From an uncultured Alphaproteobacteria bacterium (GTDB lineage Bacteria; Pseudomonadota; Alphaproteobacteria; Acetobacterales; Acetobacteraceae): 64,000 nt of DNA. Numbering within the stretch: position 1 is the first letter of the stretch; each line of letters opens with the position of its first letter. The stretch is taken from NCBI GenBank assembly GCA_963708585.1, contig CAVPSW010000004.1, positions 106,875 to 170,874 of the forward strand. The letters are read 5' to 3'. A program made the position numbers and the translations under genes. Below the pieces are notes generated by a model. That model was not told the origin of the DNA and did not search any database. It worked only from the letters and a program-made list of their open reading frames with translations. Below, in pieces: positions 1 to 64,000 of the stretch.

Positions 1-450
1 TCGCGCGCCAGCAGCAGCAGGTGCGGCAGATGATGGAGCGGACGCTCAGCCCGTTCCTGCCGACCGGCGTGGAGGAGATGAGCCGGCAGAACATGGTCAT
101 GTTCGAGCGCGCGATCAGCATGTGGAACCCGTTCCACCGCGCGAGCGAGCCGGACACGGCCAGTCAAGCCGAGCCCAGCCAGGCCGAGCCCAGCCAGGCC
201 GAGCCCGAGTCAGGCCGAGCCGCCGCTCGCCCTCGAAGCGGCCGAGCGCGAGGAATTGGACCGTCTGCGCCAGGAGGTGGAAAGCCTTCGCCATCAGCTC
301 GCCGCCGCCCACGCCGCGGCGGTGGTGCCGCAGGCCGAGACGGCGGCGGTCCCGAGCAACGCCCCCGAGAACGTGCTGGCCGACCCGGCCCCGGACCTCA
401 ACGGTGCGCTCAAGCCGCAGCGCCGGCCTGCCCGCAAGGCGACGGCCTGA
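1..450 (+). CDS. phaR: PHA synthesis repressor PhaR, C-terminal part (5' end outside window; frame-broken as sequenced)
   Basis: Translation from nt 3 reads ...RQNMVMFERAISMWNPF, a PhaR-type motif. The C-terminal coiled part EELDRLRQEVESLRHQL continues in ORF 256..450, in another frame. Removing T210 joins the two pieces. Confidence 0.7.
165..225 (+). repeat. 15-bp tandem repeat (about 4 copies) encoding SQAEP pentapeptides inside phaR
   Basis: caagccgagcccagc / caggccgagcccagc / caggccgagcccgag / t / caggccgagccgcc, read directly. The extra t at 210 coincides with the frame change. Confidence 0.9.
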
Positions 451-463
451 TCGCAGGCGACGG

Positions 464-1461
464 TTACGGCCAGGCGAGCGGGGGGACGCGCAGCAGCGGA
501 TAACGCGCCACGCTGAGGATGCCGCGCGACAGCACCACCGGCAGGTGCACACTTTTGCCGCCGCTGGGCGCGGAGAGCACGGCGAGCACCGCCTTGGCCG
601 CCGAGGCCGCCGGGCCCGGAACCGCGCCGGAGCGAGCCAAGGCATCGAGCAGGTCGGGCAGACCGCTCGCGTCCACCGTTCCCGCCGCGTCCGGCTGAAG
701 CTGGTCGTCGAGCCCAACCGAGCCCTGGCCGAGGGCGGCGAGCGGGCCCCAGCGGAGGCTCGCCGGGCCGAGTGCCACGCGCCCGCCCGCATCCCGCCAG
801 GCCCGTGCGCTCGCGTCCGGAGTCGGCGCGTTCGGGAAAGGGCGTGTGGTGACGGCGGTCACGTGCAGCGCGTCCACTTGCGGTGACAGGGCGCCGCCCG
901 ATCCGTTCGGGAGGGCGATTCCGGTGAGGTCGGCGTCGACCCCGGTCGGCATCAGGGCGAGGTCGATGGCGCTGATGCTCAGCGTCCCGGCTGCGAACCG
1001 GCGCCTGGAGCTCACGGAGAGAGACGCGCGCCGGGTCGCGGCCCCTCAGGTCGAAGGTCGCCTCCGTGCGGGCGGTAAAGGCGAAGGGCGACAGGCCAGA
1101 GGCCGCGACGCGCTGGTCGCCGTCGGCGGCGGCGACCAGCACGGTGGGTCGGTCAAGGCCGATTCGGAGCCTGAGCGCGTTCGCGGCCCAGGCGAGATCG
1201 GGCGGAAACACCAGAGGGCCCGCCATGCAATGCGAATGGCGCGAACCGGACCTCGGCGGCGAGTGGCCAGCCGGTCCAGTGCGAGGGGCCCAGATCCGCC
1301 GTCCAGCCGTTCGCCTCGGCCTGTGCGGCCATGTCGCGCGCGTCGGCCTCGAGGCGGGCGCAAGCGAAAGCCAAGCCCCGTATCGATCGCCAGAACCAAC
1401 AAGACCAGGACGGCGAGCAGCTACGAGCCAGGCGGCGCCGGCGCGGGCGAGGGGCAATCAA
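464..1461 (-). CDS. DUF2125-like conserved alphaproteobacterial protein (needs 2 frame changes)
   Basis: ORF 1153..1461 (N-terminal TM segment, ...AAQAEANGWTA...), the middle of ORF 294..1457 (PLVFPPDLAWAANALRLRIGLDRPTVLVAAADGD...) and ORF 464..1015 concatenate into one protein. The family name is from memory. Confidence 0.55.
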
Positions 1462-1761
1462 AGGAAAGCCGATTGACGGTCGATACGTCGCATTTCTTGC
1501 AACTCGTCCACAGCGCTGATGGTTTACACACGGCTGTGAGCCGCGTCACGGATTCTTAACAATTCCGATCTTTGCAATTTCGTTGTAAATGATCAGAGCC
1601 CAGGCAAAATTTCAAGTGGGTTATCGCCATTTCGCCCGCCAAGTAGCGCTTGGAATCGAATCACTTCCGCATGTCGCTCCGGGCCGCCCGCCCCGGCCAC
1701 CAGACCGCCCACGATGAGCAGAGGCATCCCGCCCGGACCGGCCCTGTTCGACTTCATCCAC

Positions 1762-2475
1762 TTACTTATCCACAGGTGGCGTGACCAGGCGTGCATCGCG
1801 CCATCGACGACGCAACTCGGCCACAAGCTCTTTTTGCGGAAGGTCGGGCGCGATCGGTTCGCCGACATGGAGTTGAACACAGCCGGGCCGTTTGCGGAAG
1901 GCCCGGCGGCCCCAGTAACGGCCCGAGTCGGTCGCTACCGGAATGATCGGCAAGCCGGTGCGGGCCGCGATCATCGAGAAACCGCCCGCAATTCCGGCTC
2001 CTGGCCGAGCTCGACCCGCGTGCCTTCAGGGAATATCACGATTTGCCGTTTGGTCGGCCTTCGCACGCTCGGCCGCGCGCAGCAGCTTGCGCACCGAGGC
2101 CACGGATGCGCCGCGGTCGAGCGGGATCTGGCCGGCTGCGAGCAGCATCGGCCCGAACAGCGGGATGCGGGCGAGCTCCGCCTTGAAAACGTAGCTCACC
2201 CTCGGCACCAAGTTGACCCAGACCAGCGTGTCGAACGCCGATTGGTGCTGGGAGACGATCAGCGCCGGGCCGCGCGGGAGATTGGCTTCGCCCGTCACCC
2301 GCACATGGATGCCGCAGATCGTCCGCGCGCCGGCCAGCACGCTACGGGCCCAGAACTGCGCGAACGGCAATGCCCGGCGCGGCGCGAATGCGCGGACGAA
2401 CACGCCGACCACGCCAAGGACGAAGGTGATGCCGAAGAACCACAGGTTGAACACGGCCGAGCGCAGCAGGATCAC
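1762..2475 (-). CDS. plsC: 1-acyl-sn-glycerol-3-phosphate (lysophospholipid) acyltransferase (2 frame changes near 1975-2030)
   Basis: Has the acyltransferase HX4D-type motif VSQHQSAFD. IVIFPEGTR is readable in a shifted frame around 2030. The C-terminal part MIAARTGLPIIPVATDSG is ORF 1762..1974. A GTG start at 2475 overlaps a TGA in the alternative frame. Confidence 0.75.
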
Positions 2476-3066
2476 GGAGTGCTCCAGCCCGGGATGAGCC
2501 GATGCAGGCCGATGCCGGACCGCGAGCAGCTTGTCGTACTCGTTGGCGAGCAGGCGCAGCGTGGCCGGGTCCGGCGGGCCGCGCATCGCGGGCGGCTGCA
2601 CCGGATCGGGCAGCAGCTCGACGCCCGGGAGGTCATGACCGATCTCCCGCAAGGCGCGCGGCATGTGGTAGCCGGCGGTGACGACGATCAGCCGGTGCAC
2701 GCCGTTGCGGCGGGCCCAGGCGGCGGTCTCGGCCGCGTTGCCGACCGTCGTGGTGGCGAGGTGGCCGAGCGTCACGCGGTCGCCCAGCGTCGCCGGGTCG
2801 AGCTGCACCCGGTGCGCCAGTTCCGCCATCTCCGCCCCGCGGCCCACGCCGGAGACGAGCAGCGCCGGCGCCTTGCCCTCCGCCAGGAGGTGCAGGGCGC
2901 GTTCGATCCGGTCGGCGCCGCCGGTCAGCACGACGATCCCGTCCGCGGGCTCCGGAGCCGGCGCGACCCGGCGGGATTCACGGTCGTAGGCGTCGAAGCC
3001 GACCGCCCAGGCCGCGCCGAGGAGGAGCGGCGCGAGCAGGACGGGGACGGCCGCCCGGACGATCAC
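2472..3066 (-). CDS. YdcF/ElyC (DUF218) family envelope protein
   Basis: N-terminal part of ORF 2026..3066: signal/TM segment, then GIVVLTGGADRIERALHLL...VSGVG...TTTVGNAAETAAWARRNGVHRLIVVTAGYHMPRA, which is DUF218-like. The GTG start overlaps the ftsX stop (GTGA). Confidence 0.7.
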
Positions 3067-3992
3067 GGCAGCCGCCGCAACCAGCGTCGGACCGTGCCCT
3101 GTGCCGTCGCCCAGCCGATTGCGGCCGCGAGCAGCGGCAGGGTGGGCAGCGCCGCCCAGAGGCTCAGCGGCAGCGCGGCCAGCCCGGCGCCGATCCCGCC
3201 GGCCGTCTCCACCCCGCCAAACGGGGCGAGCAGGGCGGCAAGCCCGGCCAGCACCGGTAACGCCGCCACCGCGCCCACGGCCGCGCCGACCGCCGCCAAC
3301 CGAGTGGCCCGGCTCGCGAACCGGGCGGCGATGTAGCCATCCGTGGCGCCCAGCCCATGCACGGTCTCGATCGCGCCCCGCCTTGCCGCGAGACCGGCGC
3401 GGGTGGCCACGGCGATCACCGAGACAGCGACGAAGCCCACGATCGCCAGCGCGAGCGCGGCGCAGGCTTGCAGGCTGCGCGCCAAAGTCCCGAGCCGCCC
3501 CACCCAGCGGTCCTGTTCCTCCGCCAGCGTGCCCGGCGCCGCCAACTCCAGCGCCGCCGTGAGCGTCCGCGCGCTCTGGCCCAGGCGCCGCGCAGCCGGA
3601 CCTCGATGACGGCGGGCAGGGGCACGGCGATCCGGCCGGCGCCCGCGCCGAGCCAGGGCCGGAGCAGGGCCTCCAGCTCGTCCTGACGGAGCACCCGCGT
3701 CTCGCCGATCCCGGGCATACCGGCGAGGGCGGCGCCGACCCGGGCCAGCCGCGTCCCGCCGCCGCCCGGCGGCCTCCGCCTCCGGCCGCGGCACCTGCAC
3801 GGTCAGCAGCCCGGCCGCGCCGCCCTGCCAGTGACGCGCCAGCGCGGCGGCGCCCACCGCGCCGGCGAGCGCCAGCGCCGCCAGGAACGCCATCGCCGCC
3901 ACCAGCGACGGCAGCAGCCGGTCGGACAGCGCGCGCTTCACGCCGAGATCGTCGAACCCGGCGGGGCGGAGCAGCTTCCGCCTAGTCGTCAC
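3063..3992 (-). CDS. ftsX: Cell-division ABC transporter permease-like protein FtsX (internal frame changes)
   Basis: ORF 3063..3992 has four C-terminal TM segments (...GAIETVHGLGATDGYIAARF...). The central segment reads correctly only in ORF 3416..3718 (GIGETRVLRQDELEALLRPWLG). It lies immediately downstream of ftsE. Confidence 0.75.
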   Translation of the reverse strand: MTTRRKLLRPAGFDDLGVKRALSDRLLPSLVAAMAFLAALALAGAVGAAALARHWQGGAAGLLTVQVPRPEAEAAGRRRDAAGPGRRRPRRYARDRRDAGAPSGRAGGPAPALARRGRRPDRRAPARRHRGPAARRLGQSARTLTAALELAAPGTLAEEQDRWVGRLGTLARSLQACAALALAIVGFVAVSVIAVATRAGLAARRGAIETVHGLGATDGYIAARFASRATRLAAVGAAVGAVAALPVLAGLAALLAPFGGVETAGGIGAGLAALPLSLWAALPTLPLLAAAIGWATAQGTVRRWLRRLP

Positions 3993-4651
3993 GGACCAAG
4001 TGCCCCTCCAGCAGCCGAAGCGTGTGCGCCGGGTAGCGCTGGACCAGCGAAGTCGTTGTGCGTCGCGATCACCACCGTCGTCCCAAGCCGGTTCATCTCC
4101 TGCAGGAGCTGCATCAGCCGCTCCGCTTGCACCTCGTCGAGATTGCCCGTGGGCTCGTCGGCCAGCAGCAGCAACGGGCGGGCGACCACGGCGCGGGCAA
4201 TCGCGACCCGCTGCTGCTCGCCGCCGGACAGTTCCTCCGGGTGCGCGGCGAGCTTGCGCGAGAGCCCGACCCAGCTCAGCAGCTCGATCGCGTCGACCCG
4301 GATCTGCCCCTCCGTGCGCCCGGCGATGCGGAGCGGCAGGGCGACGTTGTCATAGACGGAGAGGTGCGGCAGCAGCCGGAAATCCTGGAACACCATGCCG
4401 ATCCGGCGGCGGAGGAAGGGCAGGTCGGCCCGCTGCGCGTCGCCGATGTCCTGACCGAGCAGGATCAGCCGGCCCTGGCTCGGAAGGGCCGAGAGCGACA
4501 GGAGCCGAAGCAGGCTCGTCTTGCCCGCCCCCGACGGCCCGAGCAGCCATCGGAACCCTCCCTCTTCAACCTCGAAGCTCACGTCCCGCAGGACCGGCGT
4601 CATCGCCTGGCCGGTTCCGTAGTTGAGCCCGACCTCCTCCAGCCGCACCAT
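3982..4651 (-). CDS. ftsE: Cell-division ATP-binding protein FtsE (frame change near 4055)
   Basis: ATG at 4651. Walker A GPSGAGKT, signature LSGGEQQR, Walker B LLLADEP. After ATHNDF the conserved tail LVQRYPAHTLRLLEGHLVRDD* is in another frame and stops at 3982-3984, overlapping the ftsX start by 11 nt. Confidence 0.9.
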
Positions 4652-4768
4652 ATCCGAATCGCTGTCTCGTCCGCCGCGACGTTCTGCCACGGCGAGCGCC
4701 CGGCCGGAACCACCCCCATTGTTCCGGGACTGTTCACGGCCGCCTGGCAAAGGTATCACCGGGCAGCC

Positions 4769-5164
4769 ATGAGGATTGTTTGCCCGGCCTGTACTGCCGC
4801 CTATGAGGTGCCCGAGGATCGCCTGCATCCCGGCCAGGTTGTCCGCTGTGCGCGTTGCGGCGCGGATTGGACGCCGCTGCAACCGGAGGAGATGGCCGGC
4901 GCCCGATTGCTGCACCCGAGCCGCCGGCGCCGATCGCCGACCCGCCGCCGCCGATTCCGGGCCCATTCCCGCGCCGATTGCCGCCGAAAGCATGCCTGCG
5001 CCGAGCCGGCGCCGCCCAACCGCGCTTGCTGCCGCCTGGGTGCTCAGCGTGGTCGTCCTGCTCGGGCTGGGATGGGGTGCGTTCGCGGCGCGCGGACCCG
5101 ATCATGCACGCCTGGCCGCCAAGCACCCGCGCTCTATGCCGCGTTCGGCCTGGCCACGCCCTAG
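4769..5164 (+). CDS. MJ0042-type zinc-ribbon membrane protein (frame-broken)
   Basis: Starts MRIVCPACTAAYEVPEDRLHPGQVVRCARCGADW (two CxxC pairs). A TM segment LAAAWVLSVVVLLGLGWGAF appears in a second frame (ORF 4776..5171). Confidence 0.55.
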   Translation: MRIVCPACTAAYEVPEDRLHPGQVVRCARCGADWTPLQPEEMAGARLLHPSRRRRSPTRRRRFRAHSRADCRRKHACAEPAPPNRACCRLGAQRGRPARAGMGCVRGARTRSCTPGRQAPALYAAFGLATP

Positions 5165-5167
5165 CGG

Positions 5168-7771
5168 TTAGAAGGGCTTGAGCAGCCGGTCGATATAGTC
5201 GAGCTCCGGCTGCGGCCGGGTCCGGTCGGCGCCGCGGCGGCGCAGCTCCTCCTGGATTTCGCGGGTGCGGGCCTGCTCCATCTCGTCGGGCACGCGGACG
5301 TCGCCGGCGTCGGTGGCGCCCGAGGTGCCCTGGTGCAGCGGGCGGCCAAGCGGGTCGCGGCGGGCACTGCGGCGCTGCCCGTTGCCGGACTCGTCGCCCG
5401 GCCGCGGGCCGTTGGTGAGCCCGTCGCCGTTGTCCGTGCTGTAGGCGTCGCCGTTGCTGCCGTCCTGCAACTCGCCCTCCTCGCCCTCTTGGCCCTGGCC
5501 GACGCCGAACTGCCGCGCGAGCTGCTGCCCCATCTGCCGGCCGCCCTTCTGCAACGCCTCGATGGCGCGCTTCTCGGCGCTGCCGGCGGCGGCATCGCGG
5601 CCGTCAGCGAGTGCCTGCGCCGCGTCGCGCATGGCCTGGTCGGCCTCGCCGAGCGGGGCCGGCACCTCGCCGGTCAGGTCGCCGAAGCGCTGCATCAGCT
5701 CGCCGAGCGCGCGGCGCATCGCCTGCTGCGACTTCGTGTCGCCGGCGCGCTGCTGGCCGGGCTGCGGCGGCCGGCCTGAGCCTGCGACTGCTGGCCCGGC
5801 CGCGGCTGCGGCTGCGGCCTGCCCGGCAGTTGGGGCGGTTCGGCGGAGCGGGTCGCGCTGCGGTCGAGCAGCTGACCTTCCCGCTGCACCATGTCCTGAA
5901 CCGCGTCGGTCTGCTCGCGCCCGCGTTGGCGACCCTCGGCACGGCGCCGCTCACGTTCCTCGCCGGTTTCCGGCCGGGCGTTCTGGAGCTGCTGCAGGAG
6001 CTGCTCGAGTTGGGCCATCTGCTGGCGCGCGTCGTCCATGCGGCCCTCGCGCAGCAACTGCTGAAGCTGCTGGGCGAGGCGGTCGAGGTCGCGGGCGCTC
6101 GTGTGCGGCAGGTTCGGGTCGAACGGCATCTCCGTGCCGTCGCGCTTGGCCTGCTCGGCCAGCGCCTCCAGATGCTTCTGGATCGCGTCCCGGAGTTCCT
6201 GGATCCGGCGGTCGATCTCCGCCTTGTCCGCCGGTTCCGGCCGGTTCGGGTCCAGCGCGTCGCGCATCGCCTGGCGCGCCTGCTCGAGCGCGCGCGCCGT
6301 CCGCTCGACGCCGCCCTCCTCGAGCGCCAGCGCCATCTGCCACATGCGCTCCTGCGCCTCGTCGATCGCCTCCTGGCCGTCGCCGTCGGCGAGCAAGGCC
6401 GAGAGCGCGCGCAGGTTGAGCAGGATCCCGGTGGCGTTGTCGAACGAGTTCAGGCTGGTCGGCGATGGCGTCGAGCGTCATGCGAGCCGGCCGGCGCTCG
6501 TCCGGGGTGAGGCTGAGCTGGCGGCGGATGGCGATCAGCGCCCGCGCCACCGGGTGGTGGAACGGCCGCTCCGGCAGGGTGAACTCGGCCGGCGCGCTCC
6601 GCCCGGCCTGGCCGAGCGCGTCCTTGGCGACGAGGCGGGCGATGACCGGCAGGCCGGCCCAGGGATGGGCGGTGAGGTCGGGGACCACGACGCCATGCGC
6701 CGTCTTCGGGCTGCCGGACAGCGGGGCGGTGACGACGAGCGGGTCGGCATCCGGCCGGTCGCGCAGCCGCAACTCGACGGCGACGGAGGTCACGCCGTAA
6801 TCGTCGACGGCCTGCCAGGCGAAGCGGCTTTGCAGAGTCTGACGGCCGCCGACGACGTTGGGGCCGGGCGGCTCGGTGAAGGCCGGGACCGGCGCCTGGT
6901 CGGGGATCATCGTCAGCGTCCAGGCGGCCAGCGTGCCGCCGCGGCGCTCCAGCACCACGCGGTCGCGGCCGGCTTCGCCGGTGCCCAAGTCGCGCTCGCC
7001 CTGCCAACTCGTGGCGTCGAGCGCGCGCAGGGGCTCGGAGGCGCCGTTCACGGCCAGCGCCGGCTCGCCGCTGCCGCCGGTGACGCTCGCGGTCAGGTGC
7101 GACCCGGCGGGGACGCGCAGCTCCGCGGTGTCCGTGTGCAGCAGCAACGGGGGCAGGCCGGTGTAGGCCGGCGGCGTGATCCAAGCCTGGACCTGCGTGC
7201 CCGGCCCGGCGGCGCTCGCGGGCAGCGTCGGCAGGATCGCGCGCAACAGCCGGGACGGGGCGTCGGGCCCGGCAATGGCGAGGCAGGCCACGAACGCGAC
7301 CAGCAGGCCGCCGCGCAGCGCCCACACGTCCTGCGACGCGAGGCCGGGCCGCGGCACGCCAACGCGGAGGTTGGCGAGCTGCGCGGCCAGACGCTGGACG
7401 TGGACGCGCCACAGCATCTCCTGCTCGGGCGTCGGGTCGACCGGCTGGTCGCCGAGCGTCGCGAGCGGCCGGTGGCGCAGACCGCTCTCGCGCTCGAGCC
7501 GCCGGTCCGCCAGCGCGGCGGTCGGGCGGCTGACCCGGCGAAGGCCGCGCCACAGCAGCGCCGCGGCGGCTAGCAGGGCGGCGATCAGCAGGAGGAGCCG
7601 CGGCCAGGGATCGAGCAGCGCGGGAACGTCCAGCAGGCCGAGGCAGAGATAGGCGCCGAGAATCCCGAGCGCCGGCCAGACGGCCGGCCAAAGCTGCTCG
7701 AACCAGAGCGCCGCGTGCGCGGCCGACCGCTTGCGCGCGAGGAGGGCGGGCTCGAGCGGCGGCCGGGTCAC
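5168..7771 (-). CDS. TIGR02302/DUF4175-type large membrane protein (about 865 aa; frame changes near 6430 and 5700)
   Basis: ORFs 5951..7771, 5695..6396 and 5168..5719 join into one protein. It has N-terminal TM helices, a central beta-rich part, and a C-terminal coiled acidic region (...LQELRDAIQKHLEALAEQAKRDG...ELRRRGADRTRPQPELDYIDRLLKPF). The GTG start overlaps the lysA stop. Confidence 0.6.
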
Positions 7772-9094
7772 CTGAGCCAGTCCGGCACCGTCTCGCTGGA
7801 CCAGAGCGCCTCGACCGGTTGCCGCGCCCGGATGACCGACCAGCGATCGCCGTCGACCATCACTTCGGCGGCCAGCGGGCGAGCGTTGTACGTCGAACTC
7901 ATCACCGAACCATACGCGCCGGCATCGAGGATCGCCAATCGAGAGTTGCGGCGCAGCACGGGCAGCATGCGCCCGCGGGCGAACGTGTCCCCGGTCTCGC
8001 AGACCGGCCCGACCACGTCGAACGGCGCGGTCGGCGCGGCGGCGTCGATGGCGGAAACGGGGACGATGCCGTGCCAGGCCTCATACATGGCCGGGCGCAG
8101 CAGGTCGTTCATCGCCGCGTCCAGCACGACGAAACGCCGCTCGCCGGTGCGCTTGACGAGGATGACCGAGGCGAGCAGCAGCCCGGCCGGGCCGGCCAGC
8201 CAACGCCCGGGCTCGACCGCGAGCTCGACGTCCAAGCCCCCGAACGCGCCGCGGATCGCCGCGGCCAGCGCCTCGGGCGAGGCCGAGGGCTCATCGCGAT
8301 AGCCGATCCCGAGCCCGCCGCCACAATCCACGGTGCGGACCGTCTGCCCCGAGGCGCGCAGCGTCGTGGACCAACTCGGCGGCGCGGCGGTAGGCGGCGC
8401 GGAACGGGCGCGGTGGACAGGATCTGGCTGCCGATGTGGAACGCGATCCCGACCGGCTCGATCCCCGGCAGCGCGGCCGCCTCCGCGTAGAGCCCCGCGG
8501 CGTCGGCATAGGCGATGCCGAACTTGTTCTCGGCCCGGCCGGTGGTGATCTTGGCATGGGTGCCGGCGTCGACGTCCGGGTTGATCCGGAGCGCGACCCG
8601 GGCGGTCCGGCCGAGGCCGGCCAGCGACCGCGGACAGCGCCTGCAGCTCCTCCGCGCTCTCCACGTTGATCTGGCCCACGCCGCGCTCGAGCGCGAGGCG
8701 GAGCTCCCAATCCTGCTTGCCGACCCCGGAGAAGACGATGTGCGCCGGGTCGACGCCGGCCAGAAGCGCGCGGTGCAGCTCGCCGCCACTGACCACGTCG
8801 GCGCCGGCGCCCGCCCTCGGCCATCAGGCGCAGGACCGCGAGGTGGTCGTTGGCCTTGACCGCGTAGTGCACGCGGGCCGGGAACGTCCCGCAGCGCATC
8901 CTGCAGCCGGCGCAGGCGCCGCGCAGCGAGCCGGCGGAGATCACCCAGGTCGGGGTCCCGACCGCATCGGCGATGGCCTGGAGCGGCACGCCCTCGACCA
9001 GCAGCCCGTCCATCGCGTGCATCGAGAGGTGCGGCCGCGCGGCGATCAGCTCGGCGGCGGTCGGGTCGGCATCGGGGAGCAGGGCGGCGGACAT
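7768..9094 (-). CDS. lysA: Diaminopimelate decarboxylase (frame-broken)
   Basis: ATG at 9094 (MSAALLPDADP...). PLP-lysine motif HYAVKAN. C-terminal part in ORF 7768..8796 with VGPVCETGDTF. The pieces lie in three frames. Confidence 0.9.
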
Positions 9095-9096
9095 GC

Positions 9097-9219
9097 TCAG
9101 CGGGACGGATATTGGTGCGGGTAGATGATCTCGTTCGCCGGGCCGGGGGCCGACGGCGCGCCCTTCTTGCCGCAAGCGGCGAGCGCCAGCAGCGCGGCGA
9201 CGAGCAGCGCAGCCCTCAT
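9097..9219 (-). CDS. Small lipoprotein (40 aa, LptM/YifL-like position between argH and lysA)
   Basis: [20 protein letters not shown]..., with a lipobox LAAC. Its ATG overlaps the argH stop (ATGA at 9216-9219). Confidence 0.6.
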
Positions 9220-10632
9220 CGCAGCGCCTCCTGCCAGCGCCGCGCCTGGGCCGCCACGTTCGCCGGCGCGGTGCCGCCATAGCTGGTCCGGCTGGCGACG
9301 GAGGCGTCCACCGTCAGCACGCTGAACACGTCCGCAGTGATCGCCCGGCTCCTCCGCCTGCATCTCCTCCAGGCTCAGCCCGGCCAAGATCCACCCCGCG
9401 CGCCTCCGCCCGCGCGACCAGCCGCCCGGTCACGTGATGCGCGGTCCGGAACGGCAGGCGGAGCACGCGGACCAGCCAGTCGGCCAGGTCCGTCGCCGTC
9501 GCGAAGCCGGAGCCGGCCAGCGCCCGCATCCGCGCCAGGTCCGGAGCGAAGTCCCGCACCATGCCGCCGATCGCGGCCAAGCGACAGCGAGAGCGCGTCG
9601 GCGGCGTCGAACACCGGCTCCTTGTCCTCCTGCGTGTCCTTGGCGTAGGCGAGCGGCAGCCCCTTCATCACCGTCAGCAGCGCGACCAGCGCGCCGGTGA
9701 TCCGGCCGGTCTTGGCCCGCGCCAGCTCCGCCGCGTCCGGGTTGCGCTTCTGCGGCATGATCGAGCTGCCGGTGGTGAACGCGTCGGACAGGCGGATGAA
9801 GCCGAACGGCGCGCTGCACCAGATCACGATCTCCTCGGCCAGGCGCGAGAGGTGCGTGGCGCAGATCGCGGCCGCGGCGAGGAACTCGAGCGCGAAGTCG
9901 CGGTCGCTGACCGCGTCCAGCGAGTTGGCGGTCGGCCGGTCGAAGCCGAGGGCCTTCGCCGTCATCTCCCGATCGATCGGGAAACTGGTGCCGGCAAGCG
10001 CCGCGGAGCCGAGCGGGCTCTCGTTGAGCCGCGCCCGTGCGTCGGCGAGCCGGCCGCGGTCGCGGGCCAGCATCTCGACATAGGCGAGCAGGTGGTGGCC
10101 GAGCGTCACCGGCTGCGCCGTCTGCAGGTGGGTGAAGCCCGGCATCGGGTCCGCCGCGTGCTCGGACGCGCGGTCGGCCAGCGCGCGCATCACGTCGGCG
10201 ACCTGCGCCTCGAGCCCGTCGATCGCGTCGCGCACCCAGAGGCGGAAATCGGTGGCGACCTGGTCGTTGCGGCTCCGCCCCGTGTGCAGCCGCTTGCCGG
10301 CCTCGCCGATCCGCTCGGTCAGCCGCGCCTCGATGTTCATGTGGATGTCTTCGAGCGCCTCCGTGAACGGGAAGCGCCCGGCCTCGATCTCGCGCCGCGA
10401 TCTCCTCGAGCCCGCGCGCGATCGCCCGCTCGTCCTCGTCCGTGATCACGCCGGCCCGGGCCAGCATCGCCGCGTGCGCCCGGCTGCCGCTGATGTCCTG
10501 GCGCCAGAGCTTGCGGTCGAAGCCGATCGAGGCGTTGATGTCCTGCATGATGACGGAGGGACCGCGGGCGAACCGGCCGCCCCACTGGGCGTTCGCTTCC
10601 GCGTTGCGGGACTCGTCTTCGCTTAGGGGCAC
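9216..10632 (-). CDS. argH: Argininosuccinate lyase (several frame changes)
   Basis: GTG at 10632, ...[24 protein letters not shown]. Fumarate-lyase signature [12 protein letters not shown] is in ORF 9375..10340. The tail ...[21 protein letters not shown] ends at 9216. Confidence 0.9.
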
Positions 10633-10635
10633 GCC

Positions 10636-11184
10636 ATGACCTTCTTCGATCGCCGGACCCTGCTCACGGCGGCGGCGACCCTAGCGATGGCGTCTGGCGG
10701 GCGCAAACTGCTCGCGGCGACCGGGTCGATCGCGCCGAAGCTCGACGACCTCAAGCCGGCCGGGACGGAGGTGCCGGAGATCCACTTCACCCTGGCCGAC
10801 GGCACGCCGAGCACGCTCGCCGACTACGCGGGCAAGGGGATCGTGCTCAATTTCTGGGCCACGTGGTGCGTGCCGTGCGTGACGGAGATGCCGACCTTGG
10901 CCAAGCTCGCCGGGCTGGTGGCGGACGCCAACGTGGTCGTGCTGCCGCTCTCGTCGGATCGCGGCGGGGCGCCCGCGATCGAGCGCTACTTCCATGAGAA
11001 GGAGATCGAGGGCCTGCCGGTGCTGCTCGATCCGCGCGGCGACGCGGCGCACGCGATCGGCGCGCGGGGCATCCCGACCACGCTGCTGATCGACGCGAAG
11101 GGCCGCGAGCGCGGCCGCTACGAGGGTGCCGCCGACTGGTCCGACCCGGCCGCCGTCGCCGCGGTCAAGGCGCTGGCGAAGTGA
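10636..11184 (+). CDS. tlpA: TlpA-family periplasmic thiol:disulfide oxidoreductase
   Basis: Intact ORF. Twin-arginine-like leader FFDRRTLL and thioredoxin motif WATWCVPC. Confidence 0.85.
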
Positions 11185-11222
11185 GTTGAACCGGCCGCTG
11201 CTGGCGCCCAACCTCCACGGTC

Positions 11223-11594
11223 ATGACCGCAGCCTTCTTCTTCGCCGGTTCCGACGCCGCCGCCCGGCTGGCCTGGCTCCGCCGCGTCGCCTGGCTGCTG
11301 GACGGGCAGTTCGGGTTGCCGGGGACGCGGTTCCGGTTTGGCGTGAACTCGATGCTCGGCCTCTCGCCGGTGGTGGGCGACGCGGCGCTCGGGCTGATCT
11401 CGCTTTACCTCGTTTGGGAAGCCAAGCGGCTCGGCGCGCCGAACGCGCTCATAGGCCGGATGCTGGCCAACGTCGCCATCGAGGTCGCCGGCGGCTCCGT
11501 GCCCGTCCTCGGCGACTTGTTCGACATGGCGTTCAAGGCCAACCTGCGCAATCTGGACCTGCTGGAGCGCTGGCTCCGCACGGGAGCGGCTTAA
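11223..11594 (+). CDS. DUF4112 domain membrane protein
   Basis: Intact 123-aa ORF. Reads ...LLDGQFGLPGTRFRFGVNSMLGLSPVVGDAALGLISLYLV...VPVLGDLFDMAFKAN, typical of DUF4112 (from memory). Confidence 0.6.
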   Translation: MTAAFFFAGSDAAARLAWLRRVAWLLDGQFGLPGTRFRFGVNSMLGLSPVVGDAALGLISLYLVWEAKRLGAPNALIGRMLANVAIEVAGGSVPVLGDLFDMAFKANLRNLDLLERWLRTGAA

Positions 11595-11614
11595 GGCGCA
11601 CGGATCGCCGCCCA

Positions 11615-12635
11615 TTGGGTGCCGGCGCTCGTCTTCCTGTCCTCCTTTTGGCCGTATCGCTCCTGCTCGCTGCCTGCGCGGCGCCGACGGAGCTGGGTGC
11701 ACGCGACCGGGCGCTGATCGCCGGCCGGACCTTCGTCGTCACCGGCGCGTCCAGCGGCATCGGCGAGGGCGCGGCGCTGAAGCTCGCCGCCTATGGCGGC
11801 AACGTCGTGCTCGCGGCGCGGCGGGCCGACGTGCTGGAGGCGGTCGCGCGGCAGGCGCGGGCCTATGGCGCCCAGGCGCTCGCGGTGCCCGACCGATGTG
11901 AGCCGGCCGGAGGCGGTCCAGCATCTCGCCGACGCCGCCATCGCCCGGTTCGGGCGCATCGACGCCTGGATCAACGACGCCGCGGTCGCCGCGATCGGCC
12001 GCTTCGACGAGGTCCCGCTCCGCGACCACGCCCGGGTCGTCGACGTGAACCTGAAAGGATACATCTACGGCAGCTACGCCGCGCTGCAGCAGTTCCGGCG
12101 CCAGGGGTTCGGCACGCTGGTCAACGTGTCGTCGGTGGAGGGCCACGTCCCGCTCGCCTACCAGGCGAGCTACGCCGCGACCAAGGCCGGGATCCTGGCG
12201 CTGGACGGGGCGATCTTCGAGGAGCTCCGCATTGCGGGGAACCCGAACATCCGCATCGCCAGCGTGCTGCCCTGGGCGATCGACACGCCGTTTTGGAACC
12301 ACATGGCGAACTACACCGGCGGCGCCACGCGCTTCTCAACCATGGAAGGCCCGTGGCCGGCTGCGGACGCGATCGTCTGGATGACGATCCACCCGCAAAA
12401 GGAGATTGCGGTCGGTTGGCGGGCGGGGTTCGGCGTGGTCGGGGCGCAGCTCTTCCCCGGCCTGGCCGCGCATGTCGCCGCGGACCTGGAGCAGAGGCGC
12501 AATACGACAACCCGGTCGCGGCGCCGCCGACGCCGGGCAATCTGTTCACGCCGATGCCGGAGGGCACGACGGTGGAGGGCGGCGTGCAGGGCGCGAATGC
12601 AAGGCGATCGCGCCCCGAGGCGAGTGAGAAGCTAG
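11615..12635 (+). CDS. SDR-family oxidoreductase with lipoprotein-like leader (frame-broken; start and 3' end approximate)
   Basis: Leader LLLAVSLLLAAC. Cofactor motif TGASSGIGEG (in the frame of ORF 11126..13096). Catalytic YAATK is in ORF 11793..12635. Confidence 0.75.
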
Positions 12636-12761
12636 TCGTAGCCCTCGTTCTCCGCCCGCTCCTTGGCGGCTTCCTCCTGCACCTTCTCGTCGACCTTGTG
12701 CGGCTCGGATTCCTTCGCCGTAGGCTGCGGCGGCTTCTTGTCGTCGGAACTGGCCGGACAT
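12632..12761 (-). CDS. Small acidic hydrophilic protein (about 42 aa; frame break just after the ATG)
   Basis: GGGAGAA RBS plus ATG at 12761 (MSGQ...). The sequence then continues as [39 protein letters not shown] in the frame of ORF 12632..12976. Confidence 0.4.
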
Positions 12762-12881
12762 GGCGTTCTCCCTGTTCGCTTGGGAGAAACGGGCCGCGAT
12801 GCCCGGGGTTCGCGCCCTTCCTTTCCGCCGCCAAACCGGCTAACCCCGGCGCAAAGCAGAAACGCCCGGGGAATCTCGTCA

Positions 12882-13893
12882 ATGCCGCTCATCCGCCGCC
12901 GCTCGCTCGCCTTCGGCGCCGCCGCGCTGCCGCTGGTCGCGATCCGCTCGCGCCCGGCCGACGCCGCCGAGTTCACCTACAAGTTCGCCAACAACACCCC
13001 CGTGACCCACCCGATGAACGTCCGCGCGCAGCAGGCGGCGGACCGGATCAAGCAAGCGACCGGCGGGCGCATGGAGATCCAGCTATTCCCGAATAGCCAG
13101 CTCGGCTCCGATACCGACATGCTGAGCCAGCTCCGCTCCGGCGCGGTCGAGTTCTTCACCCTCTCCGGCCTGATCCTCTCCACCCTGGTCCCGCCCGCCT
13201 CCATCAACGGCGTCGGCTTCGCGTTCAAGAACTACGACGAGGTCTGGGCCGCCATGGACGGCAAGCTCGGCGCCTATGTCCGCGGCGAGATCGAGAAGCA
13301 CGGCCTGCATCCGCTGGACAAGATCTGGGACAACGGCTTCCGCCAGACCACGACCAGCAACAAGCCGATCAAGGTTCCCGATGACTTCAAAGGGCGTGAA
13401 GCTGCGCGTGCCGGTCAGCCCGCTTTGGACCAGCATGTTCAGCGCGCTCGGCGCCAGCCCGACCAGCATCAACTTCAGCGAGGTCTACTCCGCGCTGCAG
13501 ACCCACATCGTCGACGGGCAGGAGAACCCGCTCAACCTGATCGACACCGCCAAGCTCTACGAGGTGCAGAAATACTGCAGCCTGACCAACCACATGTGGG
13601 ACGGGTTCTGGTTCCTGGCGAACCGCCGCGCCTGGGAGCGGCTGCCGAAGGAGATCCAGGAGATCGTGGCGCGCGAGATCAACCACGCCGCGGTCGAGGA
13701 GCGCAGCGACCTCGCCAGCGCGAACAAGCAGGTGCAGGCGTCGCTGCAGAGCAAGGGCCTGCAATTCAACGACGTCGACACCTCGCTGTTCCAGGACCGG
13801 CTGCGTCAGGCCGGGTTCTACAAGGAATGGCGCGGCAAATACGGCGAGGATGCATGGCACGTGCTCGAGGAGAGCGTCGGCCAAATCTCGTGA
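12882..13893 (+). CDS. dctP: TRAP transporter substrate-binding protein, DctP family (one frame change near 13385)
   Basis: ATG at 12882 with a signal peptide, then [18 protein letters not shown]...[21 protein letters not shown]. The second half is ORF 13276..13893 (...[16 protein letters not shown]...). Confidence 0.85.
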
Positions 13894-13961
13894 CCCGGGC
13901 CACCGGGCTTTTTGTGCGCGCGCAATGCCCCATATTTGGGACGCTAACGGAGGAAGCCGCC

Positions 13962-14390
13962 GTGTCCCTGTTCGCTACGAAGTCCAAGCCCGCCGAACCC
14001 TACGCGTTCACCTTGTCGGATGCCGAGTGGCGAGAGCGCCTCACGCCCGAGCAGTATAAGGTGATGCGCGGCCACGGCACGGAGCGCGCCTGCACCAGCC
14101 CGCTGAACGCGGAGAAGCGCCAGGGCGTGTATCATTGCGTCGGCTGCGGCCGCGTCCTGTTCGACACCCATGCCAAGTTCGAGAGCGGCACCGGCTGGCC
14201 CAGCTTCTACGAGCCGATCGACCCGGCCGCCGTCGCCACCTCGGAGGACCGCGGCTTTGGCATGGTGCGCACCGAGGTGCACTGCGCGAACTGCGGCAGC
14301 CATCTCGGCCATGTGTTCCCGGACGGCCCGCCGCCCACCGGGCTGCGTTACTGCATGAACGGCGTCGCGCTGCAGTTCGAGCCGGCCTGA
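13962..14390 (+). CDS. msrB: Peptide-methionine (R)-S-oxide reductase
   Basis: GGAGGAAG RBS plus GTG at 13962. Zinc CxxC pairs (CVGCG, CANCG) and active site RYCMNG. Intact. Confidence 0.9.
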
Positions 14391-14403
14391 CCGCCGGGTC
14401 GAC

Positions 14404-16571
14404 GTGGCCGTCGAGATCAAGGTCGGGCCACCGCAGCTCGCCATCCACGAGGGTTACACCGTCCTGGTGACGGAGCCGGACGGGCAGATGAGCCTGGCCG
14501 ACCGACAAGGGGCTCTACTTCTTCGACACGCGCGTCATCAGCGCCTACGCGCTCTATGCGAACGGCGAGAAGTGGGACCTGCTGAACAGCGGGGCGCCGG
14601 TGTATTACGGCGCGAGGGTGTTCCTGACCAACTGCGCATTCCCCAGCGAGGCCGGGGAGGTGCCGGCGCGAACGCTGAGCCTCGTGCTGAGCCGGGTGAT
14701 CAACGGCGGCATGCACGAGCTGATCGAGGTGACCAATCACGGCCGCGAGCGCGTGCACTTCAACCTTGAAGTCGCGATCCGCAGCGACTTCGCCGACATC
14801 TTCGAGGTCAAGAGCGGACGCATCGTCCGGCGCGGGCGGATCAGCACGACCTGGTCGGAAGAGAGCGGGGAGCTGGTCACCGGCTATCGCAACGGCGCGT
14901 TCTTCCGCGCGGTCCGGCTGCGCACGGTCTCGCCGGTGCCGATCATGTATGCGAACGGCCGGCTGAGCTGCACGCTGCAGCTGGCGCCGGGCGAGACCTG
15001 GCGCGGCTCGCTGCTCTACGACCTGGTCGACGGCGATAAGACCTACGCGGCCCCTGCGGAATGCCGGCTCGACCCCGACTGCCAGCAGGGTCGCGAATTG
15101 GCCGCGTGGCGGGGCAAGATGCTGGGAATCGAGACCAGCGTGCATGCGTTCCGCCTGCTGTTCGACCAGGCGGTCGAGGACATGGCGGCGCTGCGCCTGC
15201 CGGTCGAGAGCGATGGCGACATGGACTACCTGCCCGCCGCCGGGCTGCCGTGGTTCGTGGCGCTGTTCGGGCGCGACCCGCTGATCACCAGCCTGCAGAC
15301 GATGATCCTGCACACGGAGTTCGCGCGCGGCACGCTCAAGGTGCTGGCCCGCTGGCAGGCCAAGACGCGCGACGATTACCGTGATGCCGAGCCGGGCAAG
15401 ATCATGCACGAGCTGCGCCGCGGCGAGTTGGCCGCGCTCGGGCTGATCCCGCACACCCCCTATTACGGCACCGCGGACGCGACGCCGCTCTACCTGGTCA
15501 CGCTGCACGCGCTCTGGCGCGCGACCGGCGACCTCGAGCTGATCCGCGAGCCACATGGAAACGGCGGAGGGCTGCCTGTCCTGGATCGACGAATATGGCG
15601 ACCGCGACCGGGACGGGTTCCAGGAATACGGGACCAGGTCCGGCGCGGGCTACGAGAACGTCGGGCTGGAAGGATTCGGGCGAGGCGGTGGTGGACCCGC
15701 ACGGCCGCAACGTGGCCAGCTCCGAAGGCGCTCTGCGAGCTGCAGGGCTATGTCTACGCGGCGTGGCGCGGGATGGCGGAGGTCTACGCGGCGCTGGGCA
15801 ACGACGTCGCGGGCGGCGCTGCTCACGGCGAAGGCGGACGCGCTGTTCACGCGGTTCAACGCCGCGTTCTGGAACGAGGCGGAGGGCTTCTATGCCTTCT
15901 GCCTCGACGGCAACAAGGCGCCGATCTGGACGGTGGCGTCCAACCCCGGCCATCTCCTCTGGTCGGGCCTCGTGCCGCCGGAGCGTGCCGGCCGGGTCGT
16001 GGAGCGGCTGCTGCGGCCGGATATGTGGAGCGGCTGGGGCATCCGCACGCTGACCGACCAGAACCCGACCTTCAACCCGTACTCGTATCAGAACGGCTCG
16101 GTTTGGCCGCACGACAACAGCCTGATCGCGCTGGGGTTCAAGCGTTACGGTTTCGCCGAGCAGGTCAACCTCATCGCCGGGGACATCAATCAGGCCGCCA
16201 GTTTCTTTGCGTATCGGCAGTTGCCGGAGCTGTATTCCGGCGTGCGGCGCGAGGAGGCGAGCTTCCCCGTGCAATACCTCGGCGCGAACGTGCCACAGGC
16301 CTGGGCGGCTGGCGCGGTGTTCGCGCTGCTGCAGGCGATGCTGGGGATCGAGTTGGATGCGCCGAAAGGCGTGTTGCGGATCGACCCGGTGCTGCCGGAC
16401 TGGCTACCCGATCTTGTCTTGCGCGGGCTTCGGCTCGGGGCGGACTCGTTCGATCTCGCGTTCCGGCGTGATGGCGAGCGGACGCACTACGAAGTGCTGC
16501 AGGGCGACCCGGCGCGGGTGCAACGCGTCGTCGCCAAGCCCTGCTCCGCGCCGAAGCCGGCCTCGGCCTGA
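14404..16571 (+). CDS. Amylo-alpha-1,6-glucosidase / glycogen-debranching-type glycoside hydrolase (several frame changes)
   Basis: ORFs 14404.., 14600.. and 15555..16571 join into one protein. Motifs: GLPWFVALFGRD, EPGKIMHELRRGE, NPYSYQNGSVWPHDN (GDE_C-like). Confidence 0.8.
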
Positions 16572-16584
16572 TCGGCGCTGCGGG

Positions 16585-17893
16585 TCAGCCGGCGTGCGCC
16601 AGCCGTCCGCTCGGCTGCTGCGATTGCTCCACGCTCCGCGCGTTCAGGCTCGGCTCGGCGTGGAGCTCGATATGCCACTCCATCTCCCGCGCGGACAGCG
16701 GATAGGTGCCGTCCGCGGCCGGTTGCAGCGCATCGTCCGGTCCGAGCTGGGCCACCGCCGTCTGAACGAGCGTCGCGGCGCGCATGCCGAAGCCGGCCCG
16801 CCAGGACAGGCTGACAAGCCCCTTGGCGCTGCGCAATGCGATCATGCGGTCGACGGCCGCGAGTGGAACGCCGCTGGCGACTGCCAGGCAGGCCACGGCG
16901 CGGCGCATGTCGCCGGCCTGGGCCGCCTCGATCAGCGTATCCTCGGTCAGTCCGCCGGCCATCTTCAGCCGGCCGCACTCGGCAAGAAGCTTGTCGTCGT
17001 CCAACTCGGAGCCGGCCAGCGCCAGCTCGGACCCGATCCTGGCGCGCAAGCCGTCCACCAGCCCGGGCTCGAGGTCGGTGCGGGCGGCGAGGCTGGCCAA
17101 CAGGTCGGAGGCGACGAACTGGGTGAGCGCGCGGACCGCCTTGGCGCTGAGCCGTGGCCGTTGCACCAACGGCGCGTGCCAATCCACGTGGTAGGCCGCC
17201 CGGCCAACCAATGCGTCCAGCGTCGTCTCCTGGATGCAGGCGGAGTGGTTGGCGAGCAGGGCGCGGATGGCCGGCGCGTCGGCGTGCTCGATGATCGCCT
17301 CGGCCACGGTGGCGCTGAGCCCAGTCCGGCTCGCGATCGACTGCGCCGCGCTCGCGTGCGGCGGGGTGGCGAGCAGCGCGATGAGGTCGGTGTCCGTCAG
17401 CACGGGCGACAGCCGGATCACGGGGTCACTGACCGGCAGCGCCTCGTCCCGGGCGAGCAGCAGGATCAGGTCGTGCGGCGCTCGGGGCGTCGCCTTGACC
17501 GCGTCGGCGATCGCCGCCCGCACCTTGATCGCTTGGTCGCGCGCGAGCGCGGCGAGCAGCGCAGTGGATGTGCCGCGCGGCGCTGTCATGATCGTCGCGC
17601 GGAAGCCCCGGCAGCAAGCGCGCAATCCGGTCGCCGAGCAGTGCGCGGACCCGATCGTCGCCGTCGCGGACCAGGATGGTGTCCACTTCCGGCCCGCACG
17701 CGCCGTTGATGGCGACCGCGGCGCGGACGATGAGCTCCGGGTCGCGGGCGAGCTGGCACAACGTCGAGCTCGGGCTGTTCGGGCTTGCCGCGCGGCGGAC
17801 CCGTGTCGCCGCGTCTTCCTCCGCCGCTGGTTGGGGCGCGGTGGGCTCGTCGTTGCGCGGGGCCTGTCGGCGCGACATCGGCCAGAGGCTCAT
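16585..17893 (-). CDS. DUF2336 domain protein (HEAT-like repeats; one frame change near 17500-17600)
   Basis: ORF 17426..17923 (from the ATG at 17893) plus ORF 16585..17625. The ATG overlaps the GGDEF gene stop (ATGA at 17890-17893). The family name is from memory. Confidence 0.65.
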
Positions 17894-19272
17894 CCGACGT
17901 GATCCGGATTCGAGACGCGCCAATGCCCGCCGCCGTTGCGCTTGACTTCGTACATGGCCAGATCGGCGCGCTGGATCACGTCTTCCAACTCCTCGCCCTC
18001 ACCGGGTTGTCGGCAAGCGATGCCGATGGACATGGTCAGGCCGATCTCGCCCGGCGCCGCGAACTCGGCCGCTTCACGCGGGAAACTGAGGCGAAGATGC
18101 TCGGCCCGCTCCGCCGCGGTGAGGCTGTCGAACCCGTCGAGCCACAGCGCGAACTCGTCGCCGCCGAGACGGGCGACCAGGTCGGACGGGCGCACCATCC
18201 GCCGCAGCACCTCGCTGGTCAGCAGCAGCGCCGCGTCCCCGGCTTCGTGGCCGAGCCGGTCGTTGAGCGGCTTGAGCCGGTCGAGGTCGACGAACATGAG
18301 CGTCCCCGGCATGCTCTCCCGCTCCAGCCGGGCGATCCGGCGCTGCGCCTCCTCCATGAAGGCGCGGCGGTTGAGCAGGCCGGTGAGCGGGTCGGTCCGC
18401 GCCTGGCGCGCCAATTCGCGCTGGATGGTCTCATGTTCCAGCACCACCCGGACCAGGGCGGTGATCGAGGCAAGGAGCTGGAAGTCGTCGGCGTCCCAGC
18501 CGCGCTCATGCGACGGTCGCCAGACGGCGAGGGCCGCCAGCCGGCCGAACCGCGTGCTGTTGCAGCATGCGAGGACCTTCGCCCCGTTCGGTGTCAGGGT
18601 TTGCGGGCCGAACTCGGCTCCGCTGCGCAACTCGGGCACCAGAGCCGGCAGCAGATCCGTGATCGGCTCGCCCGCCTCGTGCACCACGGTTTCCATGTCC
18701 GGTGGATCGGACAGGTCCAGCACCGCCGCCCCCTGGCCGCCCAGGGCGCGCAGCAGCGTGGCGAGCATGGCAGACATGATCCGCGGTGCCTGCAACTCCT
18801 GCCGCATGCCGTCGAGGATATGGTCGAGGATATTGACCCGGCGCAGCGCCGCCGCGGCCGCCATGTCCCGATGCTCGCGCGCGGTCACGTCCAGCGCCAC
18901 GGCGCGGGCGCCGATGCAGCGGCCGGCCCGGTCGAGCAGCGGCGAGGAGGACAGGGCCAGGCAGACCTGCTTACCGTCGCCGCCGCGGACCCACGCCCGG
19001 CGTTGGCGCATGCCGAGATTGAGCAGGAACGGGTCGGGCAGATGGTCGATCCCGGGGAAAAACAGGTCGGCCGCGCGCTGTCCCAACAGGCCGGAGGCCG
19101 GCCAGCCGAGCACGATGTCCGGCGCCACGAAGGTCAGCGCACCGCTTTCGTCCACCTCGAACGCCAGGTCCGCGCCAAGCGCGCCGAAATCGCGCCAGCG
19201 ACGGCGGCTGTCCAGCAGGACCTGGCTGAACTGCTCAGCGACGGCCTCCGTTGGATCCGCGGTTTGGCTCAT
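17890..19272 (-). CDS. Diguanylate cyclase with N-terminal PAS/GAF-like sensor region
   Basis: Intact from the ATG at 19272. Active site RLGGDEFAL with an I-site RPSD five residues upstream, and ...[12 protein letters not shown]... Confidence 0.85.
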
Positions 19273-19400
19273 GCTCCGGCTCCAGTCACGTGCGTGAGGG
19301 TGCCACGGAGGAGTGAACGACTGGTTACCGCCGGGCGCGTCGCGTTGACACGCTCCGGCCGGCTTGCGCATGGTCGCGCCGCCTATCCGCGGGAACCAGA

Positions 19401-20241
19401 ATGCACGACCATCCGCTCAAAGGGAGCATCGAACGGCTTTGGGAAGAGCGGCAGTCGATCGGGGCGGGAACGAGGGGCGAGGCGCGCGAGCAGGTCGAGG
19501 CGGTGCTCGATGCGCTGGACCGGGGCGAGCTCCGCGTGGCCGAGCCGACCGCGGACGGCTGGGTGGTGCACGACTGGCTCAAGAAGGCGGTGCTGCTGTC
19601 GTTCCGGCTCAACGACTCCGTGCCGATGCCGGGCGACGGCGGGGCGCCGGTCTATGACAAGGTGCCGCTCAAGACCGAGGGCTGGGGCGCCAATCGGTTC
19701 GCCGAGGCCGGGTTCCGCGCCGTGCCCGGGCGCGGTGGTGCGCCGCAGCGCCTATATCGCGCCCGGCGTCATCCTGATGCCGAGCTTCGTCAATGTCGGC
19801 GCCTATGTGGGCGAGGGCACGATGGTCGACACTTGGGCCACGGTCGGCTCCTGCGCCCAGGTCGGCCGCAACTGCCATCTGAGCGGCGGCGTCGGGCTCG
19901 GCGGCGTGCTGGAGCCGCTGCAGGCCAACCCGACCATCATCGAGGACGATTGCTTCATCGGCGCCCGCTCGGAGGTGGTCGAGGGCGTCGTGGTCGAGCG
20001 CGGGTCGGTGCTGGCGATGGGCGTCTTCATCAGCGGCTCGACCAAGATCGTCGACCGCACGACCGGCGAGGTCATCACCGGCCGGGTCCCGGCCTACTCG
20101 GTGGTGGTGCCGGGGACGCTGCCGGGCAAGCCGCTTCCGGACGGCTCGCCCGGCCCGGCGCTGTCCTGCGCCGTGATCGTCAAGCGGGTGGACGCGCAGA
20201 CCCGGTCCAAGACCGCGATCAACGACCTCCTGCGGGATTGA
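19401..20241 (+). CDS. dapD: 2,3,4,5-tetrahydropyridine-2,6-dicarboxylate N-succinyltransferase (one frame change near 19730)
   Basis: N-terminal part is ORF 19401.. (…[17 protein letters not shown]…). The hexapeptide-repeat C-terminal part is the tail of ORF 17785..20241 (…[23 protein letters not shown]…). Confidence 0.9.
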
Positions 20242-20242
20242 G

Positions 20243-21351
20243 GTGGACCCGCTGCCGCTCGCGCAGGCGCTGATCCGCTGCCGCTCGGTCACCCCGGCGG
20301 ACGACGGCGCGCAGGCCGTGCTGGCGCGCGCGCTGGAGCAGCTCGGCTTCACCGTCCATCACCTCCCGTTCGGCACCACGCCCAACCTGTTCGCGCGCGT
20401 CGGCGAGGACGGATTCCACCTCTGCTTTGCCGGCCACACGGATGTGGTGCCGCCGGGGGAGGGGGGCTGGACCGCCGACCCGTTCGGCGCGGAGGTGCGC
20501 GACGGCGTGCTGCTCGGCCGCGGCGCCTGCGACATGAAGGGCGGGGTGGCCGCCTTCGTCGCCGCCGTGGCGGAGCACTTGCCGTCGCTCCGCGGCTCCG
20601 TCTCCCTGCTGATCACCGGCGACGAGGAGGGCCCGGCGACCGACGGCACCGTCCGCGTGCTCGAATGGATGGCAGCGCACGGGCAGGTCCCGGACCTTTG
20701 CCTGGTCGGCGAGCCCACCAACCCGGACCGCCTCGGCGAGGTGATCAAGATCGGCCGTCGCGGCAGCCTCAACGCCGAGATCCGCGTCGTATGGCACGCA
20801 GGGCCACGTGGCCTACCCGCATCAGGCGGACAATCCGCTGCACCGGCTGGTGCGGGCGCTCGCGGCGCTGACCGCGGCGCCGCTCGACGCCGGCAGCTCG
20901 CTGGTTCGAGCCGAGCACGCTGCAGCTCACCAGCGCCGACGTCGGCAACACGGCCACCAACGTGATCCCCGCCGAAGCGCGGGCCCGGCTCAACATCCGC
21001 TTCAACGACCTCCATACCGGCGCCGGGCTGGAGGCATGGTTGCGGGCGACGCTGGCGCAGTATTGCCCGCGGTTCGACCTTCGCGTGGAGGTCAGCGGCG
21101 AGGCGTTCCTGACCGAGCCCGGCCCGCTCGTCGACCGGCTCCGCCGCGCGCTGGCCCATGCGACCGGGGTCGAGCCGCGTCTCGACACGGGCGGCGGCAC
21201 GTCCGACGCGCGGTTCATCGCCCGTTACTGCCCGGTGGCGGAGTTCGGCCTGGTCGGGACCACCATGCACAAGGTGGACGAGCAGGTCCCGGTGGACGAG
21301 CTGCGCCGCCTGTCGGAGGCCTATCGCGCCGTGCTGGCGGAGTTCGTGTGA
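20243..21351 (+). CDS. dapE: Succinyl-diaminopimelate desuccinylase (frame changes near 20790-20960)
   Basis: Motifs [25 protein letters not shown]. The middle part [17 protein letters not shown] is in ORF 20808... The C-terminal part is ORF 20962..21351. Confidence 0.9.
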
Positions 21352-21896
21352 GCGACCGGCTCAACCCGGCCCTGGGTGTGGCCCGCGTCGCCGTCGGGCG
21401 GGCCGACGGGCTCGCGCGCTTCGGCGGCACGGTGCAGTCCTTCCTGTCCAGCCTGGCGCCGCTGATCGCCTTCCCGCTGGCCGGCGCCCTCATCGAGCTG
21501 CTGCGGGACGGGGTGATGACGGCGCTCTCGCTGATCCTGGTGACGCTCGTCGCCCAGCTCGCGCCGCCGGTGCTGTCGCATGCGCTGGCCGCGCGCTGGG
21601 GCCGGGAGAACGAGTGGCTCCATTACGCCACCGCCTATAATTGGTGCTACTGGGCGCTGCCGGTGGTGCTGCTGTTCCTGATGTTCGTGTTCGGCACCGC
21701 CGTCGGCGCCGGGCTGCCGCAGACCCTTGGCGCGGAGGCGGTCGTGGTCGGCCTCGCGGCCTACAGCCTGTGGCTCCACTGGTTCCTGGCCCGGCACGCG
21801 CTGCGCCTCTCGCGCGGGCGGGCGGCGCTGCTGGTGGTGCTGGTCAACGCCGGGACGGTCCTGCTCGCGTTCGGCCCGGCGCTGCTCGCAAGTTAG
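21348..21896 (+). CDS. Hypothetical polytopic membrane protein
   Basis: GTG at 21348 overlaps the dapE stop. Several hydrophobic helices (…[17 protein letters not shown]…, …[18 protein letters not shown]…). No family recognised. Confidence 0.45.
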
Positions 21897-21897
21897 C

Positions 21898-22933
21898 TCA
21901 GGCCGCCCGGCTCCACTGCTGCTCCAGCTGCGCCGACAGGCGCGGATAGACCCGGCGAGCGTTGCCCTCGTAGATCTTCGGCGCGATCCTCGTCCGAAAG
22001 CCACGGCACCGCATCGATGTAGCGCTTGGTGTCATCGTAATAGTGGCCCGTCTCCGGGTCGACGCCGCGGACCGCGCCGATCACCTCGGAGGCGAACAGG
22101 ATGTTGTCGACCGGGATCACCTTGGCCAGCAGCTCCGTCCCCGGCAGGTGATACACGCAGGTGTCGAAGTAGACGTTCCCGAGCAGGTACTCCTTCAGCG
22201 GCGGCCGGCCCATGTCCTGGGCGAGCCCGCGATACCGGCCCCAGTGATAGGGCACCGCGCCGCCCCCGTGCGGGATGATGAACTTCAGCGTCGGGAAGTC
22301 GCGGAACAGGTCCGAGGTCAGGAACTGCATGAACGCGGTGGTGTCGCCGTTGATGTAGTGCGCCCCGGTGGCGTGGAAGTTGGGGTTGCAGGACGAGCTC
22401 ACATGCACCATCGCCGGCACGTCGAGCTCCACCATCTTCTCATAGAACGGATACCACCAGCGGTCCGTCATCGGCGGATCGGTCCAGTGGCCGCCGGATG
22501 GGTCGGGGTTGAGGTTGCAGCCGACGAACCCGAGCTCGTTCACGCAGCGCTCCAGCTCCTTGGAATGCAGTTCGCCGGCGGCACGCCCGGCGCCTGCGGC
22601 AGCTGGCAGACGCCGACGAAGTTGCGCGGGAACAGCGTGCAGACCCGGTGGATCAGCGTGTTGCACATCTCCGACCACGCGGCGTTCATCTCCGCCGTGC
22701 CGTCGTGATGCGCCATCCCCGACGCGCGCGGCGAGAAGATGGTCAGATCCGTCCCGCGCTCGTTCTGGACCTTGATCTGGCCCTTGAGCACGCTCTCGCG
22801 GATCGCGTCGTCGCTCAGCTTGGGCGGCGGGGGAACCTGGGCCTTGTCGCCCTTCGCGCGCGACCTGGGCCTTACGCCACGCCTCGTGCTCCGGCGGCGA
22901 GGTCGTGTAGTGGCCGTGGCAGTCGATGATCAT
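21898..22933 (-). CDS. Amidohydrolase-2 family hydratase/decarboxylase, LigJ (4-oxalomesaconate hydratase)-like (frame-broken)
   Basis: AAGGAGG RBS plus ATG at 22933, starting MIIDCHGHYTT. The middle part is in ORF 22540..22791 (NTLIHRVCTLFPRNFVGVCQLPQ). The C-terminal part reads ...PHGGGAVPYHWGRY...YFDTCVY...LFASE. The tail ...IYEGNARRVYPRL... stops at 21898. Confidence 0.7.
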
Positions 22934-22944
22934 GGCAGCCCTCC

Positions 22945-24261
22945 TTACTCGCCCGGCAGCGGCACCGGCGCCCGCCGCGGCCCGAGCCGCAACGACAGCG
23001 CGATCACGGCGGCGACGACCAGCGCCCCGGCGATGGTCAGCAACGCGGCGGCGAAGCTGCCCGTTTGAGCCTTGACCAAGCCGATCCCCCACGGCCCGAT
23101 CAGGCCACCGAACTGCGCCACCGTGTTGACGAAGGCGATCGAGCCCGCGGCGGCGACGCCGGTGAACAAGGAGGCGCTGATGCTCCAGAACAGCGGGTTG
23201 CCCGAGTTGATGCCGAGCCCGGTCACGCACAGCGCCAGGTAGGCGAGCGACGGCGTGGGCGCGACGGCGCTGAACGAGATCGCCACCGCCGCCAGCAAAT
23301 ACACGCCGGCCAGATGCCGCTTGCGGTCGCCGGTGCGGTCGGAGTTCCAGCTCACCAGCAGCGTGCCGATCACGCCGAGCAGCGGCGGCACGGCCGAGAG
23401 CAGGCCGATCTGGATGTCGGTCAGCGTGCCCAGCGACTTGATGATCAGCGGCAGCCAGATCAGCAGCCCGTAGACGCCGATCAGCGCGCAGCCGAACAGG
23501 ATGGCCAGCGCCCAGGCCCGCCCGTCCGCCGCACCGGCCCACCACCGGTGCTCCGTGCCCGCCGCCAGCACCGACCGCTCGCGCTCGAGCCGGTCTTCCA
23601 GCCACTGCCGCTGCTCCGGCGCGAGCCAGGCCGCGCGCGCCGGCCGCTCGGTCATCAGGAACAGGACGAGCACGCCGAGCACCATGGTCGGCACGCCCTC
23701 CAGGATGAACATCCACTGCCAGCCCTGCAGCCCGCCGACTCCGTTGCACCAGGTCATCAGCGCGGTCGACACCGGGCCGCCCACGACCGCCGCGACCTGC
23801 CCGGCGATGATGTATCCGCCCACCGCCCGCGCCCGGTAGGACGACGGGAACCAGTAGGTGACATACATGGCGAGCCCCGGCAGGAACCCCGCCTCCGCCA
23901 CGCCGAGCAGGAACCGCAGCGTGTAGAAGCTGCGCGGGCCGACCACGAACGCCATCAGCGCCGCGACCAGCCCCCAGCTCAGCAGGATCCGCGCGATCCA
24001 GACCCGGGCGCCGACCCGGTGCAGCATCAGGTTGCTGGGGATCTCCAGCACCATGTAGCCGAGGAAGAACAGGCTGGCGCCGAACCCGAACTCTCCCGAC
24101 GTCAGCCCGATGTCACTGTTCATCTGCAGCGCGGCGAAGCCGATGTTGATGCGGTCCAGGTAGTTGAAGAACATCGCGAAGAACATCAGCGGCACCAGCC
24201 GCCAATAGACCCGGCGCATCGTCTCGCGCTCGATGGCGGGCAGCTCGACCGCAGTCGGCAT
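22945..24261 (-). CDS. MFS transporter (anion/organic-acid permease type)
   Basis: Intact 438-aa ORF from the ATG at 24261. Twelve hydrophobic segments. ...FNYLDRINIGFAALQM... is typical of ACS-family MFS. Confidence 0.85.
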   Translation of the reverse strand: MPTAVELPAIERETMRRVYWRLVPLMFFAMFFNYLDRINIGFAALQMNSDIGLTSGEFGFGASLFFLGYMVLEIPSNLMLHRVGARVWIARILLSWGLVAALMAFVVGPRSFYTLRFLLGVAEAGFLPGLAMYVTYWFPSSYRARAVGGYIIAGQVAAVVGGPVSTALMTWCNGVGGLQGWQWMFILEGVPTMVLGVLVLFLMTERPARAAWLAPEQRQWLEDRLERERSVLAAGTEHRWWAGAADGRAWALAILFGCALIGVYGLLIWLPLIIKSLGTLTDIQIGLLSAVPPLLGVIGTLLVSWNSDRTGDRKRHLAGVYLLAAVAISFSAVAPTPSLAYLALCVTGLGINSGNPLFWSISASLFTGVAAAGSIAFVNTVAQFGGLIGPWGIGLVKAQTGSFAAALLTIAGALVVAAVIALSLRLGPRRAPVPLPGE

Positions 24262-24272
24262 GGCGCGCCGCC

Positions 24273-24929
24273 TCAGCTCGGCTCGGTCGGGCAGCCGAGC
24301 CGGCGCAGCGTCTCGTCCACCCAAGAGCGGTCCGGCGCCGTCCCGGCCCGCATCCCCGCCAGCGACTTCTCCTCGCCGGCGTGCTTGGCCTCCGTCGCCT
24401 TCGCGATCTCCTCCGCCCCCTCGATCGGGACCGCGAGGAACCCGTCGCCGTCGCCGATCACGAGGTCGCCCGGATGGATCACCATGCCGCCGATCGCGAT
24501 CGGCACGTTGATCTCGCCCGGCCCGTCCTTGTACGGGCCGCGATGCGTCACCCCGGCGGCATAGACCGGGAAGCTCGAGGCCCGCAGCGCCGAGCTGTCG
24601 CGGATCGCGCCGTTGATCACGATGCCGCCGAGTTTCCGCAGCTCGGCATAGGTGGTCATGATCTCGCCGATGATGGCATTGGTCAGGTCGCCGCCGGCGT
24701 CGACCACGACGATGTCGCCGGGCTCGGCGATGTCGAGCGCCTTGTGGACCATGAGGTTGTCGCCGGGCCGGGTGAGGACGGTGAAGGCCGGGCCGGCCAT
24801 GACCGCGCCGTTGTGCATCGGCCGCAGCGTCGGCCCGCCCGCGAACATGCGGCTCATATTGTCGCTGACATTGGCGACCGGCAGCTTGCGGAAGCGCTCG
24901 ATCAGCTCCGGCGAGCATTGCGCGGGCAC
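24273..24929 (-). CDS. RraA-fold protein, LigK/GalC (4-carboxy-4-hydroxy-2-oxoadipate aldolase)-like
   Basis: Intact 218-aa ORF. Reads ...LPVANVSDNMSR...PGDIVVVDAGGDLTNAIIGEIMTTYA...GIVINGAIRD... Confidence 0.7.
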   Translation of the reverse strand: MPAQCSPELIERFRKLPVANVSDNMSRMFAGGPTLRPMHNGAVMAGPAFTVLTRPGDNLMVHKALDIAEPGDIVVVDAGGDLTNAIIGEIMTTYAELRKLGGIVINGAIRDSSALRASSFPVYAAGVTHRGPYKDGPGEINVPIAIGGMVIHPGDLVIGDGDGFLAVPIEGAEEIAKATEAKHAGEEKSLAGMRAGTAPDRSWVDETLRRLGCPTEPS

Positions 24930-25024
24930 GACGGTGAATTCCGAACCCGACGGCCATCCCGCCCTCCCTCATTGTTCTCGTCGAGCGCCGAAGCTAGCCG
25001 AACGACGCGATCGAGGCAAGGGGC

Positions 25025-25786
25025 TCAGCGTCGTCCGAACGGGTCCGGTTCATAGTGCACGCCGAGGAAGGTCAGCCCGTCCGGCGGCGCGGTCGGCCCG
25101 GCGGCACGCCGGTCGCGTGCCTCCAGCGCCGCCGCCACGCGCGCCGGCGCCCACCGGCCCTCGCCGACCAGCTTCAGCGTTCCGACCATGTTGCGCACCT
25201 GGTGGTGGAGGAAGCTGCGCGCCTCCGCCTCGACCAGCACGAGGTCGCCCTCGCGCCATACGTCCAGCCGGTCCAGCGTGCGCAGCGGCGACTTCGCCTG
25301 GCACGCGGCCGCGCGGAACGAGGAGAAGTCGTGCCGCCCGAGCAGCAGGGCGGCCGCCTCCTGCATCTTCTGCGCCGCGAGCGGAAGCGGCACGTGCCAG
25401 ACCCGGCGATCGAGGCCCGGCCGGGCGCGGCGGTTGAGGATCGCATACCGATAGCGGCGAGCGCGGGCGGAGAAGCGCGGGTTCCAATCGGCCGACGCCT
25501 CGGCCGCCTGCAGCACCACCAGCGGGTGCGGTTTGAGGTGGAAGTTGAGCGCGTCCCGCACCGTCTCCGCCGCGAACCCGTCGGGCAGCTCCAACATGGC
25601 GACCTGCCCGGCGGCGTGCACCCCGGCGTCGGTCCGCCCCGCCACCGTGCTGCCGACCGGCGCCCCACCGCACAGCCGCGACGCCGCCGTTTCCAGCAGC
25701 GCCTGCAGCGAGACCCCGTTCTCCTGCCGCTGCCAGCCGACATAGCCGGCGCCGTCATACTCGAGCAGGAGCGCCCAGCGCGTCAC
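25025..25786 (-). CDS. truA: tRNA pseudouridine(38-40) synthase
   Basis: GTG at 25786 overlaps the fmt stop (GTGA). Catalytic motif GRTDAGVHA. Intact 253 aa. Confidence 0.9.
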
Positions 25787-26685
25787 CCTAGCTTCGTGCC
25801 GGGCGGCACGGGCAGGCCGCGCAGCATCGCTTCCGCCGCCATCGGTCCGCGACCCGGCCGCTGCACCCGGAGCAGCCGCAGCGCCCCCTCGCCGCACGCG
25901 ATCAGCAGCCGGTCGTCCAGCGCCGTCCCCGGCTCGCCGCCACCTTGCTCCGGCCGCGCGGCGAGCACCTTCAGCGTCTCGCCGCCGAGCGAGGTCCAGG
26001 CGCCGGGCCAAGGCACCAGGCCGCGCACACGCCGGTCGAGCGCCGTGGCCGGCCGGGTCCAGTCGAGCTGGCCGTCGGCGCGGCTGAGCTTTGGCGCGTA
26101 GGTGACGCCCTCCTCGGGCTGCGGCACCGGCACCGAGTTCTCCGCCAGCGCGCGCAGGATCAGCCGGGCGCCGAGTTCGGCGAGTTCGTCGTGCAGCGTC
26201 GCCGCGGTCGTCTCCGGCCCGATCGGCACGCGTTCCCAAATCAGCATCGGCCCGGTGTCGAGCCCGGCCTCCATCTGCATGATCGTGACGCCAGTCTCGG
26301 TGTCGCCGGCCAGCACCGCGGCCTGGATCGGCCCGGCACCGCGCCAACGCGGCAAGAGGCTGGCGTGGATGTTGAGGCAGCCCCGACGCGGCGCATCGAG
26401 CATCGCCTGCGGCAGGATCAGCCCGTAGGCCGCGACCACCGCCGCATCCAGCTCGAGCGCCGCGAACGCGGCCTGGGCCTCTGCGTCGCCACGCAACCGG
26501 GCCGGCGTGCGGACCGGGATCCCGAGCCGCTCGGCCTCGGCGTGGACGGGGCAGGGGGTCAGCGCGTGGCCACGGCCCGCGGGGCGGGGCGGCTGGCAGT
26601 AGACCGCGGCGAGCTCGTGCTCGGCGTGGAGCGCGCGCAGGGCGGGCAGCGCGAATGCCGGGCTGCCCATGAAGGCCAGCCTCAC
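25783..26685 (-). CDS. fmt: Methionyl-tRNA formyltransferase
   Basis: Intact [17 protein letters not shown]..., [15 protein letters not shown]. Confidence 0.95.
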
Positions 26686-27209
26686 GCTTGCGACTTCTGC
26701 CGCTGCTCCTTGGCGAGCCGGCGCATGATCATGTTGCGCTTTAGCGCCGACAGGTGGTCCACGAACAGCACGCCGTCGAGATGGTCGATCTCGTGCTGGA
26801 GGCAGGCGGCGAGCAGCCCGTCCGCCTCGATCTCCTGCTTGGCGCCCTCCAGGTCGAAATACCGCACCTTGACCCGCGCCGGCCGCGACACATCCGCATA
26901 TTGGCCCGGCAGGGAGAGGCAGCCCTCCTCGCGCGTCGCCAGCTCGTCGCTGACCGCGATCACCTGCGGGTTGATCAGGTGCATCGGCGCGGGCGTCTCG
27001 TCCGGCTGCAGGTCGATCACCGCGACGCGCAGCCCCTGGCCGATCTGCGGCGCGGCGAGCCCGATGCCGGGCGCGGCATACATCGTCGCCAGCATCTGCG
27101 GCACCAGCGCCCGGACAGTGTCAGCGTCGGCCGGGCCGACCGGGCGCGCCTTGGCTCGCAGGATCGGCTTGGGCGCGATCAGAATCTGGTAGGAGGTCGT
27201 TGGGAGCAT
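26682..27209 (-). CDS. def: Peptide deformylase
   Basis: ATG at 27209. Motifs [24 protein letters not shown]. The stop overlaps the fmt GTG. Confidence 0.95.
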
Positions 27210-27345
27210 CCATTGATCCCTGCGCATGTAGCTTGAGGGCAAACCCGGTTCAATCCGGGGCTTGCAACGGGTTGCTGCCGCGCCAAAATTGGGATCGACC
27301 GGGGTGCCGTTCGGGCCCTGGCCGCTTCGCTCTGAGGAGGGGGCC

Positions 27346-27798
27346 ATGACAACCCGAGTGTTCACGTCGCCGCTGTTCCTGGGATTCGACCATCTGGAGC
27401 AGGTTCTGGAGCGCGCGTCCAAGACTTCGTCCGACGGTTATCCGCCGTACAACATCGAGCAGACCGGGCCGAGCGGCCTGCGCATCACGCTGGCGGTCGC
27501 CGGGTTCACCATGAACGACCTGCAGATCACGCAGGAGGACAACCAGCTCGTGATCCGTGGGCGCCAGTCCGACGATGGCCAGGATCGCATCTATCTTCAC
27601 CGTGGGATCGCGGCGCGCCAATTCCAGCGCGCCTTCGTCCTGGCCGAGGGGATCGAGGTCAAAGGCGCCTGGCTCGACAACGGCCTGCTCCACATCGATC
27701 TCGCCCGGCCGCAGCCGGAGGTGCGCGTGCGCACCATCGAGATCGGCAAGTCCGGCGTCAGCGGCCCGGTCGTGGACAGCACGCCAGAGCGTGAATAG
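27346..27798 (+). CDS. ibpA: Hsp20/IbpA-family small heat-shock protein
   Basis: GAGGAGG RBS plus ATG at 27346. Alpha-crystallin core ...PPYNIEQTGPSGLRITLAVAGF...FQRAFVLAEGIEVKGAWLDNGLLHIDL. Confidence 0.9.
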   Translation: MTTRVFTSPLFLGFDHLEQVLERASKTSSDGYPPYNIEQTGPSGLRITLAVAGFTMNDLQITQEDNQLVIRGRQSDDGQDRIYLHRGIAARQFQRAFVLAEGIEVKGAWLDNGLLHIDLARPQPEVRVRTIEIGKSGVSGPVVDSTPERE

Positions 27799-27870
27799 CG
27801 GCGTCTGGCCGCCGCTCAACTTTGATCCCCGTTGCGACGTTGCTTTTCGAGGACGTCGAGGAGACGTGAC

Positions 27871-28135
27871 ATGAAGACCGAGACCGACATCACCGTCAGG
27901 ACGACGCGGCCAGGAGGACGGGGCGGAGACGTTCGACATCCGTAAGCTGACCCCGGAGCAGCTGGCTCAGCTCGGGATGCCGGACCTCGCCTACATCAAG
28001 AAAGTGCCGATGAACGGCACGATCGCGTTCGCGATCCACGCCGCGGACGGCTCGCCGATGGCGGTGGCCGCCGACTGCGACCTCGCCATCGCGGCGATCG
28101 TGCAGCACGAGATGTGCCCCGCCCTGGTCCACTAG
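27871..28135 (+). CDS. DUF1150 family protein (one extra base, so frame-broken)
   Basis: ATG at 27871 (MKTETDITV...). After a shift it reads ...ETFDIRKLTPEQLAQLGMPDLAYIKKVPMNGTIAFAIHAADGSPMAVAADCDLAIAAIVQHEMCPALVH*. The span is 265 nt, not a multiple of 3. The Hsp20-DUF1150 pairing is common in alphaproteobacteria (from memory). Confidence 0.6.
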
Positions 28136-28194
28136 GCGGGCACGCGGCCGGGTCGGCAGGCCGCCGCTCCGCGCAAGACGCGCCTCCTGACGAC

Positions 28195-29445
28195 ATGTTG
28201 AGCCCTGGCCGCAAGCGCCAGGGCGAGGTCTACACCGCCGGCCTTCTCGGTCGGCGGCCGGTCGTCCCGGTGTCGCCGGAGCTTCTGGAGCAGGCGGCCT
28301 TGCGCCGGCTGGCGGCGGACGCCGCGTCCTATTTCGCCGGCGGCGCCGGGCTGGAGCGCACGGCCGCCGCGAACCGGGCGGCATTCGACCGCTGCCGCAT
28401 TCTCCCGCGTGCCGTGCGCGATGTCTCGCGGCGGGATCTGTCGGTCGAGCTGTTCGGCCGCGTCCTGCCGCTCCCGATTCTGCTGGCCCCGATCGGCGTG
28501 CTGGACCTCGCGGGCCGGGATGCCGACCTCGCCGCCGCCCGTGCCGCCGCCGCGGCCGGCGTGCCGTTCATCACCTCGAACCAGTCATCCCGGCCGATGG
28601 AGCAGGTCGCTTCCGTCTCCGGCACCGGCCCGCGCTGGTTCCAGCTCTACCCGTCGCGAAGCGATGCGCTGACCGCGAGCTTCGTCGCCCGGGCCGAGCG
28701 AGCCGGCTACGAGGCGATCGTGATCACGGTCGACACCACCCTGCTCGGCTGGCGCGTCCGCGACCTCGACCGCGGCTACCTCCCGTTCCTGCGCGGCCGC
28801 GGCATCGCCAACTACGCCTCCGACCCGGTGTTCGCCGGCCTCGACGTGCCGGAGGCCGCGTTGCCGAAGCTGCCGCGCCCGGGGCCGGGCGCCCTGCGCT
28901 CCGCTCTCGAGCTGCTCCGCTCCCGCACCGCCCTCGCCGCCGTGCGGCGCTTTCTCGCCATCTATTCGCGCCCCGATCTGACCTGGGCCGACCTCGCCGC
29001 CATCCGCCGCCAGACCCGGCTGCCGCTCCTGCTCAAGGGGATCCTCCACGCGGAGGACGCCGCGCGCGCCGTCGCGGAAGGGATGGACGGCGTGATCGTC
29101 TCCAACCACGGCGGCCGCCAAGTCGACGGCGCCGTCGCCGCTCTCGACGCGCTGCCGGCCGTGGCCGACGCCGTGGCCGCCCGCGTGCCGGTGTTGTTCG
29201 ACAGCGGCGTGCGCACCGGCGCCGACGTCCTGAAGGCACTGGCGTTGGGCGCCCGGGCCGTTCTGCTCGGCCGGCCGTATATCTGGGGCCTGGCGCTGGC
29301 CGGCGAACGCGGCGTGGCCGAGGTGATCGGCAACATCGCCGCCGAGCTGGACCTCACCCTTGGCCTGTCTGGCCGCGCGAGCCTGCGCGAACTCGACCGT
29401 TCCTGCCTCGCCTTCGCCGGCCCCGGTCCGCTCGGCTCAGGCTGA
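28195..29445 (+). CDS. FMN-dependent alpha-hydroxy-acid oxidising enzyme (lactate monooxygenase/oxidase-like)
   Basis: Intact. ...WFQLY..., VITVDT, VSNHGGRQVDG, FDSGVRTGADVLKALALGA. The start choice (ATG at 28195) is approximate. Confidence 0.8.
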   Translation: MLSPGRKRQGEVYTAGLLGRRPVVPVSPELLEQAALRRLAADAASYFAGGAGLERTAAANRAAFDRCRILPRAVRDVSRRDLSVELFGRVLPLPILLAPIGVLDLAGRDADLAAARAAAAAGVPFITSNQSSRPMEQVASVSGTGPRWFQLYPSRSDALTASFVARAERAGYEAIVITVDTTLLGWRVRDLDRGYLPFLRGRGIANYASDPVFAGLDVPEAALPKLPRPGPGALRSALELLRSRTALAAVRRFLAIYSRPDLTWADLAAIRRQTRLPLLLKGILHAEDAARAVAEGMDGVIVSNHGGRQVDGAVAALDALPAVADAVAARVPVLFDSGVRTGADVLKALALGARAVLLGRPYIWGLALAGERGVAEVIGNIAAELDLTLGLSGRASLRELDRSCLAFAGPGPLGSG

Positions 29446-29448
29446 GCG

Positions 29449-29703
29449 CTACTTCGAGAGGCTCGGCGTTCCCACGCCGTTCACTTGGTTCGAGCTGGTC
29501 GCCCCGCCGGCGGTCGTGCTGCCGGTCGGGATCCCGCTGAACGGTGCGTCGTGGTCCGGCCCGGTCGAGCGACCAGCACGGTCCGCGGGCATGACGTTCT
29601 GCGCTGGGCCCGTGCTCGGCACCGGCGCGGGCGTCCAGCCTTCCTGGGCCGCGAGCGCGGAGGCGGCCATCAGGAGCGTGACGGCAAAGGCGATCGTTCG
29701 CAT
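29449..29703 (-). CDS. Small secreted hypothetical protein (84 aa)
   Basis: MRTIAFAVTLLMAASALAAQ signal peptide, then a Gly/Pro/Thr-rich mature part. Divergent from fliL. Confidence 0.4.
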   Translation of the reverse strand: MRTIAFAVTLLMAASALAAQEGWTPAPVPSTGPAQNVMPADRAGRSTGPDHDAPFSGIPTGSTTAGGATSSNQVNGVGTPSLSK

Positions 29704-29777
29704 GCGACCGCAACGTGGTTCAGCCGTAACCGGTTCCACGCCCGCATCGACAGCCCGCGGCCCTGTCTCGCCGCGCT

Positions 29778-29793
29778 TTAGCCTTCCGTTAAC
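29778..29793 (+). promoter_or_regulatory. Near-consensus CtrA-type box TTAG-N7-TTAAC upstream of fliL
   Basis: ttag ccttccg ttaac, read directly. It has one mismatch to TTAA-N7-TTAAC and ends 40 nt upstream of the fliL ATG (29833). Confidence 0.35.
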
Positions 29794-29832
29794 CTGTTCA
29801 TGCGAAAGCTCGGCCCTGTCAGGGGGCACAAA

Positions 29833-30327
29833 ATGAGCACGACGACGGCGGACGCTCCGGAAGCAAATGAGCCAAAGAAAAAGGGCGGCAAACGCAAGCT
29901 GTTCCTGATTCTGGGCCTCGTGGTCGTGCTGGGCGGAGCTGCGGCCGGCTGGTTCACCGGGCTGGTGCCGAAGCTGATCGGGGGCGGGCACGCGGCCGAG
30001 ACCGCGTCGGCGGCGGCGGCTGCACCCGTGTTCCTCGACCTGCCGGAGATCATCGCCAACCTCAACGCGGGTGCGCGCCGGGCCTCGTTCATCAAGCTTC
30101 AAGCCAAGCTCGAACTCGCCCGCAAGGAGGACATCCCGATCGTGCAGAACGAGATGCCCCGCGTGCTGGACCTGTTCCAGGGCTACCTGCGCGAGATGCG
30201 GCCGGAGGAGCTGCGCGGCACCGCCGGCACCTACCGCCTGCGGGAAGAACTCGTCGCCCGGACCAACATCGCCGCCGCACCGGCCAAGGTGCTGGACGTC
30301 CTGTTCGTCGAGTTGCTGGTCCAATGA
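29833..30327 (+). CDS. fliL: Flagellar basal-body-associated protein FliL
   Basis: MSTTTAD..., KK-rich segment, single TM (LFLILGLVVVLGGAAAGWF), then ...FLDLPEIIANL...ASFIKLQAKLEL... The stop overlaps the fliM ATG (ATGA). Confidence 0.85.
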   Translation: MSTTTADAPEANEPKKKGGKRKLFLILGLVVVLGGAAAGWFTGLVPKLIGGGHAAETASAAAAAPVFLDLPEIIANLNAGARRASFIKLQAKLELARKEDIPIVQNEMPRVLDLFQGYLREMRPEELRGTAGTYRLREELVARTNIAAAPAKVLDVLFVELLVQ

Positions 30328-31307
30328 GCGAAACCGACCGCATCCTCGACCAGGCGGAGATCGACAGCCTCCTCGGCCTGACCAGCGGCCCGGCTGCCGA
30401 TGAGATCCAGGGCGTCCAGCGCATCATCAGCTCCGGCCTGGTCTCGTTCGAGCGTCTGCCAATGCTCGAGATCGTGTTCGACCGGCTGGTCCGCATCATG
30501 TCGACCACGCTGCGCAACTTCACCAGCGACAACGTCGAGGTCGGGATCGACAACATCGTCTCGTTCCGCTTCGGCGACTACCTGAACAGCATCCCGCTGC
30601 CCGCCATGCTGGCCGTGTTCAAGGTCGAGGAGTGGGACAATTACGGACTGATGGTGATCGATTCCGCGCTCATCTACTCGATCGTCGACGTTCTGCTCGG
30701 CGGCCGGCGCGGCACGGCGGCGATGCGCATCGAGGGCCGGCCCTACACCACCATCGAGCGCCGGCTGGTCGAGCGGCTGATCGAGCTCGTGCTGAAGGAT
30801 CTCGCCGCCAGCTTCGACCCGATCTGCCGCGTGACGCTCAACTTCGAGCGGCTGGAGGTGAACCCTCGTTTCGCCGCCATCTCCCGGCAGTCGAACGCCG
30901 CCATCGTCGCCCGCCTGCGCGTGGACATGGAGGACCGCGGCGGGCGGCTCGAGCTCCTGCTGCCCTACGCCACGCTCGAGCCGGTCCGAGAGATGCTGCT
31001 CCAGCAGTTCATGGGCGAGCGCTTCGGCCGCGACAGCATCTGGGAGGCCCACCTCGCCGAGCAGCTTTGGCAGACGGAGATCGAGCTCGACGTGGTGCTG
31101 GATGAGCAGGTCATGTCGCTTGCGGACGTGATGGAGCTGCGGATCGGTAGCCAGATCGTGCTCGGGAACGGTCCCGGCGGCTCCGTCGCGCTGCGCTGCG
31201 GCGGCGTGCCGATGTTTGCCGGCCGGGTCGGCCGTCGCAAGGACCAGGTCGCCGTTCGGATCGAGGAAGTTCTGGGCCGCATGCAGGCCGCCGAGATGGG
31301 CAAGTAG
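30324..31307 (+). CDS. fliM: Flagellar motor switch protein FliM
   Basis: Intact 327 aa. N-terminal ILDQAEIDSLLG (CheY-P binding-type motif), then the middle and C-terminal SpoA-like domains. Confidence 0.95.
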   Translation: MSETDRILDQAEIDSLLGLTSGPAADEIQGVQRIISSGLVSFERLPMLEIVFDRLVRIMSTTLRNFTSDNVEVGIDNIVSFRFGDYLNSIPLPAMLAVFKVEEWDNYGLMVIDSALIYSIVDVLLGGRRGTAAMRIEGRPYTTIERRLVERLIELVLKDLAASFDPICRVTLNFERLEVNPRFAAISRQSNAAIVARLRVDMEDRGGRLELLLPYATLEPVREMLLQQFMGERFGRDSIWEAHLAEQLWQTEIELDVVLDEQVMSLADVMELRIGSQIVLGNGPGGSVALRCGGVPMFAGRVGRRKDQVAVRIEEVLGRMQAAEMGK

Positions 31308-31316
31308 GGCGGGACC

Positions 31317-31754
31317 ATGGGCAATCTCGACATCCTGTTGGAGCTGGTGCTGGTCGGGCTGCTCGGCGTCACGCTGGTGCACGCCATCCGCCTCGAACGC
31401 GCTCTGCGCGCCCTTCGCCAGGACCGCGCCGCGCTGGGCGACGCGATCGCGGGCTTCGATAGCAGCGCCAAGCAGGCCGAGGCGGGGATCGGCCGCTTGC
31501 AGGTGGCCACGGCGGAGTCGACGGAGCTGCTCGGCCGCCGGCTCGACCAGGGCGCGGCGCTGAAGGAGGACCTGAACTTCCTGATCGAGCGCGGCGAGGC
31601 AGTGGCCGACCGGCTGGACGCGCTTGTCCGCTCCGGCCGGGCCGTCGCGACCAGCGCCCCTGCGTCGACGCCCGCTCCGGCGCCCGAGGCCCCGCCCAAG
31701 GTGCGCAGCCAAGCCGAGCGCGACCTGCTTTTGGCCCTGAGGGGAGTGCAATGA
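31317..31754 (+). CDS. DUF6468 domain protein (flagellar-locus associated, N-terminal TM plus coiled coil)
   Basis: Intact. MGNLDILLELVLVGLLGVTLVHAIRLERALRALR... The stop overlaps the motE ATG. Confidence 0.6.
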   Translation: MGNLDILLELVLVGLLGVTLVHAIRLERALRALRQDRAALGDAIAGFDSSAKQAEAGIGRLQVATAESTELLGRRLDQGAALKEDLNFLIERGEAVADRLDALVRSGRAVATSAPASTPAPAPEAPPKVRSQAERDLLLALRGVQ

Positions 31755-32419
31755 AGATCACCTTGCGCCCACTTCCATTCGCCATCGCCGCGATGGCCCT
31801 GCTCGTGTCCGTGAAAACGGTAAACCTCGTCGAGGCGATCGACCTCGGCTCGCCGGCGCGCGCGGGCGAGCAGCACGCCGCCGCGCCGGCTGCTGCAAAA
31901 CCCGCTGCTGACCGGCCGCGCGCCCCCGAGCCGACCCAAGCGGCCGCTGCCCCCCCGGCTGAGCCGCCGATCAGCGACGCGGAGCGCGCGACGCTTCAGG
32001 ACCTGCGCGCGCGCCGGAAGGAGCTGGACGCGCGGGCCGCAGCGCTCGACGAGCGCGAAGCGATCCTTGCCGCCGCGGAGCAGCGGCTCTCCGACCGCGT
32101 CAAGGAACTTTCGGCGCTGCAAACCAAGCTCGAAGGCCTCGACAAGGCCCGTCACGAACGCGACGAGGCGAACTGGCGCGGGCTGGTCAAGACGTATGAA
32201 GCCATGCGCCCGCGCGACGCGGCCACGATCTTCAACGACCTCGACGGTCCCGTCCTCCTCCAGGTGCTCGATCGCATGAAGGAGGCGAAAGCCGCCCCGA
32301 TCCTGGCCGCGATGGCGCCCGAGCGCGCCCGCGCCGTGACCGCCCAACTCGCGCAGTATCGCGCCGAGGTCAGCGCCGCACCCCGGCTTGATCAGCCGGC
32401 CGGAGCGCAGAAGCCATGA
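31751..32419 (+). CDS. motE: MotE-family flagellar motility protein
   Basis: Intact. Signal/TM segment, coiled coil, and C-terminal ...MRPRDAATIFNDLDGPVLLQVLDRMKEAKAAPILAAMAPERARAVTAQLA (MgtE_N-like). Confidence 0.8.
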   Translation: MKITLRPLPFAIAAMALLVSVKTVNLVEAIDLGSPARAGEQHAAAPAAAKPAADRPRAPEPTQAAAAPPAEPPISDAERATLQDLRARRKELDARAAALDEREAILAAAEQRLSDRVKELSALQTKLEGLDKARHERDEANWRGLVKTYEAMRPRDAATIFNDLDGPVLLQVLDRMKEAKAAPILAAMAPERARAVTAQLAQYRAEVSAAPRLDQPAGAQKP

Positions 32420-35204
32420 GAGCCGTCGCCGCGATCTTGCTCGTTGCCGCTGCCCCGGCGTTCGCTGCCGCTGCCGCTGCCGCTGCCTCGGACGGACCGA
32501 GCTCTGGGCAACTAGTCCTGGACGTCCCTGTAACCGCGCACGTGTCCGTCACGCAGCACTCCAGCAAGGTCGAACTCAAAGTTCCCGCCGACACCAAGCT
32601 GAGCGCGCCGGACCCGCTGCCCCGCAACGTCGTCGCATTCGAAAGCTCCTCCGCGGGGCGCGGCGACCGTGACCGTGGTGCCCGGCTCGCACGTAAAGTG
32701 GAAGAAGCACGGCACGGTGCTCGTGCTCAATTTCCTCGATCCGCCCGCCCGGCCCGGCGCCGAGCCGGCCCGGGTCGAGACGGCACTGCCCCCAGCTCAA
32801 CCGCAAACGCCCGCCCCGGCTCCGCCCGCCTCCGCACCTCTCCCGCCGGCTCCGGCACCTGTTCCGGCCCCAGCCGCGGTCGCGCTGCCCCCGCCCCCGC
32901 CCGCGCCGGTGCCCGCCGCCGCGCCTCAAACCGCCCCCGCCCCGGCGCCTGCGCCAGTCACGACCGAGCAGCTTTCCCCGCCGCCGGCCGTTCCCGATCA
33001 GCCTGCCCCGACCGCTTCGCCCGCGCCGGCACCGCTTCGGCTTACGGCCGGCCCGGACGTAGGCGCCGCCGCGTTCCGGCGCGGGGACCTGGGCGTGGTC
33101 GTGTTCGATGACGACGTCGCGCCCGCAGCGTCGGATGCCGACAAGCTCGGCCCCGCCACGATCCAGCATCAAGGCCGAGCGACGATCGTGACCCTGCCGC
33201 TTGGCCGCCGACCAGTCTCTCGCGCTCGGCCGCGACGCGACCGGCTGGACGGTCCAGGCCGGGCCGGCGGCGGGCGCGCCGGCCGTGCAGTCCGCCGTGC
33301 CGGAGGGGATCGCCTTCGAGTTCGACCGCCCCGGTCGCGCCATGACGGCCCAGGACCCGGTCACCAAGCAGCTCCTGCTGATCGGCACGTCTCGTCTCCC
33401 CGGCGGGGAGCACGCCCGGGTTGCCATCGGTCGGTCTGCGCCCGGCTACGTCCTGCTCCCCACGTTCGTGGGCCTCGTGCTCGAACTGAGCTCGGACGCC
33501 GTCGATCTGCGGGCATCCTCCACCGGATTCGCGCTGGACGTTCCCGACCGCAACGATCCCAACAAGCTTGCCGACGCCCCGATCCGCGACAATCAGTTCG
33601 GCATTCCCAATGCGCCCGCTGCCGTGCTGGCCGAGCAGTTGCGGTCGGAGATGACCGAGGCCGCCAACACGCCGCCGCGCATGCGCGGGCCCGGTGCGAG
33701 TTGCCGCGGCCAAGACAATGCTCGCGATCGGAATGGCGGCGGAGGCGCAGGCGCTGCTGACCCTCGCAGCCAACGACGATCCCGGCGGTCGCCAACGATG
33801 CGGGGACCGCCGCCCTCTCCGGCATCTCTGCCGTGCTTGCCGGCCGTCCCGCCGAGGCTGCGGGCCTCGACAACCCCGCACTGCCGGACAACGACGAGAC
33901 CGCGCTCTGGCGCGGCCTGCGGGACGCGGCGCCAGGGCAAGCCTGCTCCTGCTCTCGCCAAAGCCGCGCCGCTCATCCCCGCTTACCCCGAGGCGATCCG
34001 TCGCGTGATCACGCCGCCGATCATGGAAGCGGCGGTCCTTGCCGGCATCCCGGTTCCGGCCGGGAGCTTGGAAGACCCGTCTCTCGCCTTCGCCCGGGCG
34101 CTGCAGAAGCAAAAATCCGGCGACACTGCGGGAGCGCTGGCCGCCTTCGACGCTCTCGCTGACGGCCGCGACGAGCGCGATTCCGTCCGCGCCTCCATCG
34201 CTGCGGCCGAGCTGCGGCTCGCCAACGGCAAGATCACCCCGGCCGCTGCCGCCGATCAGCTCGAACGGCAAACCGTTCGCTGGCGCGGTGACGAGCAGGA
34301 GCTCGCCTTGCGGCTCCGGGTTGCGGAGCTGCGCACCAAGGCGGGTCAGTGGCGGCCGGCGCTGGACTCCCTGCGCGAAACCGAGACGCGTGTTCCCCGC
34401 CGCCAAGGCGCGTGTGGCGCCGCTGAAGGCGGGCGTGTTCACCGCGCTGCTCGCGGCCGGCGACCAGGCCGTCAGCCCGCTCGAACTCGTCACCATCGCG
34501 CGCGAGTTCGCCGATTGCGTTCCGGCCGGGGCGGATGGTGAGCGCCTCGCCGGGCTTCTCGCCGACAAGCTCGTCGCGCTCGACCTGCCGTCCCGCGCCA
34601 TTCCCGTCTTGCACGACCTGGTCGACAAAGCGGCGTCGCCCTCCGCAAAGACCGAGTTCGCGCTCCGCCTTGCTCAGCTGCAGCTCGACGCCGGCGACCC
34701 GGCCAAGGCCCAAGCCGCGTTGGATGCCGTCGACGAGGCCTCGATGACGCCCGCGCGGGCCGAGCAGTCGGTCCCTCCTATCTGCCCGCATCGCCGCCGG
34801 TCGCGGCGATCTCGCGCGTGCGGCGGAGTTGCTGGCTCGCGTCGACACGCCTGCAGCGGCGGAGATGCGCGCCGGCTATCTTGCCAAGGCCGGCGACTGG
34901 CGTGGCAGCCTGGGCGCGATCGACAGCGTCGTCGCGCGAACCGTCCCCGAAACAGGCGAGCTGACCGCGCCACAGCAGGACCTGATCGCTTCGCGAGGCC
35001 ACCGCGGCGGTTCATGCCGGCGACGCCGACGCGCTGCATAGGCTGAAGCGGTTCGAAGCGCGGATGGCCGCTCCGCGGATCGATCTGTTCCGGGTGCTGA
35101 CCGCGACAGCCGTCGAGAGCTCTGACGATCTGCCTCGATCTGCAAGGGAACTCGCCATGACGCGCTTGTTGCCGGATCGTCTCGACGCGTTAAAGCTTCC
35201 CTGA
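32416..35204 (+). CDS. Large secreted protein: beta-rich N-domain, Pro/Ala-rich linker, TPR-like helical C-region (about 930 aa; many frame changes)
   Basis: The ATG at 32416 overlaps the motE stop. Signal peptide MRAVAAILLVAAAPAFAAAAAAAAS. The pieces lie in ORFs 32416.., 32669.., 33201.., 33694.., 34039... The last readable segment ...LKRFEARMAAPRIDLFRVL...LDALKLP* stops at 35204. Confidence 0.5.
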
Positions 35205-35364
35205 ACTTCGTCAGAGCGCCGGGCGAGGCGCCTTCTTCGCAATTTGTCCCCCGCCGCTCCTATTATCACTTGCCATACCCCCCCGCCGGCCCTATGTCCC
35301 GGCCTCTCTTGGCCCAAGGGGGCGATCCCGCCCAACAGGCTGTCTACTGGTTTGGGGGTACGTG

Positions 35365-35833
35365 ATGAACGCACTTGCTCAACTGGGGATGGTCTCGGAA
35401 TTTCCGAGCGAAAACCAGACGACGATTGCATCGGTTCCGAGCACTGTGGCCGAGGAGCGTAAAGACTACTTCGTCGAGAAGGATGGGCAGCGGTTCGCTG
35501 GCACGCATCTTCTCGTCGATCTTTGGGGTGCCGACAACCTGGACGATCCAGAGCTGATCGACGTTGCGCTTGCGCCAAGCGGCCACTCGCGCGGGCGCGA
35601 CGATCCTGCACAGCCACTTCCACCACTTCACGCCCAATGGCGGCGTGTCGGGCGTGGTGGTTCTGGCGGAGAGCCACATCTCGATCCATACGTGGCCCGA
35701 GCGTCGCTTCGCCGCGATCGACATCTTCATGTGCGGCGCCTGCAATCCGTACGATGCGGTCCCGGTGCTGCGGCAGACCTTCCACCCGGACCGGGTGGAT
35801 CTCAGCGAAGAGCGTCGCGGCCGCCTGCCCTGA
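35365..35833 (+). CDS. speD: S-adenosylmethionine decarboxylase proenzyme, small bacterial type (one frame change near 35570)
   Basis: ...[13 protein letters not shown]..., then ORF 35564..35833 with the self-processing/active region [14 protein letters not shown]. Confidence 0.85.
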
Positions 35834-36694
35834 GCGGGTGGTTCAACGAAGCGCTGTACCCCGATTGGGGGCAGCGCTTCCGTTCCGTGCGCGAACTCGT
35901 GCATGCACAGACGAAGTATCAGGACGTCCTGATCTTCGAAAGCGCTAGTCATGGGCGCGTGCTCGTGCTCGACGGCGCCGTCCAGATCACCGAAGCCGAT
36001 GAGTTCGTCTATCAGGAGATGCTGGCGCACGTGCCGATCCTCGCGCACGGCTCCGCGCGCCGCGTGCTGATCATCGGCGCCGGCGACGGTGGCGTGCTTC
36101 GCCGCGTCCTGCAGCATCGGACGATCGAGGAGGCCGTCATGGTCGAGATCGACGGCGAGGTGATCCGGCTCGTGCGCGAGCACATGCCCAGCATCGCGGG
36201 CGACGCCTGGAATGACCCGAGGGCGCGAGGTCATCGTCGGCGACGGGCTCGAATACCTCGCCAAGTCGCCGGACGGAACGTTCGACGTCATCATCGTCGA
36301 CAGCACGGACCCGGTCGGCGTCGGTGAGACGTTGTTCACCGAGGCGTTCTACGCCGATTGCGCGCGAGCGCTGACCCCGTCCGGCATCGTCGTCAACCAA
36401 GCGGGCGTCCCGTTCATGCAGGGCGAAGAACTCGCGGAGACGACCCGGCGCCGCGCCGCCGCGTTCCCGCACGTCTCGGCCTACGTCGCGGCCGTTCCCA
36501 CCTATGTCGGCGGGTTCATGGCGCTCGGCTTCGCCGCGAAGGCGCCCGGACTGGACGCTATCGAGCCGACCGAGCTTGCCCGGCGTGCGCCGAAGCGGCG
36601 GGAATCCTCGGCAAGCACGCATTACTGGACGCCCGACGTGCACGCGGCCGCATTCAAGCTGCCGCCCTACATCGCCGTCCTGCTTCGGCCCTGA
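35830..36694 (+). CDS. speE: Spermidine synthase (one frame change near 36215; start approximate)
   Basis: ...[15 protein letters not shown]...[22 protein letters not shown]...IIGAGDGG, then ORF 36212..36694 with [11 protein letters not shown]. Confidence 0.85.
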
Positions 36695-36695
36695 T

Positions 36696-38042
36696 CTACT
36701 CGGCCGCGGCGCGGTCCCGTTCGCGCCAAGCCGGCGTGGCGCGTCCGATGCCCCGATATTCGAACCCGACCTCCGCGAACGCTGCCGGCTCGAACACGTT
36801 GCGCAGGTCCATGATCAGCCGCCCGCGCATGGCGTCGCGCAGCCGGGACGGAGAGAGCGCCCGGAACTCGTTCCACTCGGTGACCACGACCAGCACGTCC
36901 GCACCGGACGCCGCGTCGTAGGCGTCACTGCAGAACTGCACAGACCCCGGCAGGATCGCCCGCGCCTGCGGCATGCCGACCGGGTCGAAGGCGCGGACAA
37001 CGGCGCCCTCCTCGGCAAGGCGGCATATGATCGGGATGCTCGGCGCGTCCCGCATGTCGTCCGTCTCCGGCTTGAACGTCAGCCCGAGCACCGCGATCAC
37101 CTTCCCATGCACGGAGCCGCCGCACGCCTGCATGATGCGCGCCGCCATGCGCGACTTCCGCGCGTCGTTGACCGCGACCGTGGCCTCGACCAGGCGAGAC
37201 GGAGCGCCCCAGTCCTGGGCGATCCGCATCAGCGCCAGCGTGTCCTTCGGGAAACAGCTGCCGCCGAATCCCGGCCCGGGATGAAGGAACTTGCGCCCGA
37301 TCCGGCCGTCCAGCCCGATCCCGCGCGCCACGTCATGCACATCGGCGCCGACGCGCTCGCACAGGTCGGCGATCTCGTTGATGAACGTGACCTTCATGGC
37401 CAGGAACGAGTTCGCGGCGTATTTCGTGAGCTCCGCCGCTTCCAGGCTGGTGAACAGGATCGGGGCCTCGATCAGGTAAAGCGGGCGATAAAGGCGTCGC
37501 AGGACCTCCCGGGCCCGCTCGCTCTCGGCGCCGATGACGACCCGGTCCGGCCGCATGAAGTCGCCGATCGCGCTGCCCTCGCGGAGGAACTCGGGATTGC
37601 TGGCGACGTCGAATTCGAGGTCGGGGCGGACCCGGCGCATGATCTCGGCGATGCGCCGCCCGGTCCCGACCGGCACCGTCGACTTCGTCACGACGACGGC
37701 ATAGCCGGTGAGCGCCCGCGCGACTTGCTCGGCTGCTGCGTTGACGTAGCTCACGTCGGCGTGCCCATCGCCGCGCCGGGTCGGCGTGCCGACGGCGATG
37801 AACACGGCTTCGACTCCGGCGACTGCGCTCGCGAGATCGGCACCGAAGCTGAGCCGGCCTGCCGCGACGTTTTCCGCCACCAGCCGGTCGAGGCCGGGCT
37901 CATAGATGGGAATGCGGCCTTGGTTCAGTGCCGCGAGCTTCGACGGGTCGGTCTCGACCACTGCAACCTCGACTCCGAGGTCGGCGAAGCAGGCGCCTGA
38001 CACCAGGCCCACATACCCGCCCCCGATCATCGCGATGCGCAA
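36696..38042 (-). CDS. ugd: UDP-glucose 6-dehydrogenase
   Basis: Intact 448 aa. MIGGGYVGLVSG, catalytic GFGGSCFPKD. Confidence 0.9.
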   Translation of the reverse strand: MRIAMIGGGYVGLVSGACFADLGVEVAVVETDPSKLAALNQGRIPIYEPGLDRLVAENVAAGRLSFGADLASAVAGVEAVFIAVGTPTRRGDGHADVSYVNAAAEQVARALTGYAVVVTKSTVPVGTGRRIAEIMRRVRPDLEFDVASNPEFLREGSAIGDFMRPDRVVIGAESERAREVLRRLYRPLYLIEAPILFTSLEAAELTKYAANSFLAMKVTFINEIADLCERVGADVHDVARGIGLDGRIGRKFLHPGPGFGGSCFPKDTLALMRIAQDWGAPSRLVEATVAVNDARKSRMAARIMQACGGSVHGKVIAVLGLTFKPETDDMRDAPSIPIICRLAEEGAVVRAFDPVGMPQARAILPGSVQFCSDAYDAASGADVLVVVTEWNEFRALSPSRLRDAMRGRLIMDLRNVFEPAAFAEVGFEYRGIGRATPAWRERDRAAAE

Positions 38043-38119
38043 ATCCAGCTCCCCTCAACGACCCGCGCAATCCAACACATCATAGCTGAAAGGGCCAGCG
38101 GGTGCCCGTTCGCTCGCGA

Positions 38120-38552
38120 TCATGGCAGGTCCGTGGCCCGCCGGCGTGGCCGATCGTCCAGCTCGCGTTGCTCCGCGCGCTCCTGCTTGCGGCGCAGGGC
38201 CTCTTTCTGTTCCCGTTGCAGCGTTTCCACGCTTTCGAGCGCGGTCCGGCACGCGGTCAGCTCGGCGCGCGCGCGGGCGGTCTCGGCCTGCCTGGATGCG
38301 AGCTGCCGTTGCGCCTCCTCCAGCTTGACGGCGGGCGCCGGGCAGCCAGGCGCCAAACGCCTCAACGACCGCGTCCGATCCGGCCGGGTCCGACGCCGCC
38401 TGCGTCTCCTCCGCAATGGTCCGTTCGATCATTTGGGCCGTCTGCTCGTCCTGCGCTCTCCGCGGCGAGGGCAGCTCGCGAGGCGACGCTGCGCCTCGTC
38501 GCACGCGAGTCGGCGGACTTTGATCAACGTCGCAGAGCGGATCACGCGCCAT
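38120..38552 (-). CDS. fliJ: Flagellar export chaperone FliJ-like coiled-coil protein (frame-broken)
   Basis: The ATG at 38552 overlaps the fliI stop. The C-terminal part is ORF 38120..38416 (...KLEEAQRQLASRQAETARARAELTACRTALESVETLQREQKEALRRKQERAEQRELDD...). Confidence 0.55.
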
Positions 38553-39922
38553 GATCGGCCGCCACAATCTCGGCCGAGGCGGGCAAACGGCCTCGTCCAG
38601 CGTGCTATGTTCGCCTTTTGGCTGGCTGATCAATCGTTCGATCAACGGCGCGATGCGAAGCGCTCGGTCGGCGGCCGGGTCGCTGCCGGGCTGATACGCG
38701 CCGAGGCGCACCAAGTCGCTCAGCTCGGCCTGAAGCGCGAGCGCCTCCCGGGCTCGCCGGACCGATTGCCGTTCAGCATCGGTCAGACAACCCGGCACGG
38801 TTCGCGACAGGGAGCGCAGCACGTCGACCGCCGGATAGCGCCCGGACTCGCCGATGCGGCGGTCGAGGATCACGTGTCCGTCGAGAATGCCGCGGACGGC
38901 GTCGGCAACGGGCTCGTTGTGGTCGTCGCCCTCGACCAGGACGGTGAAAATGGCGGTGATGTGCCCGCCGGTCTCTTCCGGACCCGGGCCAGCCCGCTCC
39001 AGCAGCCGCGGCAGTTCGGCAAACACGCTTGGAGGATAGCCGCGAGTCGCTGGCGGCTCGCCAGCCGCAAGGCCGATCTCGCGCAGCGCCAGGCAGAACC
39101 GGGTCACGCTGTCCATCAGCAGCAGGACGGACTTTCCCTGGTCGCGGAAATGCTCTGCCGACCGTCATCGCCGCATAGGCCGCCTCACGCCGCATCAGAG
39201 GGGGCTGGTCGGAGGTCGCCACGACAACGACGGAACGGGCCAGGCCGTCCGGGCCGAGGTCGTCCTCAAGGAACTCGCGCAACTCGCGCCCGCGCTCGCC
39301 GACCAGGGCGAGGACAATGACGTCGCAATCCGCCTGCTGCGCGAGCATGGACATCAGCGTCGATTTTCCGACGCCCGAGCCGGCGAACAAGCCCAGCCGT
39401 TGGCCGCTCCGGCAGGTCGCAAACAGGTCAAGCGCGCGCACGCCCAGGCCGATCCGCGGGCCAAGCCGGGCTCGGCGGGCCGCCGAGGGAGGGTCGGCGC
39501 GGACGCGTCGCGGCGGCGCCGCTCCCAAGCGCACCCAATCCGTCCAGCGGGGCCCCGAGCGGGTCGACGATCCGGCCCAGCCATCGCTCGCTCACGGAGA
39601 GGGTCGATCCGGGTTGCACTGCCATCCGCGCTGAAGCCGGCAATCGCCGCGGCGCCAGCCCCGAGCCCGGCCAAGTCCCCGAAGGCAAGGACGCGGGCCC
39701 GTTCGCCGCGAAAGGCGACAACCTCTGCGACCACCTCCGGCCCCGCCCTGGGCAGGAGGCGCGACGCGATCGCCAATGGCCAACAGGCCGGTCAGACCTT
39801 CCAGCTCTGCCGCGAGGCCCGAGACGGATGTAACCCGGCCGATGCACGCCGTTTCCGCCGCGCGCCGGAGCAGCTCGGGCGCCGTTCCGGAGGCGTTCTA
39901 CAACTGAGAGTTGCTGCACCAA
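38542..39922 (-). CDS. fliI: Flagellum-specific ATPase FliI (many frame changes; start approximate)
   Basis: Walker A GSGVGKSTLMSML (ORF 38773..39534). The MDSVTRF...REIGLAAGEPPATRGYPPSVF segment is in ORF 38055..39116. N-terminal pieces are in ORFs 39354..39776 and 39428..40030. Confidence 0.85.
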
Positions 39923-39935
39923 GATCGAGCGTCGT

Positions 39936-39990
39936 CCTTTTCCGCTCAGGACGGTAAGCGGAAAAGGCAAAGAGACGGTTAAGTCTCTTT
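39936..39990. repeat. Two adjacent perfect inverted repeats (11-bp and 8-bp stems) in the fliI leader / divergent promoter region
   Basis: ccttttccgct-caggacggta-agcggaaaagg (39936-39967) and aaagagac-ggttaa-gtctcttt (39969-39990), read directly. They lie in a locally AT-rich gap. Confidence 0.8.
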
Positions 39991-40079
39991 CTTGGGACAC
40001 ATCTGAGTGCGTTTTCGCGTGGACATACACACGTCATAGGTTGCATAATGCCTTAACAGTTCGCGATAAGGGGCAGCCG

Positions 40080-40831
40080 ATGCGAGTGCTGATGGTCGAA
40101 GATGACGCGCTCTCCAATAGGGGGCTGGTGCAGGCGCTTCGGGATAGCGGAGCGGTCGTCGAGCGGCTCGACAGCGGCGAAGAGGCGCTGGAGATGCTTC
40201 GGCACTACGAGTTCGACATTGTCATGGTCGAGCTGACCCTGTCGGACATCGAAGGCTACGAAGTCGTCCGCCGGATGCGGGCGGCGCGGGTGGACACTCC
40301 GGTATTGATGTTGTCGGCGCTGGTCCGCCCGCAGGCCAGGGTGAAGGCGTTTGCGATCGGTGCGGACGATTTCATCACCAAGCCGTATGACGTCTCCGAA
40401 TGCGTCGCGCGGATGCAGGCGGTCGTGCGGCGGAGCAAGGGGTTCAGCCAGTCGGTGCTGTCGGTCGGAGACGTCGAACTCAACCTGGACAGCCGGTCGG
40501 TGTCGGTCGCCGGGCCGTCCGGTCCATCTGACTGGCAAGGAATACGCGATCCTCGAGCTGCTCGTGATGCGCAAGGGCGATGGTGCTGACCAAGGAGGTG
40601 TTCCTGAACCACCTCTACGGCGGCATGGATGAACCGGAGGTGAAGATCATCGACGTCTTCATCTGCAAGCTGCGCAAGAAGCTGGCCGAGGCAGGCGCTC
40701 GCGACGTGATCGGCACCGTTTGGGGCCGCGGCTACACGGTGCGCGACCCGGCGCCGGTGCCGGCGAGCGCGTCCCCGTTCCGGGCAGAGCCAGTCCTTGC
40801 GGCGCGTGAAATGAGCCGGGTCGCAGCCTAG
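40080..40831 (+). CDS. CtrA-family (OmpR-type) response regulator with Glu at the phospho-acceptor position (two frame changes at 40510-40585)
   Basis: Receiver: MRVLMVEDD...[18 protein letters not shown]...MLSA...TKPY. DNA-binding domain: [18 protein letters not shown]...[34 protein letters not shown]...TVWGRGY, nearly identical in motif to CtrA. Codon GAG at 40230-40232 aligns with CtrA D51. Confidence 0.85.
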
Positions 40832-41268
40832 CGCTGCTTACCGTCGGGTTGCGAGGCTCGGTTCAGGCCAGGCCGAATTTCGGTCGACGTTCCCGGTGCC
40901 CGCAACAAGGCTTGGTTCGAGGACCCGGGTCCGCGTAGTGCGGGGCTGAGCGCACCAGGAGGGGCAAACCGCGAAAGGCCATGGTCGCGCTCCGGACGGA
41001 GCGGTGCCAACGGGCAGGGTGGGAGACGCGGTTAACCGCTGCAGACCATTCCCGTGGCCTTCCAAGGTCCAGCCAGTGTGCGATCACCCCTGTCCTGCCA
41101 GGAGCGCCGCAAACGACAGAGCAGTCGGCGGGCCATGATCCGACGTTCCAAGCCGCGGTGCGCCGGCGCTGACGGCGCCCGAAGCCGCGCTGAACGGAAA
41201 CCGCCGTGCTTGCCAGCGGGCGCGGCGGGCGGCACTGTTTTGCGGTGCAATCTGTGGCGAGGCGGCCG
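40832..41268 (+). other. 437-bp non-coding GC-rich gap upstream of the ABC binding-protein gene; possible structured leader or sRNA, class unassigned
   Basis: No protein-like ORF in any frame. There are several short GC helices, e.g. gagcgcacc...ggt(c)gcgctc at 40969-40992. Confidence 0.25.
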
Positions 41269-42785
41269 ATGCGCCATCTAGTTTTGGCAACACTCTGCCT
41301 CGCTACGTGGGCCGGGGCGGCGACGGCGCAGCCGTTTCGGATCGCGCTGCGCGAGGACCCGGACAGCCTCGACCCGACCCTGGCGCGGACCTACGTCAGC
41401 CGGATCGTCTTCGCCGGGCTGTGCGACAAGCTGTTCGACATCAACGAGAAGCTCGAGATCGTGCCGCAGCTCGCGACCGGCTACGAATGGGCCGACCCGA
41501 AGACGCTGGTCATCAAGCTGCGCGACCGGCGTGCTGTTCCAGGACGGCACCAAGATGGACGCGGATGCGGTCAAGTATTCGCTCGAGCGGCACCTCAACA
41601 TGCCGGGCAGCTTCCGCCGCTCCGAGATCAACGCGATGGACCACGTCGAGGTGGTCGATCCGCTGACGGTCAAGGTCGTGCTGAAGGAGCCGTCCTCGCC
41701 GTTCCTGGCGCAGCTCGACGGACCGCGCCGGCATGATCGTCTCGCCGAAGGCGGCGGAGGCGGAGGGAAAGGATTTCCGGCTGAAGCCGGTCTGCGCCGG
41801 ACCGTTCAGCTTCGTCGAGCGCGTGCCGCAGGACCACATCACGCTCGAGCGCTTCCCGCAGTACTGGGACGCGGCGAACATCCATCTCGACCGGCGTGAC
41901 CTATCAGATCATCCCCGACAGCTCGATCCGGCTCGCCAACCTGCAGGCCGGGCAGCACCGAACTGGTCGAATACATCGTGCCGACCGATGTGGACGCGGT
42001 GAAGAAGGACCCGCAAGCTGAAGCTCGCGATGATGGACGCGCTCGGGTTCCAGACCATCGAGTTCAACGTCGGCGAACGGGCCGCGGGCGAACACGCCGA
42101 TCGGCCAGGACGCGCGCGTGCGGCAGGCGTTCGAGCGCTCGATCGACCGCGAGGCGCTGCTGCAGGTCGTCTATAACGGCCTGTACGCGCCGGCGGCGCA
42201 GGGCATCCCGCCGGCGCAGCCCGATGCACGTCGCCGAGCTCAAGCCGCAGCCGCGGGACGTGGACGCGGCCAAGGCGCTGCTGCAGCAGGCGGGGGTGAA
42301 GACGCCGGTGGTGGTGCACCTGACGGTGCCGAACAACCCGGACCTGCGCCAGGTCGGCGAGATCATCCAGTCGATGGCCGCCGAGGCCGGGTTCGACGTG
42401 CAGATCACCGCCTCGGAATACGCCTCGGCGCTGGACGCGGCCACGCGCGGCGACTTCGAGGCGTTCCTGACGGCGTGGTCCGGCCGCGTCGACCCGGACG
42501 GCAACCTTTATCAGTTCCTGCACACCGGCGGCGCGCTGAACGACGCCGAAATACTCGCAATCCCGACGTGGACCAGGCGCTCGACGGGGCGCGCGCGGTC
42601 GCCGACACGGCGCAGCGGCGCGGCGCTCTACGCGCAAGATGTATGCGCAGGAGGCAAAGGACCTGCCGATCATGTATCTCTGGTATCCAGAAGAGCATCG
42701 TCGGCATGCCGGCGAACGTGCAGGGCTTCACAGCAGGTGCCGGACGGGATGATCCGGCTGCAGGGCGTGAGCCTGGCGCAAGTAG
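41269..42785 (+). CDS. ABC transporter substrate-binding protein, family 5 (peptide/nickel type; many frame changes; 3' end approximate)
   Basis: Signal peptide MRHLVLATLCLATWAGAATAQ, then FRIALREDPDSLDPTLARTYVSR... Later pieces read ...VLFQDGTKMDADAVKYSLERH..., ...FLTAWSGRVDPDGNLYQFLHTGG... Confidence 0.8.
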
Positions 42786-42793
42786 CTCGCGCG

Positions 42794-43747
42794 ATGCGCG
42801 GCCATCTCGGCGACGCGGCTGCTGCAGGTCATCCCGACCATCCTGCTGGTCAGCATCCTCGTGTTCGCCCTGCAGCAGCTCATGCCCGGCGACCCGGCCG
42901 ACGGTGCTCGCCGGCGAGGAGCGCGGCGACCCGGCGGTGCTGGCGCAGATCCGCGCCGAGCTGTGGCTCGACCGGCCGCTGCCGATGCAATACCTGCACT
43001 GGATCGGGCGGCGTGCTGCACGGCGACCTCGGCTTCTCCTGGCGCATCCGCGAGCCGGTGCTGCAGCTGATCCTGACCAAGCTGCCGGTGACGCTGCAGC
43101 TCGCGGCGATGGCGTTCGTCATCGCGCTCTGCATCGGCGTGCCGGCGGGGGTGCTGTCGGCGGTGTACCGCAACACGGTCTGGGACTACCTGGTCAACCT
43201 GGTCGGGCTCGCCGGGCTCAGCACGCCCAATTTCTGGCTCGGGATCATGCTGATCCTGCTGGTCTCGGTGCAGCTCGGCTGGCTGCCGCCCTCCGGCTAC
43301 GTGCCGCTGCACGGAGGACTGGCGGCAGTCGCTGGCGACCACGATCATGCCGGCCTTCGTGCTCGGCAACGCGATCGCCGCGATCCTGATGCGCCATACC
43401 CGCAGCGCCATGCTGACCGCGCTCGACCAGGATTACGTGCGCACCGCGCGGGCCAAGGGCTTGCGCGGAGACGCGTGGTCGTCGTGCGGCACGCGTTCCG
43501 CAACGCGCTGGTGCCGGTGGTGACGCTGGGCGCGCTCGAGCTGGGCACGCTGCTGTCCGGCGCCGTGCTGACCGAGCAGGTGTTCAGCATCCCCGGCTTC
43601 GGCAAGCTGGTCGTCGACGCGGTGTTCAACCGCGACTACCCGGTGGTGCAGGGCGTCGTGCTGGTGACGGCCTGCCTGTTCATCCTGCTGAACCTGCTGG
43701 CCGACGTGCTCTACGTGCTGATCAACCCGCGGCTGCGCGCGGCATGA
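42794..43747 (+). CDS. ABC transporter permease (DppB/OppB-like; frame-broken)
   Basis: ...RLLQVIPTILLVSILVFALQQLMPGDPA..., then ...DYVRTARAKGL...VFSIPGFGKLVVDAVFNRDYPVVQGVVLV...INPRLRAA*. Confidence 0.85.
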   Translation: MRGHLGDAAAAGHPDHPAGQHPRVRPAAAHARRPGRRCSPARSAATRRCWRRSAPSCGSTGRCRCNTCTGSGGVLHGDLGFSWRIREPVLQLILTKLPVTLQLAAMAFVIALCIGVPAGVLSAVYRNTVWDYLVNLVGLAGLSTPNFWLGIMLILLVSVQLGWLPPSGYVPLHGGLAAVAGDHDHAGLRARQRDRRDPDAPYPQRHADRARPGLRAHRAGQGLARRRVVVVRHAFRNALVPVVTLGALELGTLLSGAVLTEQVFSIPGFGKLVVDAVFNRDYPVVQGVVLVTACLFILLNLLADVLYVLINPRLRAA

Positions 43748-44612
43748 GCGCAGCGGCGGCGCTGCATCGCGCAGCCCGGCCGCGCTGGCGCTGCGCCGGT
43801 TCGCGCGGGCGGCCGGCGGCGGTGGCCGGGCTGGTGGTGATCACGGTGTTCGTGCTGGTGGCCGCGCTGGCGCCGCTGGTCGCGCCGTACAACCCGGACG
43901 CGACGAGCTGGACGCTGATCCGCAAGGCGCCGTCGGCCGCTGCACTGGATGGGCACGGACGAGAACGGGCGCGACGTGTTCTCGCGCGTGGTGTTCGGGC
44001 GCGCGGGCGTCGCTGCTGGCGGGCGTGGTCTCGGTGCTGATCGCGGCCGGGATCGGCGTGCCGCTCGGGCTGCTGGCCGGGTTCGCGGGCGGCAAGGTGG
44101 ACGCGGTGATCGGGCGGCTGGTGGACGCGATGCTGGCCTGCCCGTTCCTGATCCTGGCGATCGCGCTGGCGGCGTTCCTCGGCCCGGCGCTGACCAACGC
44201 GATGATCGCGATCGGCGTCACCGCGGCGCCGGTGTTCGTGCGGGTGGCGCGCGGCGCGACGATGGACGCGGCGACCAACGAGTATGTCGAGGCGGCGCGC
44301 GCGCTCGGCAACCCGCCGTGGCGGGTGGCGGTGCGCCACGTGCTGCCGAACATCGTGCCGCCGGTGCTGGTGCAGGCGACGCTGGCGATCGCGGCGGCGA
44401 TCATCGCCGAGGCGAGCCTCTCCTTCCTCGGCCTCGGCCAGCAGCCGCCGGCGCCGAGCTGGGGCAGCATGCTGAACTCGGCGCAGCGGTTCCTGACCCA
44501 GGCGCCGTGGCTGGCGGTGTTCCCGGGCATCGCGATCTTCCTCGCGGTGCTGTCGTTCAACCTGGTGGGCGACGGGCTGCGGGACGCGCTCGGACCCAGC
44601 GGACGGCGCTGA
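43744..44612 (+). CDS. ABC transporter permease (DppC/OppC-like; frame-broken)
   Basis: ...LAPLVAPYNPD..., HWMGTDENGRDVFSRVVFG (ORF 43949..), then ORF 44025..44612 with ...EYVEAARALG...EASLSFLGLG... Confidence 0.85.
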
Positions 44613-45596
44613 TGCGCGGTGTGCGGTAGCGTCTGGACGATTGGCAGGGCGTCGCGCGGGAGAGCGCGGACTGGTCGAAGCTGCGAGGCGCAGGCGGAGG
44701 TGGTGATCCTGCCGAAGCCGTTCGCGGACGAGGACGCGGCGGCCGCGGCGCTCGCAGGACTTCGAGATCCTGATGCTGATGCGCGAGCGCACCCCGTTCC
44801 CGGCGCAGCCTGATCGCGCGGCTGCCGAAGCTGCAAGATGATCGCGCTGACCGGCAGCCGCTCGCCCTCGCTCGACGTCGCCGCCTGCACGCGAGCGCGG
44901 CGTGGTGGTCAGCAACACCGGCGGCACGGCGTCGACGACGGGACGGCGGAGCTGGCGCTCGGGCTGATGCTGGCCGCGGCGCGGCGGATCCCGGCCGGCG
45001 ACGCGGCGATCCGGGCCGGGCGGTTCCAGGAGGGCGTGGGCGTCGGCCCGGTGCTGGAGGGCAAGACGCTGGGGATCATCGGGCTGGGCCGGATCGGCGC
45101 CTGGGTCGCGCGCTATGGGCGGGCGCTGGACATGACGGTGCTGGCCTGGAGCCGGAGCCTGACGCGCGACGCGGCCGAGGCGGGCGGGGCGGAGCTGGCG
45201 GCGAGCAAGGACGCGCTGCTGGCGGCATCGGACGTGGTGAGCCTGCACGTGCCGCTGTCGCCGGCGTCGCGCGGGCTGATCGGGGCGGCGGAGATCGCGC
45301 GGATGAAGCCCGGCGCGATCCTGGTCAACACGTCGCGGGCCGGGCTGGTGGATCAGGCGGCGCTGCTGGCGGCGCTGCGGGACGGCCGGATCATGCGCCG
45401 GCGCTGGACGTCTACGAGCAGGAGCCGCTGCCGCCGGACGACCCGATCCGCACGGCGCCGAACACGGTGCTGACGCCGCATGTCGGCTACGGCTCGGTCG
45501 ACACGTTCCGGCAGTTCTATCGCGGAGAGCATCGAGAACATGCTGGCGTTCATCCTGGGCGCAGCCGATCCGGGTGATGAACCCGGAGGCTGCTGA
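44612..45596 (+). CDS. D-isomer-specific 2-hydroxyacid dehydrogenase family protein (heavily frame-broken; one in-frame stop near the start; ends approximate)
   Basis: Pieces read ...LDDWQGVARESADWSKL..., ...FEILMLMRERTPFPA..., GKTLGIIGLGRIGAWVARYG (NAD motif), ...VVSLHVPL..., ...LDVYEQEPLPPDDPIRTAPNTVLTPHVGY. Confidence 0.65.
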
Positions 45597-45615
45597 AGCG
45601 CTCGAAGCCGGCGGG

Positions 45616-46027
45616 CTAAGCGGCCGGCTCGGAGCTGCTCTCGGCTCGTCGCCCCGCAAGGCGGCGGCCATTGCGTCGCCCACGGCGCGGGCAAGCGCTT
45701 CGCCTCCCGCGGCGGCGGCGGGCGCAAGGAACGGGCGGGGCGGGAGGTGGACGGTGCCCATCTCCTGCGGCGCGGCGGCCTTGTCGTTGCTGCCGACCGC
45801 CGCTTCGAGCCCATCCGATTGCGCCGCGATGCTGTCGCGAAGCGCGCCGGTCTGCGCCCAGGGCCGGTCGTGCTCGCCGGAGCCGGGCGGCTCCGAGAGC
45901 GCGTCCCGCACCGCCTCCGCCATGCGCTCGGCGCCCTCGGCCAGCGCGCGGGCCATGACCTCCTCGGGCCGCACGGCGGCGAGGCGCTTGCCCGAACTTC
46001 CGCCAAGCCCTTGATCGCCAGGTTCAT
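45616..46027 (-). CDS. HK97-gp10-like phage head-tail protein homologue, isolated (frame-broken)
   Basis: MNLAIKGL..., then ...RLAAVRPEEVMARALAEGAERMAEAVRDAL...QTGALRDSIAAQSDGLEAAVGSN...EMGTVHLPPRPFLAPAA... This matches the TGALRDSI and FGT..pPRPFL motifs of the gp10 family (from memory). Confidence 0.5.
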
Positions 46028-46116
46028 GCCGCCCTCCATCGCCGGCGATTTCTCCATTTGTTCGCGTTTGCGCGCAAGCGGGGAGGCGCGATGGTGAGGG
46101 CAAAGGGGAGGGGACG

Positions 46117-47173
46117 ATGCGCGCCTGGGCCGTGGTCGAGAACGGGGCGGACCTGCAGGAGCTGGAGCTGCCGACGCCGGAGCCGAAGGGGACCGAGGTG
46201 CTGCTCGAAGTGACCCATTGCGGGGTCTGCCACTCCGACCTGCACATCTGGGACGGCTATTACGACATCGGCGGCGGCAAGCGGATGTCGCTGAAGGACC
46301 GCGGCGTGGTGCTGCCGCTGGCGATGGGGCACGAGATCGTCGGCCGGGTCGTGAAGCTCGGGCCGGAGGCGGAGGGGGTCGCGGTCGGCGATCTGCGGAT
46401 CGTGTTCCCCTGGCTCGGCTGCGGCCAATGCGAGCGGTGCCTGGCGGAGGAGGACAATATGTGCCTCGTCTCGCGCGCGCTCGGCGTCTACCAGAACGGC
46501 GGCTACGCGACGCATGTCGTGGCGCCGCACCCGCGGCACCTGATCGACCCCGGCACGATCGACCCGGCGCTGGCGGCGACCTACGCCTGCTCGGGCATCA
46601 CCGTCTATTCGGCGATCCGCAAGGTGATGCCGATGCCGCCGGACAAGCCGATCGTCGCTCATCGGCGCCGGCGGGCTGGGGCTCGCCGCGATCGCGGTGC
46701 TGAAGGCGCTCGGCCACCGCGCGATCGTCTCCGTCGACCTCAGCGAGGAGAAGCGGCAGGCGGCGCTCGCCGCCGGCGCGACCGCGGTGGTGGACGCGAG
46801 CGGCGAGGGCGTCGCGGAGCGGATCGTCGAGGCCTGCGGCGGCCCGGCGGAGGCGATCATCGACCTGGTGAACGGCACGGCCACGGCCGCCTTCGCGTTC
46901 GCGGCGCTGCGCAAGGGCGGCAAGCTGATCCAGGTCGGGCTGTTCGGCGGCGAGCTGACGCTGCCGCTGCCGATCATGGCGATGCGGGCGCTGACGGTGC
47001 AGGGCAGCTACGTCGGCAACCCGAAGGAGCTGCGCGAGCTGGTCGCGCTGGCGCAGGAGGGCAAGCTGCAGCCGATGCCGATCACGACGATGCCGCAGCG
47101 CGAGGCGAACGACGCGCTGATGCGGCTGCGCGACGGCCGGGTCAACGGGCGGGTGGTGCTGACCGCCGCCTGA
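46117..47173 (+). CDS. Zinc-dependent alcohol dehydrogenase family protein (one frame change near 46655)
   Basis: CGVCHSDLH, MGHEIVG, CGQCERC. The second half is ORF 46697..47173, with IGAGGLGL just before it. Confidence 0.85.
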
Positions 47174-47200
47174 GGCGGGCCGCCGTGCTAAGGCGGACCG

Positions 47201-47834
47201 ATGGTGCCGGTCGTCCTGCTCTCGCTGCAGGTCAGCGTGGGGGCGACGCTGATCGCTTGCCTGCTCGGGCTGCCGCTCGGGGCCGCGCTGGCGCTGCGGC
47301 GGTTCCCGGGCCGGGGGGCGCTGGTGCTGCTCGGCAACGCGCTGCTCGGGCTGCCGCCGGTGGTGGTCGGGCTGGTGCTCTATCTGTTGCTGTCGCGGTC
47401 GGGGCCGCTCGGGGCGCTGCAACTGCTGTTCACGCCGGCGGCGATGCTGGCCGCGCAGATGCTGCTGGCGCTGCCGATCGCGGTGGCGCTCACGCATCGG
47501 GCCGCTTCGGGGGTGTGGCGGGTCTACGGCGACGAGCTGCGTGCTCGAGGGCGCCGGGCTGCTGCGCTCGGTCGGGATGGTGCTGGCGATCGGGCGGGCG
47601 GAGGCGCTGACGGCGGTGCTGGCGGCGTTCGGGCGGACGATCTCGGAAGTGGGCGCGATCATCATCGTGGGCGGCAACATCGCGGGCTATACGCGCACCA
47701 TGACGACGTCGATCGTGCTGGAGACGAGCAAGGGCAATCTTCCGTTTGCGCTCTCGCTGGGGGCGGTGCTGATCCTGATCAGCCTGTTGGTCAGCGGGGC
47801 GGCGTTCGCGCTGGCCGGGCGGCGGCTGCCTTGA
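47201..47834 (+). CDS. tupB: ABC transporter permease, TupB (tungstate)-like (one frame change near 47540)
   Basis: ...LSLQVSVGATLIACLLGLPLG...GLPPVVVGLVLYLLLSRSGPLG... C-terminal part is ORF 47541..47834. Confidence 0.65.
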
Positions 47835-48651
47835 TGCGCGTTCCTCGCTCGCGTTGCTGCTCCTCGCCGGGCTCGGGACGGCGCGGGCGGCGGAGACGCG
47901 TCGTGCTGGCCTCGACCACGTCGGTCGAGAACAGCGGCCTGCTCGGCGCACATCCTGCCGCAATTCACCAGGGAGACCGGGATCGAGGTGCGGGTGCTGG
48001 CGCTCGGCACCGGGCAGGCGCTGGCGGTGACGGCGCGCGGCGACGCGGACCTGCTGCTGGTCCACGACCCGGAGGCGGAGGGCAAGTTCATGGCGGCGGG
48101 GCACGGCGTGTCGCGGCGGCTGGTCGCCTGGAACGACTTCATCATCGTCGGGCCGCGGTCCGACCCGGCGCATGTCGGCGGCGGGCACGACGCCGGAGGC
48201 GGCGCTGGTGGCCATCGCGCGGGCAAAGGCGCCGTTCGATCTCGCGCGGCGACAACAGCGGGACGGATGCGCTGGAGAAGCGGCTGTGGCGCGCGGCCGG
48301 GCTCGACCCGAACACGTTCGGGCCGTGGTACCGCGACATCGGCGGCGGCATGGGGGCGGCGCTGAACGCGGCGAGCGGCAATGGACGCCTACACGCTCTC
48401 CGACCGCGGCACCTGGCTCGTCGTTCGGCAACAAGGCGCGACCTCGCGGTGCTGGTGGAGGGGGCGAAGGCGCTGCTGAACCGCTACGACGTGATCATCC
48501 CCAACCCGGCCGAGCATCGGCCGGAGGGCCGAGCGCCGGCGGCGCGGCTCGCCGACTGGCTGCTCTCAGCGGAAGGGCAGGCGGCGATCGCGAGTACCGG
48601 GTCGCGGGGCAGACCCTATTCCACCCGGTGGCGGACCCGATCCCCGAGTAG
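47834..48651 (+). CDS. tupA: Periplasmic binding protein, TupA (tungstate/oxyanion)-like (several frame changes)
   Basis: The ATG overlaps the permease stop (TGATG). Pieces read ...VLASTTSVENSGLL..., RVLALGTGQALAVTARGDADLLLVHDPEAEGKFMAAGHGV...NDFIIVGP, ...SRGDNSGTDALEKRLW..., ...AYTLSDRGTWL... Confidence 0.6.
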
Positions 48652-48652
48652 C

Positions 48653-50105
48653 TCAGAGCGCGCGGACCGTTCCGCCGTCACGCGGGAGGGAGGCGGCAGG
48701 CTGGCCGCCGCTGAGCTGCATGGGCCGGCGCGAGGTGGCGCGGAGCAGCGCGGCGACGAAGGAGCGGCCCCAGCCGAGCGCGGAGGTGTCCTTGATCGCG
48801 TCCCAGGCCTCGCGCCAGCGGGATTGGCGCTCGGCGAGGCTCATGGTCAGCGCCTGCTCGAGCGCGTCGGCCATCGCGTCGGCGTCGTAGGGATTGACCA
48901 GCAGGGCCGAGCCGAGCTGCTGCGCCGCGCCGGCGAAGCGGGACAGGACCAGCACGCCGGGGTCCTGCGGGTCCTGCGCGGCGATGTATTCCTTGGCGAC
49001 CAGGTTCATGCCGTCGCGCAGCGGCGTGACCAGGCCGACCCGGGCCTCGCGCATGTAGCCGGCGATGGTGTTGCGCGCGCCGGCGCGGGCGATCAGGCGC
49101 AGCGGCGTCCAGTCCGGCTCGGCGAAGGCGCTGTTGAGGTTGCCGGCCTCGCGCTCGACGGCCTGGCGCAGGTCGCGGTAGGCGGCGACGTCCTGGCGCG
49201 ATTCGGCCGCGATCTGCAGCAGCGTGACCCGGCGATGCCAGTGCGGCGCGCGTCTCCAGCAGGCGGCGGTAGCCGGCGACGCGCTGCATCAGGCCCTTGG
49301 TCGGGTCGAGCCGGTCGACGCCGAGCATGAGCAACTGCTGGCGAGAGACTGCGCCGGAGCCGCTCGGACGGAGGAGGCGAGCCAGGAATCCTCGGCGATC
49401 GCGGCGAATTCCTGCGGCTCGATCTCGACCGGGAAGGCGCCGAGGCGGATGCGGCGCCCGCCGAACAGCAGCCAGTTGTTCGGGCCGCGCTCGGCGCCGG
49501 CCATGCGGACGGCGGCCTCGGCGAAGTTGCCGGCGTCGTTCTCGGTCTGGAAGCCGAGCAGGTCGGCGGCCAGCAGGTCGCGCACCAGCGCCGCGCGCCT
49601 CCGGCACCTTGACCAGCAGGTCCGAGCCGGGGAACGGGATGTGCAGGAAGAAGCCGATCGGCGCCTCGACGCCTCGCGCCCGCAGCAGCGCCGGCATCGC
49701 CATCAGGTGGTAGTCATGCACCCAGATCAGGTCGCTCGGGCCGAAGCAGCGGCACCAGCTGATCGGCGAAGCGCTCGTTGACCTCGCGATAGGCCTGCGC
49801 GTTGCGGCGGTCGATAGGTCATCAGCTCCGGCATCGAGTGCAGCAGCGGCCAGAGCGTGCCGTTGGAGAACTCGTTGTAGTAGCGGTCGTGCTGCTCGGC
49901 GGTGAGGTCGACCGTCGCGAAGCGGACGGCGCCGTCCTCGACCATGCGCGTGCTCGTCGCGTCGGAGATGCGGCCGCTCCAGCCGAACCACAGGCCCGCC
50001 GCGCTGCTGCATCAGCGCTTCCAGCGCCACCGCCAGACCGCCGGCCTGCGCGCCCGCTGCCGACGGCGCGGGCACCCGGTTGCTGACCACGACGAGGCGG
50101 TTCAT
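48653..50105 (-). CDS. otsA: Alpha,alpha-trehalose-phosphate synthase (UDP-forming) (many frame changes)
   Basis: Starts [12 protein letters not shown]. Pieces read ...[15 protein letters not shown]..., ...IWVHDYHLM..., and C-terminal ORF 48653..49054 with [14 protein letters not shown]. Confidence 0.85.
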
Positions 50106-50139
50106 CGGACCTCCAGGAGCGCGACAGGCAAGCGCCGCT

Positions 50140-52895
50140 AGGACCGAACTTACGCTGACGCCGCCCGCCGATCAAGTCAACCGGCTCCTCGCGCAGCACA
50201 TCAACCCATGGCCGGCCGGCCAAATCGCGCGGCATGACCAGCCGCGTCTCTCGCCATTGTGATGGGTCGACCATGGGAACGGATGGGCTCCAGTTGCGAG
50301 CGCGGCGGGCAGGCGGGTCGCGACCGCGAGGGCGGCGCGGCCTTCATGCACGCGCAAGAAGGCCAAAATATGTTCCGCGCCCGGGCCGTCCGACCCGGAT
50401 CGGCCGGTAGCTGCCGCGCGGTGAACAGGCCCGGCGCGCGGGCGCGGAAGGCGAGCGCGCGGGCGATGATCGCCTGCTTGACCCGGCCGTCGCGCCAGTG
50501 CGGCAGCAGCGCCGCCGGGTGCCTCGCCAGCGTCCAGCGCGCGCTCGCGGGCGGCGAAGTCGACCGGGCGGCGGTTGTCCGGGATCGACCAGGGAGAAGT
50601 CCCAGAACTCGGTGCCCTGATAGAGGTCGCAGATCCCGGGGCTGGTCAGGCGCAGCAGGGTCTGGGTCAGGCTGTTGATCGGCGCCGGGCGGCGCGATGC
50701 GGGCGGCGAACGCGGCGATCTCGGCCGCAGACGGGGCGGGCCGGGTCGAGGCAGGCGGCGAGGAAGGCGCGGCAGGCGGCCTCGTACTCGGCGTTCGGCG
50801 CGGCCCAGCCGGAGCGGCGCTTGGCCTCGCGCAGCGCCTTCTCCTGCCAGGCGGCGACGCGCTCCTCGAATGCCTTCAGCCCGTCGGCGTCGTCCGCGGC
50901 GAGGTCGAGCGGCCAGGCGGCGACCAGGGTCTGGTAGAGCATGTTCTCGTCGGCCGCGTCCGGGGCGGGGCCGTCGTCGAGGTCGCGCTTGAGCGAGGCG
51001 TTCAGCCGGGTCCAGCGCTGCAGCGCGGCCTCCCACTCGCCGGGGATCTCGCGAGAGCACGGCCAGGCGGATGCGGGTGTCCTCGCCGCGCTTGTGGTCG
51101 TGGGTCGCGGTGGCGAGCAGGGCGAGCGGCAGGTGGCGCTGCCGCTCCTTGTTCGTCGGCGTGGAAGGCCGGCCGGGCGTGAGGGCGAATTGCGAGGGCT
51201 CGGAGCCGACCTCGTTGCGCGAGAGCAGGCGGCCGTAGCGGTAGAACGCGGTGTCCTCGACCGACTTGGCCGCGGTGGGCGCGCTGAGCTGCTGGAACTT
51301 GACCATCGCGCGCTGCCATTCCTGGCGCGCGGTGCCGGCGGGAACGCCGCGCAGGCCGGTGCCGGACAGCCACTCGCCGACCAGCTCGAGCAGCGGCAGG
51401 TCGGCGGTGCGCACAGTGCGGCGGGCGCCGGCCATGGCCCAATCCATCTGCCGCTGGTCCGGCTCGGAGATGCCGGCCGGCGCCGGCGTAGATCCGGTAG
51501 GTGTGGAAGTGGACCAGCAGCTCGACCAGCGTGTTGCGGATCGCGGTCAGCGTGTAGTCGCGGGTGCGCAGGTTGCGGCGGGCGATGCGGTGCAGCGCGG
51601 TGGCGGTGACGAACAGCTCGCTGCTGAGGCTTTCGCGCAGGATCTGGCGGCGGGCGGCCTGGGCCTCGACCTCGAAATCGCCGGGGCGGCCGGTGCTCGT
51701 CGGTCCAGAGCGCGGTGAGCGGCGCCTCGCCGGCCGGGTCGTGCAGGACGGCGGCGACGTCGCTCATGAAGTCGTAGCCGGTGGTGCCGTCGGTCAGCCA
51801 GTCGTGGGCGAGGCGCTCGTGCGGCGCGAGGATCTTCTCGATCCAGATGATCGCGCGTGCGTCGCGCAGCTCCGGCGGGCGCTCCTTCTGCAGCGTGTCC
51901 AGGCGGCGGCGGAGCTTGCGGCAGTATTCGCGCGGGTAGGCGAGGCCGTCGACATGGTCGATGCGCACGCCGTCGATCAGGCCCTCCGTGTAGAGGCGGA
52001 AGATCGGTGCGGTGGGTGGCCTCGAACACCTCCGGCACTTCCTGGCGCACGCCGGCGAGGCCGTTGACGTCGAAGAAGCGGCGCCAGTTGATCTCGTCGG
52101 CCGCGGCGCGCCACCAGGCGAGGCGGTAATGCTGGCGCTCGAGCAGGCGGTGCAGCCGGTCCTGGCCCGTCCGGGGTCTTGGCGTCGTAGGCGCGCAGCG
52201 CCTCCTCGATCGCGGTCGGCGTAGGCGGGCTGCAGCAGCTCCTCGCGCGCGGCGCTGGGCGGCCTCGCGGACGGCGGCGCGGCCGCCGGGGCCGAGCTCG
52301 GCGAAGGCGCGGGCCGGCGCTTCGAGCGGGCCGCCGACGGTGAGCAGCACGGCGGCGTAGTCGCGCGGCGTGATCGGGAAGCGGTGCGTGTAGTAGGCGA
52401 CGAACAGGCGGCCGTCGCTCTCGTCGAACTTGAGCTGCGAGCTCGCCCTTCTGCAGGCACTCGCCATAGGAGCTGCCGAGGAACGGCGCCAGCAGGCGGC
52501 CGCGCAGCGTCGGGTCCGGCGGGTCCCAATCGATGTCGAAATACTCGGCATAGGGGCTGGCGCGGCCCCATTCGAGCACGTCGAGCCACCAGGCGTTGTC
52601 GTTGCCGCCGACGCCCATGTGGTTCGGGCACGATGTCGAGGATCAGCCCCATCTCGCGCTCGCGCAGCGCGGCGACCAGCCGCCGCAGCGCCTCCTCGCC
52701 GCCCAGCTCCGGGTTGATCTCGTTGTGGTTGACGATGTCGTAGCCGTGCGTCGACCCGGCGCGCGCGGTCAGCAGCGGCGAGGCGTAGAGATGGCTGATG
52801 CCGAGCTTGTCGAAATAGGGAACCAGGCGGAGCGCGTCGTCGAGGGTGAAGTCCTTGTGGAACTGCAGCCGGGCGGTGGCCGTGACGGGTTTCAT
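50140..52895 (-). CDS. treY: Maltooligosyl-trehalose synthase (many frame changes; 3' end approximate)
   Basis: The ATG at 52895 overlaps the malQ stop (ATGA). [21 protein letters not shown]...[31 protein letters not shown], ...[21 protein letters not shown] (shifted frame). Confidence 0.85.
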
Positions 52896-54910
52896 TCGTG
52901 TCCTTGCGTCGGAGATCGCGGCGAGCCGGGCGCGCAACGTGCGGCTGCTTCGAGCAGTTCGTTCGCAGGTGCGGGCAGGCGGCGGCGCCAGTTCGGATGC
53001 TGCTCGCTCCATCGTGCCGGGCAGGTTGGGCTGCTCCTGCGAGGCCGAGCACGTCCTCGATCGGGATGATGGCGAGGTCGCTGGCGGCGCCGGCGACGTG
53101 GCGGGTGGCGGCGTCCGCGAACCGGTCGCGGCTCGTCGTCGGGCGGCGGGTCGCCCTCGGCGGCGCCGCTCTCCCGCATCGTGTCCCACAGCGCGAAGCG
53201 GTCGCGGAAGCGCTGCTCGCCTTCCTTCTTGGCCGCCTCGGCGTCTCCGGCCAGGCCGAGCTTCGCCCGCCACTCGAGGTCGCGCCCGCGCCACCAGCCG
53301 GCCAGCGTCGGCAGGTCGTGCGTGCTGGTCATGGCGGCGGCGGCGCGGCTCCAGGTCCGCGGCTCGGTGAAGCGGTCCCCGTCCTTCTCGAACCAGAGCA
53401 CGCGCATGCCGAAGATCGCCGGCGTCGGCGAGCTCGTCCTGGAACCCGGCCGGGATGGTGCCGAGGTCCTCGCCGAGCACGATCGCGCGGTGGCGGATGC
53501 GATTCCAGCGCGATCAGGCGCAGCAGGTCGGTCTGCGGGAAGGCGAGATAGGCGCCGTCCTTGGCCTCATGCCCGTCCGGCACGACCCAGAGCCGGCGCA
53601 GGCCGAGCGCGTGGTCGATGCGGACGCCGCCGGCGTGGCGCATGGCGGCGCGCAGCATCTCCAGGAACGCGCCGAACCCGTGCTGCGCGCAGCCCGGCGG
53701 GCGAGAACGCGGCCAGGCCCCAGCTCTGGCCCTTGGTGCTGAGCAGGTCCGGCGGCGCGCCGATGGAGAGGCCGAGCAGGACTTGGTCCTGCCGCGCCCA
53801 GCAATGGCTGCCGCCGGAATCGGCGCCGACGGCGAGGTCGGCGATCAGGCCGATCGGCATGCCGGCCGCGCGCGCCGCGGCCTGCGCCGCGGCGAGGCTG
53901 CGGTCGGCGCGCCATTGCATGTAGGCGTGGAACGCGACCTCGTCGGCGTGGCGGCGGGCGAACTCGGCGACCGCCGGGTTGTGCGGGATGGCGCAGCTCC
54001 TCGGGCCAGGTGCGCCAGTGCCAGCGCCCGTGCCGGCCGAACTGCTCGGCGTGGATGCGCCTCGAACCGTGCATGGGTCTCGAGCGCGTCGCCGCGTTCG
54101 GCCGCGGAAGGCGGCGAGGGCGCGGCGGTCGTCCGGCGAGAGGCGGTCGAACGCCTCGCGCAGCGCCTCGAGGCGGCGGCGGGAGGCGGCCGGCCAGTCG
54201 ACCAGCTTCTCGCGCTCGAGGAACCTGGTCTCGTCGTCCTGCGGCCAGTCGAGCGCGGCGTGCAGGACGTTGAGGTTGATGCGGCTGGAGGGCGAGTAGG
54301 GGCTGAAGCGGTCGGGGTCGGCGGAGAACTGGGCGTGCACCGGGCTGATGGCGATGCCGGCGGCGCCGTGCCGGGCGGCCGGGGCGGCGAGCTCGCGCAG
54401 CGCCTGGAAGTCGCCGAGCCCGGCGTCGCCGCGGCGCCGCAGCGCGTAGAGCTGGACCGCGAGCGCCCAGGGCCGGGCCCGAGGTCGGCGACGGTGAAGC
54501 CGCGGCGCGGCGCGACGGCGAGCGTCGTCTGCGCGGTCGCGCGGTCTCGAGCCGGTGGTAGCCGGGCGACGTCGATCGCGGGCAGCGTCGCGCCGCCGTC
54601 GCCGGTCTCGCAGCGTGCCAGTCGAGGCGCGTGCCGTCCTCCAGCACCAGCTCGTAGCGTGCCGGGCGCGACGGGAAGCGGCGATCGGCTCGCCCTGCGT
54701 CGCGGTGACCAGCGGCGGCAGGCCCGCATGCGTCTCGGCGAGCTGTGGCGCGGCTGTCGCGCGACCTCGCCGTCGGAGCCGGCCGGCAGGCCGAGCGCGC
54801 CGAGCACCGTGCGCAGCGCGTCCTCGCCGACCTGCTGCTCACTCGCCGCGGTAGTTCTGCCAGCGCGGCGCGAGCCCGGCGGCTTCGGCCAGTTCGGTGA
54901 GCGCGCTCAT
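52892..54910 (-). CDS. malQ: 4-alpha-glucanotransferase (amylomaltase) (many frame changes)
   Basis: ATG at 54910 ([23 protein letters not shown]...). Pieces read ...[15 protein letters not shown]..., ...[14 protein letters not shown]..., ...[13 protein letters not shown]..., ...[10 protein letters not shown]. Confidence 0.85.
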
Positions 54911-56651
54911 CCGGCGAGATGCGCGATGAAGCTGCCCGGCGGCAGCTCGCCCGGGCTGGCGTCGCCGACGGCGAACAGCGTCTCGCCCGCCGGCAGGCGC
55001 GGGTTCGGCGATCGCGCTGCCGAGGTTGATCGCCACCGTCAGCGTATGCGCCGGTGCCGAGCGTCCAGGCGGCCCGGACCGCGCCCTGCCCGAGCACCTC
55101 GGCGCCGGCGCTGCGGCAGCCGCGGGATGCCCGGGACGATGCGCTCGCGCCGGAGCTGAGCAGGTGGCGCATCCAGTCGAAATGCGCCGGGTCGGTCTGT
55201 TCGGGGACCGAGGCGGCGAAGGTGCTGGGGGCGTTGGGGTCGGGGATGCGGGCGCGCTTGGCCGCGTCCTGGAACGCGGAGAAGTGCTTGAACTCGTCGC
55301 GCCGGCCCTCGCGGACCAGCTCGGCGAGCTCCTGGTTGTGGTCGGTGAAGAACAGGAACGGCGTCTTGCTCGCCCATTCCTCGCCCATGAACAGCATCGG
55401 GATGAACGGGCGTGAGCAGCAGCAGCGCCGGTCGCGGCCCGCAGCGCCTGCGGCTCGGCCAGCGTGGTCAGCCGCTCGCCCATGGCGCGGTTGCCGATCT
55501 GGTCGTGGTTCTGCAGGCACATGACGAAGGCGGTGGTCGGCAGGTCGCCGCTCGGCTCGCCGCGCGGCTCGTCGCGGCCCGGCGGCGTCTCGCCCTGATA
55601 GGCGAAGCCCTCGGCGAGGACCCGGCGGAGCTGGTTGGTCGCGTCCTGGAAGCCGGCGTAATAGCCCTCGCTGCTCGCCGGTCAGCAGCACGTGCAGGCA
55701 ATGGTGGAAGTCGTCCGCCCATTGCGCGTCGAACCGCGGCGGGCCGCCGAGCAGGCGGGAGCGGTTGTTCTCGTGCTCCAGCACCAGGCCGATATGCCGC
55801 CCGCGCTCGACCCGGCCGCGGATGATGCGGGCGAGGTCGAACAGGAAGTCCTCTTCCGAGATCGCGTGCACCGCGTCGAAGCGCAGCCCGTCGAACCGGT
55901 ACTCCTCGCAGCCAATACACCGCGTTCTGGATGAAGTAGTCGCGCACCTCCGGGCGGCGGAAGTCGATCGCGGCGCCCCAGGGCGTCTTGATGTCCTCGC
56001 GGAAGAACGGCTTGGCGTAGGCGTGGATGTAGGCGCCGTCGGGGCCGAAATGGTTGTAGACGACGTCGAGGATCACGTTCAGCCCGAGCCCGTGCGCGGC
56101 GTCGATCAGCGATTTCAGCTCGTCGGGCGTGCCGTAGGCGCGGTCCGGCGCGTAGGGCAGCACGCCGTCGTAGCCCCAGTTGTGCCGGCCGGGAAAATCG
56201 GCGATCGGCATGATCTCGATCGCGGTGATCGCCGAGGCGCTGCAGCTCCGGCAGGTGGTCCTGGATGCCGCGGAAGCCGCCCATGGCGCCGGCATGCAGC
56301 TCGTAGACCACCGCCTCGTGCCAGGGCCGGCCCTGCCAGTCGTCGTTCTGCCACTCGAACTCGGTCGGGATCGACGACGACGCGAGGGGCCGTGCACGTC
56401 CTTGTCCTGCATGCGCGACGCCGGGTCGGGCACGTGCAGCCCGTCCGGCATGACGAACTGGTAGCGCGTGCCGGCCGGGGCGGCGACGGTCAGCGCGTGC
56501 CAGCCGCCGGGCTCGCGGTCCATGCCGCGCCGCGTGCCGCCGATCGCGAGTTCCATGCGCTCGGCGCCGAGGGCGCCCAGATGCGGAAGCGCGTCTGGCC
56601 GTCCGGCAGCAGCGTGGCGCCGAACGGGAAGCTCGTGCGATGTGTCTTCAT
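54907..56651 (-). CDS. treZ: Maltooligosyl-trehalose trehalohydrolase (many frame changes)
   Basis: ATG at 56651 ([27 protein letters not shown]). Pieces read ...[25 protein letters not shown]..., [11 protein letters not shown], ...[16 protein letters not shown]... The stop overlaps the malQ ATG. Confidence 0.85.
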
Positions 56652-58811
56652 CGTGGCGTCAGGACCAGGGTCGCGAGCGGCGGCAGGGTGAGGGTGAGCG
56701 AGGCGGGGAATGCCGTGCAGCGGGTGTTCGTGCGCCGCGACCGCGCCGCCATTGCCCACGTTGGAGCCGCCATAGACCGCGGCGTCGGTATTCAGCCGCT
56801 CCTCCCAGCGCCCCGCATGCGGCACGCCGAGCCGGTAGCCGTGGCGCGGCAGCGGGCGTGAAGTTGCAGACGACGAGCGCGGGCGGCGCGCCGGACAGGG
56901 ACTGGCGCAGATAGGCGAACACGGAGTTGTCGGCGTCGTCCACGACGACCCAGCGGAAGCCGGCCGCGGTCGCAATCGCCCTCGTGCAGCGCGGGCAGCG
57001 CGCGATAGAGCATGGTTCAGGTCGCGGATCAGCGCCTGCACGCCCGGCGTGCTTGCGGTCGTCGAGCAGGAACCAGTCGAGCCCGATGTCGTGGTTCCAC
57101 TCCCGGTCCTGGGCGAACTCGCCGCCCATGAACAGCAGCTTCTTGCCCGGATAGGTCCACATGAAGCCGAAATAGGCGCGCAGGTTGGCGAATTTCTGCC
57201 ACTCGTCGCCGGGCATCTTCCGGATCAGCGAGCCCTTGCCGTAGACGACCTCGTCATGGCTCAGCGGCAGCATGAAGCGCTCGCTGAACGCGTAGACCAG
57301 GCCGAAGGTGATCTCGCCGTGGTGCCAGCGGCGATAGACCGGCTCCTCGTGCATGTAGTGCAGCGTGTCGTGCATCCAGCCCATGTTCCACTTGTAGTGG
57401 AAGCCGAGCCCGCCTTCGTCGGCCGGCCGGGTCACGCCGGGCCAGGCGGTGCTCTCCTCGGCGATCAGCACCGCGCCGGGGCAGCGCTCGTCGATGGCGC
57501 GGCGAGAGCTCCTGCAGGAAGGCGACGGATTCGAGGTTCTCGCGGCCGCCGTATTTGTTCGGGATCCACTCGCCGGCGTTGCGGCTGTAGTCGCGGTAGA
57601 GCATGGAGGCGACCGCGTCCACGCGCAGCCCGTCGGCGTGGTAGTGCTCGAGCCAGAACAGCGCCGAGCCGATCAGGAAGCCGCGCACCTCGTTGCGGCC
57701 GAGATTGAAGATGTAGGTGTTCCAGTCGCGGTGGAAGCCCTCGCGCGGGTCGGCGTGCTCGTAGAGCGCGGTGCCGTCGAAGCGGGCCAGGCCGTGCGCG
57801 TCGGTCGGGAAGTGCGCGGGAACCCAGTCCAGGATGACGCCGACGCCCATCGCGTGGCAGCGGTCGACGAAGCGGGCGAAGCCCTCGGGCGGCCCGAGCC
57901 GCGAGGAGGGCGCGAACTGGCCGAGCGGCTGATAGCCCCAGGAGCCGCCGAACGGGTGCTCCATGATCGGCAGCAGCTCGATATGGGTGAAGCCGAGCCC
58001 GGCGCAGTACGGCGCGAGCCGGTCGGCCAGCTGCTCCCAGCCGGCGCCGCCCAGCTCGGCGGCCGGCAGCCAGGACGCGGCATGCACCTCATAGGCGGAG
58101 ATCGGCGCGCGCGGGGCCTGCGCCTCGGCGCGGCGGCGCAGCCAGTTGGCGTCGGACCAGGCATGCTGCAGCGGACCGGCGACGATCGAGCCGGTGGCCG
58201 GGCGCGACCTCGGCCTGCCACGCGACCGGGTCGGCCTTCTGCGGCAGGCGCTCGCCGTGCGGGCCGAGGATGTCGTATTTGTAGATCGCGCCGGCCTCGA
58301 CGCCGGGCAGGAAGATGTCCCACACGCCGGCGATGACGTGCTTGCGCATCGGGTGGCGCGCCGGGTTCCAGTAGTTGAAGTCGCCGACCACCGAGACGCG
58401 GCGCGCATTGGGCGCCCACACGGCGAAGCGGATGCCGCTGACGCCGTCGTATTCGGCCTCGTGCGCGCCCGATGCACCAGGCCGAAATCGCGGTGGCGGC
58501 CCTCGGTCAGCAGATAGAGGTCGAGGTCGCCGAGCGTGGGGCCGAACCGATAGGGGTCCTCGGCCTCGTAGGTGGTGCCGTGGCGTCTGCACCCGCAGCC
58601 GGTACGGGCCGTCGAGCGCGTGACGGCGCCCTCGAAGAAACCGGCCGGGTGCACGCAGCGCAGCGTGCCGAGCGCCTCGCCGGAGCGGCTCGATCACCTC
58701 GACGCCGTCGGCGCCGGGGAGGAACACGCGCACCATGCCCCGTCGATGCGGGCCGAGGAAGGCGAACGGGTCGCCGTGGCGGCCCTCCACCACGGCGGCG
58801 ATCGGCGCCGT

Positions 58812-58815
<4 letters not shown>
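56648..58815 (-). CDS. glgB: 1,4-alpha-glucan branching enzyme (many frame changes)
   Basis: ATG at 58815. Pieces read ...[13 protein letters not shown]..., [20 protein letters not shown], ...[12 protein letters not shown]..., ...[13 protein letters not shown]..., ...[12 protein letters not shown]... The tail ...[14 protein letters not shown] overlaps the treZ ATG. Confidence 0.9.
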
Positions 58816-62183
<3,368 letters not shown>

Positions 62184-62186
<3 letters not shown>

Positions 62187-64000
62187 GCGGTAGGGGTGAA
62201 GGCGCCAGATTGCGTAGGGTCGGTCGGGGAACAGCGTGATCGTGCGCGGGTGCGATCATGCCAGCGCTCCTGCGCGCCGCTGAGCAGGTCGACCGCGTCG
62301 AGCGCGCGCGGGTTCGGGCGTCCAGCGCCAGAACGGCACGGAGATCGGCCCGGATTGCGGATTGTGGAAGTCCATGCTGATCGCGATCAGGAGCACGTTG
62401 CTCCGGTCGGGCGTGGCCTTCTCGAACAGCAGGATCTGGTCGTTCGGGCATTCGAGGAAGGTGATGCCGAGATGCGTCTGCAGCGCCGGGTTGAGCTTGC
62501 GGATGGCGTTGAGCTCGGCGATCTCGGCGACGATGTTGCCGGGCCGGTCCCAGTCCCAGGCGCGGATCTCGTATTTCTCGCTGTCGAGATACTCTTCCTT
62601 GCCCGGCCCGAGCGGGGTCGCCTCGCACAGCTCGAAGCCGTTGTACATGCCCCAGAGACCCGGACAGCGTGGTCGCGAGCGCGGCGCGGACCAGGAACCC
62701 GGAGCGGCCGGAGGTCTGCAGCGGGATCGGGTTGATGTCCGGCGTGTTGACGAAGAAATGCGGGCGGAAGAACTCGCGCGGCGGCCCGTCCGCCAGCTCC
62801 GTCAGATATTCGGTGAACTCGCGCTTGGTGTTGCGCCAGGTGAAGTAGGTGTAGGACTGCGAGAAGCCGACCTTGGCCAGGCGATACATCACCTTCGGCC
62901 GGGTGAACGCCTCGGCGAGGAACACCGTGTCGGGATAGCGGGCCTGCACCTCGGCGATCATCCACTCCCAGAACGGGAAGCATCTTGGTGTGCGGGTTGT
63001 CGACCCGGAACAGCCGCACGCCCTGCCGCGCCCAGAACAGCACGACGTTGCACAGCGCCATCCACAGGTCGGGGATCGCACCCGGCGCGTAGAAGTCGAC
63101 GTTGACGATGTCCTGGTATTTCTTGGGCGGGTTCTCGGCGTAGCGGATCGTGCCGTCCGGCCGCCAGTCGAACCAGTCCGGGTGCTGCTTCAGCCAGGGA
63201 TGGTCGGGCGAGCACTGGATGGCGAAGTCGATGGCGAGCTCGATCCCGTGCTCGGCCGCCGCCATGCGCAGGTGCTCGAAATCCTCCAGCGTGCCGAGTT
63301 CCGGGTGGATGGCCTCGTGGCCGCCCTCCGCCGAACCGATCGCGTAGGGGCTGCCCGGGTCGTCCGGCGCGGGGGTGAGCGTGTTGTTGCGGCCCTTGCG
63401 GTTGATCCGCCCGATCGGATGGATCGGCGGGAAGTAGAGCACGTCGAACCCCATCGCCTGGATGCGCGGCAGGTGGCGCACGACGTCGCGGAACGTGCCG
63501 TGGCGCTTGCGGGTCGTCGCTCATGGAGCGAGGGAAGACCTCATACCAGCTCGCGAACGCGGCGCCGGCGCGCTCGGTCTGGATCGGGATCGGTTGCGGC
63601 AGCTCGACGCGGAACGGGCGGTCGTCGGCCTCGTCCATCAGCGCCGCCGTCTCCGGCGAGAGCAGTGCCTCGCGCTGGGCGTCCTCGGTCTTCTTGCCCT
63701 TCAGCACGTTGCCCAGCGCCGTCGCGAGCTTCTTCTTCTTGACCCGCGCGGCGGCCTTGGCGATCAGCGCGGCGCCCTCCTGCAGCTCCAGCGACGTGTT
63801 CACGCCGGCGTTGTGCTTGGCGGAGAGCTCGTGATGGTAGCGTGGCCCAGACGTCCTTCCAGGCTTCGATCGTGTATTGCGTGGTGCCGAGCTTGGTCAG
63901 CGGGATGTCGGCGGCCCAGCGGTCGTTGCCGACCAGGCGCATCCGCACCTCGGTCCAGCCGGTCTCGCCGGGTCCGCGGTAGCGCAGCGCCGCGGCGAGC
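62184..64000 (-). CDS. glgE: Alpha-1,4-glucan:maltose-1-phosphate maltosyltransferase (partial; 5' end beyond window; many frame changes)
   Basis: ...[30 protein letters not shown]..., ...WYEVFPRS..., [33 protein letters not shown], ...YNGFELCE... The 3' end appears to overlap the treS ATG (ATGA at 62183-62186). Confidence 0.85.

Follow-up and report, generated by a model that had tools for sequence, protein, structure and literature searches.

In an uncultured lineage of Acetobacteraceae, the phospho-acceptor position of the ctrA orthologue is occupied by a glutamate (Glu51) that appears to be kept by selection, and the phosphorelay probably no longer switches CtrA (the probability of this reading as a whole is put at roughly 0.6). 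CtrA, the master regulator of flagellum and cell cycle, is a textbook response regulator: whether it is phosphorylated sets the timing of both the cell cycle and flagellar biogenesis. D51E is its classic engineered bypass allele. Within the window (the whole 64 kb stretch of DNA that was analysed), the gene has the following features:

40080 to 40831, forward strand: ctrA orthologue, 249 amino acids once repaired, with a TAG stop at 40829-40831
40098 to 40106, forward strand: codons 7-9, Glu-Asp-Asp, which keep the acidic metal-binding pocket (reading frame, alignment)
40230 to 40232, forward strand: codon 51, GAG (Glu51), aligned with the phospho-acceptor Asp (reading frame, alignments)
40242 to 40244, forward strand: codon 55, Ser, the D+4 position, which is Pro in 94% of canonical CtrAs
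40314 to 40316, forward strand: codon 79, encoding the conserved Ser/Thr switch residue as Ser, which all Glu-clade members keep (100%)
40371 to 40382, forward strand: codons 98-101, Phe-Ile-Thr-Lys, which keep the aromatic switch at F98 and the pocket lysine at K101 (both 100% in the Glu clade)
40512 to 40514, forward strand: GGG run with one extra G, the first +1 frameshift
40579, forward strand: extra G, the second +1 frameshift, whose removal restores RKGMVLTKE as in all homologues
40823 to 40828, forward strand: C-terminal Ala-Ala (protein end ...SRVAA), read from the sequence

The product has the two-domain layout expected of CtrA. Pfam places a receiver domain at residues 3-112 (PF00072, 5e-24) and an OmpR-type winged-helix output domain at residues 145-219 (PF00486, 4e-20), and the closest homologues are 90-91% identical. 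The output domain, which the original prediction had called almost motif-for-motif that of CtrA, is indeed nearly invariant in an alignment of 20 CtrA-type proteins, and its DNA-binding motifs are the same as in canonical CtrAs. The Ala-Ala terminus is present in 37 of the 41 Glu-clade proteins and in most canonical CtrAs; in Caulobacter CtrA, the ClpXP degradation signal lies at this position.

Counted from the ATG at 40080, codon 51 is GAG, and the predicted replacement of D51 by Glu at 40230-40232 is borne out by the reading frame and by alignments. In HMMER alignments Glu51 falls, gap-free, on the phospho-acceptor Asp of solved OmpR-family regulators (DrrD, 1kgs, FDVVILDIML; BasR/PmrA, YSLIVLDLGL). 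It also stands opposite Asp51 of canonical Acetobacteraceae CtrAs and presumably opposite Asp51 of Caulobacter CtrA. The product therefore lacks the acceptor Asp51, a hallmark of CtrA. Beside Glu51, E7-D8-D9, S79, F98 and K101 are all present, in agreement with the expectation that the acidic pocket, the Ser/Thr and the Lys were kept. Whether Glu is conserved in relatives had been left as a question: all 41 closest database homologues (79-91% identity, independent assemblies) carry it. A read error at codon 51 is ruled out by the presence of Glu, encoded by GAG or GAA, across the whole clade. This conservation removes the doubt about the reads for the Glu codon, though not for the two indels, and the codon is neither a chance event nor a sequencing error.

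The identity of the gene follows from its surroundings, its phylogeny and its family scores. The neighbouring features are:

38480 to 39825, reverse strand: fliI, flagellar export ATPase, with at least one frameshift near 39133-39158 (tblastn with FliI of the related locus L001; identity also from Pfam annotation of the neighbour genes of L001 and L086)
38120 to 38480, reverse strand: fliJ, with a frameshift near 38325-38356 (PF02050 FliJ on the L086 counterpart)
39826 to 40079, no strand assigned: fliI-ctrA divergent intergenic region, with conserved blocks and without a full CtrA box

The gene is, as predicted, the divergent neighbour of fliI-fliJ. In 72 of 80 other Acetobacteraceae genomes ctrA occupies this one slot (ugd-fliJ-fliI followed by divergent ctrA), nearly always with Asp51, and the Glu-type loci share the arrangement. 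The product nests within the tree of Acetobacteraceae CtrAs. The NCBIfam CtrA model NF045991 matches it over its full length with 334.8 bits (cut-off 350), and the next family scores 167. Canonical Acetobacteraceae CtrAs reach 375-382 bits, the Asp-bearing sister 332 and the Gly type described below 336; the whole derived lineage, its Asp members included, scores 332-339 and so stays under the CtrA equivalog cut-off. Because of the shared slot, the nesting in the tree and a CtrA score twice that of any other family, the gene is the positional orthologue of ctrA and not an extra flagellar regulator.

Two parts of the original prediction are not supported. The gene had been called a paralogue, yet it sits in the slot of Asp51 ctrA, nests in the CtrA tree and has CtrA as its best family. 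Its context had been likened to that of FtcR-type regulators, but the gene falls within the CtrA clade and occupies the ctrA slot, the two grounds on which this comparison is judged. It is very improbable that the gene is an FtcR-like orphan flagellar paralogue with a canonical Asp51 ctrA elsewhere in the genome. The flagellar surroundings, the absence of a kinase gene nearby and the score slightly under the equivalog cut-off would suit such a paralogue, but the slot is that of ctrA family-wide and the protein is nested among Acetobacteraceae CtrAs. Nor did searches for a second ctrA favour it: among the best 120 CtrA-like database proteins, none co-occurred with the Glu-type proteins on the chromosome-sized contigs of three complete Glu-type genomes (3.58, 4.38 and 4.22 Mb), and a genome scan gave, among the matches listed, a single ctrA locus per Glu-type genome.

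The gene had been said to contain two indels, and both were located as +1 frameshifts, at 40512-40514 and at 40579. As deposited, ctrA would encode only a 169-aa receiver fragment; with both extra Gs removed, the 249-aa protein is collinear with its homologues. Because six of the neighbouring genes in the 33-40 kb interval, speD and speE among them, together contain at least nine further frameshifts, the two in ctrA are most likely assembly indels. It is improbable that ctrA is instead a pseudogene in the present genome, with real frameshifts, a receiver-only fragment and a decaying flagellar/CtrA system. Decay would be consistent with two frameshifts within 70 nt that do not compensate each other, with the frameshifts in the adjoining fliI and fliJ, and with the deletion of fliI in related lineages. 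However, the frameshifts of the six neighbours also affect housekeeping genes (speD, speE) and lie mostly at GGG or CCC runs, the downstream ABC-transporter genes contain more frame breaks, and such a pattern is what indel errors in the assembly of high-GC DNA typically produce. The ctrA sequence after the frameshifts is moreover 87% identical to its homologues, with all CtrA motifs intact, and the genes are intact in relatives.

The Glu-type sequences form a single clade (99/100 bootstraps) in which synonymous sites are near saturation (dS 0.8-2). The receiver domain is under strong purifying selection: its dN/dS is 0.03-0.11 (DNA-binding domain: 0.02-0.09), and its sequences are on average 87% identical in pairwise comparison (DNA-binding domain: 91%). 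Of the clade members, 97% have D8 and 88% have D9, with Glu in the remainder. Five genomes have GAG at codon 51, and L004 has GAA. Position 55, on the other hand, is hypervariable: the Glu clade has M, A, V, S and other residues there, and its Asp-bearing sister group has T, S, R and M. Glu51 is probably maintained by selection in the main clade, because its codon changed synonymously at dS 0.8-2 while position 55 varied freely at the same depth; a neutral position 51 would have varied as position 55 did.

Replacement of the acceptor was not confined to this clade. It was lost at least twice more in relatives, with Glu in P0068 and Gly in three sequences of the tree (P0049, P0051 and P0054), so that Asp was replaced independently at least three times, by Glu twice and by Gly once. 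The D+4 Pro is already missing in the Asp-bearing sister group of the Glu clade. Since this loss preceded the change from Asp to Glu, and since a Gly51 clade exists, independence from phosphorylation may predate Glu51 and may have arisen by other means. The description of the protein as phosphomimetic is a weak point of the original prediction. The acceptor is naturally Glu, but Gly in a related clade weakens a mimic reading because Gly cannot mimic phosphate; the loss of the D+4 Pro also counts against it, and Asp-to-Glu alone is not activating in several regulators, including CheY, PhoB and Spo0A (PMC4395418).

These observations bear on an unlikely alternative, relaxed constraint. Phosphorylation independence or loss of the relay would have come first and the acceptor would then have drifted to Glu or Gly; Glu51 would not mimic phosphate, and the protein would act as CtrA does when unphosphorylated, a form with a separate regulon in Rhodobacter capsulatus. 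The loss of a Pro found in 94% of canonical CtrAs from both the Glu clade and its Asp-bearing sister, the three or more independent replacements, and the 332-339 bits of the derived lineage (Asp members included) against 375-382 in canonical CtrAs all agree with such drift. So do the frequent failure of Asp-to-Glu to activate (PMC4395418) and the service of some promoters by unphosphorylated CtrA (PMC6363796). Against drift, Glu is found in 41/41 homologues despite saturated dS and synonymous change at its codon, whereas truly relaxed neighbouring positions vary freely, which suggests selection for Glu itself or at least for acidity at this position. D8, D9, S79 and K101 are also kept, which would be unexpected in a dead site.

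The original prediction had also noted a CtrA-like box in front of fliL, and a box with one mismatch was found there:

29778 to 29794, forward strand: candidate CtrA-type box TTAG-N7-TTAACC (TTAGCCTTCCGTTAAC at 29778-29793), which precedes the fliL start codon by about 55 nt
29833 to 31307, forward strand: fliL-fliM operon (Pfam FliL, FliM and FliMN_C; tblastn)

With up to one mismatch allowed, the 64 kb window contains this box, mismatched in its first half-site (TTAG), and no other, against 0.13 matches expected. It is kept at the same distance in L087, L088, L089 and L090, that is, in all five Glu-type genomes examined, although the gene upstream differs in the window. In L092, a more distant genome, TTAC-N7-TTAACC lies about 61 nt upstream of fliL. 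The fliL-fliM operon, followed by DUF6468 and MotE-like genes up to about 32.4 kb (Pfam DUF6468; tblastn), is likely the target of the box. In the fliI-ctrA intergenic region, no autoregulatory CtrA box with at most one mismatch was detected in any Glu-type locus, and none was consistent among Asp-type loci; what is conserved there is just a GTTAA half-site, together with other blocks (GTTAAG at 39978-39983, TGGACAnACACACG and AGGTTGCA).

The absence of a histidine kinase nearby was confirmed. Pfam detected no HisKA, HATPase_c or HPt domains in 16.5-47.5 kb, and no H-, N- or G2-box motifs were present in any six-frame ORF of the window; neither the window nor about 100 kb of Glu-type loci contained kinase or HPt genes. 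An HMM built from Caulobacter and Brucella ChpT sequences detected chpT, among the loci searched, only in Asp-type loci of the Roseomonas group, 6-7 kb from ctrA. In a ChpT profile search, the best 120 of 406 matches were Roseomonas-group proteins only, with none on a Glu-type chromosome. The relay is known to be incomplete, to a differing extent, in Acetobacteraceae-type Rhodospirillales (PMC2877005), and in Rhodospirillales genomes cckA, chpT and divL are present in only 27-36%, against 72-82% for ctrA (PMC8116508).

From the naturally occurring Glu at the acceptor, the CtrA-like character of the rest of the protein, the lack of a nearby kinase gene and the box before fliL, we infer that this CtrA acts independently of phosphorylation; the lineage has probably ceased to control it in that way. 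With a carboxylate one methylene longer than that of Asp, Glu51 would not take up a phosphoryl group from a histidine phosphotransferase, so CtrA would not be switched by the CckA-ChpT relay. The near-intact receiver would serve constitutively in folding, dimerisation and the binding of partners, behaving much like that of the engineered CtrA(D51E) of Caulobacter and Rhodobacter. The unchanged winged helix would bind boxes of the TTAA-N7-TTAAC type, such as that of fliL-fliM, and turn on early flagellar genes. Control would be exerted through the amount of CtrA: the conserved promoter region that ctrA has in common with fliI would set its transcription, and the C-terminal Ala-Ala would direct its proteolysis.

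A more far-reaching conclusion can be drawn only tentatively, namely that the lineage uncoupled CtrA from the phosphorelay, with at least three replacements of Asp, and that Glu is a selected built-in 'on' state in the main clade. If uncoupling did take place, cckA and chpT would be gone or repurposed, CtrA activity would be set only by abundance (transcription and ClpXP proteolysis), and nature would have produced its own version of the laboratory D51E allele. The extant relatives would then form a series of intermediates, from Asp with Pro55 through Asp lacking Pro55 to Glu or Gly, that traces the dismantling of an essential two-component switch.

The Glu51 clade is a natural experiment on whether Glu really stands in for aspartyl-phosphate in CtrA. 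It also bears on which parts of the receiver are still needed without phosphorylation and on the later fate of CckA, ChpT and the proteolysis machinery, with the sisters that still have Asp, and the separate replacements by Glu and by Gly, as a comparison series. A literature search found no paper describing a natural Glu51 or aspartate-less CtrA. Annotation pipelines name the Glu-type proteins 'CtrA' or 'response regulator' and are silent on their probable inability to be phosphorylated. The finding fits and sharpens reports of a patchy relay in Rhodospirillales and Acetobacteraceae.

Among known systems, FtcR (Brucella) and LafR (Bradyrhizobium) are OmpR-type regulators that are encoded in flagellar clusters without a partner kinase and act on early flagellar genes. 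Rem (Sinorhizobium), a flagellar master regulator (PMC6180460), resembles Glu-type ctrA in the same respects. FtcR, Rem and LafR are, however, a separate family coexisting with CtrA, whereas the Glu-type protein is CtrA by sequence, tree and synteny; that it does not belong to a lineage apart from CtrA is judged from its clade and slot.

Canonical CtrA (Caulobacter crescentus; in Acetobacteraceae e.g. Falsiroseomonas, Siccirubricoccus and Rhodopila) shares with the Glu type the two-domain architecture, the DNA-binding motifs, the fliI-fliJ slot, the C-terminal Ala-Ala and a box before a flagellar operon. Identity is 63-72% to canonical Acetobacteraceae CtrAs and presumably 54% to Caulobacter CtrA. 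Canonical CtrA has Asp51 and the D+4 proline, while the Glu type has Glu51 and has lost the proline; the T+1 residue is Gly in the former and Ala in the latter, and the alpha-1 surface differs (L11, V17 and D22 in the Glu type). The Glu type falls just under the NCBI CtrA equivalog cut-off and canonical CtrAs fall above it. The Roseomonas group has chpT 6-7 kb from ctrA, but none was seen near Glu-type ctrA.

Aspartate-less receivers (ALR or pseudo-receivers), e.g. ChxR of Chlamydia, with Glu at the acceptor position, and HP1043, are likewise OmpR-type proteins without the acceptor Asp, and Glu-type CtrA has their hallmark, a recognisable receiver domain lacking it. ALRs make up about 2% of REC-OmpR architectures, and Glu is their commonest replacement (26%); most have lost other pocket residues too, the second acidic position being acidic in just 29% (PMC4395418). 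Unlike most of them, Glu-type CtrA keeps all other pocket residues, and it is a recent derivative of a normally phosphorylated master regulator whose Asp-bearing sisters are extant.

The closest parallel is the engineered CtrA(D51E) of Caulobacter crescentus and Rhodobacter capsulatus, with the identical substitution at the identical residue. In Caulobacter, D51E is reported to provide the essential activity without raised DNA binding and is thus only a partial mimic. The allele serves as an active or phosphomimetic, kinase-independent form of ctrA (PMC5189948, PMC6363796). It is a laboratory allele in cells that keep the relay, whereas the Glu type is natural, fixed in its clade and accompanied by further changes in the receiver.

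An ATG at 40080 opens a frame beginning MRVLMVEDD, in which codon 51 (40230-40232) is GAG, encoding Glu; the G+C content of the window is about 72%. Residues 3-112 of the predicted protein match a receiver domain (Pfam E = 5e-24), and residues 145-219 an OmpR-type output domain (E = 4e-20). HMMER searches against solved structures align Glu51 gap-free with the Asp that is phosphorylated in DrrD (1kgs) and in BasR/PmrA, as the original prediction had placed it. The remaining active-site residues are all there (E7-D8-D9, S79, F98, K101), including the acidic pocket, Ser/Thr and Lys that had been described as kept. The observation was correct in all details, among them the two indels, which are an extra G in the GGG run 40512-40514 and an extra G at 40579.

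The gene lies beside the second of two flagellar groups, which are separated by polyamine and UDP-glucose dehydrogenase genes:

29.8-32.4 kb: fliL-fliM, a DUF6468 gene and a MotE-like gene
38.1-39.8 kb: fliJ-fliI

As had been predicted, it is divergent to fliJ-fliI. The NCBI CtrA equivalog model NF045991 matches it over its full length at 334.8 bits, against a cut-off of 350; the next-best family is PmrA with 167. Canonical Acetobacteraceae CtrAs score 375-382 and the whole derived lineage scores 332-339 (an Asp51-bearing sister 332, other Glu51 proteins 334-339, the Gly51 type 336). In a synteny scan with one genome per GTDB species, ctrA is divergent to fliI, about 250 bp apart, in 72 of the 80 loci listed, all from Acetobacteraceae or Rhodospirillales; two of the other eight are truncated by a contig end. 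The same ugd-fliJ-fliI arrangement divergent to ctrA was found in the Glu51 loci L001-L004 and L086. By this fliI-divergent slot the gene is the positional orthologue of ctrA. The claim that it is a paralogue did not hold, as it sits in the slot that ctrA occupies in those 72 loci. No second CtrA-like protein was found among the top 120 matches on the chromosome-sized contigs of three complete Glu51 genomes, and the genome scan gave one locus per Glu51 genome among the loci listed. Neither the sequence match nor the synteny pointed to an FtcR-like extra regulator.

The reading frame of ctrA breaks twice. Past SVSVAG the homology moves to the +1 frame and later to the +2 frame, where the stretch carries WGRGY and ends SRVAA, with the stop at 40829-40831. 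Removal of one G from 40512-40514 and of the G at 40579 yields a protein of 249 aa, collinear with all homologues. With the proteins of the closest syntenic contig as reference (L001, 75.6% DNA identity over 10.8 kb), at least nine further breaks were detected between 33 and 40 kb, in fliI, fliJ, speD, speE and two hypothetical genes (one with three); the junctions are mostly at GGG or CCC runs. A codon-position scan indicated that the ABC-transporter genes downstream of ctrA are also broken. No break occurs in ugd, fliM, the DUF6468 gene or the gene beside it. Downstream of its frameshifts ctrA is 87% identical to L001 and all motifs are preserved. An assembly rich in indels explains these breaks more economically than decay of the genes would. 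Single-base frameshifts in conserved genes are dense over 33000-45500, the binding-protein and permease genes of the ABC transporter included, and most genes before 30 kb, plus fliM and ugd, read through; the stretch looks like a poorly polished part of a long-read or low-coverage assembly.

A homologue search over 5.8 billion proteins gave numerous close relatives. Those nearest to the protein, at 79-91% identity and from independent NCBI, ENA, JGI and Logan assemblies, all have Glu at column 51, and the next tier (identity at most 78%) has Asp. The check on relatives suggested with the original prediction therefore came out in its favour: the main Glu set in a 199-sequence alignment numbers 41 sequences, which form one clade (neighbour-joining, 99/100 bootstraps). 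Five genomes use GAG for this residue and one (L004) uses GAA, at a synonymous divergence between them of 0.8-2 substitutions per site. At the same depth position 55, four residues away, varies between M, A, V, S, L and others, so unconstrained sites do change, and Glu51 is kept by selection. A sequencing error at codon 51 was ruled out, Glu being found in all closest relatives from independent assemblies.

The acceptor was also replaced in two places outside the main Glu clade. Protein P0068 has Glu51, its nearest relatives are of the Asp type (82% identity), and it falls outside the main clade in all bootstraps; an intact fliI adjoins its ctrA. Three proteins (P0049, P0051, P0054) form a Gly51 group (100/100 bootstraps). 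In the one Gly51 locus examined (L084:9432-10747) fliI is deleted and only a fliJ remnant lies between ugd and ctrA. An Asp51 sister locus (L006:9490-10753) likewise lacks fliI and has a fliJ remnant between ugd and ctrA; both lineages may have lost the flagellum and retained ctrA. All replacements fall within a single derived sub-lineage (61 sequences), in which even the Asp-bearing members already lack the D+4 proline (position 55) that 94% of canonical CtrAs possess, and have Ala, not Gly, at T+1, after the conserved Ser/Thr. Counting the main clade, P0068 and the Gly group, there were at least three replacements of the acceptor, and the active-site loop of this lineage had changed beforehand.

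Within the Glu clade D8 is retained in 97% of sequences and D9 in 88% (the remainder Glu), and S79, F98 and K101 in 100% each. The receiver has a dN/dS of 0.03-0.11 and a mean pairwise identity of 87%, versus 0.02-0.09 and 91% for the DNA-binding domain. These values are those of a functional domain, not a relic. In helix alpha-1, where kinases and phosphotransferases dock, L11, V17 and D22 are among the changes fixed specifically in this clade; others are M49, E58, L78, I93 and V115. A C-terminal Ala-Ala, in Caulobacter CtrA part of the ClpXP degradation signal, is present in 37 of the 41 sequences.

The absence of a nearby histidine kinase, also predicted, was confirmed: Pfam detected no HisKA, HATPase_c or HPt domains in 16.5-47.5 kb, and a motif scan found no H, N or G2 box in any six-frame ORF of the whole window. 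An HMM built from Caulobacter and Brucella ChpT, a component of the CckA-ChpT phosphorelay to CtrA, found no ChpT-like ORF in the window or in the Glu51 loci examined. The same HMM located chpT in Falsiroseomonas, Dankookia, Paeniroseomonas, Siccirubricoccus and their relatives, where it lies downstream of an Asp-type ctrA at a distance of 6-7 kb. The ORFs from Roseomonas-group loci, each near an Asp51 ctrA, retrieve PF10090 ChpT proteins in a database search:

L078:16342-16953, minus strand: chpT (PF10090)
L058:16181-16816, minus strand: chpT (PF10090)
L031:16609-17256, minus strand: chpT (PF10090)
L026:12515-13249, minus strand: chpT (PF10090)

The relay therefore exists in canonical family members. 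In Acetobacteraceae-type Rhodospirillales it is known to be incomplete (PMC2877005, PMC8116508).

Several other neighbours were recorded. Behind the MotE-like gene comes a large, heavily frameshifted gene (32400-35200, plus strand); its counterpart is 910 aa with no Pfam match in L086 and in pieces in L001. Codon-position G+C is unusual at 32.7-33.4 kb (GC1 ~ GC2). The gene accompanies fliLM in Glu51 genomes and may be a flagellar component. At 16588-19236 (minus strand), some 21 kb away from ctrA, a DUF2336 protein adjoins a GGDEF diguanylate cyclase that has a long sensory region at its N-terminus; c-di-GMP input could enter here. In L090, whose FliM is 86% identical to that of the window, DDE_3 and Mu-type transposase genes and a LexA-like fragment follow speE (16516-20987), in the expected place of ugd-fliJ-fliI-ctrA. 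By eye, the translations of 48700-64000 (minus strand) resemble a trehalose/alpha-glucan cluster (otsA, treY, malQ, treZ, glgB, maltokinase/treS, glgE).

The CtrA-like box anticipated before fliL was recovered as a predicted site. TTAGCCTTCCGTTAAC (29778-29793) begins about 55 nt before the ATG of fliL; with up to one mismatch allowed, TTAA-N7-TTAA has no other match in the 64 kb (0.13 expected). TTAG-N7-TTAACC lies at the same distance in four other Glu51 genomes (L087-L090), kept although the gene upstream differs (an EamA transporter there, not in the window). In the window that gene is a small ORF (29600-29705, minus strand) with a signal-peptide-like start, MRTIAFAVTLLMAAS. In L092, a more distant genome with no CtrA among the Glu51 matches, TTAC-N7-TTAACC precedes fliL by about 61 nt. 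In known CtrA-activated promoters TTAA sites, both full and half, lie close to the -35 region (PMC6180460), and the R. capsulatus motif is GTAAC-N6-TTAAC (PMC6363796). No full CtrA box was found in the ctrA-fliI intergenic region (39826-40079). Three blocks there, GTTAAG (39978-39983), TGGACAnACACACG and AGGTTGCA, are conserved in five Glu51 genomes and are candidate promoter or operator elements.

The best-supported reading is a four-step mechanism: phosphorylation of CtrA would no longer be possible in the Glu51 lineage, the receiver would be kept as a constitutive module, the unchanged DNA-binding domain would still serve CtrA boxes at flagellar promoters, and control would have moved to CtrA abundance. 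Glu51 is plausible as a phosphate mimic, because D51E is used elsewhere as an active, kinase-independent allele (PMC5189948, PMC6363796) and Glu is selected here. The chief competing explanation is that CtrA first became independent of phosphorylation and that Glu51 is merely a tolerated acidic filler; it draws on the Asp-bearing sisters that have already lost Pro55, on the related Gly51 clade, and on Asp-to-Glu by itself often being insufficient (PMC4395418).

Glu51 in a ctrA orthologue is solid as an observation, and it would be moderately surprising to specialists; the literature search turned up no CtrA orthologue described as having a natural Glu51 or as otherwise lacking the aspartate. 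OmpR-type regulators without the aspartate form a known class in which Glu is the commonest substitute (PMC4395418), and the CtrA of the window shares with them both the loss of the acceptor and this residue.
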